A DNA stretch of 64,000 nucleotides from Escherichia phage UPEC06. A model generated the notes under the pieces. The model did not search any database and was not told the origin of the DNA. It saw nothing but the letters and a program-made list of their open reading frames with translations. This document shows positions 1-64,000 of this stretch, one piece after another; positions within the stretch are counted from its first letter, which is position 1; each line of letters starts with the position of its first letter. The stretch is from the sequence record MW250786. One strand, 5' to 3'. Made by a program: the position numbers and the translations under genes.

Positions 1-1075
1 GACAAAACTCTCTTCTCTCTTCTCTCCCCAAATAAATTTTTTCTTGCTTTTATTGCCAGAGTATGGCGGGGCGCTCAGGCTATTGATGGCCCTGATGGAG
101 TCGCTCCTGCACAGTTGGGATAGTTCATCGTTGGATAGTCACAAGTTGGTATTATTCTTCCCACTAGTTGGAACAGGCCAGAACTGGCGGGGCTTGGAGT
201 CGCTCCACTTGTTGGGCGGAAGAAGGGCGCTTGCAGTGCGTATAAGTTGTATTATGTTAAATGCAGATCGAAATCGGTATTCTAAATCAGATTCAGAAGT
301 CAATAGAAATCTTTAACTTTATTGTTGGGGTAGCACAACATTTTTCTTGACAAGTCGAATCAAAGATGTATTGCGGATTGAAAATAAATGAAGATAATGC
401 TTGACTTCTTGGATATTTTGAAAACATCGGACCCCCTCTCCCTCCCCCACGGTCGCCGTGCCTGGCAGCAGTGCCAACGCACTAAACAAAAAAGATGCAA
501 ACATCCTTTGCTTTCTTGCTGACGAAGAACAAGGTCAACAGACAACAGACAAGGCTGGTTAGACTGGTTAGACTGGTTAGCCTCTTCAGGCCATCACCTT
601 TGGGCACAGATATATTTGGGCAGGATAAATAATGGACCCACCCCATAAGAGGTGACTCAAAATTTTGGCGGGAGGGTAAAATAACTAAAAAGATGGCCCT
701 TGTGCTGTGGGTCGTCCTCTACGGGATAGCCTCGATAGGCTCTCTGTGGTTTACATTGTGGGATATACTGACACCACAGGTGTTACTATAGGTGTTACTC
801 CGTGGCAAGAACTAATGTTACTCTGTGGACAATCGGAGTGCCTCGATAGGCAGAATTGACTTGACTCTGTGGGGCAAAGTGGGGGTGTCTCAGTAGGCCA
901 ACAGTGGTTACTCTTTAGGCAAACTACCTAATTTTGGGAGAAACTGATATTTGTGGGAATCGTTGTACGACATTTGGGCATTATTGTAGGTGGAGTACAA
1001 CAGTTTGGAAGGACGATATAGTTTGGTGGGCACAACATTTTGGGATGAGCAGAGGAGTTTGGTTGCAATCCAGAT
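1..1075. repeat. ORF-poor, repeat-rich non-coding region (polypyrimidine tract at 12-30, C-rich tract at 431-447, dispersed ctctgtgg / gttact / cctcgatagg / ttttggg motifs)
   Basis: Read directly: no long ORF with an RBS; composition differs from the coding block; several short motifs recur. Confidence 0.5.
536..581. repeat. Short tandem repeats: caacaga x2 followed by ctggttaga x3 (third copy ctggttagc)
   Basis: Exact tandem units read directly from the sequence. Confidence 0.8.
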
Positions 1076-1102
1076 GCAAAAAGCACCCACTTTTGGGGTG
1101 CT
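1076..1102 (-). terminator. Putative intrinsic terminator downstream of the minus-strand gene ending at 1118
   Basis: Hairpin agcaccc/ggggtgct with an A-run on the plus strand (U-run on the minus transcript). Confidence 0.4.
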
Positions 1103-1117
1103 CTCTGTAGTTCAGGA

Positions 1118-1516
1118 TCAGACAGCCAGTCGTCTGAGGGCATACGTTGGATTGTCAATGTCAAATAGATTGACAAGCTTAACAATTCTGTAGCTCTGGG
1201 CTTTTACTGACTTGTATTGAGATTTATCTTTGTCCTCTGAAAGAATAATAGACTCAATGCCATTGTCGTAGGCGTACTCAAGGTAGCTCTGAGTAAACCC
1301 AAGGGCATCTGCATCCTTCTTGGCTATTTCGTAGACAAATTGCGCCTCTGTTCCGTCATAAATTACCTTCTTGTCTTTCGGTTCTATATAGACTCTACGT
1401 ACAGAGCCAGAACCAATCTTCTGCTCTTGTTCTTTACGCCTTTCGGCCTCTTCTGCCAAAGATTTCCGTGTACCATTCCAACGATGTGCGATTTTACTTA
1501 CCATTCCGGCCTCCAA
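1118..1516 (-). CDS. hypothetical protein
   Basis: 132-aa ORF at the end of the co-directional minus-strand block; no recognisable motif. Confidence 0.5.
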   Translation of the reverse strand: MEAGMVSKIAHRWNGTRKSLAEEAERRKEQEQKIGSGSVRRVYIEPKDKKVIYDGTEAQFVYEIAKKDADALGFTQSYLEYAYDNGIESIILSEDKDKSQYKSVKAQSYRIVKLVNLFDIDNPTYALRRLAV

Positions 1517-1734
1517 GTGATATCAACTTTAATTTCTACCTGTGCCAGCACGAAAGGGCGGTCATCACCACTGAAGTTATGTCGCCAATCCGTCTCTCGA
1601 ATGTCCAGATAGTCTTTACTCTTAACGTCGTAGAACGTAAACGTGCCTGACTTCCTGTACACTTCGTCATTAGGGCCGTCCACATGACCAAAGTATGCAC
1701 CCCTTTTAATTTCTTGAAAGTTATAATTCGCCAT
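1498..1734 (-). CDS. hypothetical protein
   Basis: 78-aa ORF in the co-directional block. Confidence 0.45.
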   Translation of the reverse strand: MANYNFQEIKRGAYFGHVDGPNDEVYRKSGTFTFYDVKSKDYLDIRETDWRHNFSGDDRPFVLAQVEIKVDITWRPEW

Positions 1735-1745
1735 ATTAATCCTTA

Positions 1746-1940
1746 TCAGTAGTATTCATATTCATCACCCATGTACCAAGTGTCGTACCCTTGGTTGTAG
1801 GTATATGATTTAGTTGGTGTTTTCTTTGTCTGATCTTTAGAGAACAATGCCGTGCCGTCCTTAAGGAATCCAGTAGCTTCCTCTCCTTTCAGTACGACAC
1901 GACCTTTCTTTTTCCACTCTTCAAATGTACGGTATACCAT
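1746..1940 (-). CDS. hypothetical protein
   Basis: ATG at 1940 preceded by a GGGAGAG RBS; start adjusted from the ORF-track 1994. Confidence 0.5.
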   Translation of the reverse strand: MVYRTFEEWKKKGRVVLKGEEATGFLKDGTALFSKDQTKKTPTKSYTYNQGYDTWYMGDEYEYY

Positions 1941-1941
1941 A

Positions 1942-2151
1942 TCACTTCTCTCCCTTCTCCGCTTCGTCTGCTGCGGCGATAAGTGCTGCCGCAAGCTTAC
2001 GTGCTGCCTCGGGTGTGTAGTACATTAATGTATTTCCTTCTTCATATTCGTCTGGATTGAAGTCTACTGAGATGAGGTTGCCGATCCCAGACTTCTTGAT
2101 GCTAACCTCGGTTTCGTCGAAATCAACGTCTTCAATGCGTACAGTTTTCAT
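1942..2151 (-). CDS. hypothetical protein
   Basis: 69-aa ORF abutting the downstream gene. Confidence 0.45.
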   Translation of the reverse strand: MKTVRIEDVDFDETEVSIKKSGIGNLISVDFNPDEYEEGNTLMYYTPEAARKLAAALIAAADEAEKGEK

Positions 2152-2182
2152 AGTAATTTCCTCTTTATTGTCGATAGGGTAA

Positions 2183-2503
2183 TTATGATTTAAACCCTGA
2201 CGTTAAGTGTTCGCCAAGTGCCCCACTTACCCACAATCTGCAGATGTTGTGCTCTTTGCGTAGCTCTTTCCCGTAAACTACATCACCGTGATTGAACTCG
2301 GCGAAGGTGTAGTAATCCACATCCAGATACCAGATTCGGATAGTCATACCTTTCTCCCAAGCACGGTTCATCAGAGTCATCTGGTAAGTGTGTACATCAT
2401 CCAGACCTTCCTTAAAAATCAGGTAGTTAGAGTAACCGAACGACCCGTGGACGTTAAATCGCAGCGGTGCACAAGTAGGGTGAAAGTTTACAATTTTAGT
2501 CAT
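2183..2503 (-). CDS. hypothetical protein
   Basis: 106-aa ORF in the co-directional block. Confidence 0.5.
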   Translation of the reverse strand: MTKIVNFHPTCAPLRFNVHGSFGYSNYLIFKEGLDDVHTYQMTLMNRAWEKGMTIRIWYLDVDYYTFAEFNHGDVVYGKELRKEHNICRLWVSGALGEHLTSGFKS

Positions 2504-2697
2504 TATTTACTCCTTGGTAAGTCACAATCTAAAAGGTCAATCAAACCTACAGCGTCGAGGTGTCCGGTGATGATATGTTCCTCTTCCTTAAGGCACTTCC
2601 TGCAAACACGTATTGCACGGGTCTTCGGGACTGATCGCTCGCTGTACTGACTCCAATAGGTGAGTACCCAGTCCTTCTTTATGTCAGTGTGATTCAT
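2503..2697 (-). CDS. hypothetical protein
   Basis: 64-aa ORF in the co-directional block. Confidence 0.4.
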   Translation of the reverse strand: MNHTDIKKDWVLTYWSQYSERSVPKTRAIRVCRKCLKEEEHIITGHLDAVGLIDLLDCDLPRSK

Positions 2698-2779
2698 CGT
2701 CCTTTCTCCATAATGTCCACCATAATCATGGAGAACGCCAGTATCAGTAGTGGTAGCGCGATCACTACCCCTGCGGTCA

Positions 2780-2926
2780 TCATAATTGCTCCAGAGCCGA
2801 CAGTACGGCGACGAATGCGAGTAACACTAAGATAATGCCCCAGGTCAAGTAATAATACCAATTAGGCCATAAAAGGTAGTCACAATTCTCCCAAAGGGCG
2901 TTCGGGTTGTCTTTATTTCCAGTCAT
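2780..2926 (-). CDS. small membrane protein (single predicted TM helix)
   Basis: Internal ATG at 2926; hydrophobic segment ILVLLAFVAVLSAL. Confidence 0.3.
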   Translation of the reverse strand: MTGNKDNPNALWENCDYLLWPNWYYYLTWGIILVLLAFVAVLSALEQL

Positions 2927-3197
2927 AGAAGTCCACTGGCTTAGGATCACCGAGGTAATCTGTGCAATAAGTACGGAATGAGGTCTTTGCATCTTCCAGA
3001 GTAAACCCTGCTGGCATAGCGAGGCTTGCCTCATCCCAAAAGATGTACTCTACGTGACCATCACCGTAGATCACTTCTTCGATGGTTGCCAGATTAGTAG
3101 CCTTCATCTCAAATTCTCCTCGATTATACTCCGCATGGAACTTAGATGGACAGAAAAATTGATTATCTAACATACCCGCACGACGTTTCTTTTCCAT
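2913..3197 (-). CDS. hypothetical protein
   Basis: 94-aa ORF in the co-directional block. Confidence 0.5.
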   Translation of the reverse strand: MEKKRRAGMLDNQFFCPSKFHAEYNRGEFEMKATNLATIEEVIYGDGHVEYIFWDEASLAMPAGFTLEDAKTSFRTYCTDYLGDPKPVDFYDWK

Positions 3198-3206
3198 TAT
3201 AGCCCC

Positions 3207-3674
3207 TTACTTTTTACTAATGATTAATTTTTGAATGTTTTCAACGGCTTGGTCGAAAGGAATTTCATATTCTTCGATCAATGCCAGAAGTTTTGCTTTT
3301 GCTTCTTGATTGCGCTCTTCTTGCACTTCTTTAAGAAGCTCGCCATACTTATCTTTCAGCATTTGCTCCGAGATATCATAGGCTTCTGCCAGAATAGCAT
3401 CGATTTTGTCGTCGAGTTCTAAACATTCCGGCGTTGCAGTCTTTCCACTTGCCCAGCAAGCACCCATATAGCCATCAATACCGACGATGAAATCATTCCA
3501 GTTAGTGTAGTAACTTACCCCCTTAGAGATATCATAATCTTGAGCCAAGGCTTCTTTGAACATCTCATCTGCAAGCTTCTGGATCAGTTCTTTACGATCA
3601 GGGGTGCAGAAAGCAAAGAAATAGCTGGATGTATGTTCAGGAAATTCACGACGATAGACTGTTAAGCTGTACAT
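3207..3674 (-). CDS. hypothetical protein
   Basis: 155-aa ORF in the co-directional block. Confidence 0.55.
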   Translation of the reverse strand: MYSLTVYRREFPEHTSSYFFAFCTPDRKELIQKLADEMFKEALAQDYDISKGVSYYTNWNDFIVGIDGYMGACWASGKTATPECLELDDKIDAILAEAYDISEQMLKDKYGELLKEVQEERNQEAKAKLLALIEEYEIPFDQAVENIQKLIISKK

Positions 3675-3709
3675 TTTGTTCTCCTCTTTGATTTGATATG
3701 CTCAGTATA

Positions 3710-3874
3710 TTAGTTTCCGGTGTACTCTGCAACCTTTTCTTGCAATTCTGAGTGAATTTTTGCCAGTTTCTGCATTTTGTCCCTGTCCCAAGGCTTCTTC
3801 TCAAAGTCAGAAACAGTATTTGCGTAAGTCTCGATCATTGCCATCAGGTCGTAGTATTTTTCTTGTGGTGTCAT
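3710..3874 (-). CDS. hypothetical protein
   Basis: ATG at 3874 with an AGGAG RBS 6 nt upstream; start adjusted. Confidence 0.5.
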   Translation of the reverse strand: MTPQEKYYDLMAMIETYANTVSDFEKKPWDRDKMQKLAKIHSELQEKVAEYTGN

Positions 3875-4043
3875 GTTAGTCTCCTGTTTAGTTGATGAAC
3901 TTAATGTACAGGACAAAAGGGGAGAATGCAAGAACTTTTTAAAGCCTCTTAGAAGGCTTCTCACGAGGTTATTTAAGTAGGGTATACATTCGGGTAGGTT
4001 AGTCAGTTTAGGTCGTTACAGTGCACCCTGTGAAGCGGTAGGC

Positions 4044-4070
4044 AATAAAAAACCGCCCGAAGGCGGTTTG
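4044..4070 (-). terminator. Intrinsic terminator (aaccgcc-cgaa-ggcggtt hairpin plus U-run on the minus transcript)
   Basis: Perfect 7-bp stem with tetraloop and flanking A-run on the plus strand, directly downstream of the gene ending at 4085. Confidence 0.7.
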
Positions 4071-4084
4071 TATTTATCGAATTG

Positions 4085-5227
4085 TTATTCCGGCAATTCC
4101 AGAACAGAGAAAGTCAGAACCTGTGTCGTTCCGTAGCCAGGCAACAACTGTGTTGCCTGTGCACCCTGACCAACACCGTACAGAACCCCTCTGTCCAAGT
4201 AGTAGTTTATAGAATATTCAGACTTTATTGAAGAATACTCCCCACCGTAAGGTACAACAGGATCTAGGGCCGTAAACACCGCATAAGTAGGTTGGAAAGT
4301 AGTCCCTACACCTTGCAAGTTCCCTGTTCCTTGTCCTGTAAAATATATTCTGCCGTTAGGGTGTTCAACACGGGCAGAGTAATGGCTGATATATATCTTA
4401 GGTCTTGAAGGCATATTGGAGAGTACCAGTGTTGGTGAGAGAATTGACACGTTCGCGGTACTATTGGTCCCTAAACTTTTGTTAGTGTCCCTCCCCTGAG
4501 CATAGATATGATATGCCCCACTTGCCTCCACAATCCTGAAAAATCCATAGGTTGTTGCAACTATATCAACCACTGTTCCACTTACGTTACTCTGCCTCAT
4601 CCACGTTGTAGAGTTAGTCGTCGTTCCATTCTGACCGTAAGCAGACTCTCCTGCTACATAAACTTCCCCTGTTTTAGTCAGAAGGTAGGACGTATCATAA
4701 GTTGCCCAATCAAGATCTATTTTTTCAACATTCTTAAAATCCGTCCTCAATGTCAGAGTTCTCACAACAGCAGTAGTCCCAACACCTAATCCACCCCTGT
4801 TATTAGTCCCGCACATTGCATACTGCCCATCTTCGAATACAACGGCAACGTTACGATAACTCATGACCACTTGTTTAATAGAGAGTCCAGCAGGGATAGG
4901 CATATCCACTGTAACATCCGTCAGGGTATTTAGTGTTGTACCAAAGCCAGTGTTAAAATACTGGTTAAACCCCATAAACAACCACCTATCTGCGGTTGTC
5001 CTTGCAAGAACAGAAGCCGATGCAGTCCACACATCTGCAATATTTGTTGCCAAGTACCTCCAAGTGTTCACAGTGGAACTCGTACCACTGAAATATTGGC
5101 TACCACGACCATAAAGATTACCAGACTTCATAAGAACAACGATACCCGACTGTCCGGCAGCGAATTTCTTAACTTTACCCTCTACCTCGGGTAGTTCACC
5201 AATGCCTAAGTTCATCATTTCTAACAT
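4085..5227 (-). CDS. RCC1-like repeat (predicted beta-propeller) protein, paralog A
   Basis: Starts MLEMMNLG; recurring G-x-h-Y-x-x-G-x-x-x-G-x-G repeats; AAGGA RBS before the ATG at 5227. Confidence 0.65.
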   Translation of the reverse strand: MLEMMNLGIGELPEVEGKVKKFAAGQSGIVVLMKSGNLYGRGSQYFSGTSSTVNTWRYLATNIADVWTASASVLARTTADRWLFMGFNQYFNTGFGTTLNTLTDVTVDMPIPAGLSIKQVVMSYRNVAVVFEDGQYAMCGTNNRGGLGVGTTAVVRTLTLRTDFKNVEKIDLDWATYDTSYLLTKTGEVYVAGESAYGQNGTTTNSTTWMRQSNVSGTVVDIVATTYGFFRIVEASGAYHIYAQGRDTNKSLGTNSTANVSILSPTLVLSNMPSRPKIYISHYSARVEHPNGRIYFTGQGTGNLQGVGTTFQPTYAVFTALDPVVPYGGEYSSIKSEYSINYYLDRGVLYGVGQGAQATQLLPGYGTTQVLTFSVLELPE

Positions 5228-5236
5228 AATTTTTCC

Positions 5237-6370
5237 TTATTCAAGTCCAGTAAGGTCCAGTGGTACATAGGTTGTCTGGTCTGTTGTGTATCCAGGTAAT
5301 TTACCTGTAGAAGCGCCACCAGATCCATACAAAATTCCATCTTCTGCCAGAACGTAAGTGTTTGTATAATTACCTCTTTGAAATATTTGACCCCATAACG
5401 GACTTGCTGTAGTGGTTATTCTAGTAATACCGTAGTACGTCTGAGTTCCCAATCCCCAGCCTGTCCCCTCAGTCCTCCCCGTAATACCGATATTGTTATT
5501 TATTCTCCTCACAAGACCTTGGGCGAGAGGGTAAAACCCGTAAGCGGGTGAATAAACACTGCTTGTGACTACAGATATGTCAGTTACAGTTGCAACAGTA
5601 GATGCTGCACCTAATGACCCAGATGCGTTGCTACCTAAGCCAAGTATCAATTCATCCCTGTCTGTGCGTGAGCCTGAAATATACACGCACTCATATCCAG
5701 TCTTTAATGCAAGTGGTGCTGAGTTTATTGGGTTTGGTATTCTAACAAAAGAGGTCCTTTGGCCTGTCCCGTTGGAAGAAGAAAACTTAGAGTAAGCCCC
5801 GTTTCCACATCCGTATACATCACCCCCACTTATAATCCAGGTAGTAACTGAAGTATCCAATATTGCAACATCTTTAATACCCAACGAAGTATTGGGTGGT
5901 TCAACATAAGTTAAATTCGGGACTGAAGTATTGGAACCTAAGCCTAAATGGGGGCCTGATCCCGCAACTGCCAGAGTATTATCTGTATAAAGGAAAGCGA
6001 TCGCATTAGCACCCATTTCTATTTTTCTTATCGGCTTATTGATTGCCATTACCTTAGCCGTTACGTCAACGGGCGTATTCTCTACTCTAGGTACGAAGAA
6101 GTTATACCCTGTAATAAACCACGATCCCCCTTTTGTTTTGAACAAGAGCGAAGCTTGCCCAGCCCAGAAGTCATCTACACCAGATGAAACCAACGTCCAT
6201 TCTCTCGTAGTAGCACCTATGCCAGATAAGTTTGCATTTGTAGGTGATATCGAGTACAGATTCCCAGCTTCACTAAGCAAGTGAATACTTTCACTTGCTG
6301 TGATATCGAACTTTTTCAACTTAAATGGGACCTTACCTGCCGCGCCGGATAAATTTAACATCTCTAACAT
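5237..6370 (-). CDS. RCC1-like repeat (predicted beta-propeller) protein, paralog B
   Basis: Internal ATG at 6370 gives MLEMLNLSG; GGAGAA RBS; same repeat architecture as its neighbours. Confidence 0.65.
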   Translation of the reverse strand: MLEMLNLSGAAGKVPFKLKKFDITASESIHLLSEAGNLYSISPTNANLSGIGATTREWTLVSSGVDDFWAGQASLLFKTKGGSWFITGYNFFVPRVENTPVDVTAKVMAINKPIRKIEMGANAIAFLYTDNTLAVAGSGPHLGLGSNTSVPNLTYVEPPNTSLGIKDVAILDTSVTTWIISGGDVYGCGNGAYSKFSSSNGTGQRTSFVRIPNPINSAPLALKTGYECVYISGSRTDRDELILGLGSNASGSLGAASTVATVTDISVVTSSVYSPAYGFYPLAQGLVRRINNNIGITGRTEGTGWGLGTQTYYGITRITTTASPLWGQIFQRGNYTNTYVLAEDGILYGSGGASTGKLPGYTTDQTTYVPLDLTGLE

Positions 6371-6383
6371 TTTATTCTCCTTA

Positions 6384-7583
6384 TTAGTACCAAGGCATAC
6401 TAGCCATGAGGCGCATAGGTGTAACACTGGTCCCTCCATCAGGGAGTGTCCATCCACTTGCTGTTCTACCACCTGCGGCAAACAATTGATAATCTTCAGT
6501 TAAGATAAATGATCGTACATAATCTTTAGCCACCCCAATAACCTTTTTATCTCCGAAGGTTGCAGGTTTGTACATATCCACATAGTTATATACCGATGTA
6601 TAACTTACACCATCACCCACTTGACCTGATCCGTTTTCACCACCGTTTTTGATAGTGTTTCTCCCGAAACAAATGATCGGAGCACCCGTTGCATCACCTG
6701 TTTGGATACCTGATGGATATAATAAATCACCCTCCGGTAAGTTTCCACTCAAGGCATCGTTTTTTATAGGTCGCAGGACCGTTCCTGCGTTGTTAAATGA
6801 ACCCGTTCCCGCAGAACCTTGAGTATTCAAACCGCTCCAATACACGTCTCCATTTTGCATTATTCTCCAAGTACATACCGTAGCAACAATTATGTTTTTA
6901 ACACCCGAAGTAACCAATGTTGGAGTTTGTAAGTGACTGTTAAGAGCACCTAGACCACTTTCCCCGTAAGCATCGTACCCTGCAAAGAATTCCCTGCCAT
7001 CTTCAGTTAAGAAATGAGTACCGAAAGCCCTTGTAGCCAATTGAGATATAGGCCCCATACTGGTGATCTGGACAAAGTTTGCAATCATATTTCTTGTACC
7101 ATTCCCACACTCACCATTAGAGTTAAGACCACAGCAGAAAACACGACCATCTTTTGTCAGAAGCCTACAAGATCCGCTGCCGAGCGCCAGAGTTTTTATA
7201 TCATCAGGTGTCACACCAATATTGTTAAAATGTACTGTAACTTCAGTAAAGTAAGCAACGTTACCACCACCTGTCCCCAGTGGTGGAAATGCGTTCCTGA
7301 TCCCAGCATAATAGAATTTATCATCGTTTGTTGCAACAAGTGTACTAGCCTGACCTAACCAGAAATATTTACAGTTTGAATAGATAGGTTTAAAGCTCGG
7401 TACTTCTGTTGGAATACCGTCCCCGAATCGGTATACAGGTGCATTACCATACCCGTAAAGATTGCCAGTTGGCCTGTGAAGATACATAACCACAGATTGT
7501 TGCGCCTGAATAAATTCAGGTGAGATCTCACTATCAATTGGAGGCAAAGAGGCTACAGCTCCTAAGTTCAACATCTCTAACAT
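6384..7583 (-). CDS. RCC1-like repeat (predicted beta-propeller) protein, paralog C
   Basis: ATG at 7583 gives MLEMLNLGA; GGAGAA RBS; repeats such as GRVFCCGLNSNGECGNG. Confidence 0.65.
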   Translation of the reverse strand: MLEMLNLGAVASLPPIDSEISPEFIQAQQSVVMYLHRPTGNLYGYGNAPVYRFGDGIPTEVPSFKPIYSNCKYFWLGQASTLVATNDDKFYYAGIRNAFPPLGTGGGNVAYFTEVTVHFNNIGVTPDDIKTLALGSGSCRLLTKDGRVFCCGLNSNGECGNGTRNMIANFVQITSMGPISQLATRAFGTHFLTEDGREFFAGYDAYGESGLGALNSHLQTPTLVTSGVKNIIVATVCTWRIMQNGDVYWSGLNTQGSAGTGSFNNAGTVLRPIKNDALSGNLPEGDLLYPSGIQTGDATGAPIICFGRNTIKNGGENGSGQVGDGVSYTSVYNYVDMYKPATFGDKKVIGVAKDYVRSFILTEDYQLFAAGGRTASGWTLPDGGTSVTPMRLMASMPWY

Positions 7584-7660
7584 ACTTAATTCTCCTGTTG
7601 TTTTGGAATACCACAAAGAACCCCATAAAGAGGTTCCTTGATTTCATTATCTACTTTACT

Positions 7661-7666
7661 ATTATA
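7661..7666 (-). promoter_or_regulatory. Possible -10 element (TATAAT on the minus strand) upstream of the RCC1-like gene cluster
   Basis: Exact TATAAT hexamer on the minus strand in the 168-bp intergenic gap; no good -35 found. Confidence 0.25.
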
Positions 7667-7751
7667 CCTGTTTTTCCTTACAAAGTCCAAAAAGGAGCGA
7701 GACTTACTTTCAGGCGCTGTAGACACATACCCTTGTTTTTCTTCACTATTT

Positions 7752-7958
7752 TCAAATTTCAACGATACCCTCCGTGAAAAACAATTTCATAAAGTCCTCT
7801 TCCCAAAACACCATTGCTCCAGAGTGGGTATCAACAACGAAAGTTCTACGTGGGTCACGATAAGTGTTACCAAAGTGAAACTCAAATCGATCACCTTTCT
7901 TGTGCTGCCCGAAATCCTGTTTTAATTCACAAAATTGAACCTGCTCTGAAGAAATCAT
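7752..7958 (-). CDS. hypothetical protein
   Basis: 68-aa ORF. Confidence 0.45.
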   Translation of the reverse strand: MISSEQVQFCELKQDFGQHKKGDRFEFHFGNTYRDPRRTFVVDTHSGAMVFWEEDFMKLFFTEGIVEI

Positions 7959-7968
7959 GTTTTGCCCC

Positions 7969-8196
7969 TTATTCTCTGTAACCTAGGATCTTTACCAGTT
8001 TGTCGGATTTATCTTTTACCCTGCTGTAATAGTATTCAGTCTGAGATTTACTATCACACTTTGTCATTGTGTACCAAAAGAAAAAACCTATCCGTTTTTG
8101 CAAGGCATAAGTAACCTTTTTGCCTGCATGTGTATGATTATATTCAATTAGTACGATTCTGTATCTATTCACAAATCTATTCATGAACTTAAACAT
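7969..8196 (-). CDS. hypothetical protein
   Basis: 75-aa ORF. Confidence 0.45.
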   Translation of the reverse strand: MFKFMNRFVNRYRIVLIEYNHTHAGKKVTYALQKRIGFFFWYTMTKCDSKSQTEYYYSRVKDKSDKLVKILGYRE

Positions 8197-8203
8197 GACT
8201 GCA

Positions 8204-8311
8204 TCACAGCAAGACTAGGACGATGAATGTCGCAATAACCATCACAGCAATCTCAGTTTTGGTAAAGGTAACTTTGTTGGTTGCAGGTACGTTGTTTTTC
8301 CAAATGCTCAT
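8204..8311 (-). CDS. small membrane protein (35 aa), below the ORF-track length cutoff
   Basis: ATG at 8311 with a GAGGAGA RBS; hydrophobic C-terminus IAVMVIATFIVLVLL. Confidence 0.35.
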   Translation of the reverse strand: MSIWKNNVPATNKVTFTKTEIAVMVIATFIVLVLL

Positions 8312-8522
8312 AAATTTCTCCTCGTTTAGTAAATACCTAAGATGAACTCATCGCCACGAAAAACTCCCAGGCTACTTGATTCATTCCACACACCAAAATT
8401 ACCAGTCAGTTCAGAGTCTTCGTAGCTGTAAAGCATCTCGTCTTCTTGATCTTCATAATGCCCGTTACGAATGATGTTGTCAATTACTTTCGTTAAATTT
8501 TTAATTTTATTCTCCTTAGTTA

Positions 8523-8861
8523 TTATAATTCTTCAGCATTTTCCACAGCATGAGCCAGTTCACTCAAGAAATCTTTCAAGCCAATGGTGTACGATTCAAC
8601 AAGGGCCTCTGCAATTTGGCTCTTAAACTTCGAATCGGCTAACTCTTCCATCCGGCTATGTACGCTGATGTTCGTAATCAGAAACTTAACGATATAGCTC
8701 GCCTTGTAGAGCAAAGGGAAGTAATCTTCTACCATGTTTTCAATACGGAAGTATTTTTCTGCGTTGTATTCCCACATAAAAACAGTCGTCAGTTCTTTGG
8801 CAAGTTCATGGTCTTTTTTAGCCATTGCAATCAGATGTTCTATCTCTGCTTGTTCAACCAT
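8523..8861 (-). CDS. hypothetical protein
   Basis: 112-aa ORF. Confidence 0.5.
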   Translation of the reverse strand: MVEQAEIEHLIAMAKKDHELAKELTTVFMWEYNAEKYFRIENMVEDYFPLLYKASYIVKFLITNISVHSRMEELADSKFKSQIAEALVESYTIGLKDFLSELAHAVENAEEL

Positions 8862-9073
8862 TAAATGACCTCCTCTTTAAGAATCTCACGATGACCTGCG
8901 CCGTACCATCCTTTCATCGTATTAACTACACCAACAGCCTCGCCGTATGTTTCAAATTTCGATTCTTCATGTGGGCCAATACGGACAGTTACCCAAAACA
9001 AGTTAAATACTTTACGATGAACTTCATAATGCGTTGATTCACCTTTCCGAACTTTAACGATCCGAACTTTCAT
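8861..9073 (-). CDS. hypothetical protein
   Basis: ATG at 9073 with a GGAGGG RBS; start adjusted. Confidence 0.5.
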   Translation of the reverse strand: MKVRIVKVRKGESTHYEVHRKVFNLFWVTVRIGPHEESKFETYGEAVGVVNTMKGWYGAGHREILKEEVI

Positions 9074-9269
9074 TATACCACCCTCCAAAAGTCATAAATG
9101 CTTGATCAACCATATCTTTCCACTCAGGGTAGAGAGCACAAATCATGATGTAGACCTCTTCATCAATGTCTTCACACTCCTCCATTTCCAAATACTCTAC
9201 CACAGGTATGGGCAGAAGGCAATTTATTTCTTTACCCCTGAATTTCAGACCCTTAACTAATTTTAGCAT
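9054..9269 (-). CDS. hypothetical protein
   Basis: ATG at 9269 with an AAGGA RBS. Confidence 0.5.
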   Translation of the reverse strand: MLKLVKGLKFRGKEINCLLPIPVVEYLEMEECEDIDEEVYIMICALYPEWKDMVDQAFMTFGGWYNESSDR

Positions 9270-9270
9270 A

Positions 9271-9510
9271 TCAATCCTTAATCACGTAGAATCCTGATTC
9301 GTTCATCAGGACAAAGGACTTGCCGAAGAAATCCTTACGATTATCCAAAACAAGGTAGAATCTTCGCTCAGACGAGAGGTGATGTGGGTCAGCCATATAG
9401 CTTACCCTCGCCGTCATGCCCTTATTCTTTCCTCTTGTGATCCTTACCCTTGTACCATTCTCATATTTAATATCCACCGAACCTCCATCGCAACTCTTTA
9501 TGAATCTCAT
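9271..9510 (-). CDS. hypothetical protein
   Basis: 79-aa ORF. Confidence 0.45.
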   Translation of the reverse strand: MRFIKSCDGGSVDIKYENGTRVRITRGKNKGMTARVSYMADPHHLSSERRFYLVLDNRKDFFGKSFVLMNESGFYVIKD

Positions 9511-9970
9511 CCAACCCTGGTTTCAGTTTTGGAAGATCTCTTATAAACTCAGGATAGAGGACATTAACGAAGTCAATCTCATCATCTGTGGGTTTTTGAA
9601 TATCTTCGAAATACTCGTCAAGATTGAATATCTGCCAATCCTTACACCCTGCCTTTCGGACACCCATGAAGATTTCATTGTTACAGGTGGCCATCCAGGA
9701 GATCCTAGATCCTTTACCATTCGCATTCGGCAATGTTGAAACACAGAAGCGTGGTACTTCCCGAACCTTAAAATCCTTGTCATAGTATCCGCGACCACGT
9801 TGAAATTTAAACTTGGTCTTTCCCACTCTTTGACTAATCTTCATGTCACGGCGAAAGCTGTGGTCAGAGGTATAGATGAGTTGACGAAGATACTGAGTAT
9901 GTCTGATCTTTTTCCAATTCCAATCTCGAATGAGTATTTCATAGACTTCCTTAAATGCTTCATACGCCAT
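9467..9970 (-). CDS. hypothetical protein
   Basis: Internal ATG at 9970 avoids overlap with the upstream gene. Confidence 0.5.
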   Translation of the reverse strand: MAYEAFKEVYEILIRDWNWKKIRHTQYLRQLIYTSDHSFRRDMKISQRVGKTKFKFQRGRGYYDKDFKVREVPRFCVSTLPNANGKGSRISWMATCNNEIFMGVRKAGCKDWQIFNLDEYFEDIQKPTDDEIDFVNVLYPEFIRDLPKLKPGLDEIHKELRWRFGGY

Positions 9971-10199
9971 CGGGGGATTCCTTATCGAGAGCACCAACAA
10001 TCTCAAACTTTGCTACGCCAAGGACAACCACATGACCTAGGGATTGTACGCCTGTCCACGGAGTACCATTCTTCTTAGATCGCTTACCAACCACATCGCA
10101 GAAATCATTCCGAAGTTCTGTTGCATCAAACAATTCACCTTTTGGAAAAACTTCTTTAAAATCAGCAATCACGTTCAGACATTTCAGTTTCATATTCAA
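9960..10199 (-). CDS. hypothetical protein
   Basis: 79-aa ORF. Confidence 0.45.
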   Translation of the reverse strand: MNMKLKCLNVIADFKEVFPKGELFDATELRNDFCDVVGKRSKKNGTPWTGVQSLGHVVVLGVAKFEIVGALDKESPDGV

Positions 10200-10536
10200 A
10201 CACCCCTCTCTCTAATCTTTGTTTGGCAAGTAACTCCCTCTGTGCTCTAAGCGGCATCCTGAAAAATATTACAACATTCTCCAAATCCGCTGCCCGTTTT
10301 TTAAGCCCTTTGGTAAATTTACCTTCCCGCTTAATTGCATCGTAGATACCTCTGTACTCCTCTTCGACAGAGTTATCTTCAAATATCCGGTTAGCGATCA
10401 TACTGTCGATCTCCATCCCGAGAGCTTCAAAGCCGTACCAGTCTACATGTTCTTCTGTAACGGGACCTCTCTCCTTGTACACTTGTCCCGTAACTTCGTT
10501 AATTACAATCGTCGTCATTTTCGTACCTTCTTGCAT
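10162..10536 (-). CDS. hypothetical protein (paralog of the adjacent gene; shared FFRMP motif)
   Basis: C-terminal FFRMPLRAQ and an MEIDSM..FEDNSVEEE segment resemble the neighbour. Confidence 0.5.
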   Translation of the reverse strand: MQEGTKMTTIVINEVTGQVYKERGPVTEEHVDWYGFEALGMEIDSMIANRIFEDNSVEEEYRGIYDAIKREGKFTKGLKKRAADLENVVIFFRMPLRAQRELLAKQRLERGVFEYETEMSERDC

Positions 10537-10813
10537 TATACGGCATCCTGAAGAAGTTTAGAAGGTTGTAGATAGCAGCAACCCTCTCTTTTATCTTTTC
10601 GTCTAAGAAGATATCAGGTCCCTTGCTACAAAGTTCAAAATCTATATCTTCCCACTCATCAACCACAGATCCGTCTTCAAAAACTCCCTTTTCATACATC
10701 ATCCTGATCTCCATCTCCATCCCCTTGAATATTGAAAAAGTAACATCCTCAGGATGAAGGTACTGCACGTTATCTATAAACAATCCCCTACGTGGGTATA
10801 TGACCATGTGCAA
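10499..10813 (-). CDS. hypothetical protein (paralog of the adjacent gene; shared FFRMP motif)
   Basis: C-terminal FFRMPYNAR and an MEIRMM..FEDGSVVDE segment. Confidence 0.5.
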   Translation of the reverse strand: MHMVIYPRRGLFIDNVQYLHPEDVTFSIFKGMEMEIRMMYEKGVFEDGSVVDEWEDIDFELCSKGPDIFLDEKIKERVAAIYNLLNFFRMPYNARRYENDDDCN

Positions 10814-10931
10814 AATAATCCTCCTATGTTCAATATAAGCCCCACAGAAGCGATTTTGACGAGGTTTTCTTAAGAGAATGATAAATCACCTTACCTCGTC
10901 GTAGACCTCGTTAGAATCGTTCTGAGGGCGT

Positions 10932-11186
10932 TTAAATCATGCCTAGCAAATTCATCTCTTTTAACAACCCTTCTTTAGTAGAGTTGAACAGAACTGGCTT
11001 ACCTTCTTCTGGCTCATTGAAGAAGATTTCATGAGTCTCATTATCTATCTTCTCCATCTCTTTTACTACTTCCCCTGACAAAAAGATATCACTACCTTTT
11101 AAACCAGGAAACATCAAAAGAATTGCGGTTTTCGCATCTGTTGCCCAACCCTGACCACCATCTAGACTGAATATCTTAATCATCAT
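10932..11186 (-). CDS. hypothetical protein
   Basis: Internal ATG at 11186 with a GGAGG RBS. Confidence 0.45.
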   Translation of the reverse strand: MMIKIFSLDGGQGWATDAKTAILLMFPGLKGSDIFLSGEVVKEMEKIDNETHEIFFNEPEEGKPVLFNSTKEGLLKEMNLLGMI

Positions 11187-11484
11187 TTTCCTCCAAATTA
11201 GCCAGTGCAGTTCTGACTTCAAGAAGAGTTGCCGACCTTGACTCGTTTCTTTCTGAGAAATCACGAATCATCATCTTGTACTTCATTTCTTCTTCAGCAC
11301 GGAGAATCTTCTGTTCGATCAACTTGTAAACTTTGCCCGCTCTTTCTGGAAACAACGCTGCAAAGAGATTCCAGTCTTCCAATCGACCTTCGTAAGACTC
11401 TCCAGAGGTAAAGTACCGATCTCTTTCGATGCTGTCAACAAAATAATAACCGAATTCACCATAACGCCAAGTTTCATTTTTCAT
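11176..11484 (-). CDS. hypothetical protein (paralog of 11646-11885)
   Basis: Shared motif ERDRYFTSGESYEGRLEDW versus ERDREEYFTSQTTEGRAEDW. Confidence 0.5.
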   Translation of the reverse strand: MKNETWRYGEFGYYFVDSIERDRYFTSGESYEGRLEDWNLFAALFPERAGKVYKLIEQKILRAEEEMKYKMMIRDFSERNESRSATLLEVRTALANLEENDD

Positions 11485-11642
11485 TTGATGTACCGAGCAG
11501 CAGCCGTACCGATAAGGAAGCCAGCAGGAACTGCGACAATAATAGCTTCAATCATTTTGAGATCTGCTGCAACACATGCTGCACCAACAACAACAGAACC
11601 CGCCCAGATAGCAATTACACGTTTCAAAAATTTGGTATTCAT
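11481..11642 (-). CDS. small membrane protein (53 aa), below the ORF-track length cutoff
   Basis: ATG at 11642 with a GGAGA RBS; hydrophobic segments; ATGA overlap with the downstream start. Confidence 0.4.
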   Translation of the reverse strand: MNTKFLKRVIAIWAGSVVVGAACVAADLKMIEAIIVAVPAGFLIGTAAARYIK

Positions 11643-11645
11643 TCG

Positions 11646-11885
11646 TTAGTCTCCTGATTTTGTTAAGTTTTCTTTTATTTTTACGTATTCGATTAAAGAT
11701 TTTGCGAGATCACCATCGATTTTCTCACAAACCATGAGTATCTCTCTTACCTTTTCGGGATGAACAGATTCATAGAATTTCCAATCCTCTGCTCTCCCTT
11801 CTGTGGTTTGGGAAGTGAAGTATTCTTCTCTATCCCGCTCCGGTAAGAGATAATATACAAGACTCAGCTTCCTCTCGTCAACCAT
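11646..11885 (-). CDS. hypothetical protein (paralog of 11176-11484)
   Basis: Shared YFTS..EGR.EDW motif. Confidence 0.5.
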   Translation of the reverse strand: MVDERKLSLVYYLLPERDREEYFTSQTTEGRAEDWKFYESVHPEKVREILMVCEKIDGDLAKSLIEYVKIKENLTKSGD

Positions 11886-11894
11886 TTTATCACC

Positions 11895-12266
11895 TTATTC
11901 GTAAAAAAGTTTATCAGCTTGTTCATTCAACCAACCTTGTCGAAAAGCCCCCTTGAGGACCTCTGCCCACTTTGGATTTGCAGCCTCTAAGAGAAGTATC
12001 TCTTCTTTCTCTATGTTCATAGGATCAGCAAAGAAATCTAAGATTTGCTCGTTGAAGACACCCTCTATCAAAATCCCTTTATATTTCAACGTCAAACGTT
12101 TTACCATAAAACCTTGAGATATTGCTCCCTCCCTATCAATTGTCGTAGTTGGGGGATTTGGAATAGGAAAACCCGTCATAGGTAATGGCGATGCACCTGT
12201 CTTCACAAAGGTATTCCCTCCGGTATTATTGAAGAAACCTTTCACATTTTTATCGTACAATGACAT
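11895..12266 (-). CDS. hypothetical protein
   Basis: 123-aa ORF. Confidence 0.5.
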   Translation of the reverse strand: MSLYDKNVKGFFNNTGGNTFVKTGASPLPMTGFPIPNPPTTTIDREGAISQGFMVKRLTLKYKGILIEGVFNEQILDFFADPMNIEKEEILLLEAANPKWAEVLKGAFRQGWLNEQADKLFYE

Positions 12267-12705
12267 TTTCTACCCTCTCTTGAATTTTTATCTCTGCCTC
12301 ATCTAAAGCTTCCCCCATTGCAAGGATATACCTTGAAATTTCAGGGAACAACGCTTCAAACATCTCTATCTCCTCTTCAAGTATATCCGTTGGATCGAGG
12401 AAATACTCTTCAAGGACTATTCGCTTTGTCCCGCTTTTGTTGCCATAAGTAACAAAAACGAAACGATCCGGTTTTCCAATGGAATCTTTGGAGGTTCTCC
12501 ATTGAAAAAGATGCCTGTTTGAACTTATGTTTATTCTTTTGTCAGCCTTGTCCAACGGGATTCTGAAACTTACGGATGCTGACATTCCTTCAGATTGGGT
12601 CCACTTCTCACTCCTCTTAAAAATGTTGTTACGGTATCTGTTTTTACCCAAGGCATTAAAAGTCCACTGCCTGCTCAATCTCTCGATTATCTCTTTAGTT
12701 TTCAA
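12250..12705 (-). CDS. hypothetical protein
   Basis: 151-aa ORF. Confidence 0.5.
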   Translation of the reverse strand: MKTKEIIERLSRQWTFNALGKNRYRNNIFKRSEKWTQSEGMSASVSFRIPLDKADKRINISSNRHLFQWRTSKDSIGKPDRFVFVTYGNKSGTKRIVLEEYFLDPTDILEEEIEMFEALFPEISRYILAMGEALDEAEIKIQERVENVIVR

Positions 12706-13253
12706 AATGGTATGTCCTCGTCAACAATAAATTTTATAGCATTCTTTACAGCAGCTTTGTTCAGATGTTGAACACGCTGGAAGAACATTGGGTTCAAGTC
12801 AAGAAGAATATCATCATCCCCATACAACGCCGTGAAAAGATCGAGTTCTTCATCTGTCGGGTGGGACGGGTTTTCAAACAAGTCCTCAAACACAACCTGG
12901 GCCTCATTTCTTTTAGCTAATGTGGTTGAGTCACGATAGATATTTAATACCGTGTACACATCATCTACGCTCAGGATTTTGACACATTCCAGTTCTCCTG
13001 TGTTTCCATCAAGATACAAAGTTATTGCAGGAGTTGACCAATTTGATTCAGATATCGCATAAACGTAGATGCTTTTGCGATTACCAACTGCAACAGACTC
13101 TTCAATTTTCTTTTCTGCTGCCTTAAAGAAAGGCTGGTGCTTGATCCAATGATCCCAACCAATCCAACGAGCACCTTTACCATACGCATTCAGTACATGA
13201 TTTTCAATGTTACGTTTACTCATTAAAACCCCCAAAAAAGAAAAGCCAGCCAC
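12702..13253 (-). CDS. hypothetical protein
   Basis: 183-aa ORF. Confidence 0.5.
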   Translation of the reverse strand: MAGFSFLGVLMSKRNIENHVLNAYGKGARWIGWDHWIKHQPFFKAAEKKIEESVAVGNRKSIYVYAISESNWSTPAITLYLDGNTGELECVKILSVDDVYTVLNIYRDSTTLAKRNEAQVVFEDLFENPSHPTDEELDLFTALYGDDDILLDLNPMFFQRVQHLNKAAVKNAIKFIVDEDIPF

Positions 13254-13275
13254 CTTTCGGTGACTGGCCTGAAGT
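13243..13275 (-). terminator. Putative intrinsic terminator
   Basis: Hairpin gccagccacc-tttc-ggtgactggc (one G-U pair) followed by a U-run on the minus transcript. Confidence 0.5.
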
Positions 13276-13742
13276 TAGCTATTAATCACCACGAATGCAG
13301 TAACTATAGCATACAGAAATCCAATTGCAACAAAAATTATCATAATGGGGTCAGAGGTTACTCGCTTAAGTTTTCCTACGAAAGTTGATCTGTATTTGTG
13401 TTCCTTCTCCATCTTGTTTATCAAAATGATGAAAGAGTTGACATGAATATCTTCAGCGTTCTCTGCAAAGGGTGTGTACTTGAACGTACCTTCTGTGTTT
13501 GCAATAAAGCTGCGATGATACTTTTTACCGTCATAACTTTCTATAAGAAGACCATCCTTTGTCACCCGATAACTGACTGAACGGAACTTGTCATAAAAAA
13601 CGTATGCCCTGAATCCATCCTGATCGGGAACAGCCCTTCTGACGTAACCGTCAAAAAACTCCAATCTCTTTCCAGAATTCAGTTCCAAATTGTCAGCTAA
13701 CATAGGGAGTTGACTTACATATGTAAAGTACATAATGATCAC
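13275..13742 (-). CDS. hypothetical protein with a C-terminal TM segment
   Basis: 155-aa ORF; C-terminal IMIIFVAIGFLYAIVTAFVVI. Confidence 0.5.
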   Translation of the reverse strand: MIIMYFTYVSQLPMLADNLELNSGKRLEFFDGYVRRAVPDQDGFRAYVFYDKFRSVSYRVTKDGLLIESYDGKKYHRSFIANTEGTFKYTPFAENAEDIHVNSFIILINKMEKEHKYRSTFVGKLKRVTSDPIMIIFVAIGFLYAIVTAFVVINS

Positions 13743-13934
13743 CCTTCCACTAAGCTGAAATCATTTTATCATATTATGAAAAAATACAACAGCGAAGATC
13801 GGTCATGAACACTATGTTGTTAATTTTTACAACAAGACTTCAAAAAAGTATTTAAATCACTTAAATCGATTTTAATACATAGAAAATACCTATGGACCAG
13901 ATCTGACCCATAGGCTGTACCTTAATGTGAAATT

Positions 13935-14513
13935 TTATTCATTTCCCCGATATTTTTGAATCGCGATCGAAGTCCTTGGTTCAGCCAGGCCAGTTCCGTA
14001 TGCATACCATTTACCAGTGAGTGTTTTTCGAGCACCGTAGGACCCAATCTCCATATCGTCACAATAAACATCGTAACCGATCGGAGTCTTAACTAAAAAG
14101 AGTACGTCACGAGGAATCCCTAAGAGGGTAAACATCGATATGGCATCTTTTGCGATCTCGTGAGAAATCTTCTCTGCATTCTTTTTACTACTGGCACTTC
14201 TAAACAGTTCCATCTTTAAGAAGATATTGAAATGAATATCATCAAGAACCATCTCATCACGAAAGCATGGAGTCACAGCCATCCAACTGCCATCTTCCAA
14301 CTTCCCCTCTTTGTCGAGTTGAAGGAATGATTGCTCTGCGGAAGCCACTGCATATTTCCCGTTCTGGACAATGCGAAGATCAGTAACATCTTCAGGGCAT
14401 GTATGATCCATAGCATCATCATCCACATAGCTTGGGACAACCTTATCATTGAAACCTTTACATTTCCACCAACTATGGGCATCAATAAACAATGTGAAGT
14501 CAATGTTTGACAT
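13935..14513 (-). CDS. hypothetical protein with class II aaRS-like motifs (tentative)
   Basis: FRDE (motif-2-like) and GTGLAEPR (motif-3-like) about 100 aa apart; ATG at 14513. Confidence 0.45.
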   Translation of the reverse strand: MSNIDFTLFIDAHSWWKCKGFNDKVVPSYVDDDAMDHTCPEDVTDLRIVQNGKYAVASAEQSFLQLDKEGKLEDGSWMAVTPCFRDEMVLDDIHFNIFLKMELFRSASSKKNAEKISHEIAKDAISMFTLLGIPRDVLFLVKTPIGYDVYCDDMEIGSYGARKTLTGKWYAYGTGLAEPRTSIAIQKYRGNE

Positions 14514-14514
14514 T

Positions 14515-15018
14515 TTAGCCTCGCTTACCATTCTGGAATGCACGTTTAGTGATTTTTGACATAACCATCAGGTCTTCCAGTGAAGTGCTCGGATGATGCT
14601 TATTCAGGTAGGCTTCCATAGCACCGACCAGATCAGAAAGCTCTACCAACTCCATGATCTTGCATTTTTGTTTGGCTGCATCCTTAAGTTCATCAAGTTC
14701 TTCTTGAATCTTAGTGATCTCTCCAAGTTCTCCACGAGGGAAAGTATCCAGATGATAGCCAGGTTTTTGTTCTTCGATCTCTTCATGTCCGACAACACGA
14801 AATTTTCCAGCAGCTAAACGCCAAACACCTTCGAAATACACAATGTATTCTAAAGACTCCACAATAAAGATGGTATCGAAATTTTTAAATTTAAAAAATC
14901 CTTCGACAAGATTGTCCTCTGTACTGAAACTTCCGAAGAAGTTGAGTTCTTGCTCCGTATGAAATTCGATAACCTTATTTTCGTTATGGAGTTTCGTCAG
15001 TAATTTTAAAATTTTCAT
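14515..15018 (-). CDS. protein with a C-terminal MazG-like NTP pyrophosphohydrolase domain (tentative)
   Basis: EITKIQEELDELKDAAK...ELVELSDLVGAMEAYL pattern typical of all-alpha MazG/HisE; ATG at 15018 with an AGGAGAGGA RBS. Confidence 0.4.
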   Translation of the reverse strand: MKILKLLTKLHNENKVIEFHTEQELNFFGSFSTEDNLVEGFFKFKNFDTIFIVESLEYIVYFEGVWRLAAGKFRVVGHEEIEEQKPGYHLDTFPRGELGEITKIQEELDELKDAAKQKCKIMELVELSDLVGAMEAYLNKHHPSTSLEDLMVMSKITKRAFQNGKRG

Positions 15019-15031
15019 TTTTCCTCTCCTC

Positions 15032-15520
15032 TTATGGGCAACACCGTGGAGATCTCCCACAAAAGAATTGCCAATTGGTTTCTGAATCTTTGTAATTTAC
15101 AAATCCTATCCTTCCGCACCCTTGTCCACTACAAACAGCCTCACGAGGATGATAGTCTATGCTACAAGAGTGTGGATGGTCAAATGCTTCTCGTATTTCA
15201 ACACACAATCGGCTTAACCAATCGAACATTTTTGGCATAGAAGCCTCAAGAAGTTTAAGTTCATCGATCGTAGGTTTATCTTTCTCAAGGAAGAAGTCGT
15301 CTATCTCCGAAAACAAAATAACGTTTTGAACTATCCCGTCAGTTACCTTGTAAGAGAACTCATCAGTAAGTCTCACAGTAACTTCCTCTATCAGTTCTTT
15401 TTCATTATCCTGGTCTTTTGCCAACCTTTCTTCAATCCACCGGATAACGAAGAATCTTTCTCGCTGAACATCCATGTTCAGAGTATTAATTATTTTTTCA
15501 TAGATTAGGTTTCCTTCCAT
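15032..15520 (-). CDS. hypothetical protein (Cys-rich C-terminus)
   Basis: 162-aa ORF. Confidence 0.45.
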   Translation of the reverse strand: MEGNLIYEKIINTLNMDVQRERFFVIRWIEERLAKDQDNEKELIEEVTVRLTDEFSYKVTDGIVQNVILFSEIDDFFLEKDKPTIDELKLLEASMPKMFDWLSRLCVEIREAFDHPHSCSIDYHPREAVCSGQGCGRIGFVNYKDSETNWQFFCGRSPRCCP

Positions 15521-16632
15521 ACCTTGTCTTGTGCCTCCAGAATAAGTTTTTCAACAATCTTCAGGTCTGTCTTCTTAGGTAAGCCCGATTGCTTATAAAG
15601 AACACTTGTAATCATTTTATCCTTTTCTTCAGCCCATTCAACAATTTCTTCATAACGGTATTCACCATTTCGGATCGCAAGAAGTTCTTCAGCGTCTGGT
15701 CGATTCACTAAAACTTTACCTTCCATAAGGATTTCTTCACCCATGCGGAGAAGTCGAACCAAGTGCATAGCATGTTTAGTGTCGTATCCGAACTTCTCTT
15801 CCAGTTCATGACGCTTCTCGTTACGATTCTTAACCCACTCCCAATAATTGTGGTGGCGTTCCTTTGCCCATCTATGATCGTCAGCACAATACTTAACAAT
15901 CATCAGGGTCTTGCCCCTTTTAACTTCCTCGGGGATTTCTTCGTAATCTAACTTACGGATGGAACCATCTTTGTTAAACATAGGTTGAACATTTTCACTA
16001 CGATCCTCTACAACGCCGTAAATGTTACCACCATAAGGAACCAAAGTACAGAAGCCTTCCATGTTTTTAAGCTTACGAACAAAGTCCTCATACTTCAACT
16101 CACCTTCTCCGAGATAGCTCTGCACCAGACGGAAATAGTCAAATTGAGTTGGTGGCTCTTTTGGTTGCGGATTATTAATGTGTTTGTTGTGACCCTTGAT
16201 CCGCTTTAACTGAGACATTGCATAACCACTGAAGCGAAATGCAACTTCACGAGACAGTAAGGAGTAGAAATGTTCTTTCATCTCTTTCCAAGCTTCGTAC
16301 TCGTACAATGTGGCTTTCGGATCAGTAAAACCCAGTTCAATGATATTTGGGTTCATCTTCGAAAACAGTTGAAGGAAAGTTCCCAATTCGTAGATCTTGG
16401 CATCCTCTTCACCAGGGATGTTTAATTCAGTAACCTCTTTGAATGGGGTACGAACCACATTTGGGGTTGCAACAAAAACCCCACGGATATCAATATCACT
16501 ACCTTCGTTATTCGTACCATACGCATGAGATCCTGCCAGACTCAACATCAGTACCTTCGCTACGTCTGGATGCTTTTCCATCTTCTCTACGATACTTTTT
16601 ACCTTTCCAGCACTCACAACTGAATTTTCCAT
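15505..16632 (-). CDS. Pol-beta superfamily nucleotidyltransferase, substrate unknown
   Basis: N-terminal GSHAYGTNNEGSDIDIRGVF matches the GS-x(9-13)-DxD NTase signature. Confidence 0.6.
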   Translation of the reverse strand: MENSVVSAGKVKSIVEKMEKHPDVAKVLMLSLAGSHAYGTNNEGSDIDIRGVFVATPNVVRTPFKEVTELNIPGEEDAKIYELGTFLQLFSKMNPNIIELGFTDPKATLYEYEAWKEMKEHFYSLLSREVAFRFSGYAMSQLKRIKGHNKHINNPQPKEPPTQFDYFRLVQSYLGEGELKYEDFVRKLKNMEGFCTLVPYGGNIYGVVEDRSENVQPMFNKDGSIRKLDYEEIPEEVKRGKTLMIVKYCADDHRWAKERHHNYWEWVKNRNEKRHELEEKFGYDTKHAMHLVRLLRMGEEILMEGKVLVNRPDAEELLAIRNGEYRYEEIVEWAEEKDKMITSVLYKQSGLPKKTDLKIVEKLILEAQDKVWKET

Positions 16633-16722
16633 TTATCCTCCAATCATGTAAGTCACACAAGCCAACCCAGTTGGCCTGTTTAATCTTTATAAAGTTTACG
16701 CAGCTTGTGCAATCTTTTTTAT

Positions 16723-17118
16723 TTATAGGCATTTCACACCATAAATGATCATCAACACAACAAGTGTCAACGTATAAAAGAAGCTCCCGTAAAGTCCATA
16801 ACTGGTAATTTTAAGTTTTTTCTTAAAGCACATCATTGTACTATAAATTACACCAGTCCAGTGAATCACTAAAATCGCGGTGGCAATATCTGAAACATTA
16901 CCCGCCCAAAGCATCAGAGAGTATGAGAGGTACATTGCAAAACCTGATAGCAAGAATGTAAACAAATAACCAATTACACTTTTCTTTTTCTGATCTACGA
17001 TTTTATTTTTCATGGTATCGATGTTCAGATTGTAATAGGCAACTGCCACTATCTGGATAATCAGCCCCAAGATAAAGAAAGAGATCAGTGTAACGTATTC
17101 AAAAATTGGTGCAGTCAT
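16723..17118 (-). CDS. multi-pass membrane protein
   Basis: 131 aa with about 4 hydrophobic helices. Confidence 0.5.
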   Translation of the reverse strand: MTAPIFEYVTLISFFILGLIIQIVAVAYYNLNIDTMKNKIVDQKKKSVIGYLFTFLLSGFAMYLSYSLMLWAGNVSDIATAILVIHWTGVIYSTMMCFKKKLKITSYGLYGSFFYTLTLVVLMIIYGVKCL

Positions 17119-17516
17119 TATAATTTCTCCTCAATAATTTCAGAAATGAGATTCGAGATCTCGAAAGTTTCTAACTCTTCGACGTGTGACAAGCGCTGGA
17201 GGCGCTCGATAACAAAGTCTTTCTTCACAAACATATCCGACAGATGCTCAATGTCCTGCTTACCACGCATTCCGCTAACCAACTGCTTGTATCGGATGAG
17301 TTCAATATACTCTTCTTTGGGCATTACTGTCAAGCGTTCATCTGCACAAATATGCAAAAATACTTGCTTGCTGTCCCAGTCGAACCCATTGTGCACTGCT
17401 TCTACTTCACGGTGAGGTGTCCCGCCAATTGTTACATGACCAACCTCAACAGGGATAGATACCTGATCATCAGGTCGGCACTGCTGCAACTCCTCAATCA
17501 ATTCAGATACTTTCAT
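17118..17516 (-). CDS. hypothetical protein
   Basis: 132-aa ORF. Confidence 0.5.
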   Translation of the reverse strand: MKVSELIEELQQCRPDDQVSIPVEVGHVTIGGTPHREVEAVHNGFDWDSKQVFLHICADERLTVMPKEEYIELIRYKQLVSGMRGKQDIEHLSDMFVKKDFVIERLQRLSHVEELETFEISNLISEIIEEKL

Positions 17517-17518
17517 AG

Positions 17519-17974
17519 TTACCCCTGTTTAAGCTTAAAAGATTTAAAGGCTTCGATAAAGTCCATTTCTTTTTGCGTGTATTTGTGGTCAATTGTATCA
17601 GCGAAAAGAGGGCAACGACCATCAACCAACTTCACATCCCACAGATGTTGAGGGAGAATAAATGCAATGGCTGTAAGTGCACCATTCAAAGAATCATTCT
17701 CCTCGCAGAAAAATGCGTAAGGAATCTTCTCTATGTTTGGAGCTAAAAATCCTTCTGCAAAATTAAGCATCTTAGATTGATAGCCTCCGTTCAACAAGAT
17801 CATTGTTTGGTCTTTGCTTTGCCACTGATCTACAAGGTTGTATCTGTCATCATATCGATCGGCATAGGCAAAGCCATAATGACCTACAAGGTTTGCTGCT
17901 GCATGTGCTGCTTGGATACCTGCTTGGATTCCCATCATGTAGCTGTTTACCAATACGTACATCCGAGTTTTCAA
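17519..17974 (-). CDS. PTH2-like peptidyl-tRNA hydrolase fold protein (tentative)
   Basis: MGIQAGIQAAHAA resembles the PTH2 GK.AAQ..HA motif; NGALTAIAF resembles the second conserved segment. Confidence 0.4.
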   Translation of the reverse strand: MKTRMYVLVNSYMMGIQAGIQAAHAAANLVGHYGFAYADRYDDRYNLVDQWQSKDQTMILLNGGYQSKMLNFAEGFLAPNIEKIPYAFFCEENDSLNGALTAIAFILPQHLWDVKLVDGRCPLFADTIDHKYTQKEMDFIEAFKSFKLKQG

Positions 17975-18291
17975 TTCTTACCTCCGAAAATTCTTTTTGC
18001 AAATTTTTCATTACCTAACGTCATGTTGTAGAAAACTATAATTGAATAGACAATCCACGCAAGGACATAAAATAAAATCAAGAAAGGCCATCCCACAAAC
18101 CAAAACACTGTCATTATTAACCAGCCCGTCATAAGGAGTTTATAATTAACATTCCCGTGATTTAAAGGGTCAAGTAAGTTACTGTTCTCTGGCAGGGTGA
18201 TACGAAACCCACCTTGACGAAGCTTGATCAAAAAGAACCAAGCAGCAGAACTTATAATGCAACATAAAATATATATCAGTAATCCTGTCAT
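17971..18291 (-). CDS. membrane protein (tandem paralog 1; LIKLRQGGF motif)
   Basis: 106 aa, 3 hydrophobic helices; homologous to the adjacent gene. Confidence 0.55.
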   Translation of the reverse strand: MTGLLIYILCCIISSAAWFFLIKLRQGGFRITLPENSNLLDPLNHGNVNYKLLMTGWLIMTVFWFVGWPFLILFYVLAWIVYSIIVFYNMTLGNEKFAKRIFGGKN

Positions 18292-18617
18292 TTTTTAACT
18301 CCGAAGATCTTAGATAGTAATTTATCATTCCCGATAGTTACACCACAAAAACTTTTTACTCCGTATACTAGATACGACCCGATTGTAACACAGATAATGA
18401 TCGGATAAACAAGATACCAAAAGAATGTTGCAAGTATCCACCCTGCCATCACCATACGTAAATTTACATTTTCGTTATTCAGTGGTTCCAGGATATAAAT
18501 ATCCTCACAATCTTTTGGGAAGGGGATATTGAACCCCTTCTGCCGTAATTTAATCAATAAGAACCAAAGTGGACAACTGATCAAACAACCTATTAAATAA
18601 CCTTCAACCATTTTCAC
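18288..18617 (-). CDS. membrane protein (tandem paralog 2; LIKLRQKGF motif)
   Basis: 109 aa; homologous to the adjacent gene. Confidence 0.55.
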   Translation of the reverse strand: MKMVEGYLIGCLISCPLWFLLIKLRQKGFNIPFPKDCEDIYILEPLNNENVNLRMVMAGWILATFFWYLVYPIIICVTIGSYLVYGVKSFCGVTIGNDKLLSKIFGVKK

Positions 18618-19945
18618 TCTCCTTCAACTTGTCAAGGTATTGTGTAACGTATCTTACTTTTACATTTCTGATTCTGCTCTTGATCTCATCTGGACGTCCC
18701 GCAAATTTTTCAGAAATCTCTTTACTTTCTTTTGAGATTGCAACACTGTTCTGAATAATACCCGCCAGTGCTGAGAATAATACCAGTGGTTGACTGTAGT
18801 TGTCAAACATTTTTTCAGGTCCACGCCCACGAGCATCACAGATGCAAGCGTCCCGCCAGTGCTGAGAATAATACCAGTGGTTGACTGTAGTTGTCAAACA
18901 TTTTTTCAGGTCCACGCCCACGAGCATCACAGATGCAAGCGTCAATAAATTCAGAAAGGAATGCTTGGTCCTTTTCACCACGTAAGGCTACCAACAAGTC
19001 ATAAACTTTCTTCGGCTTCATCTCTTTAATACGGTGAAGTCGTGTATGGTGCTCGGTCACAGCTAAAGCTAACTTCTTCCAACTGTTGGGAACACCAAAC
19101 CGATCGCAAACTTGCTCAGTCAACTTGATACCATGTTCTTCATGCCCGTGTAACTTACCTGTAACCCAATAAATGCATTTCCCTAAGTCGTGACACAATA
19201 CTGCCCACTTTACAGCCTCACTTGCACGAATGGCTTGAGCATAATCCATACAAAGTAAAGTATGAACAAATGCGTCACCTTCTGGATGGTGTTCTTTAGG
19301 TTGAACAACATCATGCAAGTCAACAAGCTCAGGGAATTCACCAAGTTGAGTCAACATACGGATCATTACCGAAGGTTTATTCATCTCCGACTGATCACTG
19401 AAGCATTTCTTAATCTCTGCAAATTTACGCTCTTTTGGAAGTGCACTTAAATCTGCATTTTGGCACATTAACCAAGTTATAGAGTCAATTATAAACTCTC
19501 CACCATATCTGGCGTAAAGTCTTGCTAGTCGGTATACACGTAAGGGGTCTTCGATAAATGCCTTAATAGATACACAACGTAACCGACGATTTTCAATATC
19601 AAGTGCACCACCGCAAGGGTCAATAATTTCACCCGTAGAAAGATCCTTAGCAATAGCATTAATGGTCAAATCTCTTCGCATCAGATCTTGCTCGATTGTA
19701 ACGTCTGGAGAGAACACAACCTCAAAGTCGTGATAACCAGGTCCTGTTGACCTTTCTGTCCTAGCAAGAGCATACTCTTCCTTTGTCTCGGGGTGAAGGT
19801 ATACAGGAAAAGCTGCACCAACTTGAGTGAATCCCTTTTCAATCATTTCTTCATGGGTCGCCCCAACTACAACGTAGTCACGATCCTTGCTTTCAACACC
19901 CATTAGTTCATCCCTCACTTGCCCACCAACAGCATATATTTTCAT
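18604..19945 (-). pseudogene. cca: tRNA nucleotidyltransferase (CCA-adding enzyme, class II, HD domain), reading frame broken by the 91-bp duplication
   Basis: N-terminal GGQVRDELMG..DRD motif; the two ORF-track ORFs (18836-19975 and 18604-18981) share the peptide ACICDARGRGPEKMFDNYSQPLVLFSALAG; removing one repeat copy restores one ~426-aa ORF. Confidence 0.6.
18761..18942. repeat. Exact tandem direct duplication of a 91-bp unit (18761-18851 and 18852-18942) inside the CCA-adding enzyme gene
   Basis: Read directly: identical 91-nt strings back to back; 91 is not a multiple of 3. Confidence 0.9.
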
Positions 19946-20280
19946 ACTCTTTCCCCTCTTAAGTTTAAAGACCAATCTTTTATTTCTTCTTTCCAGTTTG
20001 TATTTCTCTTAATGTCTTGCTTTTGACCACGAAGATAGTTGATGATTTCAAGCGGGTCTTGCTTAACAAAAGAAATATTATCGATCGGACACTCAACTAA
20101 CTTAAGCATCCTTTCAAAACGATTATACTCATCTTCTGACTTCGGTGCAACAGGAATAATATCATAATCTTCAAGATTGTCGAGAGTTTCAAGAGTTTCA
20201 AGAGTAACCTTCATCTCATAGCCTTCTAATCTCTTTGTCTTGATACCAAACACTCTTCGAAAGTAAATGTAATATTTCAT
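19942..20280 (-). CDS. hypothetical protein
   Basis: ATG at 20280 with an AGGAGAA RBS; ATGA overlap with the cca start. Confidence 0.5.
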   Translation of the reverse strand: MKYYIYFRRVFGIKTKRLEGYEMKVTLETLETLDNLEDYDIIPVAPKSEDEYNRFERMLKLVECPIDNISFVKQDPLEIINYLRGQKQDIKRNTNWKEEIKDWSLNLRGERV

Positions 20281-20332
20281 TATGTTCTCCTAGTTGATGA
20301 CTATCATTATACACATCCCCATATCCAAGTCA

Positions 20333-20362
20333 ACAAAAAAGGCCACCCGAAGGTGACCTTTA
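20333..20362 (-). terminator. Intrinsic terminator (aggtcacc-ttcg-ggtggcct plus U-run); same sequence as the plus-strand terminator at 61192-61221 in reverse orientation
   Basis: Hairpin plus A-run on the plus strand; reverse complement of 61193-61221. Confidence 0.65.
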
Positions 20363-20365
20363 AAT

Positions 20366-20875
20366 TTAAGGGTGAATCCAGTAAAAAGGTTTTGTTAAAC
20401 CAAGCTTACCTTTTTTATCCCAAATAAAATAACCGTATGCTGCACCATCTGTTTTACCATCGTCAGTAAAAGAGGGTCGCTTAGATAAAGTAACCAAGTG
20501 ATCAACAGGATATTCCTTCCAGAACTCAACACGTTTGGTACTCTCAAGGAAACCTAAACGAAGAAGCATGATCACCACATCAGCGTCCTTGTGGGCCTTC
20601 TCCACAAACTCTTGAGCTAAATTGTAAGGTGGATTAGTTAACACACAATCTACCTTGTTGTATTCAGTCGCAAGATAATCAACACCTGCTTGAATCTCAG
20701 CCCAAGCTGAACCAATCGGCATTTCATTATAAAAACGCCCAGAGGCTCTGCAAGGTTCCAGATAAGTCCAATCCTGACGGATCGGAACTAAATTCAAGAA
20801 AGCATCCACTGCCCACTTCGGAGTTTCATAACGATCATTTTCACGGCGTTCTGCTTTAGGTTTCAGTGCAGCCAC
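20366..20875 (-). CDS. DNA N6-adenine methyltransferase (small phage Dam-like)
   Basis: YETPKWAV and TNPPY motifs; 169 aa. Confidence 0.65.
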   Translation of the reverse strand: MAALKPKAERRENDRYETPKWAVDAFLNLVPIRQDWTYLEPCRASGRFYNEMPIGSAWAEIQAGVDYLATEYNKVDCVLTNPPYNLAQEFVEKAHKDADVVIMLLRLGFLESTKRVEFWKEYPVDHLVTLSKRPSFTDDGKTDGAAYGYFIWDKKGKLGLTKPFYWIHP

Positions 20876-20877
20876 TA

Positions 20878-21723
20878 TTATTTTCCCCCTTCTTTCGCCG
20901 CAGTGATGATCTGTTCAATCAACTCGTCGCGATAATAAACGTACTGTTCAACACCAAAACATTCCGCAATCTCGTCTAGTTCGTCGAGGTTGTACTCGTC
21001 AAAGTCTCGTGGGTTAAGAGTAAAGATGTTGAATTTTTTGGCGTAGCCTTCGTCGAGGACGATTTCAAACTCTCCTTCTCCGATTTCTTTCGCATCATCA
21101 ACATCACCCGATTCGATTGCCCCTTCAACCTTAATCCCCCCTGTATTTTGTTGATCGGCTTCCATTTGCTTTTTAATTGCTTCATCTTCAGCGGTCAGAC
21201 GGGCTTGCATCTGAGAGGAAGTAAAGTAAATTTCGCCAGCACGATCAAACAGTTCAACGAGTTCATCTTCTGTCATAACACCCTTGTACAGATCGTAGTA
21301 TTTCTCTTTGAACAGGTCTTTGTAGAAATCGCTACGTTTAAATACCAGTGCCGAGTCACCGCCCATACTCATCTGAACGTTGTGGAACATGTAATGAGAA
21401 CCTGGACGACAAATTCGAACATGACCGGATAAGAAGATCATTGTTGCAGCACTTGCCACTTCACCAATACCGTGTGTTACAACAGTCGCCTTTGTTTCAG
21501 AGATCGCTGTCATGTACATATCGGCGATATCACAATAACCACCACAAGAAGTAATGTACAGATTTACAATATCACCTTCAGGTGCTGAACGAATCAGGTC
21601 AACAGCCTCGATATGTGCTTCAGGTGAATTGTGCAGATCCGTAACATAAATACGCCAATCGTTAGAAGTTACTGGAGACACCCAAATGTTTTTTGCCGGA
21701 CCATTCATTACGATTTCTTCCAT
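20878..21723 (-). CDS. ClpP-like serine protease (S14 fold) with an acidic C-terminal extension
   Basis: Colinear with ClpP: TSCGG (cf. NSPGG), GEVASAATMIFLSG (cf. GQAASMGAFLL), MFHNV (cf. MIHQP). Confidence 0.6.
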   Translation of the reverse strand: MEEIVMNGPAKNIWVSPVTSNDWRIYVTDLHNSPEAHIEAVDLIRSAPEGDIVNLYITSCGGYCDIADMYMTAISETKATVVTHGIGEVASAATMIFLSGHVRICRPGSHYMFHNVQMSMGGDSALVFKRSDFYKDLFKEKYYDLYKGVMTEDELVELFDRAGEIYFTSSQMQARLTAEDEAIKKQMEADQQNTGGIKVEGAIESGDVDDAKEIGEGEFEIVLDEGYAKKFNIFTLNPRDFDEYNLDELDEIAECFGVEQYVYYRDELIEQIITAAKEGGK

Positions 21724-21735
21724 ATTAATTCCCCC

Positions 21736-22206
21736 TTAGCTAATTAAAGTACGGATGCGGGTAGCGTTTTGCAGAACCCAGTCTACTACGACAGAATGAT
21801 CAGAATCAACAATTACTTCATGATGACGTTTGAACATATCAAGAATCTTTGCTGCTTCGGCAGTGTAAAGTGCCGCACGATCTAAAAAGATAATCTGCTC
21901 TTTAAGTTCTTCCGTGATTGGACATAACTTACTTGGGACCTCAATGGCTGATAAATGCTCTATCAACTCCGCTCTGGTAGAGAACATAATATCAACTTCC
22001 TGATCGATACTAAGAGAGCCTAAGAATAAGCGAGAAAACCATCCACGATACTCATCGTTGTTTTTACGCAAAGTCTTAATTCCAAATCTTAACTCTTCGA
22101 ACAGAGCTGTTGCAATTTCTTCAATACGATCAGGAACAATAGCCCCACAATTTTTCAATTCCATCAGTTTACGATGATCAACTGTTGCGTACATACCCTT
22201 ATCCAT
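21736..22206 (-). CDS. hypothetical protein
   Basis: 156-aa ORF. Confidence 0.5.
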   Translation of the reverse strand: MDKGMYATVDHRKLMELKNCGAIVPDRIEEIATALFEELRFGIKTLRKNNDEYRGWFSRLFLGSLSIDQEVDIMFSTRAELIEHLSAIEVPSKLCPITEELKEQIIFLDRAALYTAEAAKILDMFKRHHEVIVDSDHSVVVDWVLQNATRIRTLIS

Positions 22207-22214
22207 ATCACCCC

Positions 22215-22532
22215 TTAAATTCCGATTAAATATTTAAACTTCCCGTCGTTCTCTGCGATCTTGTGGATTACATAGAACCAATTTTCAATTCCATCTTCAT
22301 CTTCCTCTTTCACACGATCACCAGTTTTCAACTCAACCTCGGAAACGTACTCCTTACTTTCAAGAAAATACTTCCACTGAACCATGTCTTTAAAATTACA
22401 GATTAGTTTATTTTTGCCATCTGTCGTCCAAAGGTCCTGATTGACCCACATACCAACAACGAAATTCTTTTCTTTTTTAGGACGACCAAGTGCATAAGTG
22501 TTGTTTAACATCTTTGCTTTATCTAAGACCAC
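22215..22532 (-). CDS. hypothetical protein
   Basis: 105-aa ORF. Confidence 0.5.
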   Translation of the reverse strand: MVLDKAKMLNNTYALGRPKKEKNFVVGMWVNQDLWTTDGKNKLICNFKDMVQWKYFLESKEYVSEVELKTGDRVKEEDEDGIENWFYVIHKIAENDGKFKYLIGI

Positions 22533-23250
22533 GTTTTGACTCCAAGTTAACTAAGAAATTCTCAAGCACTGTGATGTTGTCTTCTTTCCAAAGATTAAGT
22601 GTTCTTACTCCACTCTTCTTTGCAAGATTGACTGCTGTAGCAGTGCCACCCTTGGGATTGCCCGTTCTTGTTTCCTTTGCGTAGTATATCACAAATTTAC
22701 TTTGCATCAAGTATGCATTTGAAAGATTTTTACCAAAAATCTGGTGTACGTTTCTTTCGTGCAACTTCCTTGCTCCCTGACTCAACTTATCCCAACCACC
22801 ATGAACTTCTTTCACCCAATCCCAACGCATCTCTTTATGCTGTGGGAAATCTTTGTCGATTTCATTCAGAGAGATATTATACAGGTCCTTAAGTCCCTGT
22901 CCACCTTTAAAGTTATTCCAAGGAACATATATCTCTGCAAGTCTACTCGGTGATTGGGTCATATTACAATCTTCATGAAACCTCTGCATACCCCTTTGGA
23001 ATGCTGCATCTGCGCCACCTGCACCACCAGATCGTAATGTGTACCCAACTCTTGCTAATCTCCAACCTGCATCTTCCATAATTTTTAATATTTCTTCAGG
23101 AGTCTCCCTTGAACCTATTCCTGTATAAGCTGGCACTTTAACCTCCTTCATCTTCAGTTGACCAGTACCCATTAACTTTTTTCCAAAGTCTTTGGTTATC
23201 TGATCCCCTGAATCTTTTAGTTGTAGGTTTGTTTTCATCATACTTGCCAT
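22519..23250 (-). CDS. DprA/Smf-like (SLOG-type Rossmann) domain protein; start uncertain
   Basis: GIGSRETP...LRSGGAGGADAAFQRG matches the DprA GSR...SGxAxGxDxxAxxG pattern. Confidence 0.4.
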   Translation of the reverse strand: MASMMKTNLQLKDSGDQITKDFGKKLMGTGQLKMKEVKVPAYTGIGSRETPEEILKIMEDAGWRLARVGYTLRSGGAGGADAAFQRGMQRFHEDCNMTQSPSRLAEIYVPWNNFKGGQGLKDLYNISLNEIDKDFPQHKEMRWDWVKEVHGGWDKLSQGARKLHERNVHQIFGKNLSNAYLMQSKFVIYYAKETRTGNPKGGTATAVNLAKKSGVRTLNLWKEDNITVLENFLVNLESKRGLR

Positions 23251-23620
23251 CCATGATTAAGTCAACGTGTTTCTTTATTTCCTCATCTAAGTCTTCAAAA
23301 AGATACCCTGTCCACACCATGATATCTTTACTCTCACCAAAGCACGACTTTACTTCCTTGATAATTCTTTTTACAACATCAATATTCTCAGGGTCAAGAG
23401 GTTCTCCACCCATAATTGACAATCCACTGATAAAATTTCGAGAAAGATCTTTTTTCAAACTCTCCATATCTTCATCTGTGAATTCTTTCCCATACCTGTA
23501 TGACCAAGCCTTTTGGTTAAAACAACCCTTACACTTATGACTGCATCCACTAACCCAGAGAGAGGTTCTTACCCCCTCTCCATTGATGAAGTCTGTGCTT
23601 TCATACCCACAAATATTCAA
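23138..23620 (-). CDS. nrdG: anaerobic ribonucleotide reductase activating protein (radical SAM)
   Basis: CSHKCKGC cluster near the N-terminus; immediately downstream of nrdD. Confidence 0.8.
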   Translation of the reverse strand: MNICGYESTDFINGEGVRTSLWVSGCSHKCKGCFNQKAWSYRYGKEFTDEDMESLKKDLSRNFISGLSIMGGEPLDPENIDVVKRIIKEVKSCFGESKDIMVWTGYLFEDLDEEIKKHVDLIMDGKYDENKPTTKRFRGSDNQRLWKKVNGYWSTEDEGG

Positions 23621-25695
23621 ACGTGTTTTTCCCTTTGTAAGACCTCCTGCATCTTACCTTTGTTATAAGGTCTTGCATTTGGTGCAGATAAATAACCAGA
23701 AACCCTTCGGATTACTGAAATTGTTCCCTCTTCTTTGTTACCGCAACAAGGGCATTCAAAACCTTTAGCCGTTGCATCGAACTCCCCGCTAAAGTTACAT
23801 TTAAAGCACTGGTCTACAGGTTGATTAACACCGAAGTAAGGTATGGTTTTATAACCGTAATCGATCAACGTTTCAAGTGCCTTCATATTATTTTTCAAGT
23901 TTGGCGTTTCAACATAACCAATATTACCGCCTGAACTTATTGTTGCGAAACCGGATTCATACTTCCACTTAGCGAAAGGATCTGAATGTTCCCAAACAGG
24001 TGCATGAAAAGAGTTTGTAAGATAGTCTCGCTTAATGGCTTCTGGATATTTTTCCTTAAGCTTGGTGGCGAAACGATAACATAAACTCTCAGCGGGTGTT
24101 CCGTAGAGGCTAAAGGAAATACGTGAACGCTCTTTAAATTCATCACATTTGATTTTCATGTGATTGAGGATCATTACCGCTAAAGCCTTATGCTTTTGCC
24201 CCACCATAATATCAACTGCTTCCGATAAGCCTACATATCCAATACTGATCGATGCGTACCCGTCATAGAATAACTTACTAATCTTTTCATCAGCACCCAA
24301 TCTTGCTAAAGCACCCTCCATAAACAGGGTTGGGTTTTGAGATGCTTTCACATTCTTGAGTCTATTGACACGAACCATATGCGATTCATATGCGTTTTCC
24401 ATGTGCTGGTCAAGAAGTGCATAAAAATTACCACCTTTGGCTTTATACTCTGCCGCAATCAATGGGAGGTTGATCGACACAACACCAAGGTTGAACCTTC
24501 CATCATACTTCTCTCCATGTTCTGTCGTAAATTTGGAAAGGAAGCTCCTACAACCCATACTTGTAACTTTCCCATCTGAAGATCCAGTAACCTCTTTATT
24601 TAATGGCACAGAGATGAAGTCAGGATAGATCCTTTCAACACAGCACTGCATTGCCATTTGTTTAAGGTCATAATTAACATCACCAGGTTTCAGGTTTACA
24701 CCATCTTGCAAAAAGAAGACAACCTTCGGAAAAACTGGAGTTACCTTATCCTTGCCAAGCCCCTCAGTATGGACCTTTAGATAGTTTTTGGTAATCATTC
24801 TACCAAACTCTGAAGTTTCAAGACCCATACTGATCGTAATGAAAGGCGATTGACCGTTAACACTCATTAAAGTATTAACCTGATAAACCAGAGTCTGCAT
24901 TGCATCATACACATCTCGGTCTGTCATCTCCATTGCTAAAGATTCATTAGGTTTTCCGATCTTTTCTAAAAACTCGATATTCTTTTTGTGACTCATCTCA
25001 ACATATGTTTTCAAACCCTCATCGATATGAGCACATGTTTGTCCTCCGTATTGACTGGATGCCACAGCCTGAATAATTTGAGTCAGAACTGTTGTTGCAA
25101 CACCAATCGACTTAGGTTTTTCGATCTTCGCATTTCCAATCTTAAAACCATTTTCAAGCATGTCCCGATAGTTAACAAGACAACAGTTAGTTAATGGACT
25201 AACCAAATAATCCAAGTCGTGAATGTGACCATAACCTTCATTGTGCCAAGCAGCGAGGTCTTTTGGCAAGATCTGATTAATACTGACATGCTTGCTTAAA
25301 ATACCTGCCAGCAAGTCCCGATGAGTATTTACCAAATTGCTAGGTTTGTTTGCATTCTCACGAGTAAATTCTTCAGCCGTTTGATCCAAAAATCCGCTAA
25401 TATCTGAATAAAGTTTACCTTTGCCTTCACGAACTGAATCCCGATCATGACGGTATTCAATATAGCATCTGGCAGCATCTTGAAGATTTTTCTGACTCAT
25501 TAAGGTATTCTCAACAACCTTATGAATCTCTTCTACAGATATACGATCTTTATCTTCAATCTGACTAACGACTTCAGTAATGAGTTTATCAACATCGGCT
25601 TTAGTGCCTGCGGATAAAAGAGCGCCCCGAAGGGCTGCTCCGATCTTATCCGTGCACAAGGTTTCTTCACGCCCGTCACGTTTTGCAATAATCAA
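23617..25695 (-). CDS. nrdD: anaerobic ribonucleoside-triphosphate reductase (class III)
   Basis: 692 aa; C-terminal Zn-ribbon CFKC..CPCC and glycyl-radical motif RRVSGYL. Confidence 0.85.
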   Translation of the reverse strand: MIIAKRDGREETLCTDKIGAALRGALLSAGTKADVDKLITEVVSQIEDKDRISVEEIHKVVENTLMSQKNLQDAARCYIEYRHDRDSVREGKGKLYSDISGFLDQTAEEFTRENANKPSNLVNTHRDLLAGILSKHVSINQILPKDLAAWHNEGYGHIHDLDYLVSPLTNCCLVNYRDMLENGFKIGNAKIEKPKSIGVATTVLTQIIQAVASSQYGGQTCAHIDEGLKTYVEMSHKKNIEFLEKIGKPNESLAMEMTDRDVYDAMQTLVYQVNTLMSVNGQSPFITISMGLETSEFGRMITKNYLKVHTEGLGKDKVTPVFPKVVFFLQDGVNLKPGDVNYDLKQMAMQCCVERIYPDFISVPLNKEVTGSSDGKVTSMGCRSFLSKFTTEHGEKYDGRFNLGVVSINLPLIAAEYKAKGGNFYALLDQHMENAYESHMVRVNRLKNVKASQNPTLFMEGALARLGADEKISKLFYDGYASISIGYVGLSEAVDIMVGQKHKALAVMILNHMKIKCDEFKERSRISFSLYGTPAESLCYRFATKLKEKYPEAIKRDYLTNSFHAPVWEHSDPFAKWKYESGFATISSGGNIGYVETPNLKNNMKALETLIDYGYKTIPYFGVNQPVDQCFKCNFSGEFDATAKGFECPCCGNKEEGTISVIRRVSGYLSAPNARPYNKGKMQEVLQREKHV

Positions 25696-25697
25696 CC

Positions 25698-26444
25698 TTA
25701 ATTACCTCCTTTAAGATCCTTTTCACGAGCCTTGACAACTGCCTTACAGAATGGACTACGAACGATTTCTTCACTAGTCGCTTCAACATAATCGGCAAAG
25801 TCGTAAAGTTCATGACGATCAATGAATTCGATTGCCCATTCTAATCCAGTTTCACGATTACGCATATCGTTCTGTGTGATATCGCCTAAGCAGAACAGCT
25901 TAGAACTTTCACCTTTACGAGTCATGATCGTGTAAGCCGTATCTTCATCTGTGTTCTGAAACTCATCGACAATAACAACCGCATTATCGAAAGAACGCCC
26001 ACGGATATATTCCAGAGGAACAAATTCAATGTTACCACAACCCAACTGAGTTTCAAAGAAACCGTGACCGTAGCGTTGATGAATAACCTGAATAAGTGCC
26101 TGAAGGAAAGGCTCGAATTTCTCACGGATAGTCCCAGGTAGTAACCCGAGACTGTTCCCCATTCCCAATGTTGGTCGAGTAAGGACGATCTTTTCAATCT
26201 TACCTTGCTTCAGCCAATCAATAACGGTACTCATAATGACAAATGTCTTACCTGTACCCGCCGGAGCGTTAACGAAAACAACTTCCTTCTCGTTAACCAG
26301 AGATAACAATTCCTTTTGGAATCGGTTCTTTGGAGTAATAGGTTTTTTCAACTCTTCATAGGCTTTAGGTGTTACCTGACGGCCTTTTGAACGCTTCTCT
26401 TCACGACGATCCTGACGAGATTTACGATTAGTATGACGTTGCAT
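25698..26444 (-). CDS. phoH: PhoH-like ATPase
   Basis: Walker A VNAPAGTGKTF; 248 aa. Confidence 0.75.
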   Translation of the reverse strand: MQRHTNRKSRQDRREEKRSKGRQVTPKAYEELKKPITPKNRFQKELLSLVNEKEVVFVNAPAGTGKTFVIMSTVIDWLKQGKIEKIVLTRPTLGMGNSLGLLPGTIREKFEPFLQALIQVIHQRYGHGFFETQLGCGNIEFVPLEYIRGRSFDNAVVIVDEFQNTDEDTAYTIMTRKGESSKLFCLGDITQNDMRNRETGLEWAIEFIDRHELYDFADYVEATSEEIVRSPFCKAVVKAREKDLKGGN

Positions 26445-26459
26445 AGAGTACCTCGCTTC

Positions 26460-26843
26460 TTAAGGGTAGAGTTTATGAGGGAGTTGGAAATGAGGACCAT
26501 CTTTAAATGAAGTCCAATCACCGCCCCACTCAATCGGGATGTTTAATTCTTTTGCTGCATCCTTAACAGCTTCTGCCATCGGGTAATAATATTTCCAGTC
26601 CCAAGTAACCGATCCGTTAACCAAAGGCCACAAATCTACAGCATGTCCGGTCAGATGACGACTATTCATCGTCTTACTCTTACCTTCTGCAACATACTTA
26701 CGTTGGGTTTCTATTGTACGTAGACCTTCACCAACAGTAAAGTCAATCGTACTCTTTTTGATTGCCAGTTTCACAACTTCAACCAAGTCGGGATGAACGC
26801 CCTTAAGACGTTCAATACTCCGTTTACCTAATACAAATCCCAT
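26460..26843 (-). CDS. endolysin, L-alanyl-D-glutamate peptidase (M15 / VanY-like)
   Basis: 127 aa; SRHLTGHAVDL and later His-containing motifs consistent with a zinc peptidase. Confidence 0.6.
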   Translation of the reverse strand: MGFVLGKRSIERLKGVHPDLVEVVKLAIKKSTIDFTVGEGLRTIETQRKYVAEGKSKTMNSRHLTGHAVDLWPLVNGSVTWDWKYYYPMAEAVKDAAKELNIPIEWGGDWTSFKDGPHFQLPHKLYP

Positions 26844-26851
26844 TAAGTCTC

Positions 26852-27262
26852 CTAGTGAGTAACTTCAGTTTTTACATACCCCAAGATCAAATCATCTTGG
26901 ATCTCTTTCATCGCCACAGACATTTTCAACTGAACTTCAGCGATAGCTTCTGAATATTCAATTTCGTCTACAAAGCGTTGAAGATGTTCAGTGGATAACG
27001 AATCCATATTTTCCACGATCGCATTCTGCATTACCTTTTCATAATTTTCAGAAGTCATTGCTTCAACGATCTTCTGTTGATTTCGGACCTTAATGATATC
27101 TTCTTCTGTCTTATCTTCAATACCTTTCAGGAAGTCCAGCGTCATCACTGCCACTTCAAGGTTTGCGTCAATTGCCTTACCAACAACGTACTTTGCAATT
27201 TTATGAAGCAGACGCTCACGATCAGTCAGTTCTTTTTCAATTTTATCAACGGTATTAGTCAT
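26852..27262 (-). CDS. hypothetical protein
   Basis: 136-aa ORF. Confidence 0.5.
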   Translation of the reverse strand: MTNTVDKIEKELTDRERLLHKIAKYVVGKAIDANLEVAVMTLDFLKGIEDKTEEDIIKVRNQQKIVEAMTSENYEKVMQNAIVENMDSLSTEHLQRFVDEIEYSEAIAEVQLKMSVAMKEIQDDLILGYVKTEVTH

Positions 27263-27555
27263 TACAGATCTCCCAGGTCATCGTTATTGAAGTCAAGTTC
27301 TACTTTGCTCGGCAAATTCTTTGCTACCAGTTCAGTGTAGCCACCAACGTACTCACTGTCAATAAAAATCTGAGGAACTGTACGTGGAACATAACCAACA
27401 GCATCGCTTACCTTTTTAACCATCTCTTGCAGGTTGACAGAGTTTGCACCTACGTCAATATACTCATACTCATAACCTTTCTGATCAAGGAGGGTTTTTG
27501 CATTGTCACAGAATGGGCAGTTTACTTTACCAAAAATCACATTACTCATTATCAA
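27262..27555 (-). CDS. glutaredoxin-like protein
   Basis: CPFC active-site motif near the N-terminus; within the RNR module. Confidence 0.75.
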   Translation of the reverse strand: MIMSNVIFGKVNCPFCDNAKTLLDQKGYEYEYIDVGANSVNLQEMVKKVSDAVGYVPRTVPQIFIDSEYVGGYTELVAKNLPSKVELDFNNDDLGDL

Positions 27556-27586
27556 TCTCCTCTATCCAGAAAACAAAACTATTTAA

Positions 27587-27781
27587 TCACACTTCTTTGA
27601 ACGTTGCAAGCACTGTTGATTCAATTTCGTAATAATTTTCACGAACTTTGATATCTTCATTCAATGCCCAAGGTACACCAAGGTCAGTGCTTACATATTG
27701 GAGATCATCTGATCCCTCATAAACAGAATTCTGTTCAAACACAAAACCTTCCACTGCAAAAGTACAAATAAGTTTTTTCAC
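27587..27781 (-). CDS. hypothetical protein (GTG start)
   Basis: GTG at 27781 with a GGAGA RBS 8 nt upstream; avoids overlap with nrdB. Confidence 0.35.
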   Translation of the reverse strand: MKKLICTFAVEGFVFEQNSVYEGSDDLQYVSTDLGVPWALNEDIKVRENYYEIESTVLATFKEV

Positions 27782-27821
27782 TTTTAGAATCTCCAGGTTA
27801 AGGGCCTTTCGGCCCAGCTTA

Positions 27822-28919
27822 TTAAAGTTCGAAATCGAAGTCAGATGCACTTACTGAAGAGTCAACCTGACCAGACAGATATTGACCATTTTCTAGTTCC
27901 TGTGGAGTCACCTGGACGTTTTTAGTATTCAGGTGGCTATTGATCCAAGGGATCGGGTTCTTCAGTGGCTTACCGATGAAACTATCTAAACCCACTGCTC
28001 GCATACGTTGGTCAGCCATATAATCTACGTATTGCCACAGGATCTCTTTATTCAGTCCAACCATCGAACCATCTTTGAACAGGTATTCTGCCCAATCACG
28101 TTCTTGCTGTCGTGCCTGTAAGAACAACTCACGGGCTTCATCTTTACAATCTTCTGCGACTCGTGCAATAAGGTCACCTTCACGACCACTCTGCATTTCG
28201 TTCAGAATATACTGAGTACCCGACAAATGCAATGCTTCATCACGAGCGATCAGTTCGATAATGTTGGTGTTGCCAGTCATGATACTACGCTCACCAAATG
28301 CAAACGAACATGCAAAACTCACATAGAAGCGGATTGCTTCCAAAGCATTAATACTGTGCATACACAGATACAGTGCTCGTGCATGTGCATAACGATCGAC
28401 TGGCAAGTTCAAAGCGTAACGACTGTTCAACTGGAATAAATCGTCATACAGCTTTGTAACTGCATCTGCACGTTCCAGAATTTCTGGAGTTTTCATGATC
28501 TCATCAAGAATTGCAGAAGGATCACTAAATACATTTCGAATAATGTGTGTATATGAACGGCTGTGGATTGTTTCACTGAAACCCCAAGTCTCAATCCAAG
28601 TTTCCAAAGCTGGGTCAGAAACAATTGGAAGTAATACTGCATTCGGGCCACGCCCTTGAACTGAATCAAGCAATGTTTGATACTTAAGGTTACTAATGAA
28701 AATATGTTTTTCATGATCAGGTAATCCCATAAAGTCAATTCGGTCACGGGTCACATCGATTTCTTCCGGTCGCCAGAAGAATGCCAACTGCTTTTCTGTC
28801 AGCTTTTCAAATTTGTTGTGTTTTTGCTTGTCATAACGAGAAACGTTAACAGACTCGCCAAAGAACATCGGTTGTTCCATAAAATCAAACTGGTTTTTGT
28901 TAAAAGTTGTGTAACTCAC
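27822..28919 (-). CDS. nrdB: ribonucleotide reductase class Ia small subunit
   Basis: 365 aa; ferritin-like E/H-rich pattern; adjacent to nrdA. Confidence 0.8.
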
Positions 28920-28974
28920 TTATTATCTCCTCTTCGCTAATCTGAAAACCATTATACCTAAACTTACCAGGAAA

Positions 28975-29316
28975 TCAATAGTTATTTCTTAAAATTTCAA
29001 TCCCATATCGCTTAAAGACTTCCTTTGCTGCCATAAACTTTTGTGCGGCACTCGGATTTGAAGTGTGAACAAACAGAACAGCAGGATACAGGATCGGTTT
29101 GCCAAACACAAGCTTTTCTTCTAACATTTCTAAGCAGCGGTAACCTTCTTTTGAATCTTCACCGAGGTCATTGTCGAAATGCCATTCTGTTACCCGACGA
29201 TACATTTTATTAGGGTCCTCAAGGAACTCGATAAACTGGTCAGAATTTTTAAACCAGGTGGCATCATCATGCCCGTAATCTTTCGGATCTCTCAAATCAT
29301 CAAGCCAAATCTTCAT
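28975..29316 (-). CDS. hypothetical protein
   Basis: 113-aa ORF. Confidence 0.5.
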   Translation of the reverse strand: MKIWLDDLRDPKDYGHDDATWFKNSDQFIEFLEDPNKMYRRVTEWHFDNDLGEDSKEGYRCLEMLEEKLVFGKPILYPAVLFVHTSNPSAAQKFMAAKEVFKRYGIEILRNNY

Positions 29317-29373
29317 CTTTTCCTCCTGTCTCGTTTATGTGGTTTATTATACGGATTACGTTATCAAAGTCAA

Positions 29374-29400
29374 TAAAAAACCGCCCCGAAGGGCGGTTAA
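29374..29400 (-). terminator. Intrinsic terminator (aaccgccc-cgaa-gggcggtt plus U-run); identical hairpin at 35432 and 42891
   Basis: Perfect 8-bp stem, tetraloop, A-run on the plus strand. Confidence 0.7.
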
Positions 29401-29402
29401 TT

Positions 29403-29591
29403 TCAATTGTACTTGTTGAGAATCTTAAACATATCTTTTGCAATATATTTATTGTCTCGACAACCAGCAAGATTGTTACGAAGTGCAGCCATATAGATCT
29501 CTGTGCCACAACCTGGATATTTCGTTCCGAATCTTTTTGCCTGCCTTTTAAATGTCCAACGATCAATAAAGAACCACGAGATAAACTTCAT
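29403..29591 (-). CDS. small basic protein (62 aa)
   Basis: ATG at 29591 with an AGGAGG RBS. Confidence 0.45.
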   Translation of the reverse strand: MKFISWFFIDRWTFKRQAKRFGTKYPGCGTEIYMAALRNNLAGCRDNKYIAKDMFKILNKYN

Positions 29592-29603
29592 ATTCCTCCT
29601 CAG

Positions 29604-29623
29604 AACCACCCCAAAGGGTGGTT
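29604..29623 (-). promoter_or_regulatory. Intergenic hairpin (aaccaccc-caaa-gggtggtt) between the nrdA stop and the next RBS
   Basis: Perfect 8-bp inverted repeat read directly; no U-run, so not a clear terminator. Confidence 0.4.
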
Positions 29624-29631
29624 ATTCATTG

Positions 29632-31890
29632 TCACAATTTACAAGCGCCTGATTCGCAACCATCATCCTCTTCATCTTCACCATCGCGAGTTTCTTGATA
29701 GTAAACAGTTTTCAAGCCAATCTTGTAAGCATACATCAGGTCACGCAGTACAATCTTAATTGGCAGTTTGCCACCTGGATAATCCCAAGGTTTGTAGAAG
29801 GTATTTGTCGAGATCGACTGGTCAATAAACTTCTGGATGATAGCCATCAGGTTAAGATAAGCTGTCGGTCCGTTCATATCCCATTTGTACTCGTACACCA
29901 CACCTTCCTCACCAACACCAGGAACCAGCGTCGGAAGCATACCCGCAGGTGACTTCTTAAACGTCACTGGACCACGAGGAGGTTCAATGCCGTTGGTAGA
30001 GTTAGTAATCTGGCTTGATGTTTCACAAGGCATCATTGTGGACAACGTTGAGTTACGTAATCCGTGCAATGCGATATCCAGACGCAAACTTTCCCAATCT
30101 TGTTGCAATTCTGCGGTATGCAACTGATCAACTTCTTTCTTGTAGCGATCGATAGGTAAGATGCCACGAGAATAAGATGTTTGATCGTACCACTCACAAG
30201 AACCACGCTCTTTCGCTAACTGAACAGAAGCTTTCAGCAGGTAGAACTGGAATGCTTCCGCAAGTTTATGAACTTCATTAGCAGCTTCCGGTGAACTATA
30301 TTTAAGTCCACGTTTAGCTAAGTAATACGCCAAGTTAGTCCAGCCAATACCCAAGGTACGACGCAGTAACGTTTTCTCTGCTGCAAGAACAGGGTAGTTC
30401 TGATAATCAAGCAGGTTATCAAGAGCACGTACCGTGATCATAACAGGTTCTTCTAAATCTTCAAGCTTCTCAATCTTCCCGAGGTTGATTGCTGATAAAG
30501 TACACAGTGCAACTTCACCAGAATCTTTCGGGTCCTTAATGTTATTGATCGGAGCCGTAGGTAATGCAATTTCCATACACAGGTTAGACTGCTTAATCGG
30601 AGCCACTTCAGGAAGGAACGGACTGTTGCTGTTGCAATGGTCAACGTTCTGAATATAAATACGACCTGTCTGGCTACGTTCTTGAGCTAAACGAGTGAAA
30701 GCATCAGTCGCTTCAAGCTCTTTGCGAGGAATGGAAGGGTCTGCTTCCAATTTCTCATACAGTTCTGCAAATGCTTCTTGATCCGAGAAGAAGTATTTAT
30801 ACAGATCACCGTTTGCTACGTTTGGATGGAAGAAACTGATCTTGCCACCTTTCTGTAAGCGAGTATAGAAGAACTTATTGATCTGAACACCATAATCAAC
30901 ATGTCGTGCACGGGTGCTTTCAGTACCACGGTTGTTCTTCATTACGATCAGGTTTTCAAAGTCCCAGTGCCAAATCGGGTAAAAGTAGTTAGCTGAAGCT
31001 TTACGCAGACCACCTTGAGATGCCCAACCTAAAGATTCTTGATACATTCGAACAATGCCAACCGTACCTGCATGTTTAACTTCCCCGCCGCGAATAGGAG
31101 CGTCCTGTCCACGAATAGCACCAAAGTTCAAACCGATACCTGCTCGCTGTGCTGCATACTTACCTTGTGCTTCAACTGCTGCAAAGATCTGGTTAATATC
31201 ATCACCGGACTCAATCAGTACACAAGAACTGAATTGTCGAGTCGGAGTTCGTACACCACCCATAATCGGAGTAGGCAGAGAAACCTTCATGGTAGAAACC
31301 ATATTGTACAGATCAATCACTTTTTGTAGACGCTTCTTAGGATCTTCTTTACTCATCAAGCACATTGCGATCAGCATCAGTGCTGTCTGAGGAGATTCAA
31401 AGATTTCACCTGTTACACGATCCTTGACTAGATATTTATCTTCGTACTGACGCATAGCTGCGTAAGTGTAATCAAAATCACGGTCATGATCGATAACTGT
31501 ATCTAAAAATTCAATCTCTTCTTTCGTGTAATCTGAAATAAGATGTTCATCGTATTTACCGCGAGCTACAGTCATAAGAATGTGAGCGTACAGTGGACGA
31601 GGTTCAAAACCACCATAAGCCTGCTTACGCAGTTTAAACAGAAGCAGACGTGCTGCTGGATACTGATAGTTTGGACTTTCTACACTAATTAGGTCCGCTG
31701 CGGACTTGATCAGGGTATCGTGAATCGCGTCGGTTTCTACACCATCATACATCTGAATCTGAGATTTCATCAGGATATCAGAAGGACTTACATCATTAAC
31801 CCCTTCACAAGACCAAACTACAACACGGTTGATCTTCTCAGCTTCGAATTTCTCTACAGAACCATTACGCTTACGAACAGTAATACCCAA
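29632..31890 (-). CDS. nrdA: ribonucleotide reductase class Ia large subunit
   Basis: 752 aa; N-terminal ATP-cone; active-site SNLCMEI; C-terminal Cys pair. Confidence 0.9.
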   Translation of the reverse strand: MGITVRKRNGSVEKFEAEKINRVVVWSCEGVNDVSPSDILMKSQIQMYDGVETDAIHDTLIKSAADLISVESPNYQYPAARLLLFKLRKQAYGGFEPRPLYAHILMTVARGKYDEHLISDYTKEEIEFLDTVIDHDRDFDYTYAAMRQYEDKYLVKDRVTGEIFESPQTALMLIAMCLMSKEDPKKRLQKVIDLYNMVSTMKVSLPTPIMGGVRTPTRQFSSCVLIESGDDINQIFAAVEAQGKYAAQRAGIGLNFGAIRGQDAPIRGGEVKHAGTVGIVRMYQESLGWASQGGLRKASANYFYPIWHWDFENLIVMKNNRGTESTRARHVDYGVQINKFFYTRLQKGGKISFFHPNVANGDLYKYFFSDQEAFAELYEKLEADPSIPRKELEATDAFTRLAQERSQTGRIYIQNVDHCNSNSPFLPEVAPIKQSNLCMEIALPTAPINNIKDPKDSGEVALCTLSAINLGKIEKLEDLEEPVMITVRALDNLLDYQNYPVLAAEKTLLRRTLGIGWTNLAYYLAKRGLKYSSPEAANEVHKLAEAFQFYLLKASVQLAKERGSCEWYDQTSYSRGILPIDRYKKEVDQLHTAELQQDWESLRLDIALHGLRNSTLSTMMPCETSSQITNSTNGIEPPRGPVTFKKSPAGMLPTLVPGVGEEGVVYEYKWDMNGPTAYLNLMAIIQKFIDQSISTNTFYKPWDYPGGKLPIKIVLRDLMYAYKIGLKTVYYQETRDGEDEEDDGCESGACKL

Positions 31891-31901
31891 TTTATTTCTC
31901 C

Positions 31902-32150
31902 TTATTTAGTTTCAGTTTTAGTTGCAGACTTGTTGATCAGGGTATCATATTTATCGACATTTTCAAGTGTCGGTTCACCTAATCGAACAGTCAATCCAGA
32001 ATACTGATCGTGGTAAGTATCGTCATAACCAAACGAATCATCAACCAGATCATTAAACTGCAACCAACCTAAGTATTCATGCTTACTTGCAAAACCACGC
32101 TGGAACCATTTAGTTTGCTCAACCGGAACTGTCAATTTAGCTTTACCCAT
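31902..32150 (-). CDS. hypothetical protein
   Basis: 82-aa ORF. Confidence 0.45.
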   Translation of the reverse strand: MGKAKLTVPVEQTKWFQRGFASKHEYLGWLQFNDLVDDSFGYDDTYHDQYSGLTVRLGEPTLENVDKYDTLINKSATKTETK

Positions 32151-32164
32151 AATATTTCTCCTTA

Positions 32165-32659
32165 TTATTTAATCAGTGCCTCAGAAAACTCAGGAAGATC
32201 CATAACGATTGTTTCGGAACGATCTTCTTTTCGTGTGTATTTACGGGTATTCACTTTTTCAACAACCGGAATATCAAAATCCAAAGAATTAACAAAAGCC
32301 GTCGCTTTAGAACTACTAACATCTAGGATATCCATCTTTTCGTAGATATCTACAAGTGGGAATTCTGATTTGTCACGTAGACGTCCAGAAAACACTGTTG
32401 TTTCACGACAAAGGTACGGCTTATCGATACAACGTACATTCACTCGGTTAATTCGGTCAATCTGGCAAGGTTTGTACTCACCTGTCTCTTCATTCAGGAT
32501 GGAGACTTGGAAACCGATCAGGTGAAGAACTTTACGAAGAGTCTTGTCATCCTTCGGGTCGAAGTTCATGATTTTTGCACATTCCAAAATGAAATCCAGA
32601 GTTACTGCACCGTATTTAACTTCTTTCTTAAAACCCATTTTAATCTCCTCGTACAACAT
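32165..32659 (-). CDS. hypothetical protein
   Basis: 164-aa ORF. Confidence 0.5.
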   Translation of the reverse strand: MLYEEIKMGFKKEVKYGAVTLDFILECAKIMNFDPKDDKTLRKVLHLIGFQVSILNEETGEYKPCQIDRINRVNVRCIDKPYLCRETTVFSGRLRDKSEFPLVDIYEKMDILDVSSSKATAFVNSLDFDIPVVEKVNTRKYTRKEDRSETIVMDLPEFSEALIK

Positions 32660-32726
32660 TTTAAAAAGAGGGGCAATATGCCCCAGCGCCGATAATAATA
32701 TAAAATTAACTAACCAATGTCAACAC

Positions 32727-33758
32727 TTATTTTGCAACATGACCAGGAATTAACTGGCGATGTTGAACAAACCCTTTCAGGTTTCCACTCCAGAAGTTAC
32801 CGTCACGATCTACGTGAGTAATACCTTCCTGCCAGGTACTGAATTGAGTTGGGTGGTTAATTGACCACAAGACTTCACCATACTCATTGGTGTGGTGGTA
32901 CTCTTGTTCAATCTCCTTCGCCTGATGCTCGAATGGAGAAGCGTGGACCTTTTTACCGGATACAAGTTTGGCATAAATATCCAAAGCTTTATCTTTTGTA
33001 TTGTTAAGACGACGATAACTTACCTGCCCACAACAAGAGGAAGAGATAGACAAAGCCTCTTCTTCAGATAGCATAATGTGATTTCCATCTTCATCCTGTA
33101 CACAATACCCTGCGAAAATATGTCCATCACCCAAAGGTCCAGAATCGAAGCAATGATCTACGTAAGGCGTATGCCACACCCCAGGCTGCAACAATTCTGG
33201 AGTAGAAGCTTTATAAGCTTCGTGCATTTTCTTAGCCAATACTTCGATCGTTGGGTCTGCATCTGCATCAACACGTAACCAGAAGAAGTTTTCAAATTCT
33301 GTTGCTGTAACGATAGTCTTCATCATCTGGAACGGCTCGATCAATCGGTTAGCAATCTGCTTATGGAACCCCGCTGCCTCGAAACGTTCTGCCCACTCGC
33401 AGGCATTTTCCGCAGCCTTGGCCCAAGCTTCTCGTCCGGTACAGTACAGTTCATGACACACGCCACTTGTATCTTCCACCCAATCATACCATACTTTACC
33501 ATCATGTTCTGTTCCTTTATCCTGCATACCAGGTTGGTTAGCACCAAATCGAACAGGCATTGCCATATTTTCACGGATCAGTTTAACCATTGTCTTGATC
33601 GGCACTGCACGAGAAGACATTGCATTTCGGCTAAACAGTCGGTGCGTCATAAGTTCTGAATGAATGAATCGAGGATAGGTCAATTCAAACGTGGTGATAC
33701 GAGCTTTACTACGGTAGCCAACAGAATCTGCAATAATACGGGCTTCAATCATGGACAT
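32727..33758 (-). CDS. thyX: flavin-dependent thymidylate synthase (ThyX-like)
   Basis: THRLFSRNAMSSRAV resembles the ThyX RHR...S signature; nucleotide-metabolism context. Confidence 0.6.
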   Translation of the reverse strand: MSMIEARIIADSVGYRSKARITTFELTYPRFIHSELMTHRLFSRNAMSSRAVPIKTMVKLIRENMAMPVRFGANQPGMQDKGTEHDGKVWYDWVEDTSGVCHELYCTGREAWAKAAENACEWAERFEAAGFHKQIANRLIEPFQMMKTIVTATEFENFFWLRVDADADPTIEVLAKKMHEAYKASTPELLQPGVWHTPYVDHCFDSGPLGDGHIFAGYCVQDEDGNHIMLSEEEALSISSSCCGQVSYRRLNNTKDKALDIYAKLVSGKKVHASPFEHQAKEIEQEYHHTNEYGEVLWSINHPTQFSTWQEGITHVDRDGNFWSGNLKGFVQHRQLIPGHVAK

Positions 33759-33774
33759 TCAAATCTCCTCTCTA

Positions 33775-33981
33775 TTAATTTAAATCTTCAACAAATTGTG
33801 GCAAGTAATCTTCAATTGGGCTAATCAAATCATTTTCTCTTACAATTTCCAAGTTAGCAAGTCTTTTCTTTGCCAAGTAAGAAATAAATTCCTTAGTATC
33901 TACCCTGTGTCCTTCTAGTGCCAACTTACCGTCAATATAAACACCTTCCCAATCTTCACCTTCGAAAAATACTATTTTCAT
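33775..33981 (-). CDS. hypothetical protein
   Basis: 68-aa ORF. Confidence 0.4.
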   Translation of the reverse strand: MKIVFFEGEDWEGVYIDGKLALEGHRVDTKEFISYLAKKRLANLEIVRENDLISPIEDYLPQFVEDLN

Positions 33982-34163
33982 TTTATTTTCCTGATTTTGT
34001 AATCAACACGAACATCATACATAACGTGAAGATACATGTCAAACATTTCTTTGCACATATCGCTTTTTACTTTGAAGGAAGCCAAAAGGCTTCCATTTTC
34101 TTTAGAAAGGATCTCTACATAATCCCCTTCCCTAACTACCCACCTTCCTTTACCACATCTCAA
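33978..34163 (-). CDS. hypothetical protein
   Basis: 61-aa ORF. Confidence 0.4.
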   Translation of the reverse strand: MRCGKGRWVVREGDYVEILSKENGSLLASFKVKSDMCKEMFDMYLHVMYDVRVDYKIRKIK

Positions 34164-34765
34164 GATTCTCTCTCCAAAATAAATTCAGCAATCGATGCCC
34201 AATCGCTAGTTACCAAGTCGTAACATCCGATCTCTTCTTCATCTTGACTGAAGGGCGTATCATACTTGATTTTTACTACCTTGTCACTAAATTGATTCAA
34301 AAATTTATTACGATCATCAATGATGTAATCACCCGAAACTCCAGCCTTGTACTTTGTAGCATAAAAACCACACCCGTCTGTTCCATTTTCAAGGTCCAGG
34401 TTAGGGAAGTGTCGCTTCAAGAAACGAACCTTACTGCTAAAATGACCTTTCTTGCAATAAGAAACAAACCGAATAGGGAATCCTGCGGCATGTAACTTGT
34501 TGATTGCATCTACCGCTCCCGCAATAGGGAACATCTTATCATACAAGAAAGGATCTTCCCAATAATCATAAGGAGGGATAGCCTTCTTACAGCGATCAGG
34601 GAAGTACCGAGAAAGATTGTAATCAAAATACCCATTCTCGCTAATGTCCTTGTCCATAAGGTCAGAATCAGCCTCCATATTATAGATGCTTTCCATCCAG
34701 TGCAACCAAGGCCATCCAGAATCAACGATAGTTAAGTCAACATCCACAATGATCGCTTTTTTCAT
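34160..34765 (-). CDS. HAD-superfamily phosphatase, putative 5'(3')-deoxyribonucleotidase
   Basis: N-terminal IVDVDLT (DxDxT) motif. Confidence 0.55.
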   Translation of the reverse strand: MKKAIIVDVDLTIVDSGWPWLHWMESIYNMEADSDLMDKDISENGYFDYNLSRYFPDRCKKAIPPYDYWEDPFLYDKMFPIAGAVDAINKLHAAGFPIRFVSYCKKGHFSSKVRFLKRHFPNLDLENGTDGCGFYATKYKAGVSGDYIIDDRNKFLNQFSDKVVKIKYDTPFSQDEEEIGCYDLVTSDWASIAEFILERES

Positions 34766-35404
34766 TTACTCTTTCCCCTCTGAGAGTTTGATAATTAATT
34801 TTGCAGTTTCAGTTAGCTTACCATTAACGTTTTCAACGTCGAAATCTCTAGGTCGTGCACTTTCAGGAAAATTCTCAGAGTAAATATAATTACGAGAATC
34901 GCCTTCAAAAGTTAATTTATTACCAGTTCGTGGATCGGTACGGTGAAGACGGATCAATGTGTAATCTCCATTTACCGCCTTCACTACCGGAACGCTTTCA
35001 TGAACAAATCCACCATCAGAGCTAATAAACGTACAGGTATAACCATTCATTTCCATACTTTTCGCAATATCTTTGACACGCTTGGCAAGAGCAACACCAA
35101 AGTATTCTTCTCCGAAGAGAGGCTTCGCAACATTCTCAGAGATATGGATCAGCCAGTTACGTGGAGACACTTGTTTACCTGCAACATTGAAATATGGTTG
35201 AGGCACTTCTTTATAATCACGGTGGTAAAGTGCATCCCACAGTTCACGATTAATACCTGCAATACGAATAGCTAGATCGATAAGGGAACCTTTAAACTCA
35301 ACATGAATACCTACGTTATTATCTACCGTAACTAACTCTGCAATCTCTTTAGCAAGAGCATCTTTACCAGAAAAAGCAGGACCATTCAAATTGATAAATT
35401 TCAT
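34766..35404 (-). CDS. P-loop kinase, putative deoxynucleoside monophosphate kinase
   Basis: N-terminal GPAFSGKD Walker A; size and context resemble phage dNMP kinases. Confidence 0.5.
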   Translation of the reverse strand: MKFINLNGPAFSGKDALAKEIAELVTVDNNVGIHVEFKGSLIDLAIRIAGINRELWDALYHRDYKEVPQPYFNVAGKQVSPRNWLIHISENVAKPLFGEEYFGVALAKRVKDIAKSMEMNGYTCTFISSDGGFVHESVPVVKAVNGDYTLIRLHRTDPRTGNKLTFEGDSRNYIYSENFPESARPRDFDVENVNGKLTETAKLIIKLSEGKE

Positions 35405-35426
35405 ATTAATCTCCTCTCAGTTTCAC

Positions 35427-35453
35427 AATAAAAAACCGCCCCGAAGGGCGGTT
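35427..35453 (-). terminator. Intrinsic terminator (aaccgccc-cgaa-gggcggtt plus U-run)
   Basis: Identical to the 29379 and 42891 hairpins; A-run on the plus strand. Confidence 0.7.
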
Positions 35454-35462
35454 AAATCAAAA

Positions 35463-36557
35463 TTACAGAATGTTTGCCAGCGTTTTCTTCATCGCTGCCT
35501 TCTCGCGAACATTCTGACGATCTCGTGCACAAGAACCACATTCCTGGCAACGATAAACCTTGAACTTAGACAAGAACGTTACTGCTTTTTTACCTTCTTC
35601 AACAACCAGGTCGTCACTACCACAACGAACACAACGCATAGTTGATTGATCTTTGTGGAACAATGCAACGTTTGGATGTTTACGCATGAAAGGTCGTACA
35701 GTCAGGTACAGTTCTTCCAGCGTTGGGATATCACCAATGTTATATTCTTCCATCTCATCAAATGCTGTCGGATCACCTTCAACACAACGTCGCCACAGAC
35801 TGAAACCTTCATGCGACAGCTTACGACTATCAAGTTCAAAATAGTTACATGCTGCTTCAAGTGCATTTGAAGGAAGAGAGAAAGCTTCTTTCAGCGCAGC
35901 CAATGTATCGATCGTAATGTAAGGACTTGGTGGTTGCATACCGTAGTATGCGAAACGCTGGTTTGCCCAACCACGGTCAAAGCGAGCATTATGTGCGATG
36001 AAGATATCACATTCATCCAGAACTTTCCACAGGTCTTCGATCAACTTACGATCTGACTGGTGATCTCGTGCAAACTCTTCTGGATAATCCGTCAGCTTAC
36101 GGCTGAAGATCGACGGGTTGTGCAACCACTTACCAGCAAATGTCAGCATGTACGGTTCCATAATTACCTGCTTCGGTGCAATGAACTGTTTAAATCGTCC
36201 AAACGAATATGCAACAGAAGGAGATGTTTCAACGTCACCAAGGAAAACTTTAGCACCTGGGTTCTGCTCTTTGATCTTTTCAATAAAATCTTTTTCAATC
36301 TTAGCAACAGGTTCACCACTCGACTCTTTCTGCTGCATATATTCTGCATAGTTTTCGTAATCTTCATACGCCGGAGTCATTTCAAGGAGTTCTTTAACAC
36401 TTGAAACATCATTCTTTTCAATTTCACGACGGATCATATTACGAACCGTGGATTCCTGAGACTCTTTACCCAATTGGCGAGCTACTTCGCGCTGAGACAT
36501 ACCGTGTTTCATCAGTTGCAGAACTTGTTCAACAGTAAAAGTTACTTTATTAGTCAC
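35463..36557 (-). CDS. DnaQ-like (DEDDh) 3'-5' exonuclease with an N-terminal HTH and C-terminal Zn-ribbon
   Basis: FLGDVETS (Exo I), IAHNARFD (Exo III), CVRCGSDD..CQECGSC. Confidence 0.55.
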   Translation of the reverse strand: MTNKVTFTVEQVLQLMKHGMSQREVARQLGKESQESTVRNMIRREIEKNDVSSVKELLEMTPAYEDYENYAEYMQQKESSGEPVAKIEKDFIEKIKEQNPGAKVFLGDVETSPSVAYSFGRFKQFIAPKQVIMEPYMLTFAGKWLHNPSIFSRKLTDYPEEFARDHQSDRKLIEDLWKVLDECDIFIAHNARFDRGWANQRFAYYGMQPPSPYITIDTLAALKEAFSLPSNALEAACNYFELDSRKLSHEGFSLWRRCVEGDPTAFDEMEEYNIGDIPTLEELYLTVRPFMRKHPNVALFHKDQSTMRCVRCGSDDLVVEEGKKAVTFLSKFKVYRCQECGSCARDRQNVREKAAMKKTLANIL

Positions 36558-36567
36558 TAAAAACTCC

Positions 36568-36813
36568 TTATTTAAAAAATTCGATTACATCGGCAACAGC
36601 AAAGTCACGGATATCTTGTTTATCTACATCATACGCTTTCATAAACCACTGTTCGCCACGATGATACGGCGATTCACCATACCACATTACTGGCGTACCA
36701 GTTACAGTACGATAACCACACTCACCTTTCCAATTGCGGTAATAAAACCGCAAGGTTGGTAAACCGTATGTGTTATGGTCAACTTCTTGACTCATACAAA
36801 TAACCCTCCTCAA
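36568..36813 (-). CDS. hypothetical protein
   Basis: 81-aa ORF. Confidence 0.45.
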   Translation of the reverse strand: MRRVICMSQEVDHNTYGLPTLRFYYRNWKGECGYRTVTGTPVMWYGESPYHRGEQWFMKAYDVDKQDIRDFAVADVIEFFK

Positions 36814-37357
36814 GTTTATCGATAAACGCTTTCACATAAAGAGTTATCATCTCTCCTTTATCCAAACCCTCATCGATAACTACATTGTACCTCAATAAAG
36901 CGTTCATTGCAATTGTTTCTTTCTTTAATCTCTTCAAATATTTTTTCAGGTCAGCAACAATCTCACCATGAAACTTTCTTGAAGAGTAATCCCTTTCGAG
37001 ATAGTCAGCCATTCTACGTAGAACTTCACTCATTGTCAAGTCTGTTTTATCTTCCATGTGTTTAGACCAAAGTTTTTGTACACCGCCTTCGAAAAGGTTC
37101 AGGGTGCTTCCAATAACACCCCTAACCTTTCCATCAAAGTGATCATGGTCTAAACAAGGCTTCTCCATAACTTCACCCAGTATAGCACAAACTCCCTGTT
37201 GGTCAAGCAATATTTCATCACGATATTTTGCTATTTCCTTCGACCCACTCACCCAAAGATCCTTATTCAATTTAACACGGATAGGTGTAGTTGCCTTATC
37301 CTTCGCTGTGAATAGTGGCCTCTTTGACCGCCGCTTCCTCACTCTCGGTACTCGCAT
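36779..37357 (-). CDS. endonuclease VII-like Holliday junction resolvase
   Basis: CLDHDHFDGKVRGVIG matches the T4 Endo VII HLDHDH..GKVRGLLC motif. Confidence 0.6.
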   Translation of the reverse strand: MRVPRVRKRRSKRPLFTAKDKATTPIRVKLNKDLWVSGSKEIAKYRDEILLDQQGVCAILGEVMEKPCLDHDHFDGKVRGVIGSTLNLFEGGVQKLWSKHMEDKTDLTMSEVLRRMADYLERDYSSRKFHGEIVADLKKYLKRLKKETIAMNALLRYNVVIDEGLDKGEMITLYVKAFIDKLEEGYLYESRS

Positions 37358-37964
37358 GTACTCCCTCCAAGGCCAAAGCCATTAAGAACTCACCGTGTGT
37401 AGGTGCAACAGGGTTTTCAAAATACTCTTCCATTCCGAAGCGATAAAGTGACATTGGAAAGTTTATATTACTAAACAGACTGTTGTCAACATTATTTTTA
37501 AACTCTAATGGAACGTTCGAATCAAAATCCTTAAAGAATTCAGATCGACTTGAGTTTATAAAAACCCTTAAAGCATTATCAAAAATCGGATTACCTTTTT
37601 GCTTCGTCAAATAAAGTAATTCTTTCAGTGAAGCTTTATCAGAAACAGATTTGAAAGAATACCCACTGATGATGATCTCGTCAAAACACATACCTCTGAC
37701 TTTTTGCCAAAAAGACCACTGTGCAGAACTGATCGTCTGAATGTGCATGTTCAGCTTAGATCGTTCATTAAACAGGTTTATATCGTAACCACTACGATCT
37801 TTCTGATAAGAACCAAACCCCAAGCTATTTGCAGTGTGCTTCAGTTTAGCAATGAAATCCCCCCTTTCGAGGGTATTCCAACAGATCACTAATTTCTTAC
37901 TCTGGTAAAACTCTTCAGATTCATAGCGTTCAATAACCGTTTCGTTCAAGGTAGCATCTCCCAA
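37296..37964 (-). CDS. hypothetical protein
   Basis: 222-aa ORF. Confidence 0.5.
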   Translation of the reverse strand: MGDATLNETVIERYESEEFYQSKKLVICWNTLERGDFIAKLKHTANSLGFGSYQKDRSGYDINLFNERSKLNMHIQTISSAQWSFWQKVRGMCFDEIIISGYSFKSVSDKASLKELLYLTKQKGNPIFDNALRVFINSSRSEFFKDFDSNVPLEFKNNVDNSLFSNINFPMSLYRFGMEEYFENPVAPTHGEFLMALALEGVHASTESEEAAVKEATIHSEG

Positions 37965-38508
37965 TTAAGTAGGCATCTGCAAGATCTGTAGACCCGCCGT
38001 TCTTACCTGTCTTTGAATATCCAGCTAAAAACCCAGGTTCCATCAACTCGCAAACCTTCATCATTTGATCTTTATCCATTTTAATTTTTTCCATCTTCGT
38101 ACCTTTTGCATTCATCACTTCTTGTTCTTCACCAGGTAACTTACCTCGTGCCCAAGATTTAACGGATGTTGGTGCAATTGTGTGTATGTTGTCCATACTA
38201 TACCCATCTCGAAGCAGTGTCAACTGAATACAGAAAAATAATCCTGCAAGATCCCTTGTCGCATTACCAGCAGAGCCGAAACTCAAAGACTCTAATACGA
38301 TCTTCTCAACCTTAAAAGATTCACAAATATCTGCAATGTGTCTAGAGATGTATGCCATCTGCTCGACAGGGTTGTCAAATCGAATCTGCCAGTCCTTGGC
38401 ATTTGCAGATCCGGTGGTTTTTAATACCTCTTTAAAGATCGGTTCATTACCGTCAAAAACTACACATGCACAAGAAGCCATACTCTGATCGATGGATAAA
38501 ATTTTCAC
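37930..38508 (-). CDS. RuvC-like (RNase H fold) resolvase/nuclease
   Basis: N-terminal ILSIDQSMASCACVVF, ESLSFG, DLADAYLIG. Confidence 0.5.
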   Translation of the reverse strand: MKILSIDQSMASCACVVFDGNEPIFKEVLKTTGSANAKDWQIRFDNPVEQMAYISRHIADICESFKVEKIVLESLSFGSAGNATRDLAGLFFCIQLTLLRDGYSMDNIHTIAPTSVKSWARGKLPGEEQEVMNAKGTKMEKIKMDKDQMMKVCELMEPGFLAGYSKTGKNGGSTDLADAYLIGRCYLERNGY

Positions 38509-38816
38509 GCTGATTCCCCTTCTTCGGTATTATCAAGATAATGATACTGGTCGATTAAGAACACATAGTTCTTTACTTCTCCGTCCATGTAAACCATAAA
38601 AGTTACATATTTCTCATCATAGAACGGATCACCAACAACATAGATCTGGCAGATAGAATCAACACGTTTGTCAAACCACTGGATTCGCCAAGGCTCCTCA
38701 AGCATAGTCCAAGGTTCTTCAATCTTGTAGACCTGGCGCTTTGCGCCAGGAACTAGTGCTGCACGAATTTCGTCAGCGATCATAACATCATCAAAACTCT
38801 CAGAAAAACCCGACAT
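38505..38816 (-). CDS. hypothetical protein
   Basis: 103-aa ORF. Confidence 0.5.
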   Translation of the reverse strand: MSGFSESFDDVMIADEIRAALVPGAKRQVYKIEEPWTMLEEPWRIQWFDKRVDSICQIYVVGDPFYDEKYVTFMVYMDGEVKNYVFLIDQYHYLDNTEEGESA

Positions 38817-39925
38817 TAAATACCTACCCGTTTTAAAGTTGAGGCTAATGTTGTCTTATCATTTTCTGTACGTTTCATATAAACGCATTGGAAAATAACA
38901 GATGCCCATTGACCAGCAGAAAACTTACGAAGATTACCCAAATGATCCGTATATTCAACACCTTCGGGGAACCAACTCTTATATTGTTCAATAATAGCCA
39001 ACCACATACTCTTCTCGTCTGCACAAGGGGAGATGACCTGGAAAGCCGATGTTTCACCAAAGCGAAGACCCTCGAAGGTTTGATATGGTTTAACGTTATC
39101 CGCTGCATCACCGAATAGCATTTGGTAACCGAAGAATTTCTTACCCCAACCTTTTACCTTACCAGACTCCATCCAGATCTCACCCATAGAATCATCGATC
39201 AACCAAAGTTCAGGATGTTTCCATGTACGCTCTGTTGAGTCACGCATTGTGTTAAACAACAAAGAAGGAACCTGAACCTGATCCTTATCGAATGATGCCA
39301 CAATATGACTAAACTTTCCAGTCTTCCGATAATTTAAATATCCTTTATATCCAAGGATCGATAAATAATCATCTGCCTCAATACCATCCACAATGATCGC
39401 ACCATACTTCTGCTGAACATATCGACGAGTCTCCCCAAGCAACAGAGGACGTAAAGTATCTTCACGGTTACCCTTATAGATCTCAGGGGTCGGGAGTGCA
39501 AGACGGAAGTTACCACCCCCACCTAAAACACCAAGCCCGTTTGCTGATCCTACGTGTTCAAGAATAGCATTGATCTTAATCTTCAATAAGTGAAGACAGT
39601 TCTCCACTGGTTCTGGAGTTTGCTTTTCAATGATCTCGAAATCATCACGTGTCCACGGAGTAAATTCTTTTCCGCGAGCAACCGCTTTTGCTTCCATATT
39701 AATGTTTTGGTCTTTTAACCATCCACCAACAACATTCTTTTGGCGACCCCAAAACTCTGTTTTATTCTTAAACTCTTTCTCTCGGCCTGTTTCTTTGTGT
39801 CGAGCGATGATCGTTCGTTTTTCTGCACCAGCCGCAGCAACATAGCAAGTTTGATCGAGATCAAGTGCAACAACCACGTTGTCTTCGACAATACCTGACC
39901 AATCTTCAATTACCGGATAACCCAT
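38816..39925 (-). CDS. 5'-3' exonuclease / flap endonuclease (FEN-like)
   Basis: VVALDLDQT N-terminal motif and IIVDGIEADDYLSILG (cf. G-x-EADD). Confidence 0.5.
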   Translation of the reverse strand: MGYPVIEDWSGIVEDNVVVALDLDQTCYVAAAGAEKRTIIARHKETGREKEFKNKTEFWGRQKNVVGGWLKDQNINMEAKAVARGKEFTPWTRDDFEIIEKQTPEPVENCLHLLKIKINAILEHVGSANGLGVLGGGGNFRLALPTPEIYKGNREDTLRPLLLGETRRYVQQKYGAIIVDGIEADDYLSILGYKGYLNYRKTGKFSHIVASFDKDQVQVPSLLFNTMRDSTERTWKHPELWLIDDSMGEIWMESGKVKGWGKKFFGYQMLFGDAADNVKPYQTFEGLRFGETSAFQVISPCADEKSMWLAIIEQYKSWFPEGVEYTDHLGNLRKFSAGQWASVIFQCVYMKRTENDKTTLASTLKRVGI

Positions 39926-39938
39926 AGACCTCTCCTTA

Positions 39939-40442
39939 TTAAAATGCTTCGCCGTAATCTTCGTCTTCTTTAACTTCTTTTACTGGTCGCTTAAATTTGA
40001 AATCTTTACCCATGTATTCATACAGGTAATCGATATTCAAAGACCATTCTTGCTTACTTCTTTGTCGCCATAATGCCGCAGCTTGCATAATGTATTCTTC
40101 GGCAGCTTTCTTGTCAACACCGTTAACTTTCATAAAGTGTTTAACTGCACGAGTCATGTTACCAGTCGCTTGAGCACGACCGATATGTTTTACTTCGTGG
40201 CAAGGAGGGCATAAAGCAATCACGCCTCGTAACACAACTTCACCATTAACAAAGTCCCAGATTTCGTGAGCTTCTACAGGATGCTTACGCCCATTCCCAC
40301 CTTTGCCCCCACAAACCTCGCAAGTGTAGTTAGCTTCTTGATAGCACTTTCGACGAACTTTGTCCCAACCAGCTTGGGTAAGGTAAGATCGGAGGTTATT
40401 GTCCCAAGCTGTGCTTGGAATTAATTCGATAGTCAATTTCAT
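39939..40442 (-). CDS. HNH/Zn-finger nuclease-like protein
   Basis: CEVCGG..HPVEAHEIW..CPPCHEVKH. Confidence 0.4.
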   Translation of the reverse strand: MKLTIELIPSTAWDNNLRSYLTQAGWDKVRRKCYQEANYTCEVCGGKGGNGRKHPVEAHEIWDFVNGEVVLRGVIALCPPCHEVKHIGRAQATGNMTRAVKHFMKVNGVDKKAAEEYIMQAAALWRQRSKQEWSLNIDYLYEYMGKDFKFKRPVKEVKEDEDYGEAF

Positions 40443-40994
40443 TTAATATGCCTCACATTTACCAATCATATTCATAGCTTCAGAAACATCGATAATCATA
40501 TCCGTTGCTTCGTCCCAAGCTTTCCCCAAAAGATTCTCTCCATACCAGAAACTTTCATCATCTACCATAGGGTGATTCTCATCCATACCGATCCCCCATA
40601 TACGATCTCTCGGGGAGGCTTCTACAAACTTCAAACCCTTTTTACGGTAACCCACCGCCAGTTCACGAAGATTACCATTGTCGCACATACGACTATACAC
40701 TAAACGAGTGACAATATTAAATTTATTTTCATCCCAAACCGCCTGATCAAAATTCTTTACCTTACGACCTAGCGTTTTAGCACCTTGCGGCGTTACGGCC
40801 TTGATGATCCTTTCCGCTGAATCTTTGTCACCGAAAAGCATAGCCTTTTCATACATCATGTAATGCTCACCAGTGTGGAAATAAATCCCCTTCATCTTCT
40901 GGTCGAAGTTTGAAAACGGAGAGATCTCCTGGTAATGATTACTAAAAACATCACGATAAGAATAAAAGAACACATGTTTATCAGTGACTCGCAT
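40443..40994 (-). CDS. NADAR (YbiA-like, DUF1768) domain protein
   Basis: FSNHYQ, GIYFHTGEHYMMYEKAMLFGD, VEASPRDRIWGIGMD; ATG at 40994 with a GGAG RBS. Confidence 0.6.
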   Translation of the reverse strand: MRVTDKHVFFYSYRDVFSNHYQEISPFSNFDQKMKGIYFHTGEHYMMYEKAMLFGDKDSAERIIKAVTPQGAKTLGRKVKNFDQAVWDENKFNIVTRLVYSRMCDNGNLRELAVGYRKKGLKFVEASPRDRIWGIGMDENHPMVDDESFWYGENLLGKAWDEATDMIIDVSEAMNMIGKCEAY

Positions 40995-41130
40995 AAAAAC
41001 TCCTATAGATCCAATGCAGATATTGAAATTAAGAATAGCACTACCGAAAGTAATCCATCCGGCGTACTGAAAAATCCAATCCAGCACGCTCTTGTGAACA
41101 GGTAGAATGCCAGTATTAAAACGATAACCC

Positions 41131-41367
41131 CTAAGAATGTTTCGATTTTTCTAACTCCCGAGCCATGATCTTAGTAATGTCAGCAAACGCCACGTAAGCA
41201 TGTTTGTAACAACCAACGTCAACCTTAAGGGATTTGATCTCTTCTTCCAGTACATTTATTGTATGGAGTGTTTGACGAATAAGATCAACATCCTTAGTTG
41301 TTATATTGGGTGAAGCTGTCATTAACTTAAGCCTTTCTTTAATCGTTTCGATATCTTGATTATACAT
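41131..41367 (-). CDS. hypothetical protein
   Basis: 78-aa ORF. Confidence 0.45.
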   Translation of the reverse strand: MYNQDIETIKERLKLMTASPNITTKDVDLIRQTLHTINVLEEEIKSLKVDVGCYKHAYVAFADITKIMARELEKSKHS

Positions 41368-41692
41368 TCACAATCTCCAGTAAAGATCCAGGAATTGAAA
41401 CAGAACAGTTTTCTGCCATTGGGAATTTAGCAATCCAATCTGAAAGGCTGCAATAGGCAGACCAATCAAAGTCTTCGTCGAAAACGACAATATTATTAAA
41501 TTCCACACCATCAAGATTAACAATCTTTTTAATAATCAGGTCTTCGATCTGACTTGCCTTAAAAAGACCACAGATTTTGGATGGCAAGTTAAGTCCCCAC
41601 CGTTCACGAAATTCAGAATCTTCAAACTTGAAGAAACCAACTGCCTTTGCCAAGTCTGCTGCACGGACCTCTAAAATAACCGATTTACTCAT
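41360..41692 (-). CDS. hypothetical protein
   Basis: 110-aa ORF. Confidence 0.5.
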   Translation of the reverse strand: MSKSVILEVRAADLAKAVGFFKFEDSEFRERWGLNLPSKICGLFKASQIEDLIIKKIVNLDGVEFNNIVVFDEDFDWSAYCSLSDWIAKFPMAENCSVSIPGSLLEIVNV

Positions 41693-41905
41693 TTAATTTC
41701 CTCCTCGATCTGTGTAGTGCTGTATAATCTCATTTAAACATTTGCCTGTCAACGAAAATTTCTTAGCTACATAGCACTCAGCAATGTGTTCTTTCAAATC
41801 TTTAGAGTCTGTGTAGCCCATTTCAACAATGAAGTGACGGATCTTCGTCTTGTCCTTATCATTTAAAGAATTGAAATAATCACTTTTAGAATCAATTATT
41901 CTCAT
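41693..41905 (-). CDS. hypothetical protein
   Basis: ATG at 41905 with an AGGAA RBS. Confidence 0.45.
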   Translation of the reverse strand: MRIIDSKSDYFNSLNDKDKTKIRHFIVEMGYTDSKDLKEHIAECYVAKKFSLTGKCLNEIIQHYTDRGGN

Positions 41906-42164
41906 TTTCAAGTTTCCTGATCTGATAGTAAAGAGAGTCAATGATCTCTTCGTTGGCCTTAATGTACATATCCCGTAAGAAAGGTTTCAACCCATCACGC
42001 AAAATATTTCCATCACAAGCATCGTTCAGGTATGGATGGCCTAGAGCCTCCCAGGCAGGTTGATTGGTATAAGTGCCCCAGCCTTGATTCATCATCTGGT
42101 TAAGGTGCTCGATTTGTTTTATCTTAAGCTGCAAAGCTTCAATAGTAATCTGTTTAATATCCAT
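41892..42164 (-). CDS. hypothetical protein
   Basis: 90-aa ORF. Confidence 0.45.
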   Translation of the reverse strand: MDIKQITIEALQLKIKQIEHLNQMMNQGWGTYTNQPAWEALGHPYLNDACDGNILRDGLKPFLRDMYIKANEEIIDSLYYQIRKLENENN

Positions 42165-42625
42165 CAGTAAAGGTCCTCAGAGTAAAGTTCTTTTTCATTA
42201 CCACCACGTTCAATACGTACTTGTCCAGCGTAAGTTGCAATAATCATTGCTTCTTCACGTGTCCAATAATTGCTATATTGGTCAATAAACCCTTGGTCAT
42301 CATCACAAACTTGTTGAGTAACTAATTGAGGTTTAACTACATCTAAAACTTCTGCCATATCTTTAGAATAATGACGAGCACCTGGAATAATAAGAGTTCG
42401 TCCATCTTTTAATTTAAAACGGTTGGCTGCGCAGACAATTCGTCGTTGATACTTTTGGTTTTCATCCCAATACAGAGTCTGCCAACAGATTTCAGGAACT
42501 TCATCTAAAACATTTTGTTCTGTATATTCACCACCGTAAGAAGCTAATTTAGCAGCCAGACTTTCCGGAGTCTCACGCGACAAAGCTTTATCTAACAGAG
42601 CTAAACGTTCTTTAAAAGTTTTCAA
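42164..42625 (-). CDS. hypothetical protein
   Basis: 153-aa ORF; TTG start with an AAAGGGG RBS. Confidence 0.5.
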
Positions 42626-42629
42626 TTGA

Positions 42630-42818
42630 TCACCCCTTTGTAGTAGAATCTTGCTTGGTCATTTCACGAAGAATAAGTGCTCCAATATTTTCAAGAAGTG
42701 TTACAAGAGAGTCAACCTCAGGTAACTTAATACTCTTGGCTTCTTTACTCATCCCATCACGAACTCCCGAAATTTGCATAAACACGGCAATCATTTCTTT
42801 TGTAAGTTTAATATTCAT
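42630..42818 (-). CDS. hypothetical protein
   Basis: 62-aa ORF. Confidence 0.4.
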
Positions 42819-42885
42819 TTTATCTCCTGTTGTTGGTTGATATGGGTATTATACAGAACTGGAGGCAGGTGTCAAGAGATATATA

Positions 42886-42912
42886 AAGAAAACCGCCCCG
42901 AAGGGCGGTTTA
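42886..42912 (-). terminator. Intrinsic terminator (aaccgccc-cgaa-gggcggtt); third copy of this hairpin
   Basis: Identical hairpin; A/T-rich flanks on both sides. Confidence 0.65.
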
Positions 42913-42919
42913 AAAATTT

Positions 42920-43162
42920 TTACCAATTTGCGTAACCATCTTGTTCATCGGTATCACGATCTATGATTCGTGGCTTTGGAGTTAGATCCATATGAGCAAG
43001 AGGCGTACCTTCTGGAATATCATTCAGTGAATATTCAACATTTACCAGTTGACCTGTAAGCTCATCCATCTTTTGGGAGATATACGCTGCAACTGATCGA
43101 CCCTCCAGAGTAGCCAGGTATTTCAGTTTTTCGTAAGTTGCGTCGTTAAAATTAATATTCAT
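42920..43162 (-). CDS. hypothetical protein
   Basis: 80-aa ORF. Confidence 0.45.
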   Translation of the reverse strand: MNINFNDATYEKLKYLATLEGRSVAAYISQKMDELTGQLVNVEYSLNDIPEGTPLAHMDLTPKPRIIDRDTDEQDGYANW

Positions 43163-43224
43163 ATTTGTATCTCCTTTTTGTATTTTTCATTACAAGGACC
43201 ACACTAACGTGGCCCGATCGTTAC

Positions 43225-43446
43225 TTAAGCTACCAGTTCTAAATCTTCAGCTTCTGCGTAGAAACCATCGACGATAACACCGTCCTGACGTGTGAATGCA
43301 ACAATAACATCTCCCCAATCTTCATCGACGAATTCAACAACGCCAATATCTCCAAATCGAACACCAGACAAACTGTAGCGGTCTTCATAATTACCTAACG
43401 GACTGAACTTAACTGTCTGACCTGGATTAACTTCTTTGATATTCAC
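43225..43446 (-). CDS. hypothetical protein
   Basis: 73-aa ORF. Confidence 0.45.
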   Translation of the reverse strand: MNIKEVNPGQTVKFSPLGNYEDRYSLSGVRFGDIGVVEFVDEDWGDVIVAFTRQDGVIVDGFYAEAEDLELVA

Positions 43447-43486
43447 AGAATTTCTCCTTATACAACTTTAAGATATTAACTTTATA

Positions 43487-43798
43487 TTATTCTTCATCAA
43501 CTTCACGACCCATCAAGATATCAAGTTCGTTCAGTTGTTCAATCTGGCTTTCAAGCGCTGCACGTTTCTTCTCTGCTGCATCTTGCTTATCGTATTCACC
43601 GTTGATCAGGGTACGTAGGAATTTAGGGTCGATGTTCAGGTCTTCTTTAGTGATCGCCAGGATGCTTTTCAGATCTTCAGCAGCATCTTTCTGACGACGA
43701 ACAGCTTCAACACCTTCCTGAACAATGTTAGCCAGACGCTTACGAACTTCCAGGTCAGAAGGCAGGGTATTGATCAGTTCGATTTTAGATTTAGCCAT
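43487..43798 (-). CDS. hypothetical protein
   Basis: 103-aa ORF. Confidence 0.5.
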   Translation of the reverse strand: MAKSKIELINTLPSDLEVRKRLANIVQEGVEAVRRQKDAAEDLKSILAITKEDLNIDPKFLRTLINGEYDKQDAAEKKRAALESQIEQLNELDILMGREVDEE

Positions 43799-43883
43799 TT
43801 GTATTTCTCCTCTTTAGTGTTTAAATAGTAAGTTAACTTCTTTGCTTCGATGGGGTAAATAATACCCCATTCAATATCTTCTG

Positions 43884-44231
43884 TCAAGCAGGATTTTTAA
43901 GTTCTTTAAAAACAACCTGGAAGACTGGAATTTCATCACTGATCTCTGACACAAGTAGAGCTACAGTTTCACAAGGTAAAGTACATGTTGCAAACGTCTC
44001 ATAGCCTGTATGGATCTTCAAGGTTAAATTACCTTTCAGTCCAATTTGGAACTGACGTACAAAAGAACTTAATGCACTAACATAAATCTCATGATATCCA
44101 TTTGGACGACGAACATATTTTTTACCACTTGCAAGACCCTGGATAACAAGACCATCAAAAGAGATTTTAGTCTGAGCACCATCATACAGTGGCAACGCAG
44201 TTTTTTCAACATCTTTTTCTTGATTCATCAT
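43884..44231 (-). CDS. hypothetical protein
   Basis: ATG at 44231 with an AAGGAGAA RBS. Confidence 0.5.
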   Translation of the reverse strand: MMNQEKDVEKTALPLYDGAQTKISFDGLVIQGLASGKKYVRRPNGYHEIYVSALSSFVRQFQIGLKGNLTLKIHTGYETFATCTLPCETVALLVSEISDEIPVFQVVFKELKNPA

Positions 44232-44237
44232 TTCTCC

Positions 44238-44414
44238 TTATCGTACAAACATTTTACCCTGGTCACAATAACCGTTTTTAATTCCTCGTGGAGCAGACAA
44301 ACATTTTACTGCAATCTCTCCACACTTGCAAGGAGCATTTTCACGTTCTGCAATCTTTCGGTTCTGATCGAAAACTTCACCACATTTTTCACATTTGTAA
44401 GAATACAACGGCAT
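44238..44414 (-). CDS. FmdB-like zinc-ribbon protein (58 aa), below the ORF-track length cutoff
   Basis: MPLYSYKCEKCG...CKCGE; ATG at 44414 with a GGAGGG RBS. Confidence 0.5.
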   Translation of the reverse strand: MPLYSYKCEKCGEVFDQNRKIAERENAPCKCGEIAVKCLSAPRGIKNGYCDQGKMFVR

Positions 44415-44417
44415 TAA

Positions 44418-45194
44418 TTACATACCCTCCAGGTTTGCTTCAAAATAAGTGATTGGCTTCATGATCTTGCCATTCTTATCTTTAAATACTACACGATCCA
44501 TACCATCACCACCTTTTACGATGCTTCCCTTTACACCTTGATAACGGTTACGGTTACGCAGTTCAATCTGTTCAGCTTCCAAACGCAACATGGCATCAAG
44601 ATCAAAATCAGCTTCTGCAAAAAAGTAATACGTCTTGTAGAAACATTCCGTAAATTCTTTCACGGTTGGGATCTTGGAATCATTTGAATCCAAAACCTCA
44701 TTTAAAGCACGACGAGCATTAAAGTTGGAGTTCTGCATGATTGCAACAACCGCCATAACGATCCCGTTTGTATTGTCACTCTCGATAAATTGATCAAGAG
44801 TTCGATAAAGCGAAGTCAGATTATACGTACCCATATTGTCAGCAGGACAGATGTTTTCAGAACCACCTTTTAGGAAGTTGTAATATGATCCAACTACAAA
44901 CAAGTCGCAAAGTGCATCTATGATTTCCTTACGATTCTTTTTAGTTAAACCAAGATCATAAAGTTCATTGTACTCTTCCATAACAAGAGTTTTTTGGAAT
45001 TTTGAAATATCTTCAGAGAAGTCATGAAAACCACGAGCAACAAAATTCCAATTTTTTACTCGCTCTGCTGCTTCCCGAAAGAAGCTATTGCCCTTAACAT
45101 CAATCATCTCGGAAATAAAGGTTTTCTGATCAGCACTCAATTCATTGTATTTCAATTTAATCTCCTTTCGTTTAACTTGGGGGCCATTATACAT
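44418..45194 (-). CDS. hypothetical protein
   Basis: 258-aa ORF. Confidence 0.55.
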   Translation of the reverse strand: MYNGPQVKRKEIKLKYNELSADQKTFISEMIDVKGNSFFREAAERVKNWNFVARGFHDFSEDISKFQKTLVMEEYNELYDLGLTKKNRKEIIDALCDLFVVGSYYNFLKGGSENICPADNMGTYNLTSLYRTLDQFIESDNTNGIVMAVVAIMQNSNFNARRALNEVLDSNDSKIPTVKEFTECFYKTYYFFAEADFDLDAMLRLEAEQIELRNRNRYQGVKGSIVKGGDGMDRVVFKDKNGKIMKPITYFEANLEGM

Positions 45195-45209
45195 GACCCC
45201 TTATCATTG

Positions 45210-45671
45210 TCAACAGTCTTTATAAGTTTCTAGTGCAACTTTACGGGCTTCATCCTTTTCAATCTCAAACTTAGATCGTTTGTCCTTTCTTGAAGCCTTG
45301 TTACGTCGCTTAACGATTCGACGACAGGTGTGGTAAAGTCGTGTACCTTCATAATCATTCATCCAGAACAGATCGCCATTCACGAAGAGAGTATCGGAGA
45401 TAATACCACAAGCCTTTTCAATGTAAGTAACCTTACCTGTGACCGTATCGACAATTGTATAGTCAACATACCAAAGACTATCGTTATCCTCGCACGGGTC
45501 TTGTTGGCCTTCAGGAACAAAAACTCCAGAATGTATCTCAAATCGAGGAGATCCTTTACGGATCAGCTTCAAGATTTTACCTGCTGGCTTACGAGTTAGC
45601 AGTACCGGAACACCTAAGACTACTGAAAGGTAAAGTGTAATCCCTACAAACCCAATAATTAAAGCTTCCAC
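45210..45671 (-). CDS. hypothetical protein with an N-terminal TM anchor
   Basis: IIGFVGITLYLSVVLGVPVLL near the N-terminus. Confidence 0.5.
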   Translation of the reverse strand: MEALIIGFVGITLYLSVVLGVPVLLTRKPAGKILKLIRKGSPRFEIHSGVFVPEGQQDPCEDNDSLWYVDYTIVDTVTGKVTYIEKACGIISDTLFVNGDLFWMNDYEGTRLYHTCRRIVKRRNKASRKDKRSKFEIEKDEARKVALETYKDC

Positions 45672-45673
45672 TA

Positions 45674-47041
45674 TTAAACCTCCTCTGCAATTTTACGAAG
45701 AAGATCCAGAAGAGAATTCGATGCCTCGATCACTTCTTCTAGACTGTTGGCTACACTCTTATCAAAACGAAGCTCAACAAACTTATAATTTAAACGTGGC
45801 AGAAATAGGGATTTCAGATCTTTATTTTCTGCGTCAGTAATGTCATTAGCTTTGATCGTAATAATCTGACCAATAAAATACTCACTTGGTTTTTTACGAA
45901 GTGCATCAGTAAGTCCAGAGCCAGCACCAACCTCAAGAAGTCCATCACGAGTACGGCAGATCAGAGATCCAATAAGCCCAGGTTTCTTTTTGTGAGGCGT
46001 TGTCGCCACAACTTCAAGATCAACATCGAACTCATTTTTAAGTTTGATCCCTTTCTTAGTTTTGTTATCTCCCCAAGGCATATTCGCTTCTTTAAGAACC
46101 GTACCCTCTTTCTTCTGCAAACGCATTTCGATAAAGTGGTCAATAGCCTCTTTAAGACTGCCAATCTGACGACCACGGATCATCTGGAAATGAGAAGACT
46201 CATCAACATAGTTGACAATATTTTCAACCTGCTTACGACGATCTTTATATTTTTTCTTGGATTTACGTGCGATATACTCGTCCATAGAAACAACATCCCA
46301 AACAACCAAACGTACCAGATTAGGATCAATGTTTTCAGGATCTTGGTTAAGATATCCGTTACCGATCTCTCGTGGTTGAACCCCGTGCGGGTATGACAGG
46401 TCAATAACTAAACCTTCCCCGTGCATAACAAAAGGACCATCAGAATTGGCTTTTTCTTTCAGGTTTTGCTCAAGTGAAGGAATACACCGGAAATTAAGCT
46501 CTTTCCCTGATCGTGAACGATAAATGATCTGCTCAGGCCAAACCATAATGTCTGCATAAAGTCCGTCCATCTTCTCGTCGGAGAAAGCACCCTCGTAGTT
46601 GAAATTACGAAGGAGATCCTCTTTGAAAAGGGTGTAGCTTTGGTAAGGAGGCTCTGTAATCAGATCCTTCCAAACCTTGTTGGTCAGGGTTGTCTGGATA
46701 CCACACTCAAGATCGCGGTTAATGATCTTCAGCAGTGTTTCTGGTTCTTCGCACAGTTGAACAGCATTCGTGAGAACATCACGGGCTTCATGCCCAGTAT
46801 ACATACGACTTGCAACATCGTTGACGATAAGATCAATACTCTCTTGCAGATTACGGCTTCCTTGGTGGAAAGTTGCAGGATCAACCTTAAAACTGCGAAC
46901 AAAAAAGTTTAACTCTTTGCTATATGCTACCCGAAATACTTCACGCAGGCCATCATTGTCCGCATGGCTACGTAAGATCGCTTCTTTTTCTTTTGTTGAT
47001 CCGGTTGCTGCAAGTTGTTCGATAATCTTAGTTACGCTCAT
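45674..47041 (-). CDS. ATP-dependent DNA ligase
   Basis: Motif I KMDG, motif III FVMHGEGLV, motif IV EGTVLK, motif V KGIKLK in the canonical order. Confidence 0.7.
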   Translation of the reverse strand: MSVTKIIEQLAATGSTKEKEAILRSHADNDGLREVFRVAYSKELNFFVRSFKVDPATFHQGSRNLQESIDLIVNDVASRMYTGHEARDVLTNAVQLCEEPETLLKIINRDLECGIQTTLTNKVWKDLITEPPYQSYTLFKEDLLRNFNYEGAFSDEKMDGLYADIMVWPEQIIYRSRSGKELNFRCIPSLEQNLKEKANSDGPFVMHGEGLVIDLSYPHGVQPREIGNGYLNQDPENIDPNLVRLVVWDVVSMDEYIARKSKKKYKDRRKQVENIVNYVDESSHFQMIRGRQIGSLKEAIDHFIEMRLQKKEGTVLKEANMPWGDNKTKKGIKLKNEFDVDLEVVATTPHKKKPGLIGSLICRTRDGLLEVGAGSGLTDALRKKPSEYFIGQIITIKANDITDAENKDLKSLFLPRLNYKFVELRFDKSVANSLEEVIEASNSLLDLLRKIAEEV

Positions 47042-47050
47042 AGTTTCTCC

Positions 47051-47386
47051 TTAGTTTGCTTTGATTTCTAATGTGTATTTTGCCAGACCAAAACCAATCT
47101 TGTCAAGATCTTCTAGGGATTTTTTAACCTCTTCAAAGACCTCTTTAGTTACATTATTTCCACTAACAATATACCGTATCTCAGGACTCCCATCCCCCAC
47201 AACTTCGAAATCATAGTCCTTAAAAAATACGATCACTCCGGCTGCACCATTCTCGTCACTACCGGATAGCATGATTCCCTCTTCATTAGCAACTTGAAAA
47301 ATTCGATCTTTGAAATCATATACCTTACCAACAACAAACTTAAGAGAGTTAAATTTAGTCTTGTAGCCTTTGAATCGGTATTTCAT
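47051..47386 (-). CDS. hypothetical protein
   Basis: 111-aa ORF. Confidence 0.5.
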   Translation of the reverse strand: MKYRFKGYKTKFNSLKFVVGKVYDFKDRIFQVANEEGIMLSGSDENGAAGVIVFFKDYDFEVVGDGSPEIRYIVSGNNVTKEVFEEVKKSLEDLDKIGFGLAKYTLEIKAN

Positions 47387-47604
47387 TTAGTCTCCTTTAG
47401 TTTTCCACAAAGAGCACCTTCAACATAGTCAGGGTTCTCTTTAAAGAACTGATCATTCTTTTTTATGATGACACCAATATTTCGACGGAGAAATGCGAAA
47501 GCTTTGATCCCACGATACCAAGCGTCAAAGCTGGACTTCTTCAGTTCTCCACCTGTATAGACATTGGTGAAATAAAACGGATGAGTCTTCTTACTTATCC
47601 TCAT
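47383..47604 (-). CDS. hypothetical protein
   Basis: 73-aa ORF. Confidence 0.45.
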   Translation of the reverse strand: MRISKKTHPFYFTNVYTGGELKKSSFDAWYRGIKAFAFLRRNIGVIIKKNDQFFKENPDYVEGALCGKLKETK

Positions 47605-47613
47605 TGTTCCCCC

Positions 47614-47967
47614 CTAAACAGAGAAAAGAACCTCTTCTTTCTCCACATGAAATTCAAAATCGTCCACAAGATTAGATTCCCAGTCCTTACTTTCATGGTA
47701 ACTACACGTCCAACGGTAAACACCAGGACCAGAATCTGAATCTGGGGGAAGACCAATATACTCCGCTTCAGGACCCTCGTCAAGCAATGCAGGGTGAATA
47801 TTTGGTGCTTTAAGGACGGTTACCCGTCCACTGTAATCGACAGCCACGATCCAAACACTACCGTTAGGAGATTCGAAAACTTCCTCTTCTGGATCTTCTT
47901 TGATAAGAGTTTTGTTTGGCTTTTTCAAGCAGGTTGCTAATCCAGAATCAATCCACTGGTTTGACAT
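47614..47967 (-). CDS. hypothetical protein
   Basis: Internal ATG at 47967 avoids overlap with the upstream gene. Confidence 0.45.
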   Translation of the reverse strand: MSNQWIDSGLATCLKKPNKTLIKEDPEEEVFESPNGSVWIVAVDYSGRVTVLKAPNIHPALLDEGPEAEYIGLPPDSDSGPGVYRWTCSYHESKDWESNLVDDFEFHVEKEEVLFSV

Positions 47968-47986
47968 TCCGTTACTAAGCCATTTT

Positions 47987-48358
47987 TCAGACAGACTTTT
48001 TCTTTTTTGTGACACGTTTCTTCTCCTTTTCCACTTTTGGTGGTGCTTTCTTTTTAGGTTTGGTCCAAGCCTTTTTAGGCTCATCTGGCTTCTCATACAG
48101 CCCAAGCACGACTCTTTCTATCGCACTCATAGGAACGATTGTCATCTTCCGTCTCTTAGCGTCAGGAAGCTGTAACTCCCAAATACCCAACCAATAAGAG
48201 AGATCATCAATGCGATCCTGTACCCAAGGGTCCGGCTTCGGAATAGTTAGTAGTCTACTCAACTCTTCATTGCATGTCAACAAACATTCTTCAAGTTTTT
48301 CAACTGGCGTATTAAAAACAAAGGCCGTCTTGTCAAAAGGCTTCTTCTCTGTCGTCAT
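47987..48358 (-). CDS. hypothetical protein with a lysine-rich C-terminal tail
   Basis: C-terminal KKKAPPKVEKEKKRVTKKKK. Confidence 0.5.
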   Translation of the reverse strand: MTTEKKPFDKTAFVFNTPVEKLEECLLTCNEELSRLLTIPKPDPWVQDRIDDLSYWLGIWELQLPDAKRRKMTIVPMSAIERVVLGLYEKPDEPKKAWTKPKKKAPPKVEKEKKRVTKKKKSV

Positions 48359-48362
48359 AGCG

Positions 48363-48557
48363 TCACTCTTCAGTATCGTAGGTGTTATTCTTGATTGCTT
48401 CCAGTAATACGTCCAAAGGTACAGTGAAAGACTCTACAGTGTCCATACCACCAACCTTATAGCCGTGAACAATCTCACCACCTTCGCGATTACACACCAG
48501 AAGAGAATATCCACCAGCAATGTTTTCACTGATCTCGATATCAACAACTTTCATCAT
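48363..48557 (-). CDS. hypothetical protein
   Basis: 64-aa ORF. Confidence 0.4.
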   Translation of the reverse strand: MMKVVDIEISENIAGGYSLLVCNREGGEIVHGYKVGGMDTVESFTVPLDVLLEAIKNNTYDTEE

Positions 48558-48780
48558 CAGTCTCCTTTTTGTCCTCTACCCAACCATAAGCCTTCATACA
48601 CCCCTGGTAATTAGGCCACCTTTTATTTACAACGTTCTCAAGCCACTCAAGATCTGTGCTTACATGGATGTATTCGCTGTACAGTTCATCAAGAGTGTCA
48701 ATAAGATCAGGACGCTCTTTCAAATACTCTCGAACGTCCCCGATCCTTTTTCCAAGTTCACAATTTTCACATTTACACAC
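48541..48780 (-). CDS. hypothetical Cys-containing protein (GTG start)
   Basis: GTG at 48780 preceded by a GGAGGAGG RBS; VCKCENC. Confidence 0.4.
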   Translation of the reverse strand: MCKCENCELGKRIGDVREYLKERPDLIDTLDELYSEYIHVSTDLEWLENVVNKRWPNYQGCMKAYGWVEDKKETDDESC

Positions 48781-49111
48781 TGCTAGATACCTCCTCCAGA
48801 ACGCGTAATCTTTCTGCCAATACCCAAGTCCCACCTTGAGACTCAGGTCTTTGAAAATTAACAATGCCTTGAACTTCAACCTTGAACCACTTACGGATCT
48901 CTCCCGATTTAAGGTTTGTCTTGAGATGAGGTGCTTCAGGTTTAAGTGTACAATGCCAACCTGGTCGTACCGAAAATCCACGAGTGGGGTGATTTTCAGC
49001 TTCCATCCACTTATTCTTTTCTACGACTAAAGATCTATTGATAAATAGGGGACCTATTGTACCGTCTTTCCTGACTCTAAACAACTTGTACGCCACAATA
49101 GACTTTTTCAT
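48773..49111 (-). CDS. hypothetical protein
   Basis: 112-aa ORF. Confidence 0.5.
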   Translation of the reverse strand: MKKSIVAYKLFRVRKDGTIGPLFINRSLVVEKNKWMEAENHPTRGFSVRPGWHCTLKPEAPHLKTNLKSGEIRKWFKVEVQGIVNFQRPESQGGTWVLAERLRVLEEVSSSV

Positions 49112-49407
49112 CCCATATGCTCCAAAACAAGAAGGTGCTTATAACGATGATTATGTGAATAGACCAATAGAGCCATATCCATCCAAGCAACCTCGTCAGC
49201 GTCACCAATCACAGAGAGGCATAAGTTGTCACAGTTCTGTCTTACTTTCGCCACAGTGAGTTCTACACCCCTTCCTTCGAGGATTTCTTCGAGGTATTTA
49301 AACTGGTCATTCAGTTCTGTACACCACAAGTAGAACCGAGGCTTTTCCTGTGCACGAAAGATATTTTCCAACTGTTCACTTAATTCATCACTAAAGATCA
49401 ATTTCAT
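49108..49407 (-). CDS. hypothetical protein
   Basis: 99-aa ORF. Confidence 0.5.
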   Translation of the reverse strand: MKLIFSDELSEQLENIFRAQEKPRFYLWCTELNDQFKYLEEILEGRGVELTVAKVRQNCDNLCLSVIGDADEVAWMDMALLVYSHNHRYKHLLVLEHMG

Positions 49408-49547
49408 GATTTATTTTTCCTCTCTCCGATACCTTTGTTGAGATACTTAACCAAACTAATACCAAATGCTATCAGCATCATAAACCACACTGTTCCAAAC
49501 TCAACAATGTTCAACCCAAAAGCTACAACATCGTTACACTCTTTCAT
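49404..49547 (-). CDS. small membrane protein (47 aa), below the ORF-track length cutoff
   Basis: ATG at 49547 with a GGAGATGA RBS; hydrophobic core FGTVWFMMLIAFGISLV. Confidence 0.35.
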   Translation of the reverse strand: MKECNDVVAFGLNIVEFGTVWFMMLIAFGISLVKYLNKGIGERKNKS

Positions 49548-49828
49548 CAGATCATCTCCAAAGTTATTAGTACATTATCCAAATCTTCAGCCACAAGCTG
49601 TAAGTCAGGCTTCATACTATCTTCCACACGATGATAAATCAAGCCTTTTTCCACATACTGATTCATTACTCCGTAATAGTTCCCCAAAATGGTGTACCAG
49701 TCACATTCGTAAACAGTCACAACACATACTTTCAGTCCAGCTTTTGCTGAATGCCAAGCTTCTCTCATAGCTTGAAGATGACTTAATTCATTTTCTGATA
49801 ACTTTTTACATTTATTATTCAAAATCAT
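49547..49828 (-). CDS. hypothetical protein (first gene of the minus-strand block)
   Basis: 93-aa ORF immediately downstream of the minus-strand promoter. Confidence 0.5.
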   Translation of the reverse strand: MILNNKCKKLSENELSHLQAMREAWHSAKAGLKVCVVTVYECDWYTILGNYYGVMNQYVEKGLIYHRVEDSMKPDLQLVAEDLDNVLITLEMI

Positions 49829-49863
49829 TATAAAGATAACCTGTTGTTTGTTAAAGTAGAGTC

Positions 49864-49892
49864 ACTATACCTATGTAAAAACTCCATGTCAA
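49864..49892 (-). promoter_or_regulatory. Sigma70-type promoter on the minus strand: -35 TTGACA, 17-bp spacer, -10 TATAGT
   Basis: Plus-strand tgtcaa at 49887-49892 and actata at 49864-49869, exactly 17 bp apart. Confidence 0.6.
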
Positions 49893-49924
49893 GACTTTAA
49901 ATTTAAAAAATTTAGTATAAAATC

Positions 49925-50066
49925 TATAAAAGATCCTTTAAGATCTGTAGATCTATAGATCATATATATAAAAAGATCTTATAAAAGATCTTGTTTTTAT
50001 TGTTTTTAATAATAATTATGAATGAAATGAATAATTATTATATAATTTATGAATGAAATGAATAAA
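49925..50066. repeat. Iteron-like region: six GATC sites in 59 bp (49932-49990), three copies of tataaaagatc, and two copies of tatgaatgaaatgaataa about 30 bp apart
   Basis: Read directly from the sequence; AT-rich divergent intergenic region. Confidence 0.7.
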
Positions 50067-50147
50067 TTATAATGATAAAGGGTTTGGCGAGAGGCTTCGA
50101 GCCAGGGAAATCTAATATAGTATTGTATGCCTAAACGGGCATAAAGG

Positions 50148-50182
50148 GTTTGACATGTTGGGATAGTCATGTAAGATAGCGA
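50148..50182 (+). promoter_or_regulatory. Possible plus-strand promoter (-35 TTGACA, about 16 bp spacer, -10 TAAGAT)
   Basis: TTGACA at 50148-50153; imperfect -10. Confidence 0.3.
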
Positions 50183-50205
50183 AGGTAAGATTAAGAGGAG
50201 GGTCT

Positions 50206-50592
50206 ATGTTTGAGATAAACACCTCTGTTGGGAAGAAGACTTTTGAAGACGATGCGTTCGCCATGCTTCCTCTTCGTTGGGTTACTGAAATGTCCGGCGA
50301 GGATTTAAAGAGGATGATACTTTTGAGGTGGAGATTTTCATTCTTTGCGGAGTTTGCTTCTCGACAGGGCGAATCAGTGGAAACGTGTTTCTATGAATCA
50401 CAGGTGGCATTGTGTGAGTTGTTTCAAATGTCACCGACCAGTCAAGCCAAGGTAAGTGCATTCCTTAAGAAGATGGAGACTGGCGGTTACATCAGGATTT
50501 ACAGAGATAAGGTGATAATCAACGGAAAGTCGAAACCACGTCATTACATTGTGGTTAACGACCCAATACTTAAAGAGAAGTACGGATATTGA
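50206..50592 (+). CDS. hypothetical protein, possible winged-helix DNA-binding protein
   Basis: GAGGAGGG RBS before the ATG; FLKKMETGGYIRIYRDK is winged-helix-like; first plus-strand gene after the iteron region. Confidence 0.5.
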   Translation: MFEINTSVGKKTFEDDAFAMLPLRWVTEMSGEDLKRMILLRWRFSFFAEFASRQGESVETCFYESQVALCELFQMSPTSQAKVSAFLKKMETGGYIRIYRDKVIINGKSKPRHYIVVNDPILKEKYGY

Positions 50593-50834
50593 TGGAGGTA
50601 ATCGTGAATCAGGTTTCAGAATGCCGTTTAAACGCAATAGGAAGCTCTCTCATGAAAGAAACAGATGAAGTCATGTCTTTTCTTGACTGGAGTGCAATGA
50701 ACGCTAAAATCGTTTCTGAGAGAGTTTATGCCGATATGGCATCTCAGTTTATGATACCTTGTAAGGAGATTCAGGTTGAATCTAAGCTTGAAGAAGAAAT
50801 ATCTGGACTTCTTCAATCGTTTGAGTTACATTGA
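50589..50834 (+). CDS. hypothetical protein (start uncertain; GTG at 50604 has a GGAGG RBS)
   Basis: 81-aa ORF. Confidence 0.45.
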   Translation: MMEVIVNQVSECRLNAIGSSLMKETDEVMSFLDWSAMNAKIVSERVYADMASQFMIPCKEIQVESKLEEEISGLLQSFELH

Positions 50835-50846
50835 CTATCATTGGTT

Positions 50847-51140
50847 ATGCCAGTAAAATGGAAGTATACTTTTATTAACTGGTTAACTAATATGAAAAAC
50901 TTTAAACTTGCACTGGAATACGGTGCTGCTGGATACGTAACGGAAGAGTATATCGATATCTTTGACAGCTATGACGAAGCCTTTGATGAAGGTAACGACA
51001 TTGCTTTTGAGAGTACAGGCTTTTCTCTGGAGTGCTGGAAAAAGATTGACTTTGGGAAAGGAAATCGAATATACTTCTTCTACCCCAACGAGGGTGACTT
51101 AACTTCTCGTTATAAGATGACTTTTATGGAGGCAAAATGA
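50847..51140 (+). CDS. hypothetical protein
   Basis: ORF with its first ATG at 50847. Confidence 0.45.
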   Translation: MPVKWKYTFINWLTNMKNFKLALEYGAAGYVTEEYIDIFDSYDEAFDEGNDIAFESTGFSLECWKKIDFGKGNRIYFFYPNEGDLTSRYKMTFMEAK

Positions 51141-51361
51141 AATTTAGCATTACACTGAACTTTACCGTAGACAAGTCTAATGAAACTCTTGCTAAAGAGA
51201 TGAAAGAAGCTGCTGAACGTCAAGGTAGTACAGTTGAAGAACTCTACAAGACATTTCCACAGCAATTCCTTCATGGTTTTGTAGAACAGTTCCCTAATGA
51301 CGATTCTGAGTTTCCTGGGTTAACTACCGAAGTTACTGTTTCGGAGATCACCAATGACTAA
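51137..51361 (+). CDS. hypothetical protein
   Basis: 74-aa ORF with an ATGA overlap to the upstream gene. Confidence 0.45.
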   Translation: MKFSITLNFTVDKSNETLAKEMKEAAERQGSTVEELYKTFPQQFLHGFVEQFPNDDSEFPGLTTEVTVSEITND

Positions 51362-51572
51362 GCAAGTTGTAGAACTTAAGGTAACTTATGAGATTGACTA
51401 CACCAACGAAGATATGGCAGAGATGTTAAAAGCTAAGATGGAAAAATCCGGCTTGAGCATCGAAGAAATTTTCGAAGCTGTAGAAAAAGAACTCATCGAA
51501 GGAACTCTCGAATCGATGGAGTTGGAGTGCAAAACTCTACCTGGTTTCAGTGTCGGCGTTGTTAAACTGTAA
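51354..51572 (+). CDS. hypothetical protein
   Basis: 72-aa ORF. Confidence 0.45.
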   Translation: MTKQVVELKVTYEIDYTNEDMAEMLKAKMEKSGLSIEEIFEAVEKELIEGTLESMELECKTLPGFSVGVVKL

Positions 51573-51693
51573 TAGGAGCAAGATATATGATCGGATACAC
51601 TGGCGGTTGATGAAAGATGAAAGATGAATTCGACGGTTTCGTAGGATGGGGAGAAGGTTAATGGGAGAAGAAAATTGGGACGTTTAGAAAAAA

Positions 51694-51906
51694 TTGAAGA
51701 TTGGTTCTACGGCGGGATCTCTGGATGCTTTGAAGATGAACACCCAGACTTCTAATTATTTTCCTCTGGAGGATAATCCTCGTAATCATGATTGTAAAGA
51801 TTATGATTGTCTATGTTATTGCTGCGGTCATCGATTTGCAGGGCCAAAGAGAAGCATAATGTGTAATCTTTGTCTTAACAAGAAGAAACCTGTTGACAAT
51901 AACTGA
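51694..51906 (+). CDS. hypothetical Cys-rich small protein
   Basis: CKDYDCLCYCCGH...CNLC cluster. Confidence 0.35.
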   Translation: MKIGSTAGSLDALKMNTQTSNYFPLEDNPRNHDCKDYDCLCYCCGHRFAGPKRSIMCNLCLNKKKPVDNN

Positions 51907-52219
51907 TTAAATATGTAAGATTATTTTGTTGCCTGAGAGATTAGTCATCTTGAAGGCTGGGTGGGCAAATATATGTTGGAACCAATATACCACCGACGCG
52001 ATTTACGCTTTTGGTTGACTGCGACTAAATGGGATGCCCAGTCCATCCCTGTGTATATCGGGGAGCCGTCGAAGATCGTCTGATTAGTGATTTACGGATC
52101 ACTATAGTTTTACTACCACGACAATCTTTTACGGTGTACCCCTTGTCATGATGACGAGGTTTAAGGTTATCCTGTCGTTAAATATCCAAAACCTGTCACC
52201 ACCCACAAGAGAATTTAGC

Positions 52220-52300
52220 GCGGGTGTATCTCAACGGTCTTCTAAACCGTCGTTAATCGAGTAATTGGAGTATGAAGGTTCGAGTCCTTCCTCCCGCGCT
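52220..52300 (+). tRNA. tRNA-like element: acceptor stem and T-arm present, core non-canonical, anticodon unresolved
   Basis: T-arm gaagg-ttcgagt-ccttc; 9-bp terminal inverted repeat tagcgcggg/cccgcgcta; internal hairpin acggt-cttctaa-accgt. Confidence 0.3.
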
Positions 52301-52317
52301 AAGTTCTTTTGAATATA

Positions 52318-52392
52318 GGCCCTGTAGCTGGACGGTTCAAGCAAGCGACTCATAATCGCCAGACGGTGGTTCGATTCCACCCAGGGCCACCA
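52318..52392 (+). tRNA. tRNA-Met (anticodon CAT; could be initiator, elongator or Ile-lysidine type)
   Basis: Acceptor ggccctg/cagggcc, anticodon loop ctCATaa, T-arm ggtgg-ttcgatt-ccacc, discriminator A, encoded CCA. Confidence 0.7.
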
Positions 52393-52525
52393 TATGAAGT
52401 CGGGTCGCTCCCGATAAGTCGTCGGACTGATGTTCCCTGACTACGAGTTCCCTCAACGATAACGACGTAGATCACAGCAGAAACGGCGCACCCTATTTCA
52501 TTTCTTAATACATTTCAATAAGTTC

Positions 52526-52554
52526 TTGACATAATCCTATTATACTGCTAATAT
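52526..52554 (+). promoter_or_regulatory. Sigma70-type promoter: -35 TTGACA, 17-bp spacer, -10 TAATAT
   Basis: TTGACA at 52526-52531 and TAATAT at 52549-52554. Confidence 0.6.
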
Positions 52555-52581
52555 AGTTATATCTACTGAATTGAGGTGTTT

Positions 52582-52956
52582 ATGGCTAAAGCTGAAATCG
52601 TTACTCGAAAACGCGGTCGGCCTACTACAGAGGAAAGCATTGCAATCAATACTGAGAGAGCAATTCTTCATGCTCGTTCCGAGTTTGCAAGACTTACTCC
52701 TCAAGCAATTAAAACTCTGGAAGGTCTACTGACTTCCGGTACAGAGAAAGTTAAAGAAACTACTGCGAAGTATATTCTTGAGCAAGCTGAAAAGGCAAAC
52801 AATCTGTACACGATGGAAGATAATGAAGAGGATCTGGCAGGAGGAACTACTTCTGCAAATTCAGAAACTCATCAAGGCCCTTCTGACGCATTTAAGGATG
52901 CTATTCCATTAACTACTCAGATTCGTGAGTATAAAATGGCAGAAGGTGAAGATTAA
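52582..52956 (+). CDS. small basic-N-terminus, acidic-C-terminus protein; possible DNA-binding protein or terminase small subunit
   Basis: ATG at 52582 with a GAGG RBS; KRGRPT motif; function not established. Confidence 0.5.
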   Translation: MAKAEIVTRKRGRPTTEESIAINTERAILHARSEFARLTPQAIKTLEGLLTSGTEKVKETTAKYILEQAEKANNLYTMEDNEEDLAGGTTSANSETHQGPSDAFKDAIPLTTQIREYKMAEGED

Positions 52957-52976
52957 GGCTCGCAAGGGCCTTTATT
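52955..52976 (+). terminator. Possible terminator hairpin (GCAA tetraloop) after the 52582-52956 gene
   Basis: Stem aaggctc/gggcctt with gcaa loop followed by tttatt. Confidence 0.35.
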
Positions 52977-53210
52977 AAGAAGTTTTCTTTAAGGTAGTTC
53001 TTACTTTAGCAGAGTAAATCTTCGGCAAGTGGCGGTAACCACTTTACCGATACCTCATAGTTAGTGTTGCGAACACTGGCTACCTTAAAGAGAATTTAAC
53101 TCGTCGAATAAGGAAGATGCTGATCTCAAAGTGAGGTTACTTACCGCAAGGGGTGTGCATAGACTCCCGCTTCCGAATAGACTATGTGGCGAGATGTATT
53201 TGGGGACGTA

Positions 53211-53561
53211 ATGAATAATAAAGACCAAGGTAATGCAGGAGAGGCGTTTGCCATCTATCATTACACCTCATCAGGCCACAAGGTGTCAAAGCCGTTGTTT
53301 GAAAACTGCCCATACGACCTTATCGTTGATAAAGACGGTTGTTTGTTAAGGGTACAAGTTAAAACATCGCGTGTCAAAGCGCCAAGTGGAAGGTATGAGG
53401 TTTCTTTGAGGACCAACGGTGGTAACCGAAGTGGTATAGGAAAGAGCAAAAATATCTCAAGCTCGGAAGTAGACCTACTTTTCGTTCTTATTGAAGACGG
53501 GAGGTATTTTGAAATCCCTTGCTCAGAGGTAGATGGTCAGACTTGCGTGACCGTAGGATAA
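53211..53561 (+). CDS. restriction-endonuclease-like (PD-(D/E)XK-type) nuclease, possible homing endonuclease inside the tRNA island
   Basis: GEAF..YDLIVDKDG..RVQVKTS resembles E...PD...(E/Q)VK; ATG at 53211 with a GGGGA RBS. Confidence 0.35.
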   Translation: MNNKDQGNAGEAFAIYHYTSSGHKVSKPLFENCPYDLIVDKDGCLLRVQVKTSRVKAPSGRYEVSLRTNGGNRSGIGKSKNISSSEVDLLFVLIEDGRYFEIPCSEVDGQTCVTVG

Positions 53562-53562
53562 G

Positions 53563-53649
53563 GCATTGTTAGACCGTAGGGGTAGCGGGGCAGACTGTAA
53601 ATCTGCTGTTCATAGAACTCGGGTGGTTCGACTCCATCACAATGCACCA
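53563..53649 (+). tRNA. tRNA-Tyr (anticodon GTA), type II with a long variable arm
   Basis: Acceptor gcattgt/acaatgc, anticodon arm gcaga-ctGTAaa-tctgc, 15-nt variable arm, T-arm ggtgg-ttcgact-ccatc, discriminator A, CCA. Confidence 0.65.
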
Positions 53650-53652
53650 AAT

Positions 53653-53727
53653 TTTCCGTTAGGCTTATAGGATAAGATTCCCGCAACGTCTCGTTGTGAT
53701 ACTGGTTCGAATCCAGTACGGAAACCA
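53653..53727 (+). tRNA. tRNA-like element: perfect acceptor stem and T-arm, no canonical anticodon arm
   Basis: tttccgt/acggaaa acceptor and actgg-ttcgaat-ccagt T-arm; the middle does not fold into a standard D/anticodon arm by eye. Confidence 0.3.
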
Positions 53728-53733
53728 AATTAA

Positions 53734-53815
53734 TGTGCGGGTAACATAATTGTCACGGTGGCAAGCTGGCCTCCAAAACCAGTCGTAAGGAGTTCGACTC
53801 TTCACCTTCACGCCA
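53734..53815 (+). tRNA. tRNA-like element, possibly tRNA-Trp (CCA anticodon loop ctCCAaa) with an over-long D region
   Basis: Acceptor gtgcggg/ccttcac (1 mismatch), anticodon-like loop ctccaaa, T-loop ttcgact, discriminator G, CCA; 82 nt. Confidence 0.35.
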
Positions 53816-53819
53816 AATA

Positions 53820-53896
53820 CGGTGTATAGCGCAACTTGGTAGCGCGAATGCTTTGGGAGCATTAGGTTCGAGGTTCAAATCCTCGTACACCGACCA
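53820..53896 (+). tRNA. tRNA-Pro (anticodon TGG)
   Basis: Cloverleaf folded by eye: C1-G72, D-arm gcgc/gcgc, anticodon arm aatgc-ttTGGga-gcatt, T-arm cgagg-ttcaaat-cctcg, discriminator A, CCA. Confidence 0.75.
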
Positions 53897-53901
53897 AATA
53901 T

Positions 53902-53977
53902 GCGGGTATAGCTCAGTTGGTAGAGCTTCTGATTTCCAATCAGAATGTCACGAGTTCGAGTCTCGTTATCCGCTCCA
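53902..53977 (+). tRNA. tRNA-Gly (anticodon TCC)
   Basis: gcgggta acceptor, D-arm gctc-agttggta-gagc, anticodon arm tctga-ttTCCaa-tcaga, T-arm acgag-ttcgagt-ctcgt, discriminator U, CCA. Confidence 0.8.
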
Positions 53978-53985
53978 AACAAAAA

Positions 53986-54060
53986 TGGGGATTAGCCAAG
54001 CGGTAAGGCATTGGATTTTGATTCCAACATTCACTGGTTCGAGTCCAGTATCCCCAGCCA
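53986..54060 (+). tRNA. tRNA-Gln (anticodon TTG)
   Basis: U1-A72 acceptor tggggat/atcccca, anticodon arm ttgga-ttTTGat-tccaa, T-arm actgg-ttcgagt-ccagt, discriminator G, CCA. Confidence 0.75.
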
Positions 54061-54107
54061 ATTTACCCTCATATAATAACAATAATATAATCTCCTCTCC
54101 TTCGCCT

Positions 54108-54137
54108 CAGCCTCCCTCATTTGGGAGGCTTTTTTAT
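54108..54137 (+). terminator. Intrinsic terminator after the tRNA island
   Basis: Hairpin cagcctccc-tcattt-gggaggct followed by ttttttattt. Confidence 0.7.
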
Positions 54138-54177
54138 TTGTGATTTCGGTGATAAAATATCCAAAAGGAGGATTTAT

Positions 54178-54537
54178 ATGTTACCCGCTAAAAAATATTT
54201 CATTTACGCAATGATCGGTGTTGCGTTATTTACGTCTGGAAAACTGTATCTCGGACACGTCGAGTCTGTTGGATATGACAAAGGCTACGATGTTGCAAAC
54301 ACGGCTTGGATAAAGAAAGCTACTGAGTACAAAGGAAAGCTTGACTCTACATTGGAAGAGAATAAGAGATTGAATGAAGAACTTTCTTATGCAAATGCAA
54401 AACGGATCATCGCTGAGGAAAAATTACGTGATGAAGTAGAGGCAATGAGAATCGACTATGCAAAATCTAAAAAGGGGCAAGAAATCTTTATGGATGATGA
54501 GATAGTTGATATCTATAACAAATCCCTGGGGGAATGA
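54178..54537 (+). CDS. i-spanin (Rz-like): N-terminal TM helix plus periplasmic coiled coil
   Basis: ATG at 54178 with an AAGGAGG RBS; IYAMIGVALFTSG TM; charged helical remainder; overlaps the next gene. Confidence 0.55.
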   Translation: MLPAKKYFIYAMIGVALFTSGKLYLGHVESVGYDKGYDVANTAWIKKATEYKGKLDSTLEENKRLNEELSYANAKRIIAEEKLRDEVEAMRIDYAKSKKGQEIFMDDEIVDIYNKSLGE

Positions 54538-54836
54538 TGAAGAAGATTATCGCCGGAATTATTCTTTGCTTTTCTCTTGTTGGTTGCCAAAGTAAAGAAA
54601 TTTGTGGGCCTACTGAAGAAGTTAAGATAGAAAAGCTGATCGAAAAGCCGGATCTTGAACTTATGAAGAAAGAAGAACCTAAAATGACTCTGGAAAAACG
54701 CTCTGCAAAGACAACTGTTGCTGACGTTCTTAGTCATAACAATCTTCGTGCTGCAAGAATAGAAAGACGTGTTGAAGGATTACAGACCTACGTTTGTAAT
54801 ATTTTTAAAGAAAATCCACCAGAGTTCTGCAAATAA
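54534..54836 (+). CDS. o-spanin (Rz1-like) outer-membrane lipoprotein
   Basis: Signal peptide with lipobox LVGC; ATGA overlap with the i-spanin. Confidence 0.55.
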   Translation: MMKKIIAGIILCFSLVGCQSKEICGPTEEVKIEKLIEKPDLELMKKEEPKMTLEKRSAKTTVADVLSHNNLRAARIERRVEGLQTYVCNIFKENPPEFCK

Positions 54837-54936
54837 TGTTGACAAGGTCAGTGCTTTTATGCATTGGCCTTTATTTTTTATCCTTTTTATGGTAATATAC
54901 CTTTTATCAGTTCAAGTCAAGAACTAAAGGAGAATT

Positions 54937-56424
54937 ATGTCTGCTACATTCGCACCAGCGAGTCGAAAGCAACAAATGGTTCTCGAATCTGACGCACAAA
55001 TAATGGTTATCGGTGGTGCAGCGGGATCAGGTAAGTCCTACCTTCTCCAGTTGATGCCTTTGTTGATTGTAAACGACCCTAGAACAGCGTGTATCATGTT
55101 CCGTCGTACCGTCCCTCAGATTCGTGGACAAGGTGGTTTGTTCGACAAAGCTAAGGATATTTACAACCAACTACCTCCGGTAGTTAAGCCTAAGTTTAAA
55201 GAAAATGAAATGACTGCAACATTTCCTAACGGAGCTACCGTTAAATGGCAGTCTATGCAACACGTAAGCGATAAATTCGATATTCAGGGATTGGAGTTTA
55301 CCTTTATCGGGGTTGACGAAGGAACACAGTTCGAATGGGAACAGTTGGAATATATGATGTCCCGTTTGCGTTCAAACTCAAAATATCCTTCCCGTATGGT
55401 AATAAGTTGTAACCCCGATCCTGATCATTATCTTCGTAAGATGGTTGACTGGTATCTCGATAAGGATGGATATCCTAATCCTGAAAAAGACGGTGTTATT
55501 CGTTATTTCGTCCGTGTGGATGACCAATACATGTGGGGAGACTCAGTAGAGGAGTTGAAGAAACGTTATGGTAAGAAATGTAAGCCCGTATCGTTCACAT
55601 TCATATCTTCCACTATTTATGACAACCCGCCAATGCTTATCAACAACCCCGAATACCTTGCTCAGTTGGAAGGTCTTAACGAGGTTGACCGTGCACGACT
55701 TCTTCATGGTAACTGGGATGCTCGTCCGCAGGGTGCAAACTATTTTAAACGTTCTTTCCTCAAAAATGTAGATCATCTCCCGCTTAATTGCGACAAGGTT
55801 AGATCTTACGATAAAGCAGGTACAGAGCGTTCCACAGGTAACAAAACACCTGACTTCACGGCAGGTATAGGTGTAGCGCGAGATCAGGATGGGTTCTACT
55901 ACCTGTTCGGTGATTATTGTGATGAATTCGTTGATACTGGCGATTGGTCCACTGGACAAGCCGGACGCTTCTGCAAAAAAGCAGGTGAGCGTGACAAGAT
56001 TATTCTTAAACAGGCAATACATGACGGAGATGACGTTAGGATCATCTTCCCTGTTGACCCTGGTCAAGCAGGTCTATCCGAATTTACTACATCTTCTCGT
56101 GAGTTATTGAATCAAGGGTTCATGGTTGAGAAAGACCCAACACCAGGTAACAAGAAGAAGCTTGTACGCTTCTCTCCGTTCGCTAACTTAGCACAGAACG
56201 GATTTGTACGGATTGTTGAGAAATCTTTTCCTATGGACACATTAGAAGCTTTATTGAAGGAACTTGAATCTTTCGACGGTGAGAGGTCAACTGGATCACG
56301 TAAGGACGACTGGGTGGATGCCATCTCTTCGGGTATTAACTATCTGGAGAAAACAGAAATTGTCCGTGCTGTTCCAATACCACGACCTCACGCCCCTACG
56401 ATGTATTCCAGGTATAGACGATAA
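54937..56424 (+). CDS. terminase large subunit
   Basis: Walker A GGAAGSGKS near the N-terminus; 495 aa; AAGGAG RBS; immediately upstream of the portal gene. Confidence 0.85.
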   Translation: MSATFAPASRKQQMVLESDAQIMVIGGAAGSGKSYLLQLMPLLIVNDPRTACIMFRRTVPQIRGQGGLFDKAKDIYNQLPPVVKPKFKENEMTATFPNGATVKWQSMQHVSDKFDIQGLEFTFIGVDEGTQFEWEQLEYMMSRLRSNSKYPSRMVISCNPDPDHYLRKMVDWYLDKDGYPNPEKDGVIRYFVRVDDQYMWGDSVEELKKRYGKKCKPVSFTFISSTIYDNPPMLINNPEYLAQLEGLNEVDRARLLHGNWDARPQGANYFKRSFLKNVDHLPLNCDKVRSYDKAGTERSTGNKTPDFTAGIGVARDQDGFYYLFGDYCDEFVDTGDWSTGQAGRFCKKAGERDKIILKQAIHDGDDVRIIFPVDPGQAGLSEFTTSSRELLNQGFMVEKDPTPGNKKKLVRFSPFANLAQNGFVRIVEKSFPMDTLEALLKELESFDGERSTGSRKDDWVDAISSGINYLEKTEIVRAVPIPRPHAPTMYSRYRR

Positions 56425-56439
56425 CTGAGGGGAATTATT

Positions 56440-57972
56440 TTGAAGAAGAAGAATAAAGGTCGCAACACACAGGTTCGTAAAGCGACGAGCGAAGAATTAA
56501 ACGTTGCTCGTTTACGAATGAGTGAGCAAGGTACTTTTGCTTTAGCTAAGGTTCAGGTAGAAACTGAACGCATGAAAGCTGAAGAAATTAAATGGCCTCA
56601 ATTGATCGGTACAGTTGAAGCTATGAAACAAGATGCTACGGTAGCGACTGGTCTTGATATGCTTTACACTTTCGTAGAGAAAGCATTCAAGGACTTCAAA
56701 GTAATCCCTGGCAAATCTAAAGAGTCTCAAGACGCAGCAGAGTTCATTACCTTCTGCCTTCGTAACATGGAAGGTCAAACCCTGCGTCAATTTGCCCGTG
56801 ACGCTGCCACATTTAACGAATACGGCATCTCTGTAGTTGAGAAGGTATATACTCAGATCCAGACTGGTGAATATGCAGGACGATTTAAGATTAAAAACCT
56901 TGCATTCCGTCCACAGGCTTCTCTGAGTCGTAAAAACCCTCTCGTGTACAGCGATGATGGTTCTCGTGTTATCGGTGTTAAACAGTCACTTGATTCTTTC
57001 AAGAACTACACAGATAGTCCACTTGGTGCTTCTATGAGTGGCCTGACTGGTTCTCGTAGAGGGAATGATGTTGTTATTCCAGCAAACAAGCTGATGATCA
57101 TGACGACTGGCGGTTCTTCTTCTCAAGCGCTCGGCGTTTCTCCGCTGGTTGCTTGTTACCGACCTTGGCGTGAAAAAGTTCTTATCGAGAACCTTGAAGT
57201 TGTTGGTGCTACGAAAGACATGGGTGGTGTTATCGAACTGAAGATTCCTTCTGCTATTCTTAACAAAGCAGCTATCGACCCTTCCAGTTACGAAGCTGAG
57301 ATGGTTCAAGGTCTAATGATGGATGCCGCAAACGCCCACTCAGGCGAGCAATCTTTCTTTATGTTACCGTCTGACGTTAAAGATAACTCACCCCTGTATT
57401 CAATGTCTCTGAAGGGCATTGACGGTATGGGTAAACAGTACAGTACTCGTGACCTGATCAGTGATCGTAAAAAATCAATCCTTGATCGTCTGGGCGCGGG
57501 ATTCCTGAACGTAGGTAATGATGCCTCTGGTTCATACAACCTGTCGGAATCAAAACAAACTATCCATACTCAATTTGTACAACGTGTTAATGAAATTATC
57601 GCTGAAGCACTGAATGAAAACCTGCTCCCTCAGCTTCTGGCTCTGAACGGTATTCGTCTGGCAGAAAAAGAAATGCCATTCGTTAAATTTGGTCAGATCG
57701 TTGATACAGACATGGAAGGTTTCTCTAAAGCGGTTCAGCGTATGGGTGCTGTCGGCTACTTGCCTAAGACACCGGAAGTTATTAATCGCATTCTTGATGT
57801 TCTTGGAATCGATTATCAAGTTGGTGAAGATATTTCGCAAGAAGAACTTATGCTTCTCCTTGGAGATAATACCAGTCGTTCTGGCGATGGCTTTGCACAG
57901 GGGACTTCTGGAAACGGGACTGCAAAGATTAGCGGAACAAGAGATAATTCAGTTTCTAATTTAGAAAATTGA
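56440..57972 (+). CDS. portal protein
   Basis: 510 aa; TTG start with a GAGGGG RBS; position between terminase and head genes. Confidence 0.7.
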   Translation: MKKKNKGRNTQVRKATSEELNVARLRMSEQGTFALAKVQVETERMKAEEIKWPQLIGTVEAMKQDATVATGLDMLYTFVEKAFKDFKVIPGKSKESQDAAEFITFCLRNMEGQTLRQFARDAATFNEYGISVVEKVYTQIQTGEYAGRFKIKNLAFRPQASLSRKNPLVYSDDGSRVIGVKQSLDSFKNYTDSPLGASMSGLTGSRRGNDVVIPANKLMIMTTGGSSSQALGVSPLVACYRPWREKVLIENLEVVGATKDMGGVIELKIPSAILNKAAIDPSSYEAEMVQGLMMDAANAHSGEQSFFMLPSDVKDNSPLYSMSLKGIDGMGKQYSTRDLISDRKKSILDRLGAGFLNVGNDASGSYNLSESKQTIHTQFVQRVNEIIAEALNENLLPQLLALNGIRLAEKEMPFVKFGQIVDTDMEGFSKAVQRMGAVGYLPKTPEVINRILDVLGIDYQVGEDISQEELMLLLGDNTSRSGDGFAQGTSGNGTAKISGTRDNSVSNLEN

Positions 57973-58038
57973 TCTTTGATTTAAATCAGACTCTTGCAAA
58001 ACGAATCGTTCAGTGTTAAAATAAATATCACGGGAGCA

Positions 58039-58611
58039 ATGATGGAAAACATTACTATCTCCGACCTTCCTTCACAAACCTATCTGTCCCGAATCCAAAA
58101 GGGACGGGCTGTGAAAAAGGCCAATGAGCTACTTAAACAGGGCTTCAATAAAGAGGCTTCTATTTCTGGAGCCATTGGCTCCGTTCTTGTCCAAAAAGCT
58201 GCACAGAAAGAAGAGATGATTTCTTACGAGATCATTTACGAACCTGATACGCCGGATGCTCATGGACAATGGATGAGCAAAGAGACACTAGTTAAAGCAC
58301 AGCAAGATTTCAAGAAAGCTCAAGAAATCGGTGCGGTAACTGAGAACTTGTACCACTTGGTTGATACCGAAGCATTCAAGATCGTAGATCATTGGATTCA
58401 GCCAGAAATTGATGTAACTGTCACACAAACAGGAGAAATCATAAAAGCAGGGTCATGGGTAGCAAAGGTTCAATATTCACCTGAAGCATGGGAGTTAAAG
58501 AAAGCTGGCATCGTCGGTGGATTATCTCTTCAGTGCGGTGGTATGTTGAATGAGGAAACAAATGAGCTATCCGATCTTGATTTCAGTATCGAATTGGAAG
58601 AGGAAGAATAA
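58039..58611 (+). CDS. head morphogenesis protein, putative XkdF-like prohead protease
   Basis: YEPDTPDAHGQWMSKETLVKAQQDF resembles the XkdF-family EPD..D..G motif; sits between portal and scaffold. Confidence 0.4.
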   Translation: MMENITISDLPSQTYLSRIQKGRAVKKANELLKQGFNKEASISGAIGSVLVQKAAQKEEMISYEIIYEPDTPDAHGQWMSKETLVKAQQDFKKAQEIGAVTENLYHLVDTEAFKIVDHWIQPEIDVTVTQTGEIIKAGSWVAKVQYSPEAWELKKAGIVGGLSLQCGGMLNEETNELSDLDFSIELEEEE

Positions 58612-59705
58612 TGATTAAGACCCTTATAGAGAAAGGTCGCCAGATTAAATCTCGCGGAATTGCTCTAACTCACCGAGATCAAGGCTACAGTGCGAACAAT
58701 CGACACGTAAGCCTCCTCACTAAATCTGACATTGACCCAAGCAAACTGACGGTTGATGTTATCAAAGCTCTTGAGCAAGTTCAAGTAACTATCAGTATGG
58801 AAGAGTTCTTACGTCGCTTCTTCCACATGTATTACGATGATGCAGAGTTACTTACTAAGCTGATGGGCTTCACAACTACCTTTGAAGACGAATACGCGGA
58901 TAAAGACCCTGAAGACTTGGATTCTTATACTGCTGATTACGTTAAACGTCATCAAGAATATCTCGATGAAAAACTCGAAACTATCTCCATTATCAAAAAA
59001 GCAAAAGAAGGTGAAGATCTTTCCCTGATCGAACGCTTTGAGTTAATTAAGACTCGTAAGCAATTCGAAGACGGTTGTAAAGAATTAGCTTTGGATTTTG
59101 GTGATGAATCTGAATTACGCAAACCAGAAACTGGTGAAGTAGTTAAATCAGCTACTAAGCCTGAACCTGTAAGCTCCGCTGGAGCGACCACAACCATCAA
59201 GGAGACTCCTGTGGAAAAAGAAGTAGATGTAACCAAGTCCCAACAATTCATTGATCTGATGAAAGCTAATGAAGCGTTGATGGCTCAGGTTGAAGGTATG
59301 AAAGAAACCTTCACCGCTGCTCAAGAAATCGTTAAAGCTCAGGCTGTTGCAAAACGTGAAGTTGCCTTGAACAAAGCTGCAAGTTTTGGTTTTGTTGCTG
59401 ATGACCAACGTGAAGCTGTTGCTGACCTGATCGAAGACCCAGCTAAAGCATCTGTTGTTGCTGTGCTGGAAAAAGCTGCTGCTGCTCTTAAAGAGAAAGA
59501 CGAAGCTCTCGTCGCTAAAGATGCAGAAATCGAAGAGATCAAAAAATCCTTCGCTGACGGCAAAGAAGTAGGTGCTGATGGTCAACTGACTGAAGTTGCT
59601 AAAGGCTCTGAAGACGCTCAGGCTCGTTTGAACCGAGTAATCGCAGAACGTGCAGCAGAGATCGCTAAGGCTGCTAACGGCAATGCTGAATTTATTAACG
59701 CCTAA
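58611..59705 (+). CDS. scaffolding protein
   Basis: 364 aa; Ala/Glu/Lys-rich predicted coiled coil; upstream of decoration and capsid genes. Confidence 0.65.
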   Translation: MIKTLIEKGRQIKSRGIALTHRDQGYSANNRHVSLLTKSDIDPSKLTVDVIKALEQVQVTISMEEFLRRFFHMYYDDAELLTKLMGFTTTFEDEYADKDPEDLDSYTADYVKRHQEYLDEKLETISIIKKAKEGEDLSLIERFELIKTRKQFEDGCKELALDFGDESELRKPETGEVVKSATKPEPVSSAGATTTIKETPVEKEVDVTKSQQFIDLMKANEALMAQVEGMKETFTAAQEIVKAQAVAKREVALNKAASFGFVADDQREAVADLIEDPAKASVVAVLEKAAAALKEKDEALVAKDAEIEEIKKSFADGKEVGADGQLTEVAKGSEDAQARLNRVIAERAAEIAKAANGNAEFINA

Positions 59706-59725
59706 TTATTGAGGAAACGAATAGA

Positions 59726-60157
59726 ATGGCTAAAGCACATGTTGTAACTCTCGAAGGTAACTACTCTGATATCGTACTGGGCCGTGTTGTTGCATTTGGT
59801 GACACTGGTTGGAACTTTGAAGAAGTAGAAATGGATTATACTGCTGATCTGGTCGCAGGTCTGCTGGTTAAAGCTGATGGTACTCCGGCTGCTGTTGCAG
59901 ACGCTGCTGACGTTTACGGTGTTCTGGTTGACCGTAAAGTTCTGCCTGGTGTTACCAAGCATGACGGCGCTACCCCGATGGCTGGTGAGAAGCTTCCTAT
60001 GACTATCGCTGTTCGTGGTCTGACCCTGAACGCAACCAAACTGGTCTACGCTGACGGTACTGCAATTGACGATGCTGGTCGCCTGGCTCTGTCTAAAGCT
60101 GGTAACCAAGTAACTGATCGTGTAGTAGCTACCGAATTCCTCGGCGCTGTCCTGTAA
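59726..60157 (+). CDS. head decoration protein
   Basis: 143 aa, immediately upstream of the major capsid gene (lambda D/E-like order); strong codon bias. Confidence 0.5.
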   Translation: MAKAHVVTLEGNYSDIVLGRVVAFGDTGWNFEEVEMDYTADLVAGLLVKADGTPAAVADAADVYGVLVDRKVLPGVTKHDGATPMAGEKLPMTIAVRGLTLNATKLVYADGTAIDDAGRLALSKAGNQVTDRVVATEFLGAVL

Positions 60158-60180
60158 CTTTTTCGAAGGAGAATATTTAA

Positions 60181-61176
60181 ATGCAAAATGGTGATTTTCA
60201 AATCCTGGATTACACTGGCCTGATCTCTACTCTGCCGCGTGTTGATACCCTGCTTCAAAGCATGAACCTGTTCACTGAGAACTTTGGTCGTACTACTATC
60301 GCTAAAATCGAACGTCGTGATGACGGTGCTGGTCAGATCAATGCTGTACAGCGTGGTAGCGTTCGTCAGCACCTGGGTAATGATCGTAAAAAGATCGTCA
60401 ACCTGAATATCCCGTTCTTCCCTCTGGACCGTTCTATCGACCGTGCAGACATTCAGAACTTCCGTGAATTCGGTACTGACAACGCTCCGGCAACTGTTGA
60501 AGCTGAAGTGGCTCGTCACCTTGCTAGAATTCGTCGCAGTCATGCAGTTCTGAAGTCTAAAGCAATGTACGCTGCTCTGAAAGGTACTTCCTGGTCGCCA
60601 AATGATCCGGTTTGTGATTACGACTACTACGATGTTTGGGGTGTAACCCAGCAGACTGCTGACGTTGACTTCACCGCTCTGGCTATTGACCCGATTGAAG
60701 TGCTGGAAGCTGAAGCTCGTGCACACATCATCGATTACGCTGGTGACCAAGGTGACAACTACGAGATCGTCGTTATGGCATCCCGTCAGTGGTTCTCTGC
60801 TCTGATCGCTCACCCGCAGGTAACTGGTGCATATTCTCAGTACCCTTCTACTCAGGAAGTCCTGCGTCGTCGTCTGGGCGGTAATGCCAACAACCGTATC
60901 TTCGAACACAAGAACATCCTGTTCATCGAAGACATTTCCGGTAACATCCCTGCTGGTGAAGCATACATCTTCCCTCGTGGTATCGATCGTATGTTCGAAA
61001 TCTATTACGCGCCGAGCGACACTCTGGAAGGTGCTAACCAAGTAGCTCAGGAACTGTATGTATTCTTCAAAGAATCTCAGTACCTGCGTGAAGCGAAGAT
61101 CGAATCTGAAACTTCCTTCCTGACTGTTAACAACCGTCCTGAACTGGTAGTTAAGTCTGTTGGTAAGTTTGAATAA
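60181..61176 (+). CDS. major capsid protein (lambda gpE-like)
   Basis: 331 aa; strong codon bias; GAAGGAG RBS; strong terminator directly after; head-module position. Confidence 0.75.
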   Translation: MQNGDFQILDYTGLISTLPRVDTLLQSMNLFTENFGRTTIAKIERRDDGAGQINAVQRGSVRQHLGNDRKKIVNLNIPFFPLDRSIDRADIQNFREFGTDNAPATVEAEVARHLARIRRSHAVLKSKAMYAALKGTSWSPNDPVCDYDYYDVWGVTQQTADVDFTALAIDPIEVLEAEARAHIIDYAGDQGDNYEIVVMASRQWFSALIAHPQVTGAYSQYPSTQEVLRRRLGGNANNRIFEHKNILFIEDISGNIPAGEAYIFPRGIDRMFEIYYAPSDTLEGANQVAQELYVFFKESQYLREAKIESETSFLTVNNRPELVVKSVGKFE

Positions 61177-61191
61177 TCTTAATAACTGATT

Positions 61192-61221
61192 AAAGGTCAC
61201 CTTCGGGTGGCCTTTTTTATT
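61192..61221 (+). terminator. Intrinsic terminator after the major capsid gene
   Basis: Hairpin aaaggtcacc-ttcg-ggtggccttt followed by ttttttatt. Confidence 0.8.
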
Positions 61222-61300
61222 ATGCCTGTACAATTTAGGCAAAATAGTGTACCATTATAAGATAGGCTATTAATCTAATCAATGACGAAGGAGTAATTTA

Positions 61301-61894
61301 ATGTCTAAGCAAACTCACTTGGAAATTTTTAAAAGTGAATATCACATGCTCAAGTTCTTCGGTGAATATCTAGAAAAGCTTGATGTAAACACCTCTGCAC
61401 GTTTAGGTGCATTCCTTTACAGCTACGACGGAAAACTAGTCCTTGCCCGTGGCCTTTATGATTTTCTAACTCAAATGGAAAAGATGACCGCTCTCGGTAT
61501 CGACACCCTTGCTTCTGTGCAAAAAGGTACAAGTTTCCTAGTATTCTTTAAAGAGAAGCCTAAAGATCCTTTAAAATTCCGTTTGGATGTTAAGAAAATT
61601 GAGGCTGTCAAAGAAGCCATTGTTACTGATACTCCAACTAAGGTAATGGAAGAGTCTGTACTTGTCAACACTAAAGTTGAAGAAGTTAAAGAAGTTGAAG
61701 TAAAGGAAGAATTAACTGCTCGTACTGAAGAAGAAAAATCTCAGATCTTAGCCAAGGCTGAAGAACTGCGTGACGACAGCAAAAAGTCTGCATCTAAGGC
61801 GGCATTGGAAGCTTTCGCTGTGGAATACGGCATTTCACTGAGCAAAGGTAAAACCTTTGATGGGATGCTTGAAGATTTAGCTGCTGCACTTTAA
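61301..61894 (+). CDS. hypothetical protein (Lys/Glu-rich middle region)
   Basis: 197 aa; GAAGGAG RBS. Confidence 0.55.
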   Translation: MSKQTHLEIFKSEYHMLKFFGEYLEKLDVNTSARLGAFLYSYDGKLVLARGLYDFLTQMEKMTALGIDTLASVQKGTSFLVFFKEKPKDPLKFRLDVKKIEAVKEAIVTDTPTKVMEESVLVNTKVEEVKEVEVKEELTARTEEEKSQILAKAEELRDDSKKSASKAALEAFAVEYGISLSKGKTFDGMLEDLAAAL

Positions 61895-61905
61895 TCTCAC
61901 CTCAT

Positions 61906-61921
61906 GCCCCTGTTCAGGGGC
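61906..61921 (+). terminator. Weak hairpin (gcccc-tgttca-ggggc) after the 61301-61894 gene
   Basis: Stem-loop without a strong U-run. Confidence 0.25.
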
Positions 61922-61946
61922 TTAAATCCCTAGGAGAATTTTATAA

Positions 61947-64000
61947 ATGGCTGAATATAATGATAAGGTCGTGGAAGCATTCGTTACTGCTCCTGATCCT
62001 GTCGTAACTACCACTGGTGGTGGAGTTATTTTTAACGGTATTGAAACGGAAGATACTGTATCTACCCTGTTAGTTGGTAATGGTACTGCCTCTTCCCCTC
62101 TGCAAGCTCAAGTTAAGCTATCTCGCCGTGCAGGTAACGCCCTGACTCTGGTTCAGACTGATAACGAGGAAGGCTTGTTTGCTTCCGCTGGAGATGCTAA
62201 AGTATCTACCTCTCAGGCGAACGTTGCAAAATACGTCACTGCGGAAGAAGCTGCTGCTCAAGGTGATGCCAGTTTGGAAGGTGTTCTGGTTGAGCCAGTT
62301 CATGCTACCACTACCGCTGTTGGTGACGCACTGGAAATTACCGCAGATCCTCTGGTTGCTAAAAACTCCCGTATATCCCTGAAAGTTTCCACCTCTTCAA
62401 CTAACGCTTTGTCTGTAGACCCTGATGGTTTGGCAGTTAAAGTTTCCCCCGCTATCGACAACAGCTTGCAAGTTCGTGAAGGTGCACTGTATGTAGCTCC
62501 AGTTGGTGCTGACATTTCTCAAGATGCAGGTAACAAACTGGAACAACGTTCAGATGGTCTGTTTGTAGAAACCATCAAAGGTGACAAAGGCGATCAGGGT
62601 GAACAAGGACCAGCAGGTCCACAAGGCCCAGCCGGAGAAACTGGACCTGCTGGCCCGCAGGGTGAAAAAGGGGATAAAGGGGATACTGGAGAAGTCGGTC
62701 CTGCTGGCGCAACTGGACCTATCGGTCTGACTGGCGCAACTGGCCCTCGTGGTGTAGAAGGTCCTCGTGGCCCTGCTGGTATTGGTATCAACATCCTCGA
62801 CACCTTGGCATCTGAAGATCAATTGCCTTCTGTTGTTGATCTTGCGAATGGTGATACATACGTAATCGGACAGAGTTTCTTTACCGTTATCACTGAAGGT
62901 GGTATCAAACAATGGAGAAACGTAGGTAACTTCGCTGGACCTGAAGGTCTTTCTGCATTTGAAGTTGCTGAAACCGCAGGCTTTGTTGGAACAGTCGATG
63001 ACTGGTTGGCTACCCTTCGTGGTGCTGACGGTATAGGTCTGCAACTCCTTGGTTCTTTCCAGCGTATCGAAGATCTTCCTCAAGAAGAGAACAAACCTGG
63101 TGATGCCTACATCATTCAAGAAAAGATGTATGTTTGGACTGGTGATACAGATGGCTGGCAACCTGTAGGACAGATCGGTCCTGAAGGTCGTTCTGCTTAT
63201 CAGGTCTGGCTGGCTAACGGGAACGTAGGTTCTCAGCGTGAATTCCTTGAATCACTGAAAGGTGAGAAAGGTGATACTGGCGATCAGGGTCCTCAGGGTA
63301 TCCCAGGTGCAGATGGTAAAAATGCTAACGCCATTAATATCTTAGGTTCCGTTGCAGATCAGGCGAGTTTGCCAGAAGGTGCAGATGCAGGTGATGCTTA
63401 CCTGATCGGTACTAACGTATTCGTTTCTGATGGTGCTGGCAACTGGCAAGACTTGGGATCTTTCCAAGGTCCGCAAGGTCCTACTGGTGCTAAAGGCGAC
63501 AAGGGTGACAAAGGGGACAAAGGGGACAAAGGCGATAAAGGTGATGACAACTATGCCATCGCAGTTGCTAACGGTTTCCAAGGATCAGTAAATGAATACC
63601 TTGCATCTATCAAGGGTGAGAAAGGTGACGTTGGTGCAACTGGCCCTCGTGGATTGGCTGGTCCACAAGGTGAACAAGGTCCTGTTGGTGCGGGTCTGAA
63701 TATCCTTGGCTCAGTAGCTTCCGAAGATCAATTACCTCAGACTGGTATTAGTGAAGGTGACGCTTATCTGATTGAAGCTGATCTTTATATCTTCACTGGC
63801 GGTCAGTGGACTAACGTTGGTAACATCAAAGGTCCTCAGGGTGATATTGGTCCTGTAGGTCCACAAGGTCCTATCGGCTTGACTGGTGCACAGGGACCGC
63901 AGGGTGCAACAGGAGCACAAGGCCCTGCTGGCCCACAAGGTGAGACGGGTCCACAAGGTGGTATCGGTCCACAGGGAGAAACTGGAGAGAAAGGCGATAA
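61947..64000 (+). CDS. collagen-like repeat fiber protein (partial; continues past the window end)
   Basis: ATG at 61947 with an AGGAG RBS; open frame to position 64000; G-X-Y tracts (GDKGDQGEQGPAGPQGPAGETGPAGPQGEKGDKGD; GDKGDKGDKGDKGDKGD) alternate with four copies of a ~45-aa NILGSVA..EDQLP..GDAYLI module. Confidence 0.75.
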   Translation, partial: MAEYNDKVVEAFVTAPDPVVTTTGGGVIFNGIETEDTVSTLLVGNGTASSPLQAQVKLSRRAGNALTLVQTDNEEGLFASAGDAKVSTSQANVAKYVTAEEAAAQGDASLEGVLVEPVHATTTAVGDALEITADPLVAKNSRISLKVSTSSTNALSVDPDGLAVKVSPAIDNSLQVREGALYVAPVGADISQDAGNKLEQRSDGLFVETIKGDKGDQGEQGPAGPQGPAGETGPAGPQGEKGDKGDTGEVGPAGATGPIGLTGATGPRGVEGPRGPAGIGINILDTLASEDQLPSVVDLANGDTYVIGQSFFTVITEGGIKQWRNVGNFAGPEGLSAFEVAETAGFVGTVDDWLATLRGADGIGLQLLGSFQRIEDLPQEENKPGDAYIIQEKMYVWTGDTDGWQPVGQIGPEGRSAYQVWLANGNVGSQREFLESLKGEKGDTGDQGPQGIPGADGKNANAINILGSVADQASLPEGADAGDAYLIGTNVFVSDGAGNWQDLGSFQGPQGPTGAKGDKGDKGDKGDKGDKGDDNYAIAVANGFQGSVNEYLASIKGEKGDVGATGPRGLAGPQGEQGPVGAGLNILGSVASEDQLPQTGISEGDAYLIEADLYIFTGGQWTNVGNIKGPQGDIGPVGPQGPIGLTGAQGPQGATGAQGPAGPQGETGPQGGIGPQGETGEKGD

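Follow-up and report, generated by a model that had tools for sequence, protein, structure and literature searches.

A minimal seryl-tRNA-synthetase-like core and its MazG-like partner form a conserved gene pair within a putative tRNA 3'-end maintenance or counter-defence cluster of Escherichia phage UPEC06

The most conserved part of a cluster of enzyme genes in Escherichia phage UPEC06, a Septuagintavirus-like coliphage of the Vequintavirinae, is a gene pair encoding a minimal seryl-tRNA synthetase (SerRS)-like catalytic core and a MazG/HisE-like NTP pyrophosphohydrolase domain, which constitutes a near-obligate module common to very diverse large phages. In the 64,000-nucleotide stretch of DNA analysed here (the window; record MW250786), the pair is accompanied by genes for an RlaP-family nucleotidyltransferase, a Pth2-fold protein and a CCA-adding enzyme (cca), all five lying on the minus strand at 13935-19975, where a preliminary description of this DNA had placed a cluster of tRNA-associated enzymes. 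The cluster could plausibly act in maintaining tRNA 3' ends or in counter-defence, though it is the pair, not the five-gene arrangement, that is truly conserved.

These enzyme genes for tRNA or RNA ends look like members of a single early transcription unit, as a promoter-like site and terminator-like hairpins at the ends of the interval from 20333 to 13888 (minus strand) suggest. The features of this region, together with the tRNA genes of the phage, are as follows.

20338..20361, minus strand: terminator-like hairpin closing the upstream unit (10-bp stem, then a T run)
20306..20333, minus strand: putative sigma-70-like promoter, proposed unit start (TTGACT-16-TATAAT, 11/12 matches; a consensus match only)
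19942..20280, minus strand: ORF of 112 aa, first in the unit (sub-threshold Pfam match only)
18836..19975, minus strand: 5' part of cca, class II CCA-adding enzyme, head and HD domains (PolyA_pol, HD, phrog_2244)
18761..18943, no strand: perfect tandem duplication inside cca, 91 bp, 2.0 copies, 100% identical (TRF)
18604..18760, minus strand: 3' remainder of cca, out of frame (within ORF 18604-18981; phrog_2244 positions 320-389; alignment)
18288..18617, minus strand: small membrane protein, 109 aa (translation, family matches; without a Pfam match)
17971..18291, minus strand: small membrane protein, 106 aa (translation, family matches)
17519..17974, minus strand: Pth2-fold hydrolase-like protein, 151 aa, divergent active-site region (Pfam PTH2, phrog_3668, AF2, Foldseek)
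17118..17516, minus strand: ORF, 132 aa (phrog_12566)
16723..17118, minus strand: membrane protein, 131 aa (phrog_12739)
15505..16632, minus strand: RlaP-family Pol-beta nucleotidyltransferase, 375 aa (PF10127, phrog_388, motif AGSHAYGTNNEGSDIDIRG)
15032..15520, minus strand: 162-aa ORF ending in a Cys-rich tail (...CSGQGC...CGRSPRCCP; phrog_12113)
14515..15018, minus strand: 167-aa protein with a C-terminal MazG/HisE-like domain (phrog_6408, PRA-PH; start codon and ribosome-binding site read)
13935..14513, minus strand: minimal SerRS-like class II catalytic core, 192 aa (profile, structure, hhalign; gene junction read)
13888..13915, minus strand: terminator-like hairpin, proposed unit end (12-bp stem, then a T run)
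52220..54060, plus strand: phage tRNA island, Met, Tyr, Pro, Gly, Gln and one further tRNA (5 by ARAGORN, 1 by Rfam)

Both promoter-like hexamers are unchanged in phages A7_1 and LTH01, which also keep the sequence of the upstream hairpin and the downstream hairpin directly 3' of the SerRS-core stop codon; over the region as a whole, the total of promoter and terminator consensus matches is not above that of shuffled sequence. The 112-aa ORF is kept in 9 syntenic loci.

Profile and structure tests upheld all five domain calls of the preliminary description. The nucleotidyltransferase and CCA calls, rated moderately secure there, pass Pfam cut-offs, whereas for the window proteins the tRNA-synt_2, PRA-PH and PTH2 matches, rated weak, fall below them. 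The nucleotidyltransferase is RlaP (PF10127, RlaP/NTP_transf_2; E 1.5e-18, score 67.8 bits, cut-off 23; phrog_388, E 3.7e-78). RlaP, represented in T4 by NrdC.11, adds 1-2 NMPs onto damaged RNA 3' ends, and tRNA repaired in this way regains aminoacylation (PMC12776372); the UPEC06 enzyme would put 1-2 NMPs on damaged RNA 3'-OH ends.

The cca gene exceeds the curated Pfam cut-offs for both PolyA_pol (E 3.6e-19) and HD (E 1.4e-8), its 5' part covers positions 2-349 of the 392 in phrog_2244 (E 1.4e-128), and its translation, which probably starts at the ATG at 19945, contains GGQVRD, RRDLTINA and EDPLR motifs. It thereby shares the PolyA_pol head, HD domain and GGxVRD, RRD and EDxxR motifs of E. 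coli-type class II enzymes, but in the window it is a broken gene: relative to A7_1 and LTH01, the duplication is a 91-nt insertion that shifts the reading frame and cuts off the product after ~370 aa, while the two relatives encode an intact protein of ~430 aa. Since its copies are identical, the duplication is either recent or an artefact. Where intact, this enzyme with its HD phosphohydrolase domain would rebuild CCA ends. The phage does have its own tRNA island, as had been noted, and because CCA is already encoded at the end of all five ARAGORN-called tRNA genes, a phage Cca would act in repair and not in maturation.

The PTH2-like candidate proved to have a Pth2 fold. While its Pfam match is below cut-off (PTH2, E 0.011), its AF2 model has a pLDDT of 91.3, its best 11 Foldseek matches in the PDB are all Pth2, and hhalign pairs its GIQAAHA with AAQVAHA of Pth2. 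The GKGK lysines, invariant in five solved Pth2 structures, are however not conserved in its family. The protein, whose active site is divergent, would probably be an esterase at the aminoacyl/peptidyl-A76 bond, or mimic such action.

The class II motifs quoted for the aaRS-like protein, TPCFRDE and YGTGLAEPR, were located in ORF 13935-14543. The protein is under every Pfam aaRS cut-off (tRNA-synt_2, E 0.059), and hhalign aligned it to E. coli SerRS residues 185-409 with 95% probability, with TPCFR identical and SAE/TAE, FxKxE/FDKVE, ExGS/EISS and GTGLAEPR/GSGLAVGR paired. The profile searches left both this ORF and the PTH2-like one in the families guessed for them, at fold or superfamily level, and not in unrelated ones. 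Class II motifs 1-3 and the serine- and ATP-binding residues of SerRS are retained. In contrast to class IIa SerRS, of about 430 aa, these cores have 175-205 aa, no N-terminal coiled-coil tRNA-binding arm, a shortened motif-2 loop and other shorter loops; the UPEC06 protein begins where SerRS residue ~185 would be, so that the entire N-terminal region is missing. A search of 1.8 billion proteins gave 1,206 protein clusters for this family (50% identity, E <= 1e-30), well apart from true SerRS. Cys-rich zinc-ribbon-like tails recur among its members and may be nucleic-acid-binding modules.

Most likely, the SerRS core activates serine, or a small amino acid like it, as the adenylate. With the arm absent and the motif-2 loop short, transfer would be expected to a non-canonical acceptor, for example a nucleotide, some other small molecule, or a tRNA 3' end whose identity is not read. 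Truncated aaRS paralogues with non-canonical acceptors include Bll0957 (3mey, an amino acid:carrier-protein ligase), EpmA/GenX (3a5y), HisZ and AsnA, as well as GluQRS. Compared with the first four, the phage core is far shorter, is nearer to bacterial-type SerRS in sequence and structure, and has an NTP pyrophosphohydrolase instead of a carrier-protein or EF-P-like partner.

The MazG-like domain had been recognized correctly in that partner, but it accounts for only the C-terminal ~80 aa (14521-14760). This all-alpha domain matches phrog_6408 (E 2.3e-36), and Pfam PRA-PH below cut-off (E 0.031); PRA-PH was matched by 30/37 of its homologues, and the top PDB matches of the family profile are the MazG-like SSO3215 and HisE. 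It shares the EExxE...ExxD acidic motifs (invariant E23, E24, E27, E43 and D46) with MazG/HisE (PRA-PH) enzymes, including small phage MazG-like proteins, but its subfamily is distinct and has invariant GYH and F..G.R motifs of its own. As a second, more conventional MazG-like pyrophosphatase is encoded elsewhere in the phage (44418-45194), the paired protein is probably specialised.

In the window, the SerRS-core ATG lies 1 nt past the MazG-like stop codon, with a GAGG Shine-Dalgarno sequence within the MazG-like gene. A MazG-like domain was encoded on the SerRS-core strand in 85 of 87 SerRS-core loci (upstream in 63, downstream in 22), at a distance of <=400 nt in 75 of the 85, and conversely, when loci were collected by the MazG-like domain, the SerRS core was present in 37/40. 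At least 7 natural fusions join the two, in both orders. The pair would be a translationally coupled module whose products act as a complex.

The surroundings of the pair are varied. Among non-syntenic phage loci, it is found near RlaP (L006, L032, L033, L040, L041, L062), a Pth2-like protein (the L043/L054 group), a CCA-adding enzyme (L061, L064), Thg1 (L006, L067, L074), and Rnl and PNKP (L006); in Acinetobacter phage Berthold, nrdC.11 (RlaP) is 5 kb away. Nucleotide-metabolism genes are as frequent as RNA genes among its neighbours: in several phages the pair adjoins genes for helicase, RNR, ThyX and nucleoside deoxyribosyltransferase; it elsewhere sits in the hyperplastic nrdC region, and in the window is ~3 kb from nrdD activase/nrdD genes and ~13 kb from NrdAB. 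tRNA genes occur <=10 kb from the pair in 27/81 loci, and within-locus permutation showed no attraction to them. The complete five-gene arrangement was seen solely in syntenic Vequintavirinae-type loci; given this and the varied settings of the pair, co-location may reflect genome architecture and not function. The preliminary idea of a dedicated tRNA maintenance or counter-defence function is partly supported; it is limited by the five-gene arrangement being bound to one lineage, by the broken cca and by the missing Pth2 lysines. Its broader theme of tRNA maintenance is reasonable, because RlaP, CCA-adding enzyme and PTH2, along with Thg1, belong to the RNA-repair repertoire of phages and jumbo phages (Iyer et al. 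2021, PMC7824862) and because RlaP has repair activity (PMC12776372).

With that repertoire UPEC06 shares the joint presence of RlaP, a CCA-adding enzyme and a Pth2-fold protein, tRNAs of its own, and a proposed role in mending RNA or tRNA ends in host-virus conflict. It differs in its divergent Pth2 catalytic region, its disrupted cca and its additional pair; while the three other genes are known RNA-repair genes, the pair is not so described, and was found neither in the catalogue text of PMC7824862 nor by full-text literature searches on phage seryl-tRNA synthetases and MazG. T4 Pnkp-Rnl1, directed against the PrrC anticodon nuclease, is likewise a phage-encoded answer to tRNA damage, and both phages encode RlaP. 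However, profile libraries run over the 47 window ORFs and phmmer with three seed proteins in the closest complete genome revealed neither an RNA ligase nor a polynucleotide kinase, and Thg1 and kinase/phosphatase were likewise not found in this phage, so this is not a T4-type repair system; the activities here address 3' acceptor ends and not cleaved anticodon loops.

We give an even chance to one early unit that gathers RNA and tRNA 3'-end enzymes and most plausibly keeps the tRNA pool usable in infection and in the face of host stress, or of defences, harmful to tRNA acceptor ends. A possible but distinctly less probable account is that there is no functional module, only accessory genes that are independent of each other and have collected in a hyperplastic early block, with the pair engaged in nucleotide or small-molecule metabolism: the ligase might aminoacylate an NMP made by the pyrophosphohydrolase, or Ap4N-type dinucleotides might be made or turned over. 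SerRS is known to synthesise Ap4A, and in the MazZ-PurZ pathway there is a precedent for an amino-acid-ligating enzyme that is fed by a MazG-like one. The nucleotide-metabolism neighbours, the missing arm and short motif-2 loop, the permutation result and the confinement of the full cluster to one lineage all favour this account. Against it, RlaP, Thg1, PNKP, CCA-adding enzyme and Pth2-like proteins recur by the pair in unrelated phages, the serine pocket and ATP-binding residues are kept, the recurring Cys-rich tails may bind nucleic acid, and the phage already has a generic MazG-like gene.

Many GenBank phage records annotate SerRS-core proteins as seryl- or histidyl-tRNA synthetase, and the intact motifs and closest fold agree with a genuine small SerRS boosting phage translation among ordinary translation helpers. 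We regard this as improbable. Deletion of the SerRS arm abolishes specific tRNA-Ser charging and spares adenylate formation, and here the whole N-terminal region is absent; the sub-threshold Pfam matches and the distance from true SerRS point the same way, canonical aminoacylation does not involve a MazG-like partner, and no tRNA-Ser is encoded in the window or the complete A7_1 genome. Slightly less probable still is that the cluster is decaying cargo, its weakly matching genes being inactive, degenerate remnants like the broken cca. The frameshift, the lost Pth2 lysines and the three of five window proteins under Pfam cut-offs would fit such decay, but both families keep many invariant residues even though their divergent homologues number in the hundreds to thousands, AF2 models have very high confidence, cca is intact in relatives, and the identity of its duplicated copies speaks for a recent event or artefact.

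Membrane-protein and other unrelated ORFs are interspersed among the enzyme genes of the unit. The two small membrane proteins at 18288..18617 and 17971..18291 are paralogues of each other, and the Cys-rich tail of the 162-aa ORF is also fused to the SerRS-core homologues P0068 and P0073.

The aaRS-like protein of the pair (13935..14513, minus strand, 192 aa) is a minimal catalytic core derived from seryl-tRNA synthetase (SerRS), as its SerRS-type motifs, its hhalign alignment and the PDB matches of its family profile together argue. The three motifs sought for a class II core, motif 1 (..P), motif 2 (fRxE) and motif 3 (GxGxGxxR), with invariant Arg residues, are all found in this protein, along with the antiparallel beta-sheet catalytic fold of class II aaRSs, and residues P26 (motif 1), R84/E86 (motif 2) and R179 (motif 3) are invariant in 30/30 aligned homologues. 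Motifs common to these 30 diverse members are P26, TPCxR..E (motif 2), FxKxE, ExGSxGxR and GTGxAxPR (motif 3). The PDB matches of the family profile are SerRS catalytic domains (best E 1.3e-6), and hhalign against E. coli SerRS (95% probability, E 3.3e-8) spans SerRS residues 185-409, with TPCFR identical and SAE/TAE, FLKxE/FDKVE, EIGS/EISS and GTGLAEPR/GSGLAVGR aligned. We take the aligned S/T-A-E, E and T positions to be those that hold the seryl moiety in SerRS structures, which makes serine, or another small amino acid like it, the likely substrate. A bona fide SerRS contacts the long variable arm of tRNA-Ser through an N-terminal coiled-coil arm, whereas the window protein, which aligns only to residues 185-409, has no such arm; its motif-2 loop is also shortened relative to SerRS.

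The preliminary description had based its aaRS call on class II motifs, and that call holds on motifs 1-3 and the E. coli SerRS alignment, while the sole Pfam match, to PF00152 (tRNA-synt_2), misses the curated threshold (E 0.059, 12.9 bits vs a cut-off of 25). PHROGs matches are strong for the aaRS-like, MazG-like and PTH2-like proteins despite their sub-threshold Pfam scores. As single-sequence phmmer queries against the PDB, the aaRS-like, PTH2-like and RlaP proteins returned nothing useful, and profiles and structure models were required. The SerRS-core family is large, with 776 homologues in a large protein collection and 1,206 clusters at E <= 1e-30 in a representative library of 1.84 billion proteins, nearly all of 175-205 aa, and its named matches resemble phage contigs. 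These roughly 1,200 diverged clusters reach phages of Enterobacteria, Acinetobacter, Caulobacter, Brevundimonas and Microcystis as well as huge phages, and the core ranks among the smallest natural class II synthetase cores, making it relevant to aaRS evolution and engineering. GenBank labels it a seryl- or histidyl-tRNA synthetase, without evidence, or hypothetical. An analogy to HisZ/HisE, prompted by the PHROGs label histidyl-tRNA synthetase, was rejected since the core resembles SerRS and has retained the catalytic arginines.

The adjoining MazG-like gene (14515..15018, minus strand) has its true start at the ATG at 15018, giving a protein of 167 aa in which wide conservation is confined to the C-terminal ~80 aa (phrog_6408). 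Across 37 diverse homologues, the metal-binding residues E23, E24, E27, E43 and D46 (EExxE...ExxD) are invariant; further motifs of the family are GYH and a C-terminal F..G.R. The window protein itself is sub-threshold against PRA-PH (E 0.031, 15.1-15.7 bits; Pfam cut-off 21.3, PF01503 or PF03819), and 30 of the 37 homologues match PRA-PH (best E 1.5e-5). The best PDB matches of the family profile are the MazG-like protein SSO3215 and HisE, whose acidic motifs line up with those of the family, at E values no better than 0.1-0.5. The invariant acidic motif fits the earlier assignment to MazG-like (all-alpha) NTP pyrophosphohydrolases, and the predicted activity is cleavage of a nucleoside triphosphate or of a related pyrophosphate bond. 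Besides the paired protein, the phage encodes a longer MazG-like nucleotide pyrophosphohydrolase at 44418-45194 on the minus strand (phrog_671, E 4.6e-20).

The SerRS core and the MazG-like protein are rarely found apart. In a survey of 80 IMG/VR loci retrieved via the aaRS-like family and searched with purpose-built HMMs, a MazG-like domain lay on the same strand as the SerRS core in 85/87 loci, within 400 nt in 75 of them, upstream in 63 and downstream in 22. The reciprocal search from the MazG-like domain recovered a SerRS core in 37/40 loci, the other three comprising two partial matches and one match near a contig end. The two were fused once among the surveyed loci and at least seven times among the best 150 representatives (six core-MazG, one MazG-core). 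In the window, the SerRS-core ATG lies 1 nt past the MazG-like stop codon, with a GAGG within the upstream gene. All-against-all clustering of nearby ORFs revealed no third component of comparable conservation; the next-largest cluster is apparently an opposite-strand ORF overlapping the MazG-like gene. The counts in both directions, the fusions, the junction and the lack of a third gene therefore establish the pair as a near-obligate two-gene module. The module occurs in Vequintavirinae, Stephanstirmvirinae, T4-like Acinetobacter phages, jumbo Caulobacter/Brevundimonas phages, Microcystis phages and contigs of 250-580 kb. Our literature search found no paper analysing it; one genome paper places MazG genes g118/g119 and SerRS g121 close together, without comment there.

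One possible reading of the pair, which we hold with considerable doubt, is that it represents a widespread obligate two-component phage enzyme, sometimes fused, with an undescribed chemistry, in which the ~180-aa class II core would make seryl-adenylate and, with its dedicated pyrophosphohydrolase, modify a non-canonical acceptor, so protecting or restoring the tRNA pool when host toxins attack acceptor ends. Under this two-component reading the acceptor could be the 3' end of any tRNA, an A76 that is blocked or pyrophosphorylated, or a nucleotide. For the pair in general, we weigh a tRNA end about evenly against a nucleotide or other small molecule as the acceptor. Neither the window nor A7_1, a related Escherichia phage with five tRNAs, has a tRNA-Ser gene. 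The obligate coupling to a pyrophosphohydrolase poses a clear biochemical question, one addressable with two small proteins.

In the 162-aa ORF beside the pair (15032-15520), the C-terminus is a Cys-rich ...CGRSPRCCP tail, and the same tail is fused C-terminally in the SerRS-core homologues P0068 and P0073. CxxC-type tails of other kinds occur on further homologues, a hint that a zinc-ribbon accessory has been recruited repeatedly.

The pair ends a run of genes that all lie on the minus strand; the preliminary description had put its tRNA/translation enzyme cluster at 13935-19975 on one strand. In the direction of transcription, the order is a 112-aa ORF, cca, two paralogous small membrane proteins, the PTH2-like ORF, a 132-aa ORF, a 131-aa membrane protein, the nucleotidyltransferase, the 162-aa ORF with the Cys-rich tail, the MazG-like gene and the aaRS-like gene. 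The following signals flank this run:

20361-20338, minus strand: terminator-like hairpin, directly upstream of the promoter-like site
20333-20306, minus strand: promoter-like TTGACT-16-TATAAT, consensus match
13915-13888, minus strand: terminator-like hairpin with a 12-bp stem, past the SerRS-core stop codon

These sites suggest co-transcription from 20333 to 13888, which we advance as a hypothesis because they are consensus matches whose total number does not exceed what shuffled sequence gives. The proposed unit closely fits the extent of the cluster as it was previously drawn, and both intergenic regions are kept in A7_1 and LTH01 (97% and 91% column identity). Escherichia phages A7_1, A73, W70, LTH01 and A5-4, which belong to the Vequintavirinae, share 93-95% nucleotide identity with the window; the source name of an A5-4 protein gives the genus Septuagintavirus. 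An Rfam scan of 13000-21000 returned no known RNA families. Just upstream of the unit, also on the minus strand, are a ClpP-like protease homologue (20878-21723; Pfam E 6.4e-8) and a DprA-like protein (22519-23250; phrog_768).

Of the remaining enzymes in the unit, the Pol-beta nucleotidyltransferase noted earlier can be named more precisely. It matches RlaP (PF10127) well above the curated cut-off (E 1.5e-18, 67.8 bits vs 23), and its translation contains the Pol-beta hG[GS]...DxD motif as AGSHAYGTNNEGSDIDIRG, making RlaP a secure assignment at the level of sequence. RlaP enzymes add one or two NMPs at RNA 3'-OH ends and favour damaged RNAs, repaired tRNA regains aminoacylation through RlaP, and T4 NrdC.11 is itself an RlaP (2025 preprint, PMC12776372). 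The RNA-ligase association from which the name derives does occur in the distant IMG/VR locus L006; among the 47 window ORFs scanned there is no RNA-ligase domain, the only ligase being an ATP-dependent DNA ligase.

The class II CCA-adding enzyme proposed earlier is likewise well founded in its domains, both above curated cut-offs (PolyA_pol E 3.6e-19, HD E 1.4e-8), with a PolyA_pol head containing GGxVRD, DxD and EDxxR and an HD domain as in the E. coli type, but its reading frame is not intact in the window. Tandem Repeats Finder located a 91-bp unit present exactly twice (18761-18943) inside cca that shifts the frame, and alignment with A7_1 and LTH01, both of which lack it and have cca annotated intact at ~430 aa, shows it to be a 91-nt insertion in an otherwise collinear gene. 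As a result, the window Cca is ~370 aa long, retaining the head and HD domains while its last ~50 residues lie out of frame. As the two copies do not differ at any position, the duplication either arose very recently by mutation or was introduced in assembly.

The PTH2-like candidate stood in part. Its AF2 model (pLDDT 91.3) has the Pth2 fold, the top 11 Foldseek PDB matches all being Pth2 with target-normalised TM-scores of 0.65-0.75. On the other hand, the protein misses the Pfam PTH2 threshold (PF01981; E 0.011, 16.4 bits vs a cut-off of 23), with weak sub-threshold matches in 10/28 homologues (best E 0.0012) from a family of 43, and the family profile has no match among PDB sequences. hhalign against five solved Pth2 sequences gave a weak match (21% probability, E 0.001), and the family is linked to Pth2 only by this alignment and the fold comparison. 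We compared the GKGK lysines, the Q, the H and the D of DAGxT, judging invariance on those five sequences. In the weak alignment, invariant Q21 and H24 pair with the invariant Q and H of Pth2, and from the strand register invariant E91 probably replaces the Asp; the GKGK lysines, invariant in the solved sequences, are not conserved, the family having G/I/Q/H/A there. The catalytic residues of S. solfataricus Pth2 are K18 and D86. The window protein thus has the fold of Pth2, with uncertain peptidyl-tRNA hydrolase activity.

The tRNA island attributed to the phage is present: ARAGORN calls Met, Tyr, Pro, Gly and Gln tRNAs at 52318-54060, and Rfam adds one, missed by ARAGORN, at 52220-52298 on the plus strand (35.8 bits vs a gathering score of 29). 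All five ARAGORN tRNAs have an encoded CCA end, so the phage Cca would act in repair rather than maturation. Between tRNA-Tyr and tRNA-Pro, a tRNA-like element (53653-53726, plus strand) combines a 7-bp acceptor stem and a GGUUCGAAUCC T-arm with a 3' ACCA; its 'anticodon' arm is a 7-bp stem with a 3-nt loop, its folding z-score is -2.9, and it is called by neither ARAGORN nor Rfam. The island also contains two plus-strand protein ORFs, 53184-53561 (phrog_5018) and 52576-52956 (phrog_3330).

Beyond the window, the full arrangement of ClpP-like, Dam, cca, Pth2-like, RlaP, 162-aa ORF, MazG-like and SerRS-core genes is limited to roughly a dozen syntenic loci. In non-syntenic IMG/VR loci, single components recur near the pair: RlaP in L006, L032, L033, L040, L041 and L062, cca in L061 and L064, Thg1 in L067 and L074 and PNKP-like proteins in a number of further loci. 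In the L043/L054 group the Pth2-like protein lies 1.5-2.4 kb upstream, and L006 combines RNA ligase, PNKP, Thg1 and RlaP. Acinetobacter phage Berthold has nrdC.11 5 kb from the pair, and in Phapecoctavirus the pair is flanked by a helicase gene on one side and ribonucleotide-reductase genes on the other. This recurrence of RNA-end genes in non-syntenic phages, counted within the surveyed loci, is suggestive only. tRNA genes occur within 10 kb of the pair in 27/81 loci, 237 of these 241 tRNAs being on the same strand, and we make no claim of linkage to tRNA arrays, as within-locus permutation over the 81 loci shows spacing no closer than random. In the huge-phage contigs L040, L041, L053 and L072, ARAGORN also calls tRNAs with a CUA anticodon (amber suppressor, 'Pyl') close to the pair.

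Taken as a whole, the cluster is best supported as an enzyme set whose common focus is the 3' end of RNA or tRNA. In such a scheme Cca, with its HD domain, would rebuild the tRNA end, RlaP would add nucleotides at the RNA/tRNA 3' end, the SerRS core would make an aminoacyl-adenylate and the Pth2-fold protein would act on an ester bond. Toxins that attack the acceptor end include MenT/AbiEii nucleotidyltransferases, toxSAS/CapRel pyrophosphokinases, GNAT toxins that acetylate aminoacyl-tRNA, and acceptor-stem tRNases, and these are candidate natural antagonists of the unit. If the unit is functional, the phage invests in the tRNA acceptor end through CCA rebuilding, 3' nucleotide addition, and ester formation and hydrolysis, and the selective pressure would be host activities attacking that end, in contrast to T4, with its classical anticodon-loop repair. 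Classical repair systems combine a ligase with a kinase, whereas the window cluster has neither; the Pnkp and Rnl genes of T4-type tRNA repair were found neither in window scans nor by phmmer in A7_1. At single-sequence sensitivity, the Rnl, PNKP and Thg1 of L006 used as phmmer seeds matched nothing in the complete A7_1 or the window, and no RNA ligase or kinase was seen in the surrounding 60 kb. As RlaP, the CCA-adding enzyme and PTH2 are already described as phage RNA-repair genes, the cluster is a variant of that known repertoire (PMC7824862). New here are the aaRS-like gene as a minimal SerRS core, its tight association, at times as a fusion, with a MazG/HisE-like partner throughout a very large, diverse phage family, and the disruption of cca in the UPEC06 isolate.

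The surrounding 60 kb also encode NrdD, PhoH, NrdAB, ThyX, a 5'-nucleotidase, a dNMP kinase, exonucleases, endonuclease VII, a NADAR-domain protein and DNA ligase. NADAR proteins are candidate reversers of ADP-ribosylation. The window copy (40443-41087, minus strand; Pfam E 5.9e-37) adjoins an HNH endonuclease gene (39939-40442, minus strand; phrog_5200), and the corresponding COG3236 gene of A7_1 is annotated at just 81 aa, beside a homing endonuclease. Finally, the minus strand at 4085-7616 contains three ORFs in succession, 380-414 aa long and with RCC1-like repeat domains.

Follow-up and report, generated by a model that had tools for sequence, protein, structure and literature searches.

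The DNA analysed here, referred to below as the window, is a 64-kb stretch of the genome of Escherichia phage UPEC06 (MW250786). The cca gene of this phage is on the minus strand. As deposited, it contains two copies of a 91-base unit, at positions 18761-18851 and 18852-18942. Direct string comparison shows that the copies are identical and arranged head to tail. Tandem Repeats Finder reports the same element at 18761-18943, with period 91, 2.0 copies, 100% matches, no indels and a score of 366. The unit starts with CCCGCCAGTGCTGAG and ends with GATGCAAGCGT. At the boundary between positions 18851 and 18852, GCAAGCGT meets CCCGCCAG and the junction string is GCAAGCGTCCCGCCAG. String comparison extended outwards from the copies gives 0 bases of further identity to the left and 1 base (C) to the right. 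The microhomology at the endpoints of the duplication is therefore a single base, which is uninformative in either direction. Both strands of the window were searched, and the 91-base unit is the sole exact repeat of at least 31 bases. Hence, chance is excluded as the source of the repeat.

The duplication leaves two overlapping reading frames on the minus strand. The upstream ORF (18836..19975) encodes 379 amino acids from a TTG codon, or 369 from the ATG at 19945. A Shine-Dalgarno-like sequence, AAGAGGGGAAAGAGT, is found immediately upstream of this ATG. The 369-residue form (18836..19945) ends ...SALAG-RLHL and is identical to GenBank entry QUL77189.1, which is annotated as 'multifunctional CCA addition/repair protein' of Escherichia phage UPEC06. 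This truncated protein is known from GenBank only; the contig index has no called-gene entry for it. The downstream ORF (18604..18981), a mechanical call of 125 amino acids, overlaps the 369-residue frame. Its residues 1 to ~43 are out-of-frame junk and the remainder is the true C-terminus of Cca (DACICD...KESENG). The exact 125-residue sequence was not found in the protein collection.

Deletion of one copy yields a single ORF, of 416 amino acids from the ATG or 426 from the upstream TTG. Counted from the ATG, the true gene occupies 18604..19945 and is 1251 nt long once one 91-base copy is removed. The deposited sequence is in frame with Cca up to residue 365, and the last ~51 residues are lost. 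The 369-residue product is an artefact of the frameshift. A sequence-only reading of the window had described the mismatch-free tandem, its splitting of the gene into two overlapping ORFs that both contain ACICDARGRGPEKMFDNYSQPLVLFSALAG, and the motif GGQVRDE at the N-terminus of the product. The repeat searches and the ORF translations agree with it on each point. It had also proposed that removal of one copy restores a single ORF of ~426 residues. The single ORF is indeed obtained; the length is that of the TTG form, and the 416-residue product of the ATG is the more probable one, because GenBank annotates that start and relative A5-4 has the same start.

We considered whether the deposited arrangement could be functional. 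A split gene, with the 125-residue ORF expressed separately as a C-terminal fragment, was rejected; the first ~43 residues are cca sequence read out of frame, the protein collection does not contain the protein, and the relatives all have one ORF. Programmed frameshifting was also rejected. What links the frames is a literal duplication of sequence and not a slippery site, and the relatives encode the protein in one frame.

Directly downstream of cca are two adjacent, overlapping genes on the minus strand (17971-18291 and 18288-18617). Their products, of 106 and 109 amino acids, are small, hydrophobic and paralogous, with 41% identity over 103 residues (E 2e-30) and a common motif, W-F-[FL]-L-I-K-L-R-Q-x-G-F. 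The exact 109-residue sequence was not found in the protein collection; relatives have a 107-residue gene at the same position.

The restored CCA-adding enzyme and its relatives

The restored protein has a Pfam PolyA_pol head domain (PF01743, residues 3-123, E 3.4e-19) and a C-terminal HD domain (PF01966, residues 227-316, E 2.9e-8). Both are retained in the truncated 369-residue form. Against NCBIfam NF008137, residues 1-407 of the 416-residue Cca align to profile positions 1-404 of 409 (E 2.8e-113, 378.8 bits). Since this alignment reaches residue 407 of 416, the residues that the frameshift removes are part of the conserved family sequence. Although the protein aligns over its full length, its score falls short of 451, the curated cut-off for equivalogs. 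Hence, the UPEC06 protein is best described as a diverged phage homologue of NF008137. Sequence matches to solved structures cover the N-terminal ~180-245 residues only, and are to class II CCA-adding enzymes and poly(A) polymerases. The motifs GGxVRD, DxD, RRD and EDP..R, which we take to be those of class II enzymes, can be read in the sequence.

The E. coli Cca type (NF008137 / PRK10885) is a class II tRNA nucleotidyltransferase with a C-terminal HD domain. The UPEC06 protein resembles it in the end-to-end alignment and in having both domains. It differs in scoring under the equivalog cut-off, and its activity is a prediction. The real phage almost certainly has a single intact cca gene, whose 416-residue product is predicted from its sequence to be a class II CCA-adding and repair enzyme.

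Five tRNA genes (Met-CAT, Tyr-GTA, Pro-TGG, Gly-TCC and Gln-TTG) form a cluster on the plus strand at 52318-54060. All five encode the 3' CCA in the genome. Thus, Cca would not be needed for maturation of the phage tRNAs and its role would be one of repair. An AT-rich, imperfect 31-base tandem (2.3 copies, 85% matches) is found ~2 kb upstream of the cluster, at 50007-50078.

The closest GenBank genomes are those of the Vequintavirinae A73, W70, A7_1, A5-4 and vB_EcoM-LTH01, which are 95-96% identical to UPEC06 over 24 kb. Each of the five has a single annotated CCA tRNA nucleotidyltransferase gene of 416-431 amino acids in the same gene order. An intact cca is ordinary for the clade, and nothing unusual for large myoviruses. 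The sequence-only reading had suggested a look at related phages for the number of copies. The 91-base unit occurs once in each of the five relatives, and in A73 and W70 it is 100% identical to the UPEC06 unit.

The region upstream of cca varies among these phages. In A73, W70, A7_1 and LTH01 an additional 165-bp ORF (L001 3094-3258) separates cca from the upstream 109/112-residue gene, and the annotated N-terminus of Cca is 14-15 residues longer. UPEC06 (window 19946-20300) and A5-4 lack the 165-bp ORF. Identity near 19946-20300 is ~90-92%, compared with 95-96% in the surrounding 24 kb.

The 91-base unit in sister genomes and independent assemblies

UPEC06 is one of four phages from Kampala sewage, the others being UPEC01, UPEC03 and UPEC07. 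UPEC06 was plaque-purified three times. Sequencing used MiSeq 2x151-nt reads (73,143 read pairs for UPEC06, equivalent to ~150x coverage), assembly used SPAdes 3.11.1 with default settings stated, and termini were determined with PhageTerm. The UPEC06 genome (MW250786) is 143,140 bp; its reads are SRX12306092 and those of UPEC03 are SRX12305929 (PMC8928767). The records for UPEC01, UPEC03 and UPEC07 are labelled 'partial genome' in GenBank.

An exact 91-base redundancy is present in three of the four project genomes. In UPEC03 (MW250785, a Pseudotevenvirus), of which the first 50 kb was searched, two exact copies stand in tandem at 44798-44888 and 44889-44979. They divide a long-tail-fibre gene into two annotated fragments. 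When one copy is deleted, a single ORF of 743 amino acids results, whose stop is precisely the one annotated for the downstream fragment and whose product has Gp34_trimer and Peptidase_S74 domains. The UPEC03 record starts next to the terminase genes. In UPEC07 (MW250787, a Gaprivervirus) the redundancy is terminal rather than internal; the first 91 bases (1-91) are the same as the last 91 (169914-170004). The UPEC07 record ends inside a gene for a 58-residue zinc-ribbon protein, which is annotated as two partial CDS and is restored only by trimming the overlap. The same gene is intact in the middle of the genome in many other phages; hence, the joined UPEC07 gene is real. The ends of the UPEC01 record join seamlessly, with no overlap, so the artefact is not in every project record. 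One such 91-base repeat was found per stretch examined, these being the 64-kb UPEC06 window and the first 50 kb of UPEC03.

From these observations, the end repeat of UPEC07 is an untrimmed circular-contig overlap and not a biological terminal repeat. The UPEC03 tandem is the same artefact as that in UPEC06.

Independent assemblies of public reads were then compared with the deposited sequences. The exact 416-residue Cca is encoded in three Logan assemblies, including that of run SRR16019202. Contigs SRR16019202_1 and SRR16019202_2 match window positions 8604-30875 at 100.000% identity, with 0 mismatches and 0 gaps, except that one 91-base unit is carried, on SRR16019202_2, instead of two. The contig numbers of this run (_1 and _2) are very low and so point to a small data set from an isolate rather than to a metagenome. 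In the collection, the restored UPEC03 fibre protein has one location only, Logan run SRR16019039. Contig SRR16019039_40 of that run matches UPEC03 42341-48263 at 100% identity, again with one unit. The step from SRX12305929 to SRX12306092 is 163, and so is that from SRR16019039 to SRR16019202. Very probably, SRR16019202 and SRR16019039 are the authors' own read sets for UPEC06 and UPEC03, respectively. This link is drawn from the 100% nucleotide identity and the equal offsets of the SRX and SRR numbers, and not from SRA metadata. Five further Logan runs contain related phages (95-99.6% identity), each with one copy.

A single copy in a Logan contig could in principle be a collapsed repeat. 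A control from UPEC03 counters this explanation. Contig SRR16019039_40 stops on both sides at a genuine 31-base repeat, found at 42340-42370 and 48234-48264 of UPEC03. Thus, assembly with k=31 does break at real repeats. A 91-base duplication present at full depth would branch the graph and end the contigs. Instead, the contigs run unbroken through one copy, with no support for the duplication. Given that the k=31 contig is unbroken and that the control contig does stop at its repeat, we infer that junction-spanning reads are absent. The junction 30-mer is missing from all related loci fetched, including the assembly of the matching run SRR16019202. It also has no match in IMG/VR, a result that is uninformative alone and consistent with an artefact.

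The Logan assemblies of both SRR16019202 and SRR16019039 are split into several contigs. SRR16019202_1 and SRR16019202_2 abut exactly at 20335-20364, with a 30-base overlap whose sequence is not repeated in the window. This stretch, AAAAAAGGCCACCCGAAGGTGACCTTTAAA, is hairpin-like and terminator-like, and lies between the methyltransferase gene and a 112-residue gene. In one related phage, on Logan contig SRR28047936_4058 (L011, 3554-5619), the gene for the small subunit of class Ia ribonucleotide reductase is split into parts of 227 and 143 amino acids. The split is caused by an inserted ORF for a 235-residue HNH_3 homing endonuclease, which looks like an intron or mobile insertion and is absent from UPEC06.

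Origin of the duplication

Sister assemblies repeat the 91-base length, in UPEC07 in terminal form, and independent assemblies have a single copy. Together, these results argue that the UPEC06 duplication is an assembly or finishing artefact, probably made by an untrimmed circular-contig overlap, and that cca is really intact. The one-copy loci of the five GenBank relatives and the five further Logan runs, and the family conservation of the residues that the frameshift removes, also favour this reading. We put the probability of an artefact at about 0.96; the exact route by which it arose is somewhat less certain. One of the two copies would be spurious and the junction between them artificial.

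A direct terminal repeat is routinely used to recognise circular contigs. Such a repeat could arise here if the reads closed into a cycle in the assembly graph, as would suit a genome that is circularly permuted, terminally redundant or concatemeric. The assembler would write the cycle out in linear form, with the same 91 bases at the start and at the end of the contig, the state seen directly in UPEC07. For UPEC06, the contig may then have been re-opened at another position without trimming of the overlap, with the PhageTerm terminus step probably setting the new start. The old contig ends would become adjacent and create an internal, head-to-tail duplication of 91 bases. By happenstance, the old junction would fall inside cca, and gene calling would yield the frameshifted 369-residue ORF. 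The UPEC06 repeat resembles untrimmed overlaps from de Bruijn graphs in several respects. The copies are identical, the length is odd and k-mer-like, one length is found across the affected assemblies, the repeat is terminal in UPEC07, and it is lost on independent assembly of the reads. It differs from a typical terminal overlap in that the UPEC06 and UPEC03 repeats are internal and tandem, and so resemble a biological duplication. For 151-nt reads, the default k values of SPAdes are 21, 33, 55 and 77; 91 is not known to be among them. The exact value of 91 does not fit these defaults, despite the default settings stated in PMC8928767.

The same sequence signature would be expected had two linear contigs overlapping by 91 bases been concatenated without merging, with no rotation of a circular contig. 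The fragmentation of the Logan assemblies of these runs and the 'partial genome' label of three sister records would suit such an event. However, the UPEC07 repeat is an overlap between the start and end of one record, closing a circle within a gene, which is the signature of a circular contig, and each stretch examined has a single repeat of this kind. Concatenation is accordingly an unlikely route. With either this route or a circular overlap, the duplication is non-biological.

The sequence-only reading had offered an artefact, a real inactivating duplication and a population variant without ranking them. Only the artefact is supported; the other two are hard to reconcile with the recurrence of 91 bases in the sister genomes and the one-copy independent assembly. 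The repeat does look like a genuine spontaneous tandem duplication of a phage genome, being head to tail, perfect, out of frame and within coding sequence. It differs from one in that independent assembly gives it no support, its length matches artefacts in unrelated genomes, and it is absent from relatives and other samples. A real and recent duplication that had become fixed in the stock of UPEC06 would truncate Cca after residue 365; slippage during replication or illegitimate recombination would have made it. Such a loss could be tolerated, given that the host supplies Cca and the phage tRNAs encode CCA. The duplication is present in the deposited sequence, three plaque purifications could fix a rare variant, and the encoded CCA of all five tRNA genes and the survival of both Pfam domains make loss of the C-terminus plausible. 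Against this, two unrelated genomes out of the one pipeline have exact repeats of just this length, 91 bases, and in one of them the repeat is terminal. Independent assembly of the matching run gave a single copy, with 0 mismatches elsewhere, from a k=31 graph that breaks at real repeats. In addition, the equivalent event in UPEC03 would break the gene for a long tail fibre, which a plaque-forming phage is expected to need intact, and the endpoint microhomology in UPEC06 is limited to 1 base. We consider fixation of a real duplication extremely improbable.

A variant carried by a subpopulation of the sequenced lysate, and threaded into the consensus by the original assembler, has a prospect slimmer still. 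A low-coverage path through the junction could be pruned during Logan clean-up, so that a one-copy contig could coexist with a minority variant. However, an assembler would not normally favour a minority path, the junction appears in no other run or relative, and the identity of length with the UPEC07 terminal overlap and the UPEC03 tandem would be left unexplained. Overall, we give very little weight to a real duplication, whether fixed or in a sizeable subpopulation, whose 91-base length matches the pipeline by coincidence. Were it real, a frameshifting duplication of very recent date would have cost Cca its last ~51 residues and left both catalytic domains in place. The phage could then dispense with full-length Cca in laboratory culture.

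Correction of the records

As an artefact, the duplication has no bearing on phage biology and its value is curatorial. Three GenBank records need correcting, each for 91 spurious bases. In MW250786 (UPEC06), these bases bring with them the truncated protein record QUL77189.1 and an extra ORF. In MW250785 (UPEC03), they introduce a spurious break in the 743-residue tail-fibre gene. In MW250787 (UPEC07), they form a terminal redundancy that has no biological basis. The phages are candidates for the therapy of avian colibacillosis; hence, the annotation of their tail fibres and gene content should be correct. A filter for genome scans also follows. Where an exact tandem of k-mer-like length is found inside an assembled phage gene, sister assemblies and independent assemblies of the reads should be checked first.

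Repeats of another kind are found towards the end of the window. On the plus strand in frame 2, an ORF from ~63480 to 64000 encodes collagen-like Gly-X-Y repeats (KGDKGDKGD..., GPQGEQGPVG..., GPQGATGAQGPAGPQGETGPQG...) and continues past the end of the window. The product is probably a tail-fibre or decoration protein. The tandem repeats with 9- and 18-base units (63492-63544 and 63933-63973) are due to its collagen-like repeats.

Follow-up and report, generated by a model that had tools for sequence, protein, structure and literature searches.

The window analysed here is a single stretch of 64,000 nucleotides from Escherichia phage UPEC06 (sequence record MW250786), a member of the Vequintavirinae (rV5-like) that shares about 96% DNA identity, in an 8 kb comparison, with phages A73 and W70. 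Minus-strand genes span roughly 1 to 49 kb and include those for PhoH, NrdD/NrdG, a DprA-like protein, a Dam methyltransferase and a CCA-adding enzyme. Five tRNA genes lie at 52-54 kb, and a plus-strand terminase/head module begins at 54.9 kb (Table 1). The local gene order on the minus strand is PhoH, NrdD, NrdG, DprA-like, phrog_5456, phrog_7224, ClpP-like and Dam methyltransferase, and the series closes with a strong terminator-like hairpin. The ClpP-like gene, which is the subject of this report, is part of a replication/nucleotide-metabolism transcription unit. It starts with an ATG, with a GGGGGA ribosome-binding site 7 nt 5' of this codon, and is separated by 12 nt from the preceding gene and by 2 nt from the next. 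Given the latter spacing, the ClpP-like and methyltransferase genes are probably co-transcribed. Farther along, a possible 91-nt duplication lies at 18761-18942. A scan for sigma-70 promoters was uninformative, with 32 sites found for 23 expected, and PADLOC defence models returned no match for the ClpP-like gene or for the two genes upstream of it.

Table 1. Features of the ClpP-like locus and of the head module in the UPEC06 window
Feature	Coordinates	Strand	Remarks
DprA-like gene, phrog_768	22519..23136	-	First of five-gene block; GTG start according to the A73 annotation
phrog_5456 gene	22215..22532	-	105 aa; member of conserved block
phrog_7224 gene	21736..22206	-	156 aa; 12 nt upstream of ClpP-like gene; candidate partner of the long form
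ClpP-like serine peptidase gene, PHROG 5410 family	20878..21723	-	281 aa; profile matches, AF2/Foldseek, selection
N-terminal 21 residues	21661..21723	-	Sequence conserved in family; residues 1-17 with pLDDT <50; no counterpart of ClpP αA
ClpP-fold core, residues 22-185	21169..21660	-	Includes handle helix 124-147; AF2 pLDDT ~90; Foldseek ClpP matches
Ser91 codon (VASAA)	21451..21453	-	Predicted nucleophile; aligned with E. coli ClpP Ser97; invariant, 39/39
His114 codon (MFHNV)	21382..21384	-	Aligned with ClpP His122; invariant, 39/39
Glu164 codon	21232..21234	-	ClpP Asp171 position, from HMM alignment to PDB 2f6i
Acidic linker, residues 186-215	21079..21168	-	Predicted disordered; 195-215 with pLDDT <50; length variable in family; net charge -6
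C-terminal domain, residues 216-281	20881..21078	-	Predicted β-hairpin, short helix, helix-extended-helix (Rho_N/SAP/LEM-like); net charge -12
Dam-type DNA N6-adenine methyltransferase gene	20366..20875	-	Starts 2 nt past the ClpP-like stop codon
Intrinsic-terminator-like hairpin	20338..20361	-	10 bp stem and T run; closes the unit after the methyltransferase gene
Portal protein gene, Mu-type	56440..57972	+	Profile matches
XkdF-type (Peptidase_S78_2) prohead protease gene	57994..58611	+	Invariant H90, H121, S178; the head module's own protease
Scaffold-position protein gene, phrog_2970	58611..59705	+	ICP1 gene in the same slot annotated as scaffold
Head decoration protein gene, phrog_2680	59726..60157	+	Head module
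Major capsid protein gene, Phage_cap_E family (lambda-E-type)	60181..61176	+	Profile matches

An earlier note on this DNA, made from the letters alone, had likened the product to the catalytic core of ClpP, and several lines of comparison agree that the ORF encodes a ClpP-fold protein. The Pfam CLP_protease profile (PF00574) matches with 33.1 bits for a gathering threshold of 20.2, over residues 51-122 only. The whole-protein families give far longer alignments: PHROG 5410, labelled 'ATP-dependent protease', matches with E=3.6e-77, residues 11-278 covering profile positions 17-312 of 323, and the short-form PHROG 1827 with E=1.8e-35. A family profile built from 39 homologues finds ClpP structures in the PDB, with a best E-value of 3.9e-10, and hhalign gives a probability of 94.6% when this profile is compared with E. 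coli ClpP. The AlphaFold2 (AF2) model has a mean pLDDT of 81, rising to about 90 in the core, and its Foldseek search retrieves dozens of ClpP structures at probability 1.0, with some 160 aligned columns and target TM scores of 0.6-0.73.

The three motifs that had been read from the sequence are also where they were said to be, TSCGG starting at residue 58, VASAA at 89 and MFHNV at 112, so that the presumed catalytic serine and histidine are Ser91 and His114. Both residues, together with G61 and G62, are invariant in all 39 family members as well as in the copies of T5, ICP1 and other distant relatives. The third position of the triad is less constant. Its equivalence to ClpP Asp171 was taken from the HMM alignment to PDB 2f6i, since MAFFT aligned E. 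coli ClpP wrongly over its C-terminal half; the residue found there is Glu in 36 of the 39 members and Asp in the other three, and among wider relatives it is Gln in Mydovirus, Seunavirus and Henunavirus, as seen in phages KNP2 and PVP-SE1, and Asn in T5. Judging from these alignments, the predicted enzyme is thus most aptly called a Ser/His peptidase whose third residue varies, and its catalytic efficiency may be low or assembly-dependent because Gln or Asn occupies the third position in some relatives. The gene is under strong purifying selection: its comparison with the A73 copy yields 16 synonymous and two non-synonymous codon differences (dN/dS 0.03), both replacements falling in the disordered linker. 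The Certrevirus orthologue was excluded from this calculation, its dS being saturated (>2).

The UPEC06 gene is an ordinary member of a family that has been annotated since phage rV5. The copies of phages A73 and LTH01 are 99% identical to that of UPEC06, so that the gene was already represented in GenBank; the A73 annotation reads 'hypothetical protein', and UniRef and the sister genera use 'ATP-dependent Clp protease proteolytic subunit'. Known members of the long form (PHROG 5410) and the short form (PHROG 1827) include rV5 gp117, PVP-SE1 gp151, whose annotation cites rV5 gp117, ICP1 gp211 and ORF45 of T5/BF23. With 1,142 phage records, among them T5-like phages, ICP1 and Klebsiella and Vibrio phages, the family is large, and it is confined to phages. 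Literature searches on phage-encoded non-structural ClpP-like proteins returned annotations and one remark in the BF23 study, whose authors call the role of the Clp protease ORF45 'currently unknown' (PMC10644984); no functional study of any member was found.

The remoteness of the gene from the head module had appeared unusual in the earlier note, all the more so as the head module seemed to have a protease of its own. The position is as described: the ClpP-like gene lies in the minus-strand replication and nucleotide-metabolism block, about 36 kb from the head-module protease gene, which is on the opposite strand. The latter had been placed at 58039-58611; the gene call stands, and the ORF list puts its presumed start at 57994. 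Peptidase_S78_2 matches this ORF with 56.5 bits for a threshold of 24 (profile positions 5-120 of 126), and the motifs DAHG (H90), NLxH (H121) and GLS (S178) are invariant in five very divergent orthologues. The order terminase, portal, protease, scaffold, decoration and capsid is shared with ICP1, Vequintavirus, Pakpunavirus and Justusliebigvirus; in ICP1 it runs from gp128 to gp122, gp125 being annotated 'capsid protease', and several records already name the XkdF-type gene a prohead protease. On profile, motifs and gene order, assignment of ORF 57994-58611 to the XkdF/S78_2 prohead proteases is solid.

Two options had been left for this pair, that the phage carries two proteases or that one of the assignments is wrong. 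Profile support for the ClpP fold and the alignment of the catalytic residues had been named beforehand as the points on which the ClpP assignment could fall, and both upheld it; as both genes are supported by profile, by fold or motifs and by synteny, the two-protease option is retained and the other is dropped. Such a layout is no oddity. It is the norm, already annotated, in Vequintavirinae, T5-like phages and ICP1, where an XkdF-type or other prohead protease coexists with a ClpP-like gene, as exemplified by the pairs gp125 and gp211 in ICP1, and ORF164 and ORF45 in the T5-like phage BF23.

If the fold is that of ClpP, the resemblance to the cellular enzyme fades elsewhere. All NCBIfam ClpP models score far under their cut-offs (12.5 vs 308.6 for TIGR00493, 24.1 vs 249 for PRK00277), and the nearest structures found by Foldseek are phage 'Clp proteases' from BFVD, with E-values down to 8.5e-20, vs about 1e-8 for cellular ClpP. 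In the AF2 monomer model, only 21 residues precede strand β1 and no helix is found ahead of it; helix αA is absent from the predicted structure. Clp ATPases bind ClpP through the docking of IGF loops into a hydrophobic pocket (PMC9753991). The pocket residues of E. coli ClpP that bind ADEP or IGF loops, as listed in bioRxiv 10.1101/2023.03.01.530711, were mapped through the hhalign profile alignment, at about 20% identity, and counted in the 39 members. V28 is replaced by Arg in 37/39, Y60 by Glu in 31/39 (Asn in the UPEC06 copy), F82 by Asp or Glu in 38/39, I90 by Arg in 31/39 (His in the UPEC06 copy), and L114 by Asp, Glu or Arg across the family. F49 falls in a gap, and R22, L23 and L189 are without an equivalent in the alignment. 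The same mapping places S97 on S91 and H122 on H114 in 39/39, as expected of positive controls. This pattern argues that the hydrophobic pocket in which the IGF loops of ClpX or ClpA, or ADEP, would dock has been replaced by charged residues. For this reason, and because of the missing helix αA, the 'ATP-dependent' label carried by the family appears doubtful and is probably misleading, although the mapping, based on a profile alignment and a monomer model, may still be compatible with a non-canonical ATPase interface.

The second departure from ClpP is the C-terminal extension, which the earlier note had rightly described as acidic. It is more than an acidic tail: beyond the charged linker lies a folded, very acidic domain, with 18 Asp/Glu and six Lys/Arg among its 66 residues and a pI of 4.05. 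Residues G226, K229, F241, E243, E248 and E251 are near-invariant. The predicted domain conforms to a helix-extended-helix (HeH) fold, but Pfam Rho_N scores 17.8 bits on it, under the threshold of 24.9, and this match is obtained for the UPEC06 copy alone. A HeH-like C-terminus is also present on a head-module ORF (61301-61894). An exhaustive search of 1.84 billion representative proteins with a profile of the domain gave 15 matches: those over the full length all fall on the C-terminus of ClpP-like proteins, and the partial ones on multi-HeH proteins that contain true Rho_N, SAP or HeH domains. We thus rejected the idea of a widespread module, the full domain being found in this set on ClpP-like proteins only. 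HeH domains that bind nucleic acids are usually basic. A DNA-binding role of the SAP/Rho_N kind was set aside for a domain of net charge -12; because of this charge and of the low pI, the sequence suggests that a protein is a likelier docking partner of the domain than a nucleic acid.

A candidate for this protein is encoded next door. The five-gene block from the DprA-like gene to the methyltransferase gene is kept in Certrevirus, Mydovirus, Seunavirus, Avunavirus, Henunavirus and unclassified members. Within it, phrog_7224 is found in 102 phage records, vs 99 with the long ClpP-like form, and adjoins the ClpP-like gene in all seven genomes checked. In Salmonella phage SSBI34, the loss of a stop codon has fused phrog_7224 in frame to the ClpP-like gene, the internal ribosome-binding site and ATG being kept. 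On account of this co-occurrence, adjacency and fusion, we consider the phrog_7224 product a candidate partner of the long-form protein. Its sequence had no significant match in PDB, Pfam or NCBIfam. The partnership does not extend to other branches of the family. It was ruled out in ICP1, where the ClpP-like gene has PhoH, an HNH endonuclease and a small ORF as neighbours, gp209 being the HNH endonuclease and gp210 belonging to another family. It was likewise ruled out in T5, where the different neighbours are a dNMP kinase and a holin, and in the Vibrio demerecviruses, where the 234P1 neighbour is unrelated.

The explanation that we favour, with a probability of roughly 60%, is that of a non-structural ClpP-fold serine peptidase, separate from the XkdF-type prohead protease that would mature the capsid. 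By analogy with ClpP, the protein would probably assemble into rings enclosing the active sites. Host unfoldases ClpX and ClpA would probably not be used, because the IGF-loop pocket is charged and helix αA is missing. ClpP-related phage prohead proteases act without an ATPase, and the UPEC06 enzyme could work in the same manner. The acidic β-hairpin/HeH domain, specific to this clade and tethered by a flexible linker, would choose the substrate or the location, possibly by docking on the phrog_7224 product, and selected phage or host proteins, or peptides, would be cleaved in the middle period of infection. The timing is inferred from gene position and from ICP1, in which the capsid cluster, with the XkdF-type protease gp125, is late and the genes of nucleotide metabolism in the gp176-gp211 range reach their peak sooner, at 12 min (PMC7567579).

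Three other explanations were weighed. The protein may be a second virion or procapsid protease, or a former prohead protease that has been displaced; its C-terminal domain would serve for packaging, and its substrates would be internal, ejection or tail proteins instead of the major capsid protein. Its best profiles after its own PHROGs are indeed those of head-maturation proteases, namely phrog_1684 (3.9e-17) and NF045542, 'Clp_rel_HeadMat', which is covered nearly over its whole length but with 31.9 bits for a cut-off of 120. C-terminal extensions with a targeting or scaffold role are frequent in ClpP-related prohead proteases, and a HeH-like C-terminus is likewise encoded in the head module. 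The gene, however, is on the other strand within a DNA-metabolism unit, a context that holds in Vequintavirinae, T5 and ICP1, and the head module already has its own conserved protease. Purified BF23 virions contain ORF45, identified by three peptides, but at about 4% of the prohead-protease signal, some 25 times weaker (PMC10644984). This low level in virions hints at some capsid association, and it was counted against the non-structural reading, as was the fact that the nearest profile relatives outside the family's own PHROGs are head-maturation proteases. On balance, we regard a second capsid protease as unlikely.

Still less probable, in our estimate, is a true substitute for ClpP, the rings of which, either by themselves or mixed with host ClpP, would dock on ClpX or ClpA of the host and so redirect ATP-dependent proteolysis during infection. 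Such a substitute would account for the fold, the Ser/His pair, the handle helix and a Pfam CLP_protease score above threshold, but not for NCBIfam ClpP scores far under their cut-offs or for structural searches in which phage proteins are far better matches than cellular ClpP. The conserved N-terminal 21 residues could make axial loops in an oligomer; the interface with the ATPase, however, has lost helix αA, which carries R22 and L23, as well as F49, and the five pocket residues that can be mapped are charged or polar family-wide. The PhoH-like ATPase gene found a few genes upstream in Vequintavirinae and ICP1 speaks for such a substitute, although PhoH is not an AAA+ unfoldase. The last explanation, a catalytically weak or dead decoy sequestering a partner, for instance a host factor caught by the acidic HeH domain, we find hardly credible. 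The variation of the third triad position (E/Q/D/N) and the possible mimicry of a nucleic acid or protein ligand by the acidic domain would fit a decoy, but Ser91, His114 and G61-G62 of the oxyanion region are invariant in every sequence examined, and an invariant site under strong purifying selection is typical of active enzymes.

The non-structural peptidase reading can be carried one step further, in a form that we put forward tentatively and consider doubtful as it stands: the Vequintavirinae long form would be a self-contained, unfoldase-free proteolytic machine, a ClpP-like chamber deprived of its ClpX/ClpA docking site and aimed by the acidic domain and the phrog_7224 product at targets present in mid-infection. 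These targets could be host DNA-associated, defence or stress proteins, or phage regulators. Should this be true, the label 'ATP-dependent Clp protease subunit' would be functionally wrong on more than 1,000 phage genomes. A conserved and strongly selected protease carried by over 1,000 phage genomes, those of the models T5 and ICP1 among them, represents a gap in knowledge, and knowing what it cleaves could bring to light a step of proteolysis in the takeover of the host or in the regulation of the phage.

Comparison with known systems helps to situate the UPEC06 protein. With cellular ClpP (MEROPS S14; E. coli ClpP, PDB 1TYF/1YG6) it shares the fold, the positions of the Ser and His residues, the handle helix and an acidic residue at the Asp171 position; it differs by an identity of about 15-22% only, by Glu instead of Asp at that position, by the lack of an αA helix and of a hydrophobic IGF/ADEP pocket in the model and alignment, and by 96 additional residues forming the linker and the extra domain. 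With the ClpP-related head-maturation proteases (NF045542; PHROG 1684, 94 and 26628) it has in common a phage ClpP-fold Ser protease with no dedicated unfoldase and a C-terminal extension, frequent among them, but its gene stands outside the head module, where the slot is taken by the XkdF-type protein. The latter in turn resembles the XkdF/S78_2 prohead proteases and ICP1 gp125 by its score above the Pfam threshold, its portal-scaffold slot and its motifs, and differs from the Vequintavirus version (139 aa) by a lineage-specific N-terminal extension of about 60 residues, with a TTG start taken from the ORF list. Compared with HeH, SAP, LEM and Rho_N domains, the C-terminal domain is distinguished by the predicted β-hairpin ahead of the HeH and by its charge of -12. 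The closest kinship is with the non-structural Clp proteases of phages, which have the same core, the invariant Ser/His pair, an early/middle-gene position and a separate prohead protease. Within this wider family, the T5 copy has no C-terminal domain, the long extensions of ICP1 gp211 and of the Vibrio demerecvirus copy align poorly with that of UPEC06, and the β-hairpin/HeH domain and the phrog_7224 neighbour belong to the Vequintavirinae long form alone.

The perfect 91-nt tandem duplication carried by the gene for the CCA tRNA nucleotidyltransferase (CCA-adding enzyme) either reflects a genuine mutation that inactivated the gene recently or is an artefact of the assembly. As 91 nt is not a multiple of 3, the duplication introduces a frameshift, which splits the gene into ORFs of 379 and 125 aa. 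It is absent from phage A73, a close relative, and the removal of one copy in silico regains an ORF of 427 aa, which across its last 140 residues differs from the A73 protein at a single position (S/N). The two ORFs of the hydrophobic pair listed next to this gene are clearly related and have in common the motif ...FLIKLRQ(G/K)GF...; judged by sequence, they appear to be paralogues, arranged in tandem, that encode a small membrane protein.

Features of the window and of loci in other phages
Feature	Location	Strand	Remarks
ORF pair, 106 and 109 aa	window 17971-18291 and 18288-18617	-	adjacent/overlapping; related sequences
CCA-adding enzyme gene	window 18604-19975	-	tandem duplication, copies 18761-18851 and 18852-18942
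PhoH-like ATPase gene	window 25698-26444	-	few genes upstream of ClpP-like gene
tRNA genes (Met, Tyr, Pro, Gly, Gln)	window 52318-54060	+	cluster, n=5
197-aa ORF	window 61301-61894	+	directly after major capsid gene (phrog_3259)
HNH endonuclease gene	Klebsiella phage KNP2 (L003) 5840-6514		between ClpP-like and methyltransferase genes
Fused phrog_7224/ClpP-like CDS	Salmonella phage SSBI34 (L005) 2441-3787		448 aa
ICP1 gp208, PhoH-like ATPase	ICP1 (L009) 1202-2014		few genes upstream of ClpP-like gene

The surroundings of the ClpP-like gene seem to be a recurrent target of homing endonucleases: the HNH endonuclease gene of KNP2 is an insertion separating two neighbouring genes, and in ICP1 an HNH endonuclease (gp209) lies immediately upstream of the ClpP-like gene. 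The Vequintavirinae and ICP1, an unrelated phage, also have in common a PhoH-like gene upstream of the ClpP-like gene. In SSBI34, phrog_7224 has lost its stop codon and reads on in frame into the ClpP-like gene downstream, giving a single CDS in which the internal ribosome-binding site and ATG are still present; this fusion was found in one genome only and may therefore result from a sequencing error.

The five tRNA genes separate the replication block, on the minus strand, from the terminase/head module, on the plus strand. Within the latter, the final ~45 residues of the 197-aa ORF resemble a helix-extended-helix (HeH) motif (...ALEAFAVEYGISLSKGKTFDGMLEDLAAAL) and give a weak match (E=1.7e-5) to phrog_1051, labelled 'minor head protein inhibitor of protease'. 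This is a second HeH-like C-terminus in the genome, here located in the head module. For the XkdF-like ORF, the prohead protease of this module, the start codon is uncertain: the ORF as listed begins with a TTG at 57994 (+), whereas the earlier note had placed the start at 58039. Compared with its 139-aa Vequintavirus orthologue, which lacks them, the listed ORF has ~60 extra N-terminal residues (57994-58200).

Follow-up and report, generated by a model that had tools for sequence, protein, structure and literature searches.

A predicted NADAR-family ADP-ribosyl glycohydrolase in the replication module of a Septuagintavirus, probably an AdfN-type counter-defence against DarTG1

What would a phage gain from a stand-alone NADAR gene placed among its replication genes? 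The question is raised by a 64,000-nucleotide stretch of Escherichia phage UPEC06 (MW250786), hereafter the window, which contains a single NADAR copy; a search for a second copy across the 64,000 nucleotides found none. In DNA, DarT1 attaches ADP-ribose to N2 of guanine, a mark that the NADAR antitoxin DarG1 undoes (PMC11543638). The concept of phage NADARs as "AdfN" counter-defence was already published in 2024-2025 and is not new. AdfN-T4 (gp30.3) strips DarT1 marks and is required on DarTG1 hosts (Johannesman et al., Nat Commun 2025, PMC11825919), and HIDEN-SEQ has independently confirmed adfN-T4. Two unrelated phage NADARs, AdfN-Bas32 from a T5-like phage and AdfN-Bas60 from phi92-like phages that are termed Vequintavirinae in the same work, also neutralise DarT1, and their ectopic expression rescues RB69, T5, and Bas25; none of the three AdfN proteins is active against DarTG2 (PMC11825919). 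The phage RB69 is uniquely sensitive to DarTG1 as a result of an adfN frameshift (PMC11825919).

The window region shares 92-94% nucleotide identity with five E. coli phages, vB_EcoM-LTH01, A5-4, A7_1, A73, and W70. The genus Septuagintavirus of the Vequintavirinae was newly described in 2024 with W70, A5-4, A7-1, and A73 as members (PMC11370258), and LTH01 matches at the same level; the window is thus part of a lytic Septuagintavirus of E. coli. The 2024 description has an entry "A5-4_183 NADAR" in a supplementary table only, under the heading "Miscellaneous" and with no function discussed (PMC11370258). The NADAR gene lies in a minus-strand block (~0.3-49.8 kb) of early, replication, and nucleotide-metabolism genes, including ribonucleotide reductases, ThyX, a dNMP kinase, a ligase, exonucleases, Endo VII, and a RuvC-like resolvase, while a plus-strand block from ~50 kb carries tRNAs and the terminase, portal, and capsid genes. 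The GC content of the gene (40.8%) is close to that of the window (41.3%). Five tRNA genes form two clusters at 52220-54057 on the plus strand, just upstream of the terminase/portal/capsid module at 54937-61176.

The NADAR ORF runs from an ATG at 40994 to a TAA at 40445..40443 (Table 1). The mechanically called ORF is longer and starts at an upstream GTG at 41087, giving 214 amino acids, as in the GenBank annotation of A5-4. We rejected this start, since the Shine-Dalgarno sequence and the N-termini of homologues favour ATG 40994. The annotation of the closest relative, LTH01, also starts at this ATG, and the N-terminus M(R/K)(V/I)TD(K/E) is kept in the NADAR homologues of six phage groups; together, these observations support ATG 40994 as the real start. 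The 136-nucleotide gap upstream of the gene (40995-41130) is the same in LTH01 at 132 of the 136 positions (97%), which is approximately the coding level, and shows no promoter-like site and no Rfam match.

Table 1. Positions of the NADAR gene, its neighbours, and nearby signals in the window
Feature	Position	Strand	Remarks
NADAR-family ADP-ribosyl glycohydrolase gene (adfN-like), predicted	40443..40994	minus	183 aa
Shine-Dalgarno AGGAG	41000..41004	minus	read from sequence, 5 bases 5' of ATG 40994
HNH homing-endonuclease-type gene	39939..40442	minus	phrog_5200, E 4e-71
5'-3' exonuclease (FEN/RNase H-like), replication module	38816..39925	minus	phrog_107, E 6e-65
Sigma-70 promoter-like site, TTGACA-16 nt-TATAAT, 12/12	42848..42875	minus	pattern scan
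Terminator-like hairpin, 9 pairs, 6 G-C	42890..42911	minus	pattern scan, just upstream of promoter

An earlier note on this DNA had recognised NADAR/YbiA-like motifs in the ORF, and we located all three of those it quoted: FSNHYQ at residues 17-22, EHYMMYEKAMLFGD at residues 43-56, and RDRIWGIGMD at residues 129-138. It had proposed a Pfam search as a check, and a missing profile hit or a loss of the catalytic residues as the findings that would overturn the assignment. The Pfam NADAR profile (PF08719) matches significantly, with an E value of 3.8e-37 and 128.5 bits against a cut-off of 35.1, over residues 14-163 (profile positions 10-158 of 163), and the catalytic residues are retained on alignment. 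The protein also matches phrog_1017 (E 4.3e-47) and NCBIfam TIGR02464 (128.8 bits against a cut-off of 73.7), although the latter behaves as a generic NADAR-domain profile and alone assigns no function. The Glu and Lys seven residues apart and the acidic residue at the distal ribose are E43, K50, and E125, invariant in 38 homologues. The Glu/Lys pair is E43/K50 in PnNADAR, E88/K95 in E. coli C7 DarG1, and E36/K43 in T4. The AlphaFold2 model, built with 38 homologues, has a mean pLDDT of 97.4 and a pTM of 0.91; it shows the NADAR alpha+beta fold with a long C-terminal helix at residues 155-182. In RB69, a truncation of AdfN in which the terminal helix is lost cripples the protein (PMC11825919). 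It is near-certain that the window protein is a folded, catalytically competent NADAR, and its sequence places it in the general stand-alone NADAR family and not in the DarG1, T4, or YbiA type.

The ADP-ribose contacts of 8BAU (PMC11543638), whose PDB chain numbering equals the native numbering plus 2, were transferred to the window protein via a phmmer alignment. The mapped contacts are E43, K50, K73, G76, R77, F82, Q84, W87, K91, E125, D130, and W133, of which E43, K50, K73, G76, R77, W87, E125, and D130 do not vary across the 38 aligned sequences. F82, Q84, and K91 correspond to Tyr, Asp, and Arg in 8BAU, respectively. The catalytic set is common to the window protein, AdfN-Bas60, and AdfN-Bas32. 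In E. coli C7 DarG1, the counterpart of K73 is K115, which is dispensable for catalysis but needed for the neutralisation of DarT1 in vivo (PMC11543638).

Of the reference proteins, AdfN-Bas60 (PaulScherrer bas60_0111) was recovered by BLAST and AdfN-Bas32 (IrisVonRoten bas32_0066) by hmmsearch, and AdfN-T4, YbiA, and the rpoD-linked E. coli NADAR (WP_001183948) were recovered as further references. The window protein is 39% identical to the rpoD-linked NADAR (E 2e-34), ~26% to YbiA, 24% to AdfN-Bas32, and about 20-23% to AdfN-T4. In neighbour-joining trees with 100 bootstraps, it forms a 100%-supported clade with the NADARs of Certrevirus (phiTE), Seunavirus (SalP219 and SSE121), and Klebsiella Vequintavirinae-like phages. 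The phi92/Phapecoctavirus clade, to which AdfN-Bas60 belongs, is placed as its sister group with a bootstrap of only 55%. YbiA falls outside the clade and groups with AdfN-Bas32, and T4 is very distant; there is no family-level kinship of the window protein with AdfN-T4 or AdfN-Bas32.

AdfN-Bas60 resembles the window protein in being an orphan, phage-borne NADAR of 183 amino acids with the N-terminus MR(V/I)TDK. Both carry E43, K50, K73, R77, W87, E125, and D130, and both match PDC-M42C of PADLOC. The differences are a W133Y substitution and a 7-residue insertion after helix 3 in AdfN-Bas60, whose gene is flanked by FtsH-like/ATPase genes instead of the replication nucleases found in the window. 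Its phage, Escherichia phage PaulScherrer, is a Justusliebigvirus of the Stephanstirmvirinae, whereas the window phage belongs to the Vequintavirinae. The function of AdfN-Bas60 was shown by experiment, while that of the window protein is predicted; the validation of AdfN-Bas60 consists of ectopic expression only, with no deletion in its own phage (PMC11825919). The Phytophthora nicotianae NADAR (8BAU) and the rpoD-linked E. coli NADAR are cellular proteins, in contrast to the phage-borne window NADAR in its early-type replication operon. AdfN-T4 is likewise a phage orphan with the E/K catalytic pair, and its anti-DarTG1 role was proven by deletion and transposon sequencing. However, it has His in place of E125 and Gln in place of K73 and is without the D130/W133 loop; the T4-type His is thus absent from the window protein, which has Glu at this position. 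AdfN-T4 is also fully active only with the help of a T-even factor and cannot remove C-ADPr. Compared with DarG1 (G. lovleyi 8BAT and E. coli C7), the window protein shares the superfamily fold and the predicted hydrolysis of guanine-N2 ADP-ribose but lacks the DarG1 hallmarks, namely an adjacent darT1, an N-terminal extension, and a catalytic Asp (D171) in place of Glu.

We consider that the window gene probably encodes an active stand-alone NADAR ADP-ribosyl glycohydrolase that would act as an AdfN-type, orphan-antitoxin-like counter-defence against DarTG1. Hydrolysis of guanine-ADPr is predicted with high confidence on the basis of the residue conservation and the activity found in all tested NADARs, including the four of four E. 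coli-associated NADAR types that hydrolyse G-ADPr in vitro (Cihlova et al., PMC11125620). DarTG1 is proposed as the physiological target with moderate confidence. The suggestion in the earlier note of an anti-DarTG gene agrees with the phage NADAR experiments (PMC11825919), and its premise that NADARs remove DarT-type marks holds for the guanine marks of DarT1. Both, however, have to be narrowed to DarTG1 (guanine) from DarTG in general, since no tested NADAR reverses the thymidine marks of DarT2 (PMC11825919, PMC11125620).

In the proposed mechanism, the NADAR would be made early together with the phage replication, recombination, and nucleotide-metabolism genes. When a DarTG1 host is infected, DarT1 would ADP-ribosylate the guanines (N2) of the phage DNA and replication would be blocked. 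The NADAR would bind the ADP-ribose, with K50, R77, W87, K91, and W133 directed to the phosphates and F82 stacking on the adenine, and E43 and E125 would cleave the N-glycosidic bond that joins the base to the distal ribose. Unmodified DNA would thereby be restored and replication could proceed.

The domain, the fold, the residue conservation, the genomic setting, and the purifying selection described below rest on the present analysis. Several points weigh against the DarTG1 reading. The proximal-ribose contact D86 of 8BAU corresponds to Q84 in the window protein, and AdfN-Bas60, the nearest validated AdfN relative, is only 37% identical (E 2e-29), weakly supported as a sister, and validated by ectopic expression alone. 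The RNA-repair-type genes of the window (cREC, RlaP, and the CCA-adding enzyme, described below) are a further such point, a role for NADARs having been proposed in that setting too. Furthermore, the catalytic residues are conserved, yet protection in vivo is no certainty, as the precedent of YbiA and the T4 NADAR indicates: neither protects uninfected cells from DarT1, and the rpoD-linked NADAR protects partially (PMC11125620).

A broader substrate range has also to be weighed. [quoted passage not shown] The tested members of the stand-alone NADAR family clear both G- and C-ADPr in DNA and RNA, which the T4 and DarG1 types cannot, so the window protein might be a general de-ADP-ribosylase that erases ADP-ribose from guanine and cytosine in DNA and RNA and shields the phage against several ART toxins. 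However, an E. coli defence that ADP-ribosylates cytosine or the guanine of RNA is not known, and we regard this reading as quite unlikely; it overlaps with the DarTG1 reading and does not exclude it. For the Vequintavirinae NADARs as a group, a broad-spectrum eraser kept in the replication module against several ART defences, some of them undiscovered, might be envisaged instead of a dedicated anti-DarTG1 protein, and this we find unlikely.

The HNH-like nuclease and the FEN-like exonuclease that had been named as neighbours are both present. The ATG of the HNH gene abuts the NADAR stop codon (TAAATG). At this position, one HNH copy is found in the window and LTH01, two in A5-4 and Klebsiella K54_rec5, and three in phiTE. 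We ruled out the HNH gene as a functional partner of the NADAR, since relatives carry between 1 and 3 copies of it, as befits a homing endonuclease, a selfish element. The exonuclease contains a GIEADD motif, its match to PF02739 (5_3_exonuc_N) is sub-threshold (E 0.08), and a comparison with PDB sequences gave no match; the name "FEN-like" is based on PHROG 107 and the GIEADD motif. Downstream of the NADAR, the exonuclease is a conserved neighbour across phages of the Certre, Seuna, Klebsiella, and Septuaginta types. In the window, a small ORF, the RuvC-like resolvase, and Endo VII come after it. The order NADAR-HNH (at least one copy)-exonuclease-small ORF-RuvC-like is kept in phiTE, KaOmega, SalP219, and a Klebsiella phage. 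Among the neighbours and the window ORFs of ~100 amino acids or more, Pfam scans revealed no ART/DarT family; the window NADAR is an orphan, phage-encoded and without a cognate DarT.

The perfect sigma-70 promoter-like site upstream of the gene (Table 1) is likely the early promoter of the NADAR transcription unit, as read from its sequence, and the hairpin just upstream would bound this unit. A pattern scan of the minus strand found no terminator-like site between the promoter at 42848 and the NADAR gene. A promoter at 42875..42848 without an intervening terminator suggests that the gene is expressed early by the host RNA polymerase, as part of a replication/nucleotide-metabolism operon. A second perfect (12/12) sigma-70 promoter lies at 45186-45213 on the minus strand; both are within 2.4 kb and each precedes a run of small genes, a pattern that would fit strong early promoters in phages of this group.

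Further away on the minus strand, a gene at 28975-29316, which sits between two aerobic ribonucleotide reductase subunit genes, encodes a 113-amino-acid protein with a Pfam cREC_REC domain (cyclic-phosphate-processing receiver, E 2.4e-18), a domain predicted to process ADPr or RNA-repair intermediates. The minus strand of 1-20700 encodes an RlaP "RNA repair pathway DNA polymerase beta family" protein, a CCA-adding enzyme (PolyA_pol + HD), and two RCC1/WD40_RLD-repeat proteins.

From gene contexts, Iyer et al. (2022) proposed that NADARs degrade diffusible ADP-ribose signals. The location of the window gene in an early-type unit would suit the degradation of low-molecular-weight, ADP-ribose-derived immune signals or toxins (cADPR-type) without any DNA repair. 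We judge this role improbable: it has been demonstrated for no NADAR, the window protein has no fused or adjacent SLOG, Macro, Nudix, or DUF4326 partner, and the phage NADAR experiments all point to G-ADPr in DNA.

The match above the cut-off to TIGR02464, named "riboflavin biosynthesis intermediates N-glycosidase", and the frequent labelling of GenBank relatives as YbiA-like or GTP cyclohydrolase II could be taken to indicate a metabolic N-glycosidase that clears reactive riboflavin-pathway intermediates during infection. Such a YbiA-like role is highly improbable. TIGR02464 is essentially a generic NADAR profile, and YbiA, with its low identity, lies outside the clade of the window protein; the LeRoux group found that hardly any phage NADARs fall in that of YbiA. 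No riboflavin genes were found nearby and no RibA/RibD fusion. YbiA itself (PDB 2B3W) has Ala at the position of K73, belongs to the LexA-controlled dinG operon, and gives no rescue from DarT1, and the window protein shows none of the features of the YbiA type in phylogeny, riboflavin association, LexA-controlled operon, or fusion.

A part in RNA repair, in which the NADAR would handle ADP-ribose by-products of Tpt1/KptA end healing together with the cREC (28975..29316), RlaP, and CCA-adding enzymes of the window, follows earlier comparative work that ties NADAR to RNA repair by context, but it is hardly credible here, where these genes lie 11-35 kb away and outside the NADAR unit and a Pfam scan of the neighbours found no KptA or RNA ligase beside the gene.

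The variation of the gene among relatives was compared. The codon differences from LTH01 are 20 synonymous and 2 non-synonymous, and those from A5-4 are 25 synonymous and 7 non-synonymous; no change in either phage touches a catalytic residue. The NADAR gene is under purifying selection. In an rV5-type Vequintavirus (CarlMeissner), the same position is occupied by a C5-methyltransferase and a homing endonuclease with no NADAR, and the gene is thus accessory within the subfamily. In A7_1 (OP795442.1 130060-130703), a 1-nucleotide deletion outside a homopolymer shifts the frame after approximately codon 96, and the split gene is annotated as two ORFs, A71_67 and A71_66. Over its first 180 nucleotides, this allele matches the window at 100%, a sign that suggests mosaic recombination. 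Either a natural knockout or an error of assembly may explain the deletion. K-12 MG1655 served as the host for the isolation and propagation of A7-1, and if the deletion is real, the gene would be dispensable on a host without DarTG1. The A7-1 frameshift parallels that of adfN in RB69, and the accessory distribution together with this frameshift is what one would expect of an anti-defence gene that is useful only under certain conditions.

That phages carry orphan NADAR antitoxin mimics is an established principle, and the gain is therefore incremental; modestly new are the Vequintavirinae-wide NADAR clade, the place that it keeps in the replication module, and the natural frameshift allele. 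If the DarTG1 reading is true, the Septuaginta-, Certre-, Seuna-, and Klebsiella-type Vequintavirinae would join the phages with an AdfN-type counter-defence, and the gene would help to predict which Vequintavirinae grow on DarTG1-carrying strains. The hosts of this subfamily include Escherichia, Salmonella, Klebsiella, Cronobacter, and Pectobacterium. The rV5-type Vequintavirus without NADAR and A7-1 with the frameshifted gene provide natural material for comparison.

Several observations were made beside the main analysis. The AdfN-Bas32 gene of Escherichia phage IrisVonRoten (MZ501075.1 61641-62090) is annotated as "hypothetical protein"; its neighbours are RNase H, thymidylate synthase, and other early genes, so that it too lies in a nucleotide-metabolism/replication setting. 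In E. coli 2022H048 (NZ_AP029609.1), a stand-alone NADAR is inserted between rpoD and mug, and PGAP calls it "ybiA", though its NADAR family differs from that of K-12 YbiA. This insertion was seen only in the lowest-identity row of a 40-row spread over 5,426 genomes, and it appears to be uncommon. In the window, three small genes at 41693-42625 on the minus strand are homologues of T-even arn.1, arn.2, and arn.3. Their GenBank name "anti-restriction nuclease" appears to be a propagated one, the genes not being Arn itself. The cassette is 85-86% identical in nucleotides to Mosigvirus/Tequatrovirus over ~0.9 kb, far above the remaining genome, and looks like a recent exchange between Tevenvirinae and Septuagintavirus.
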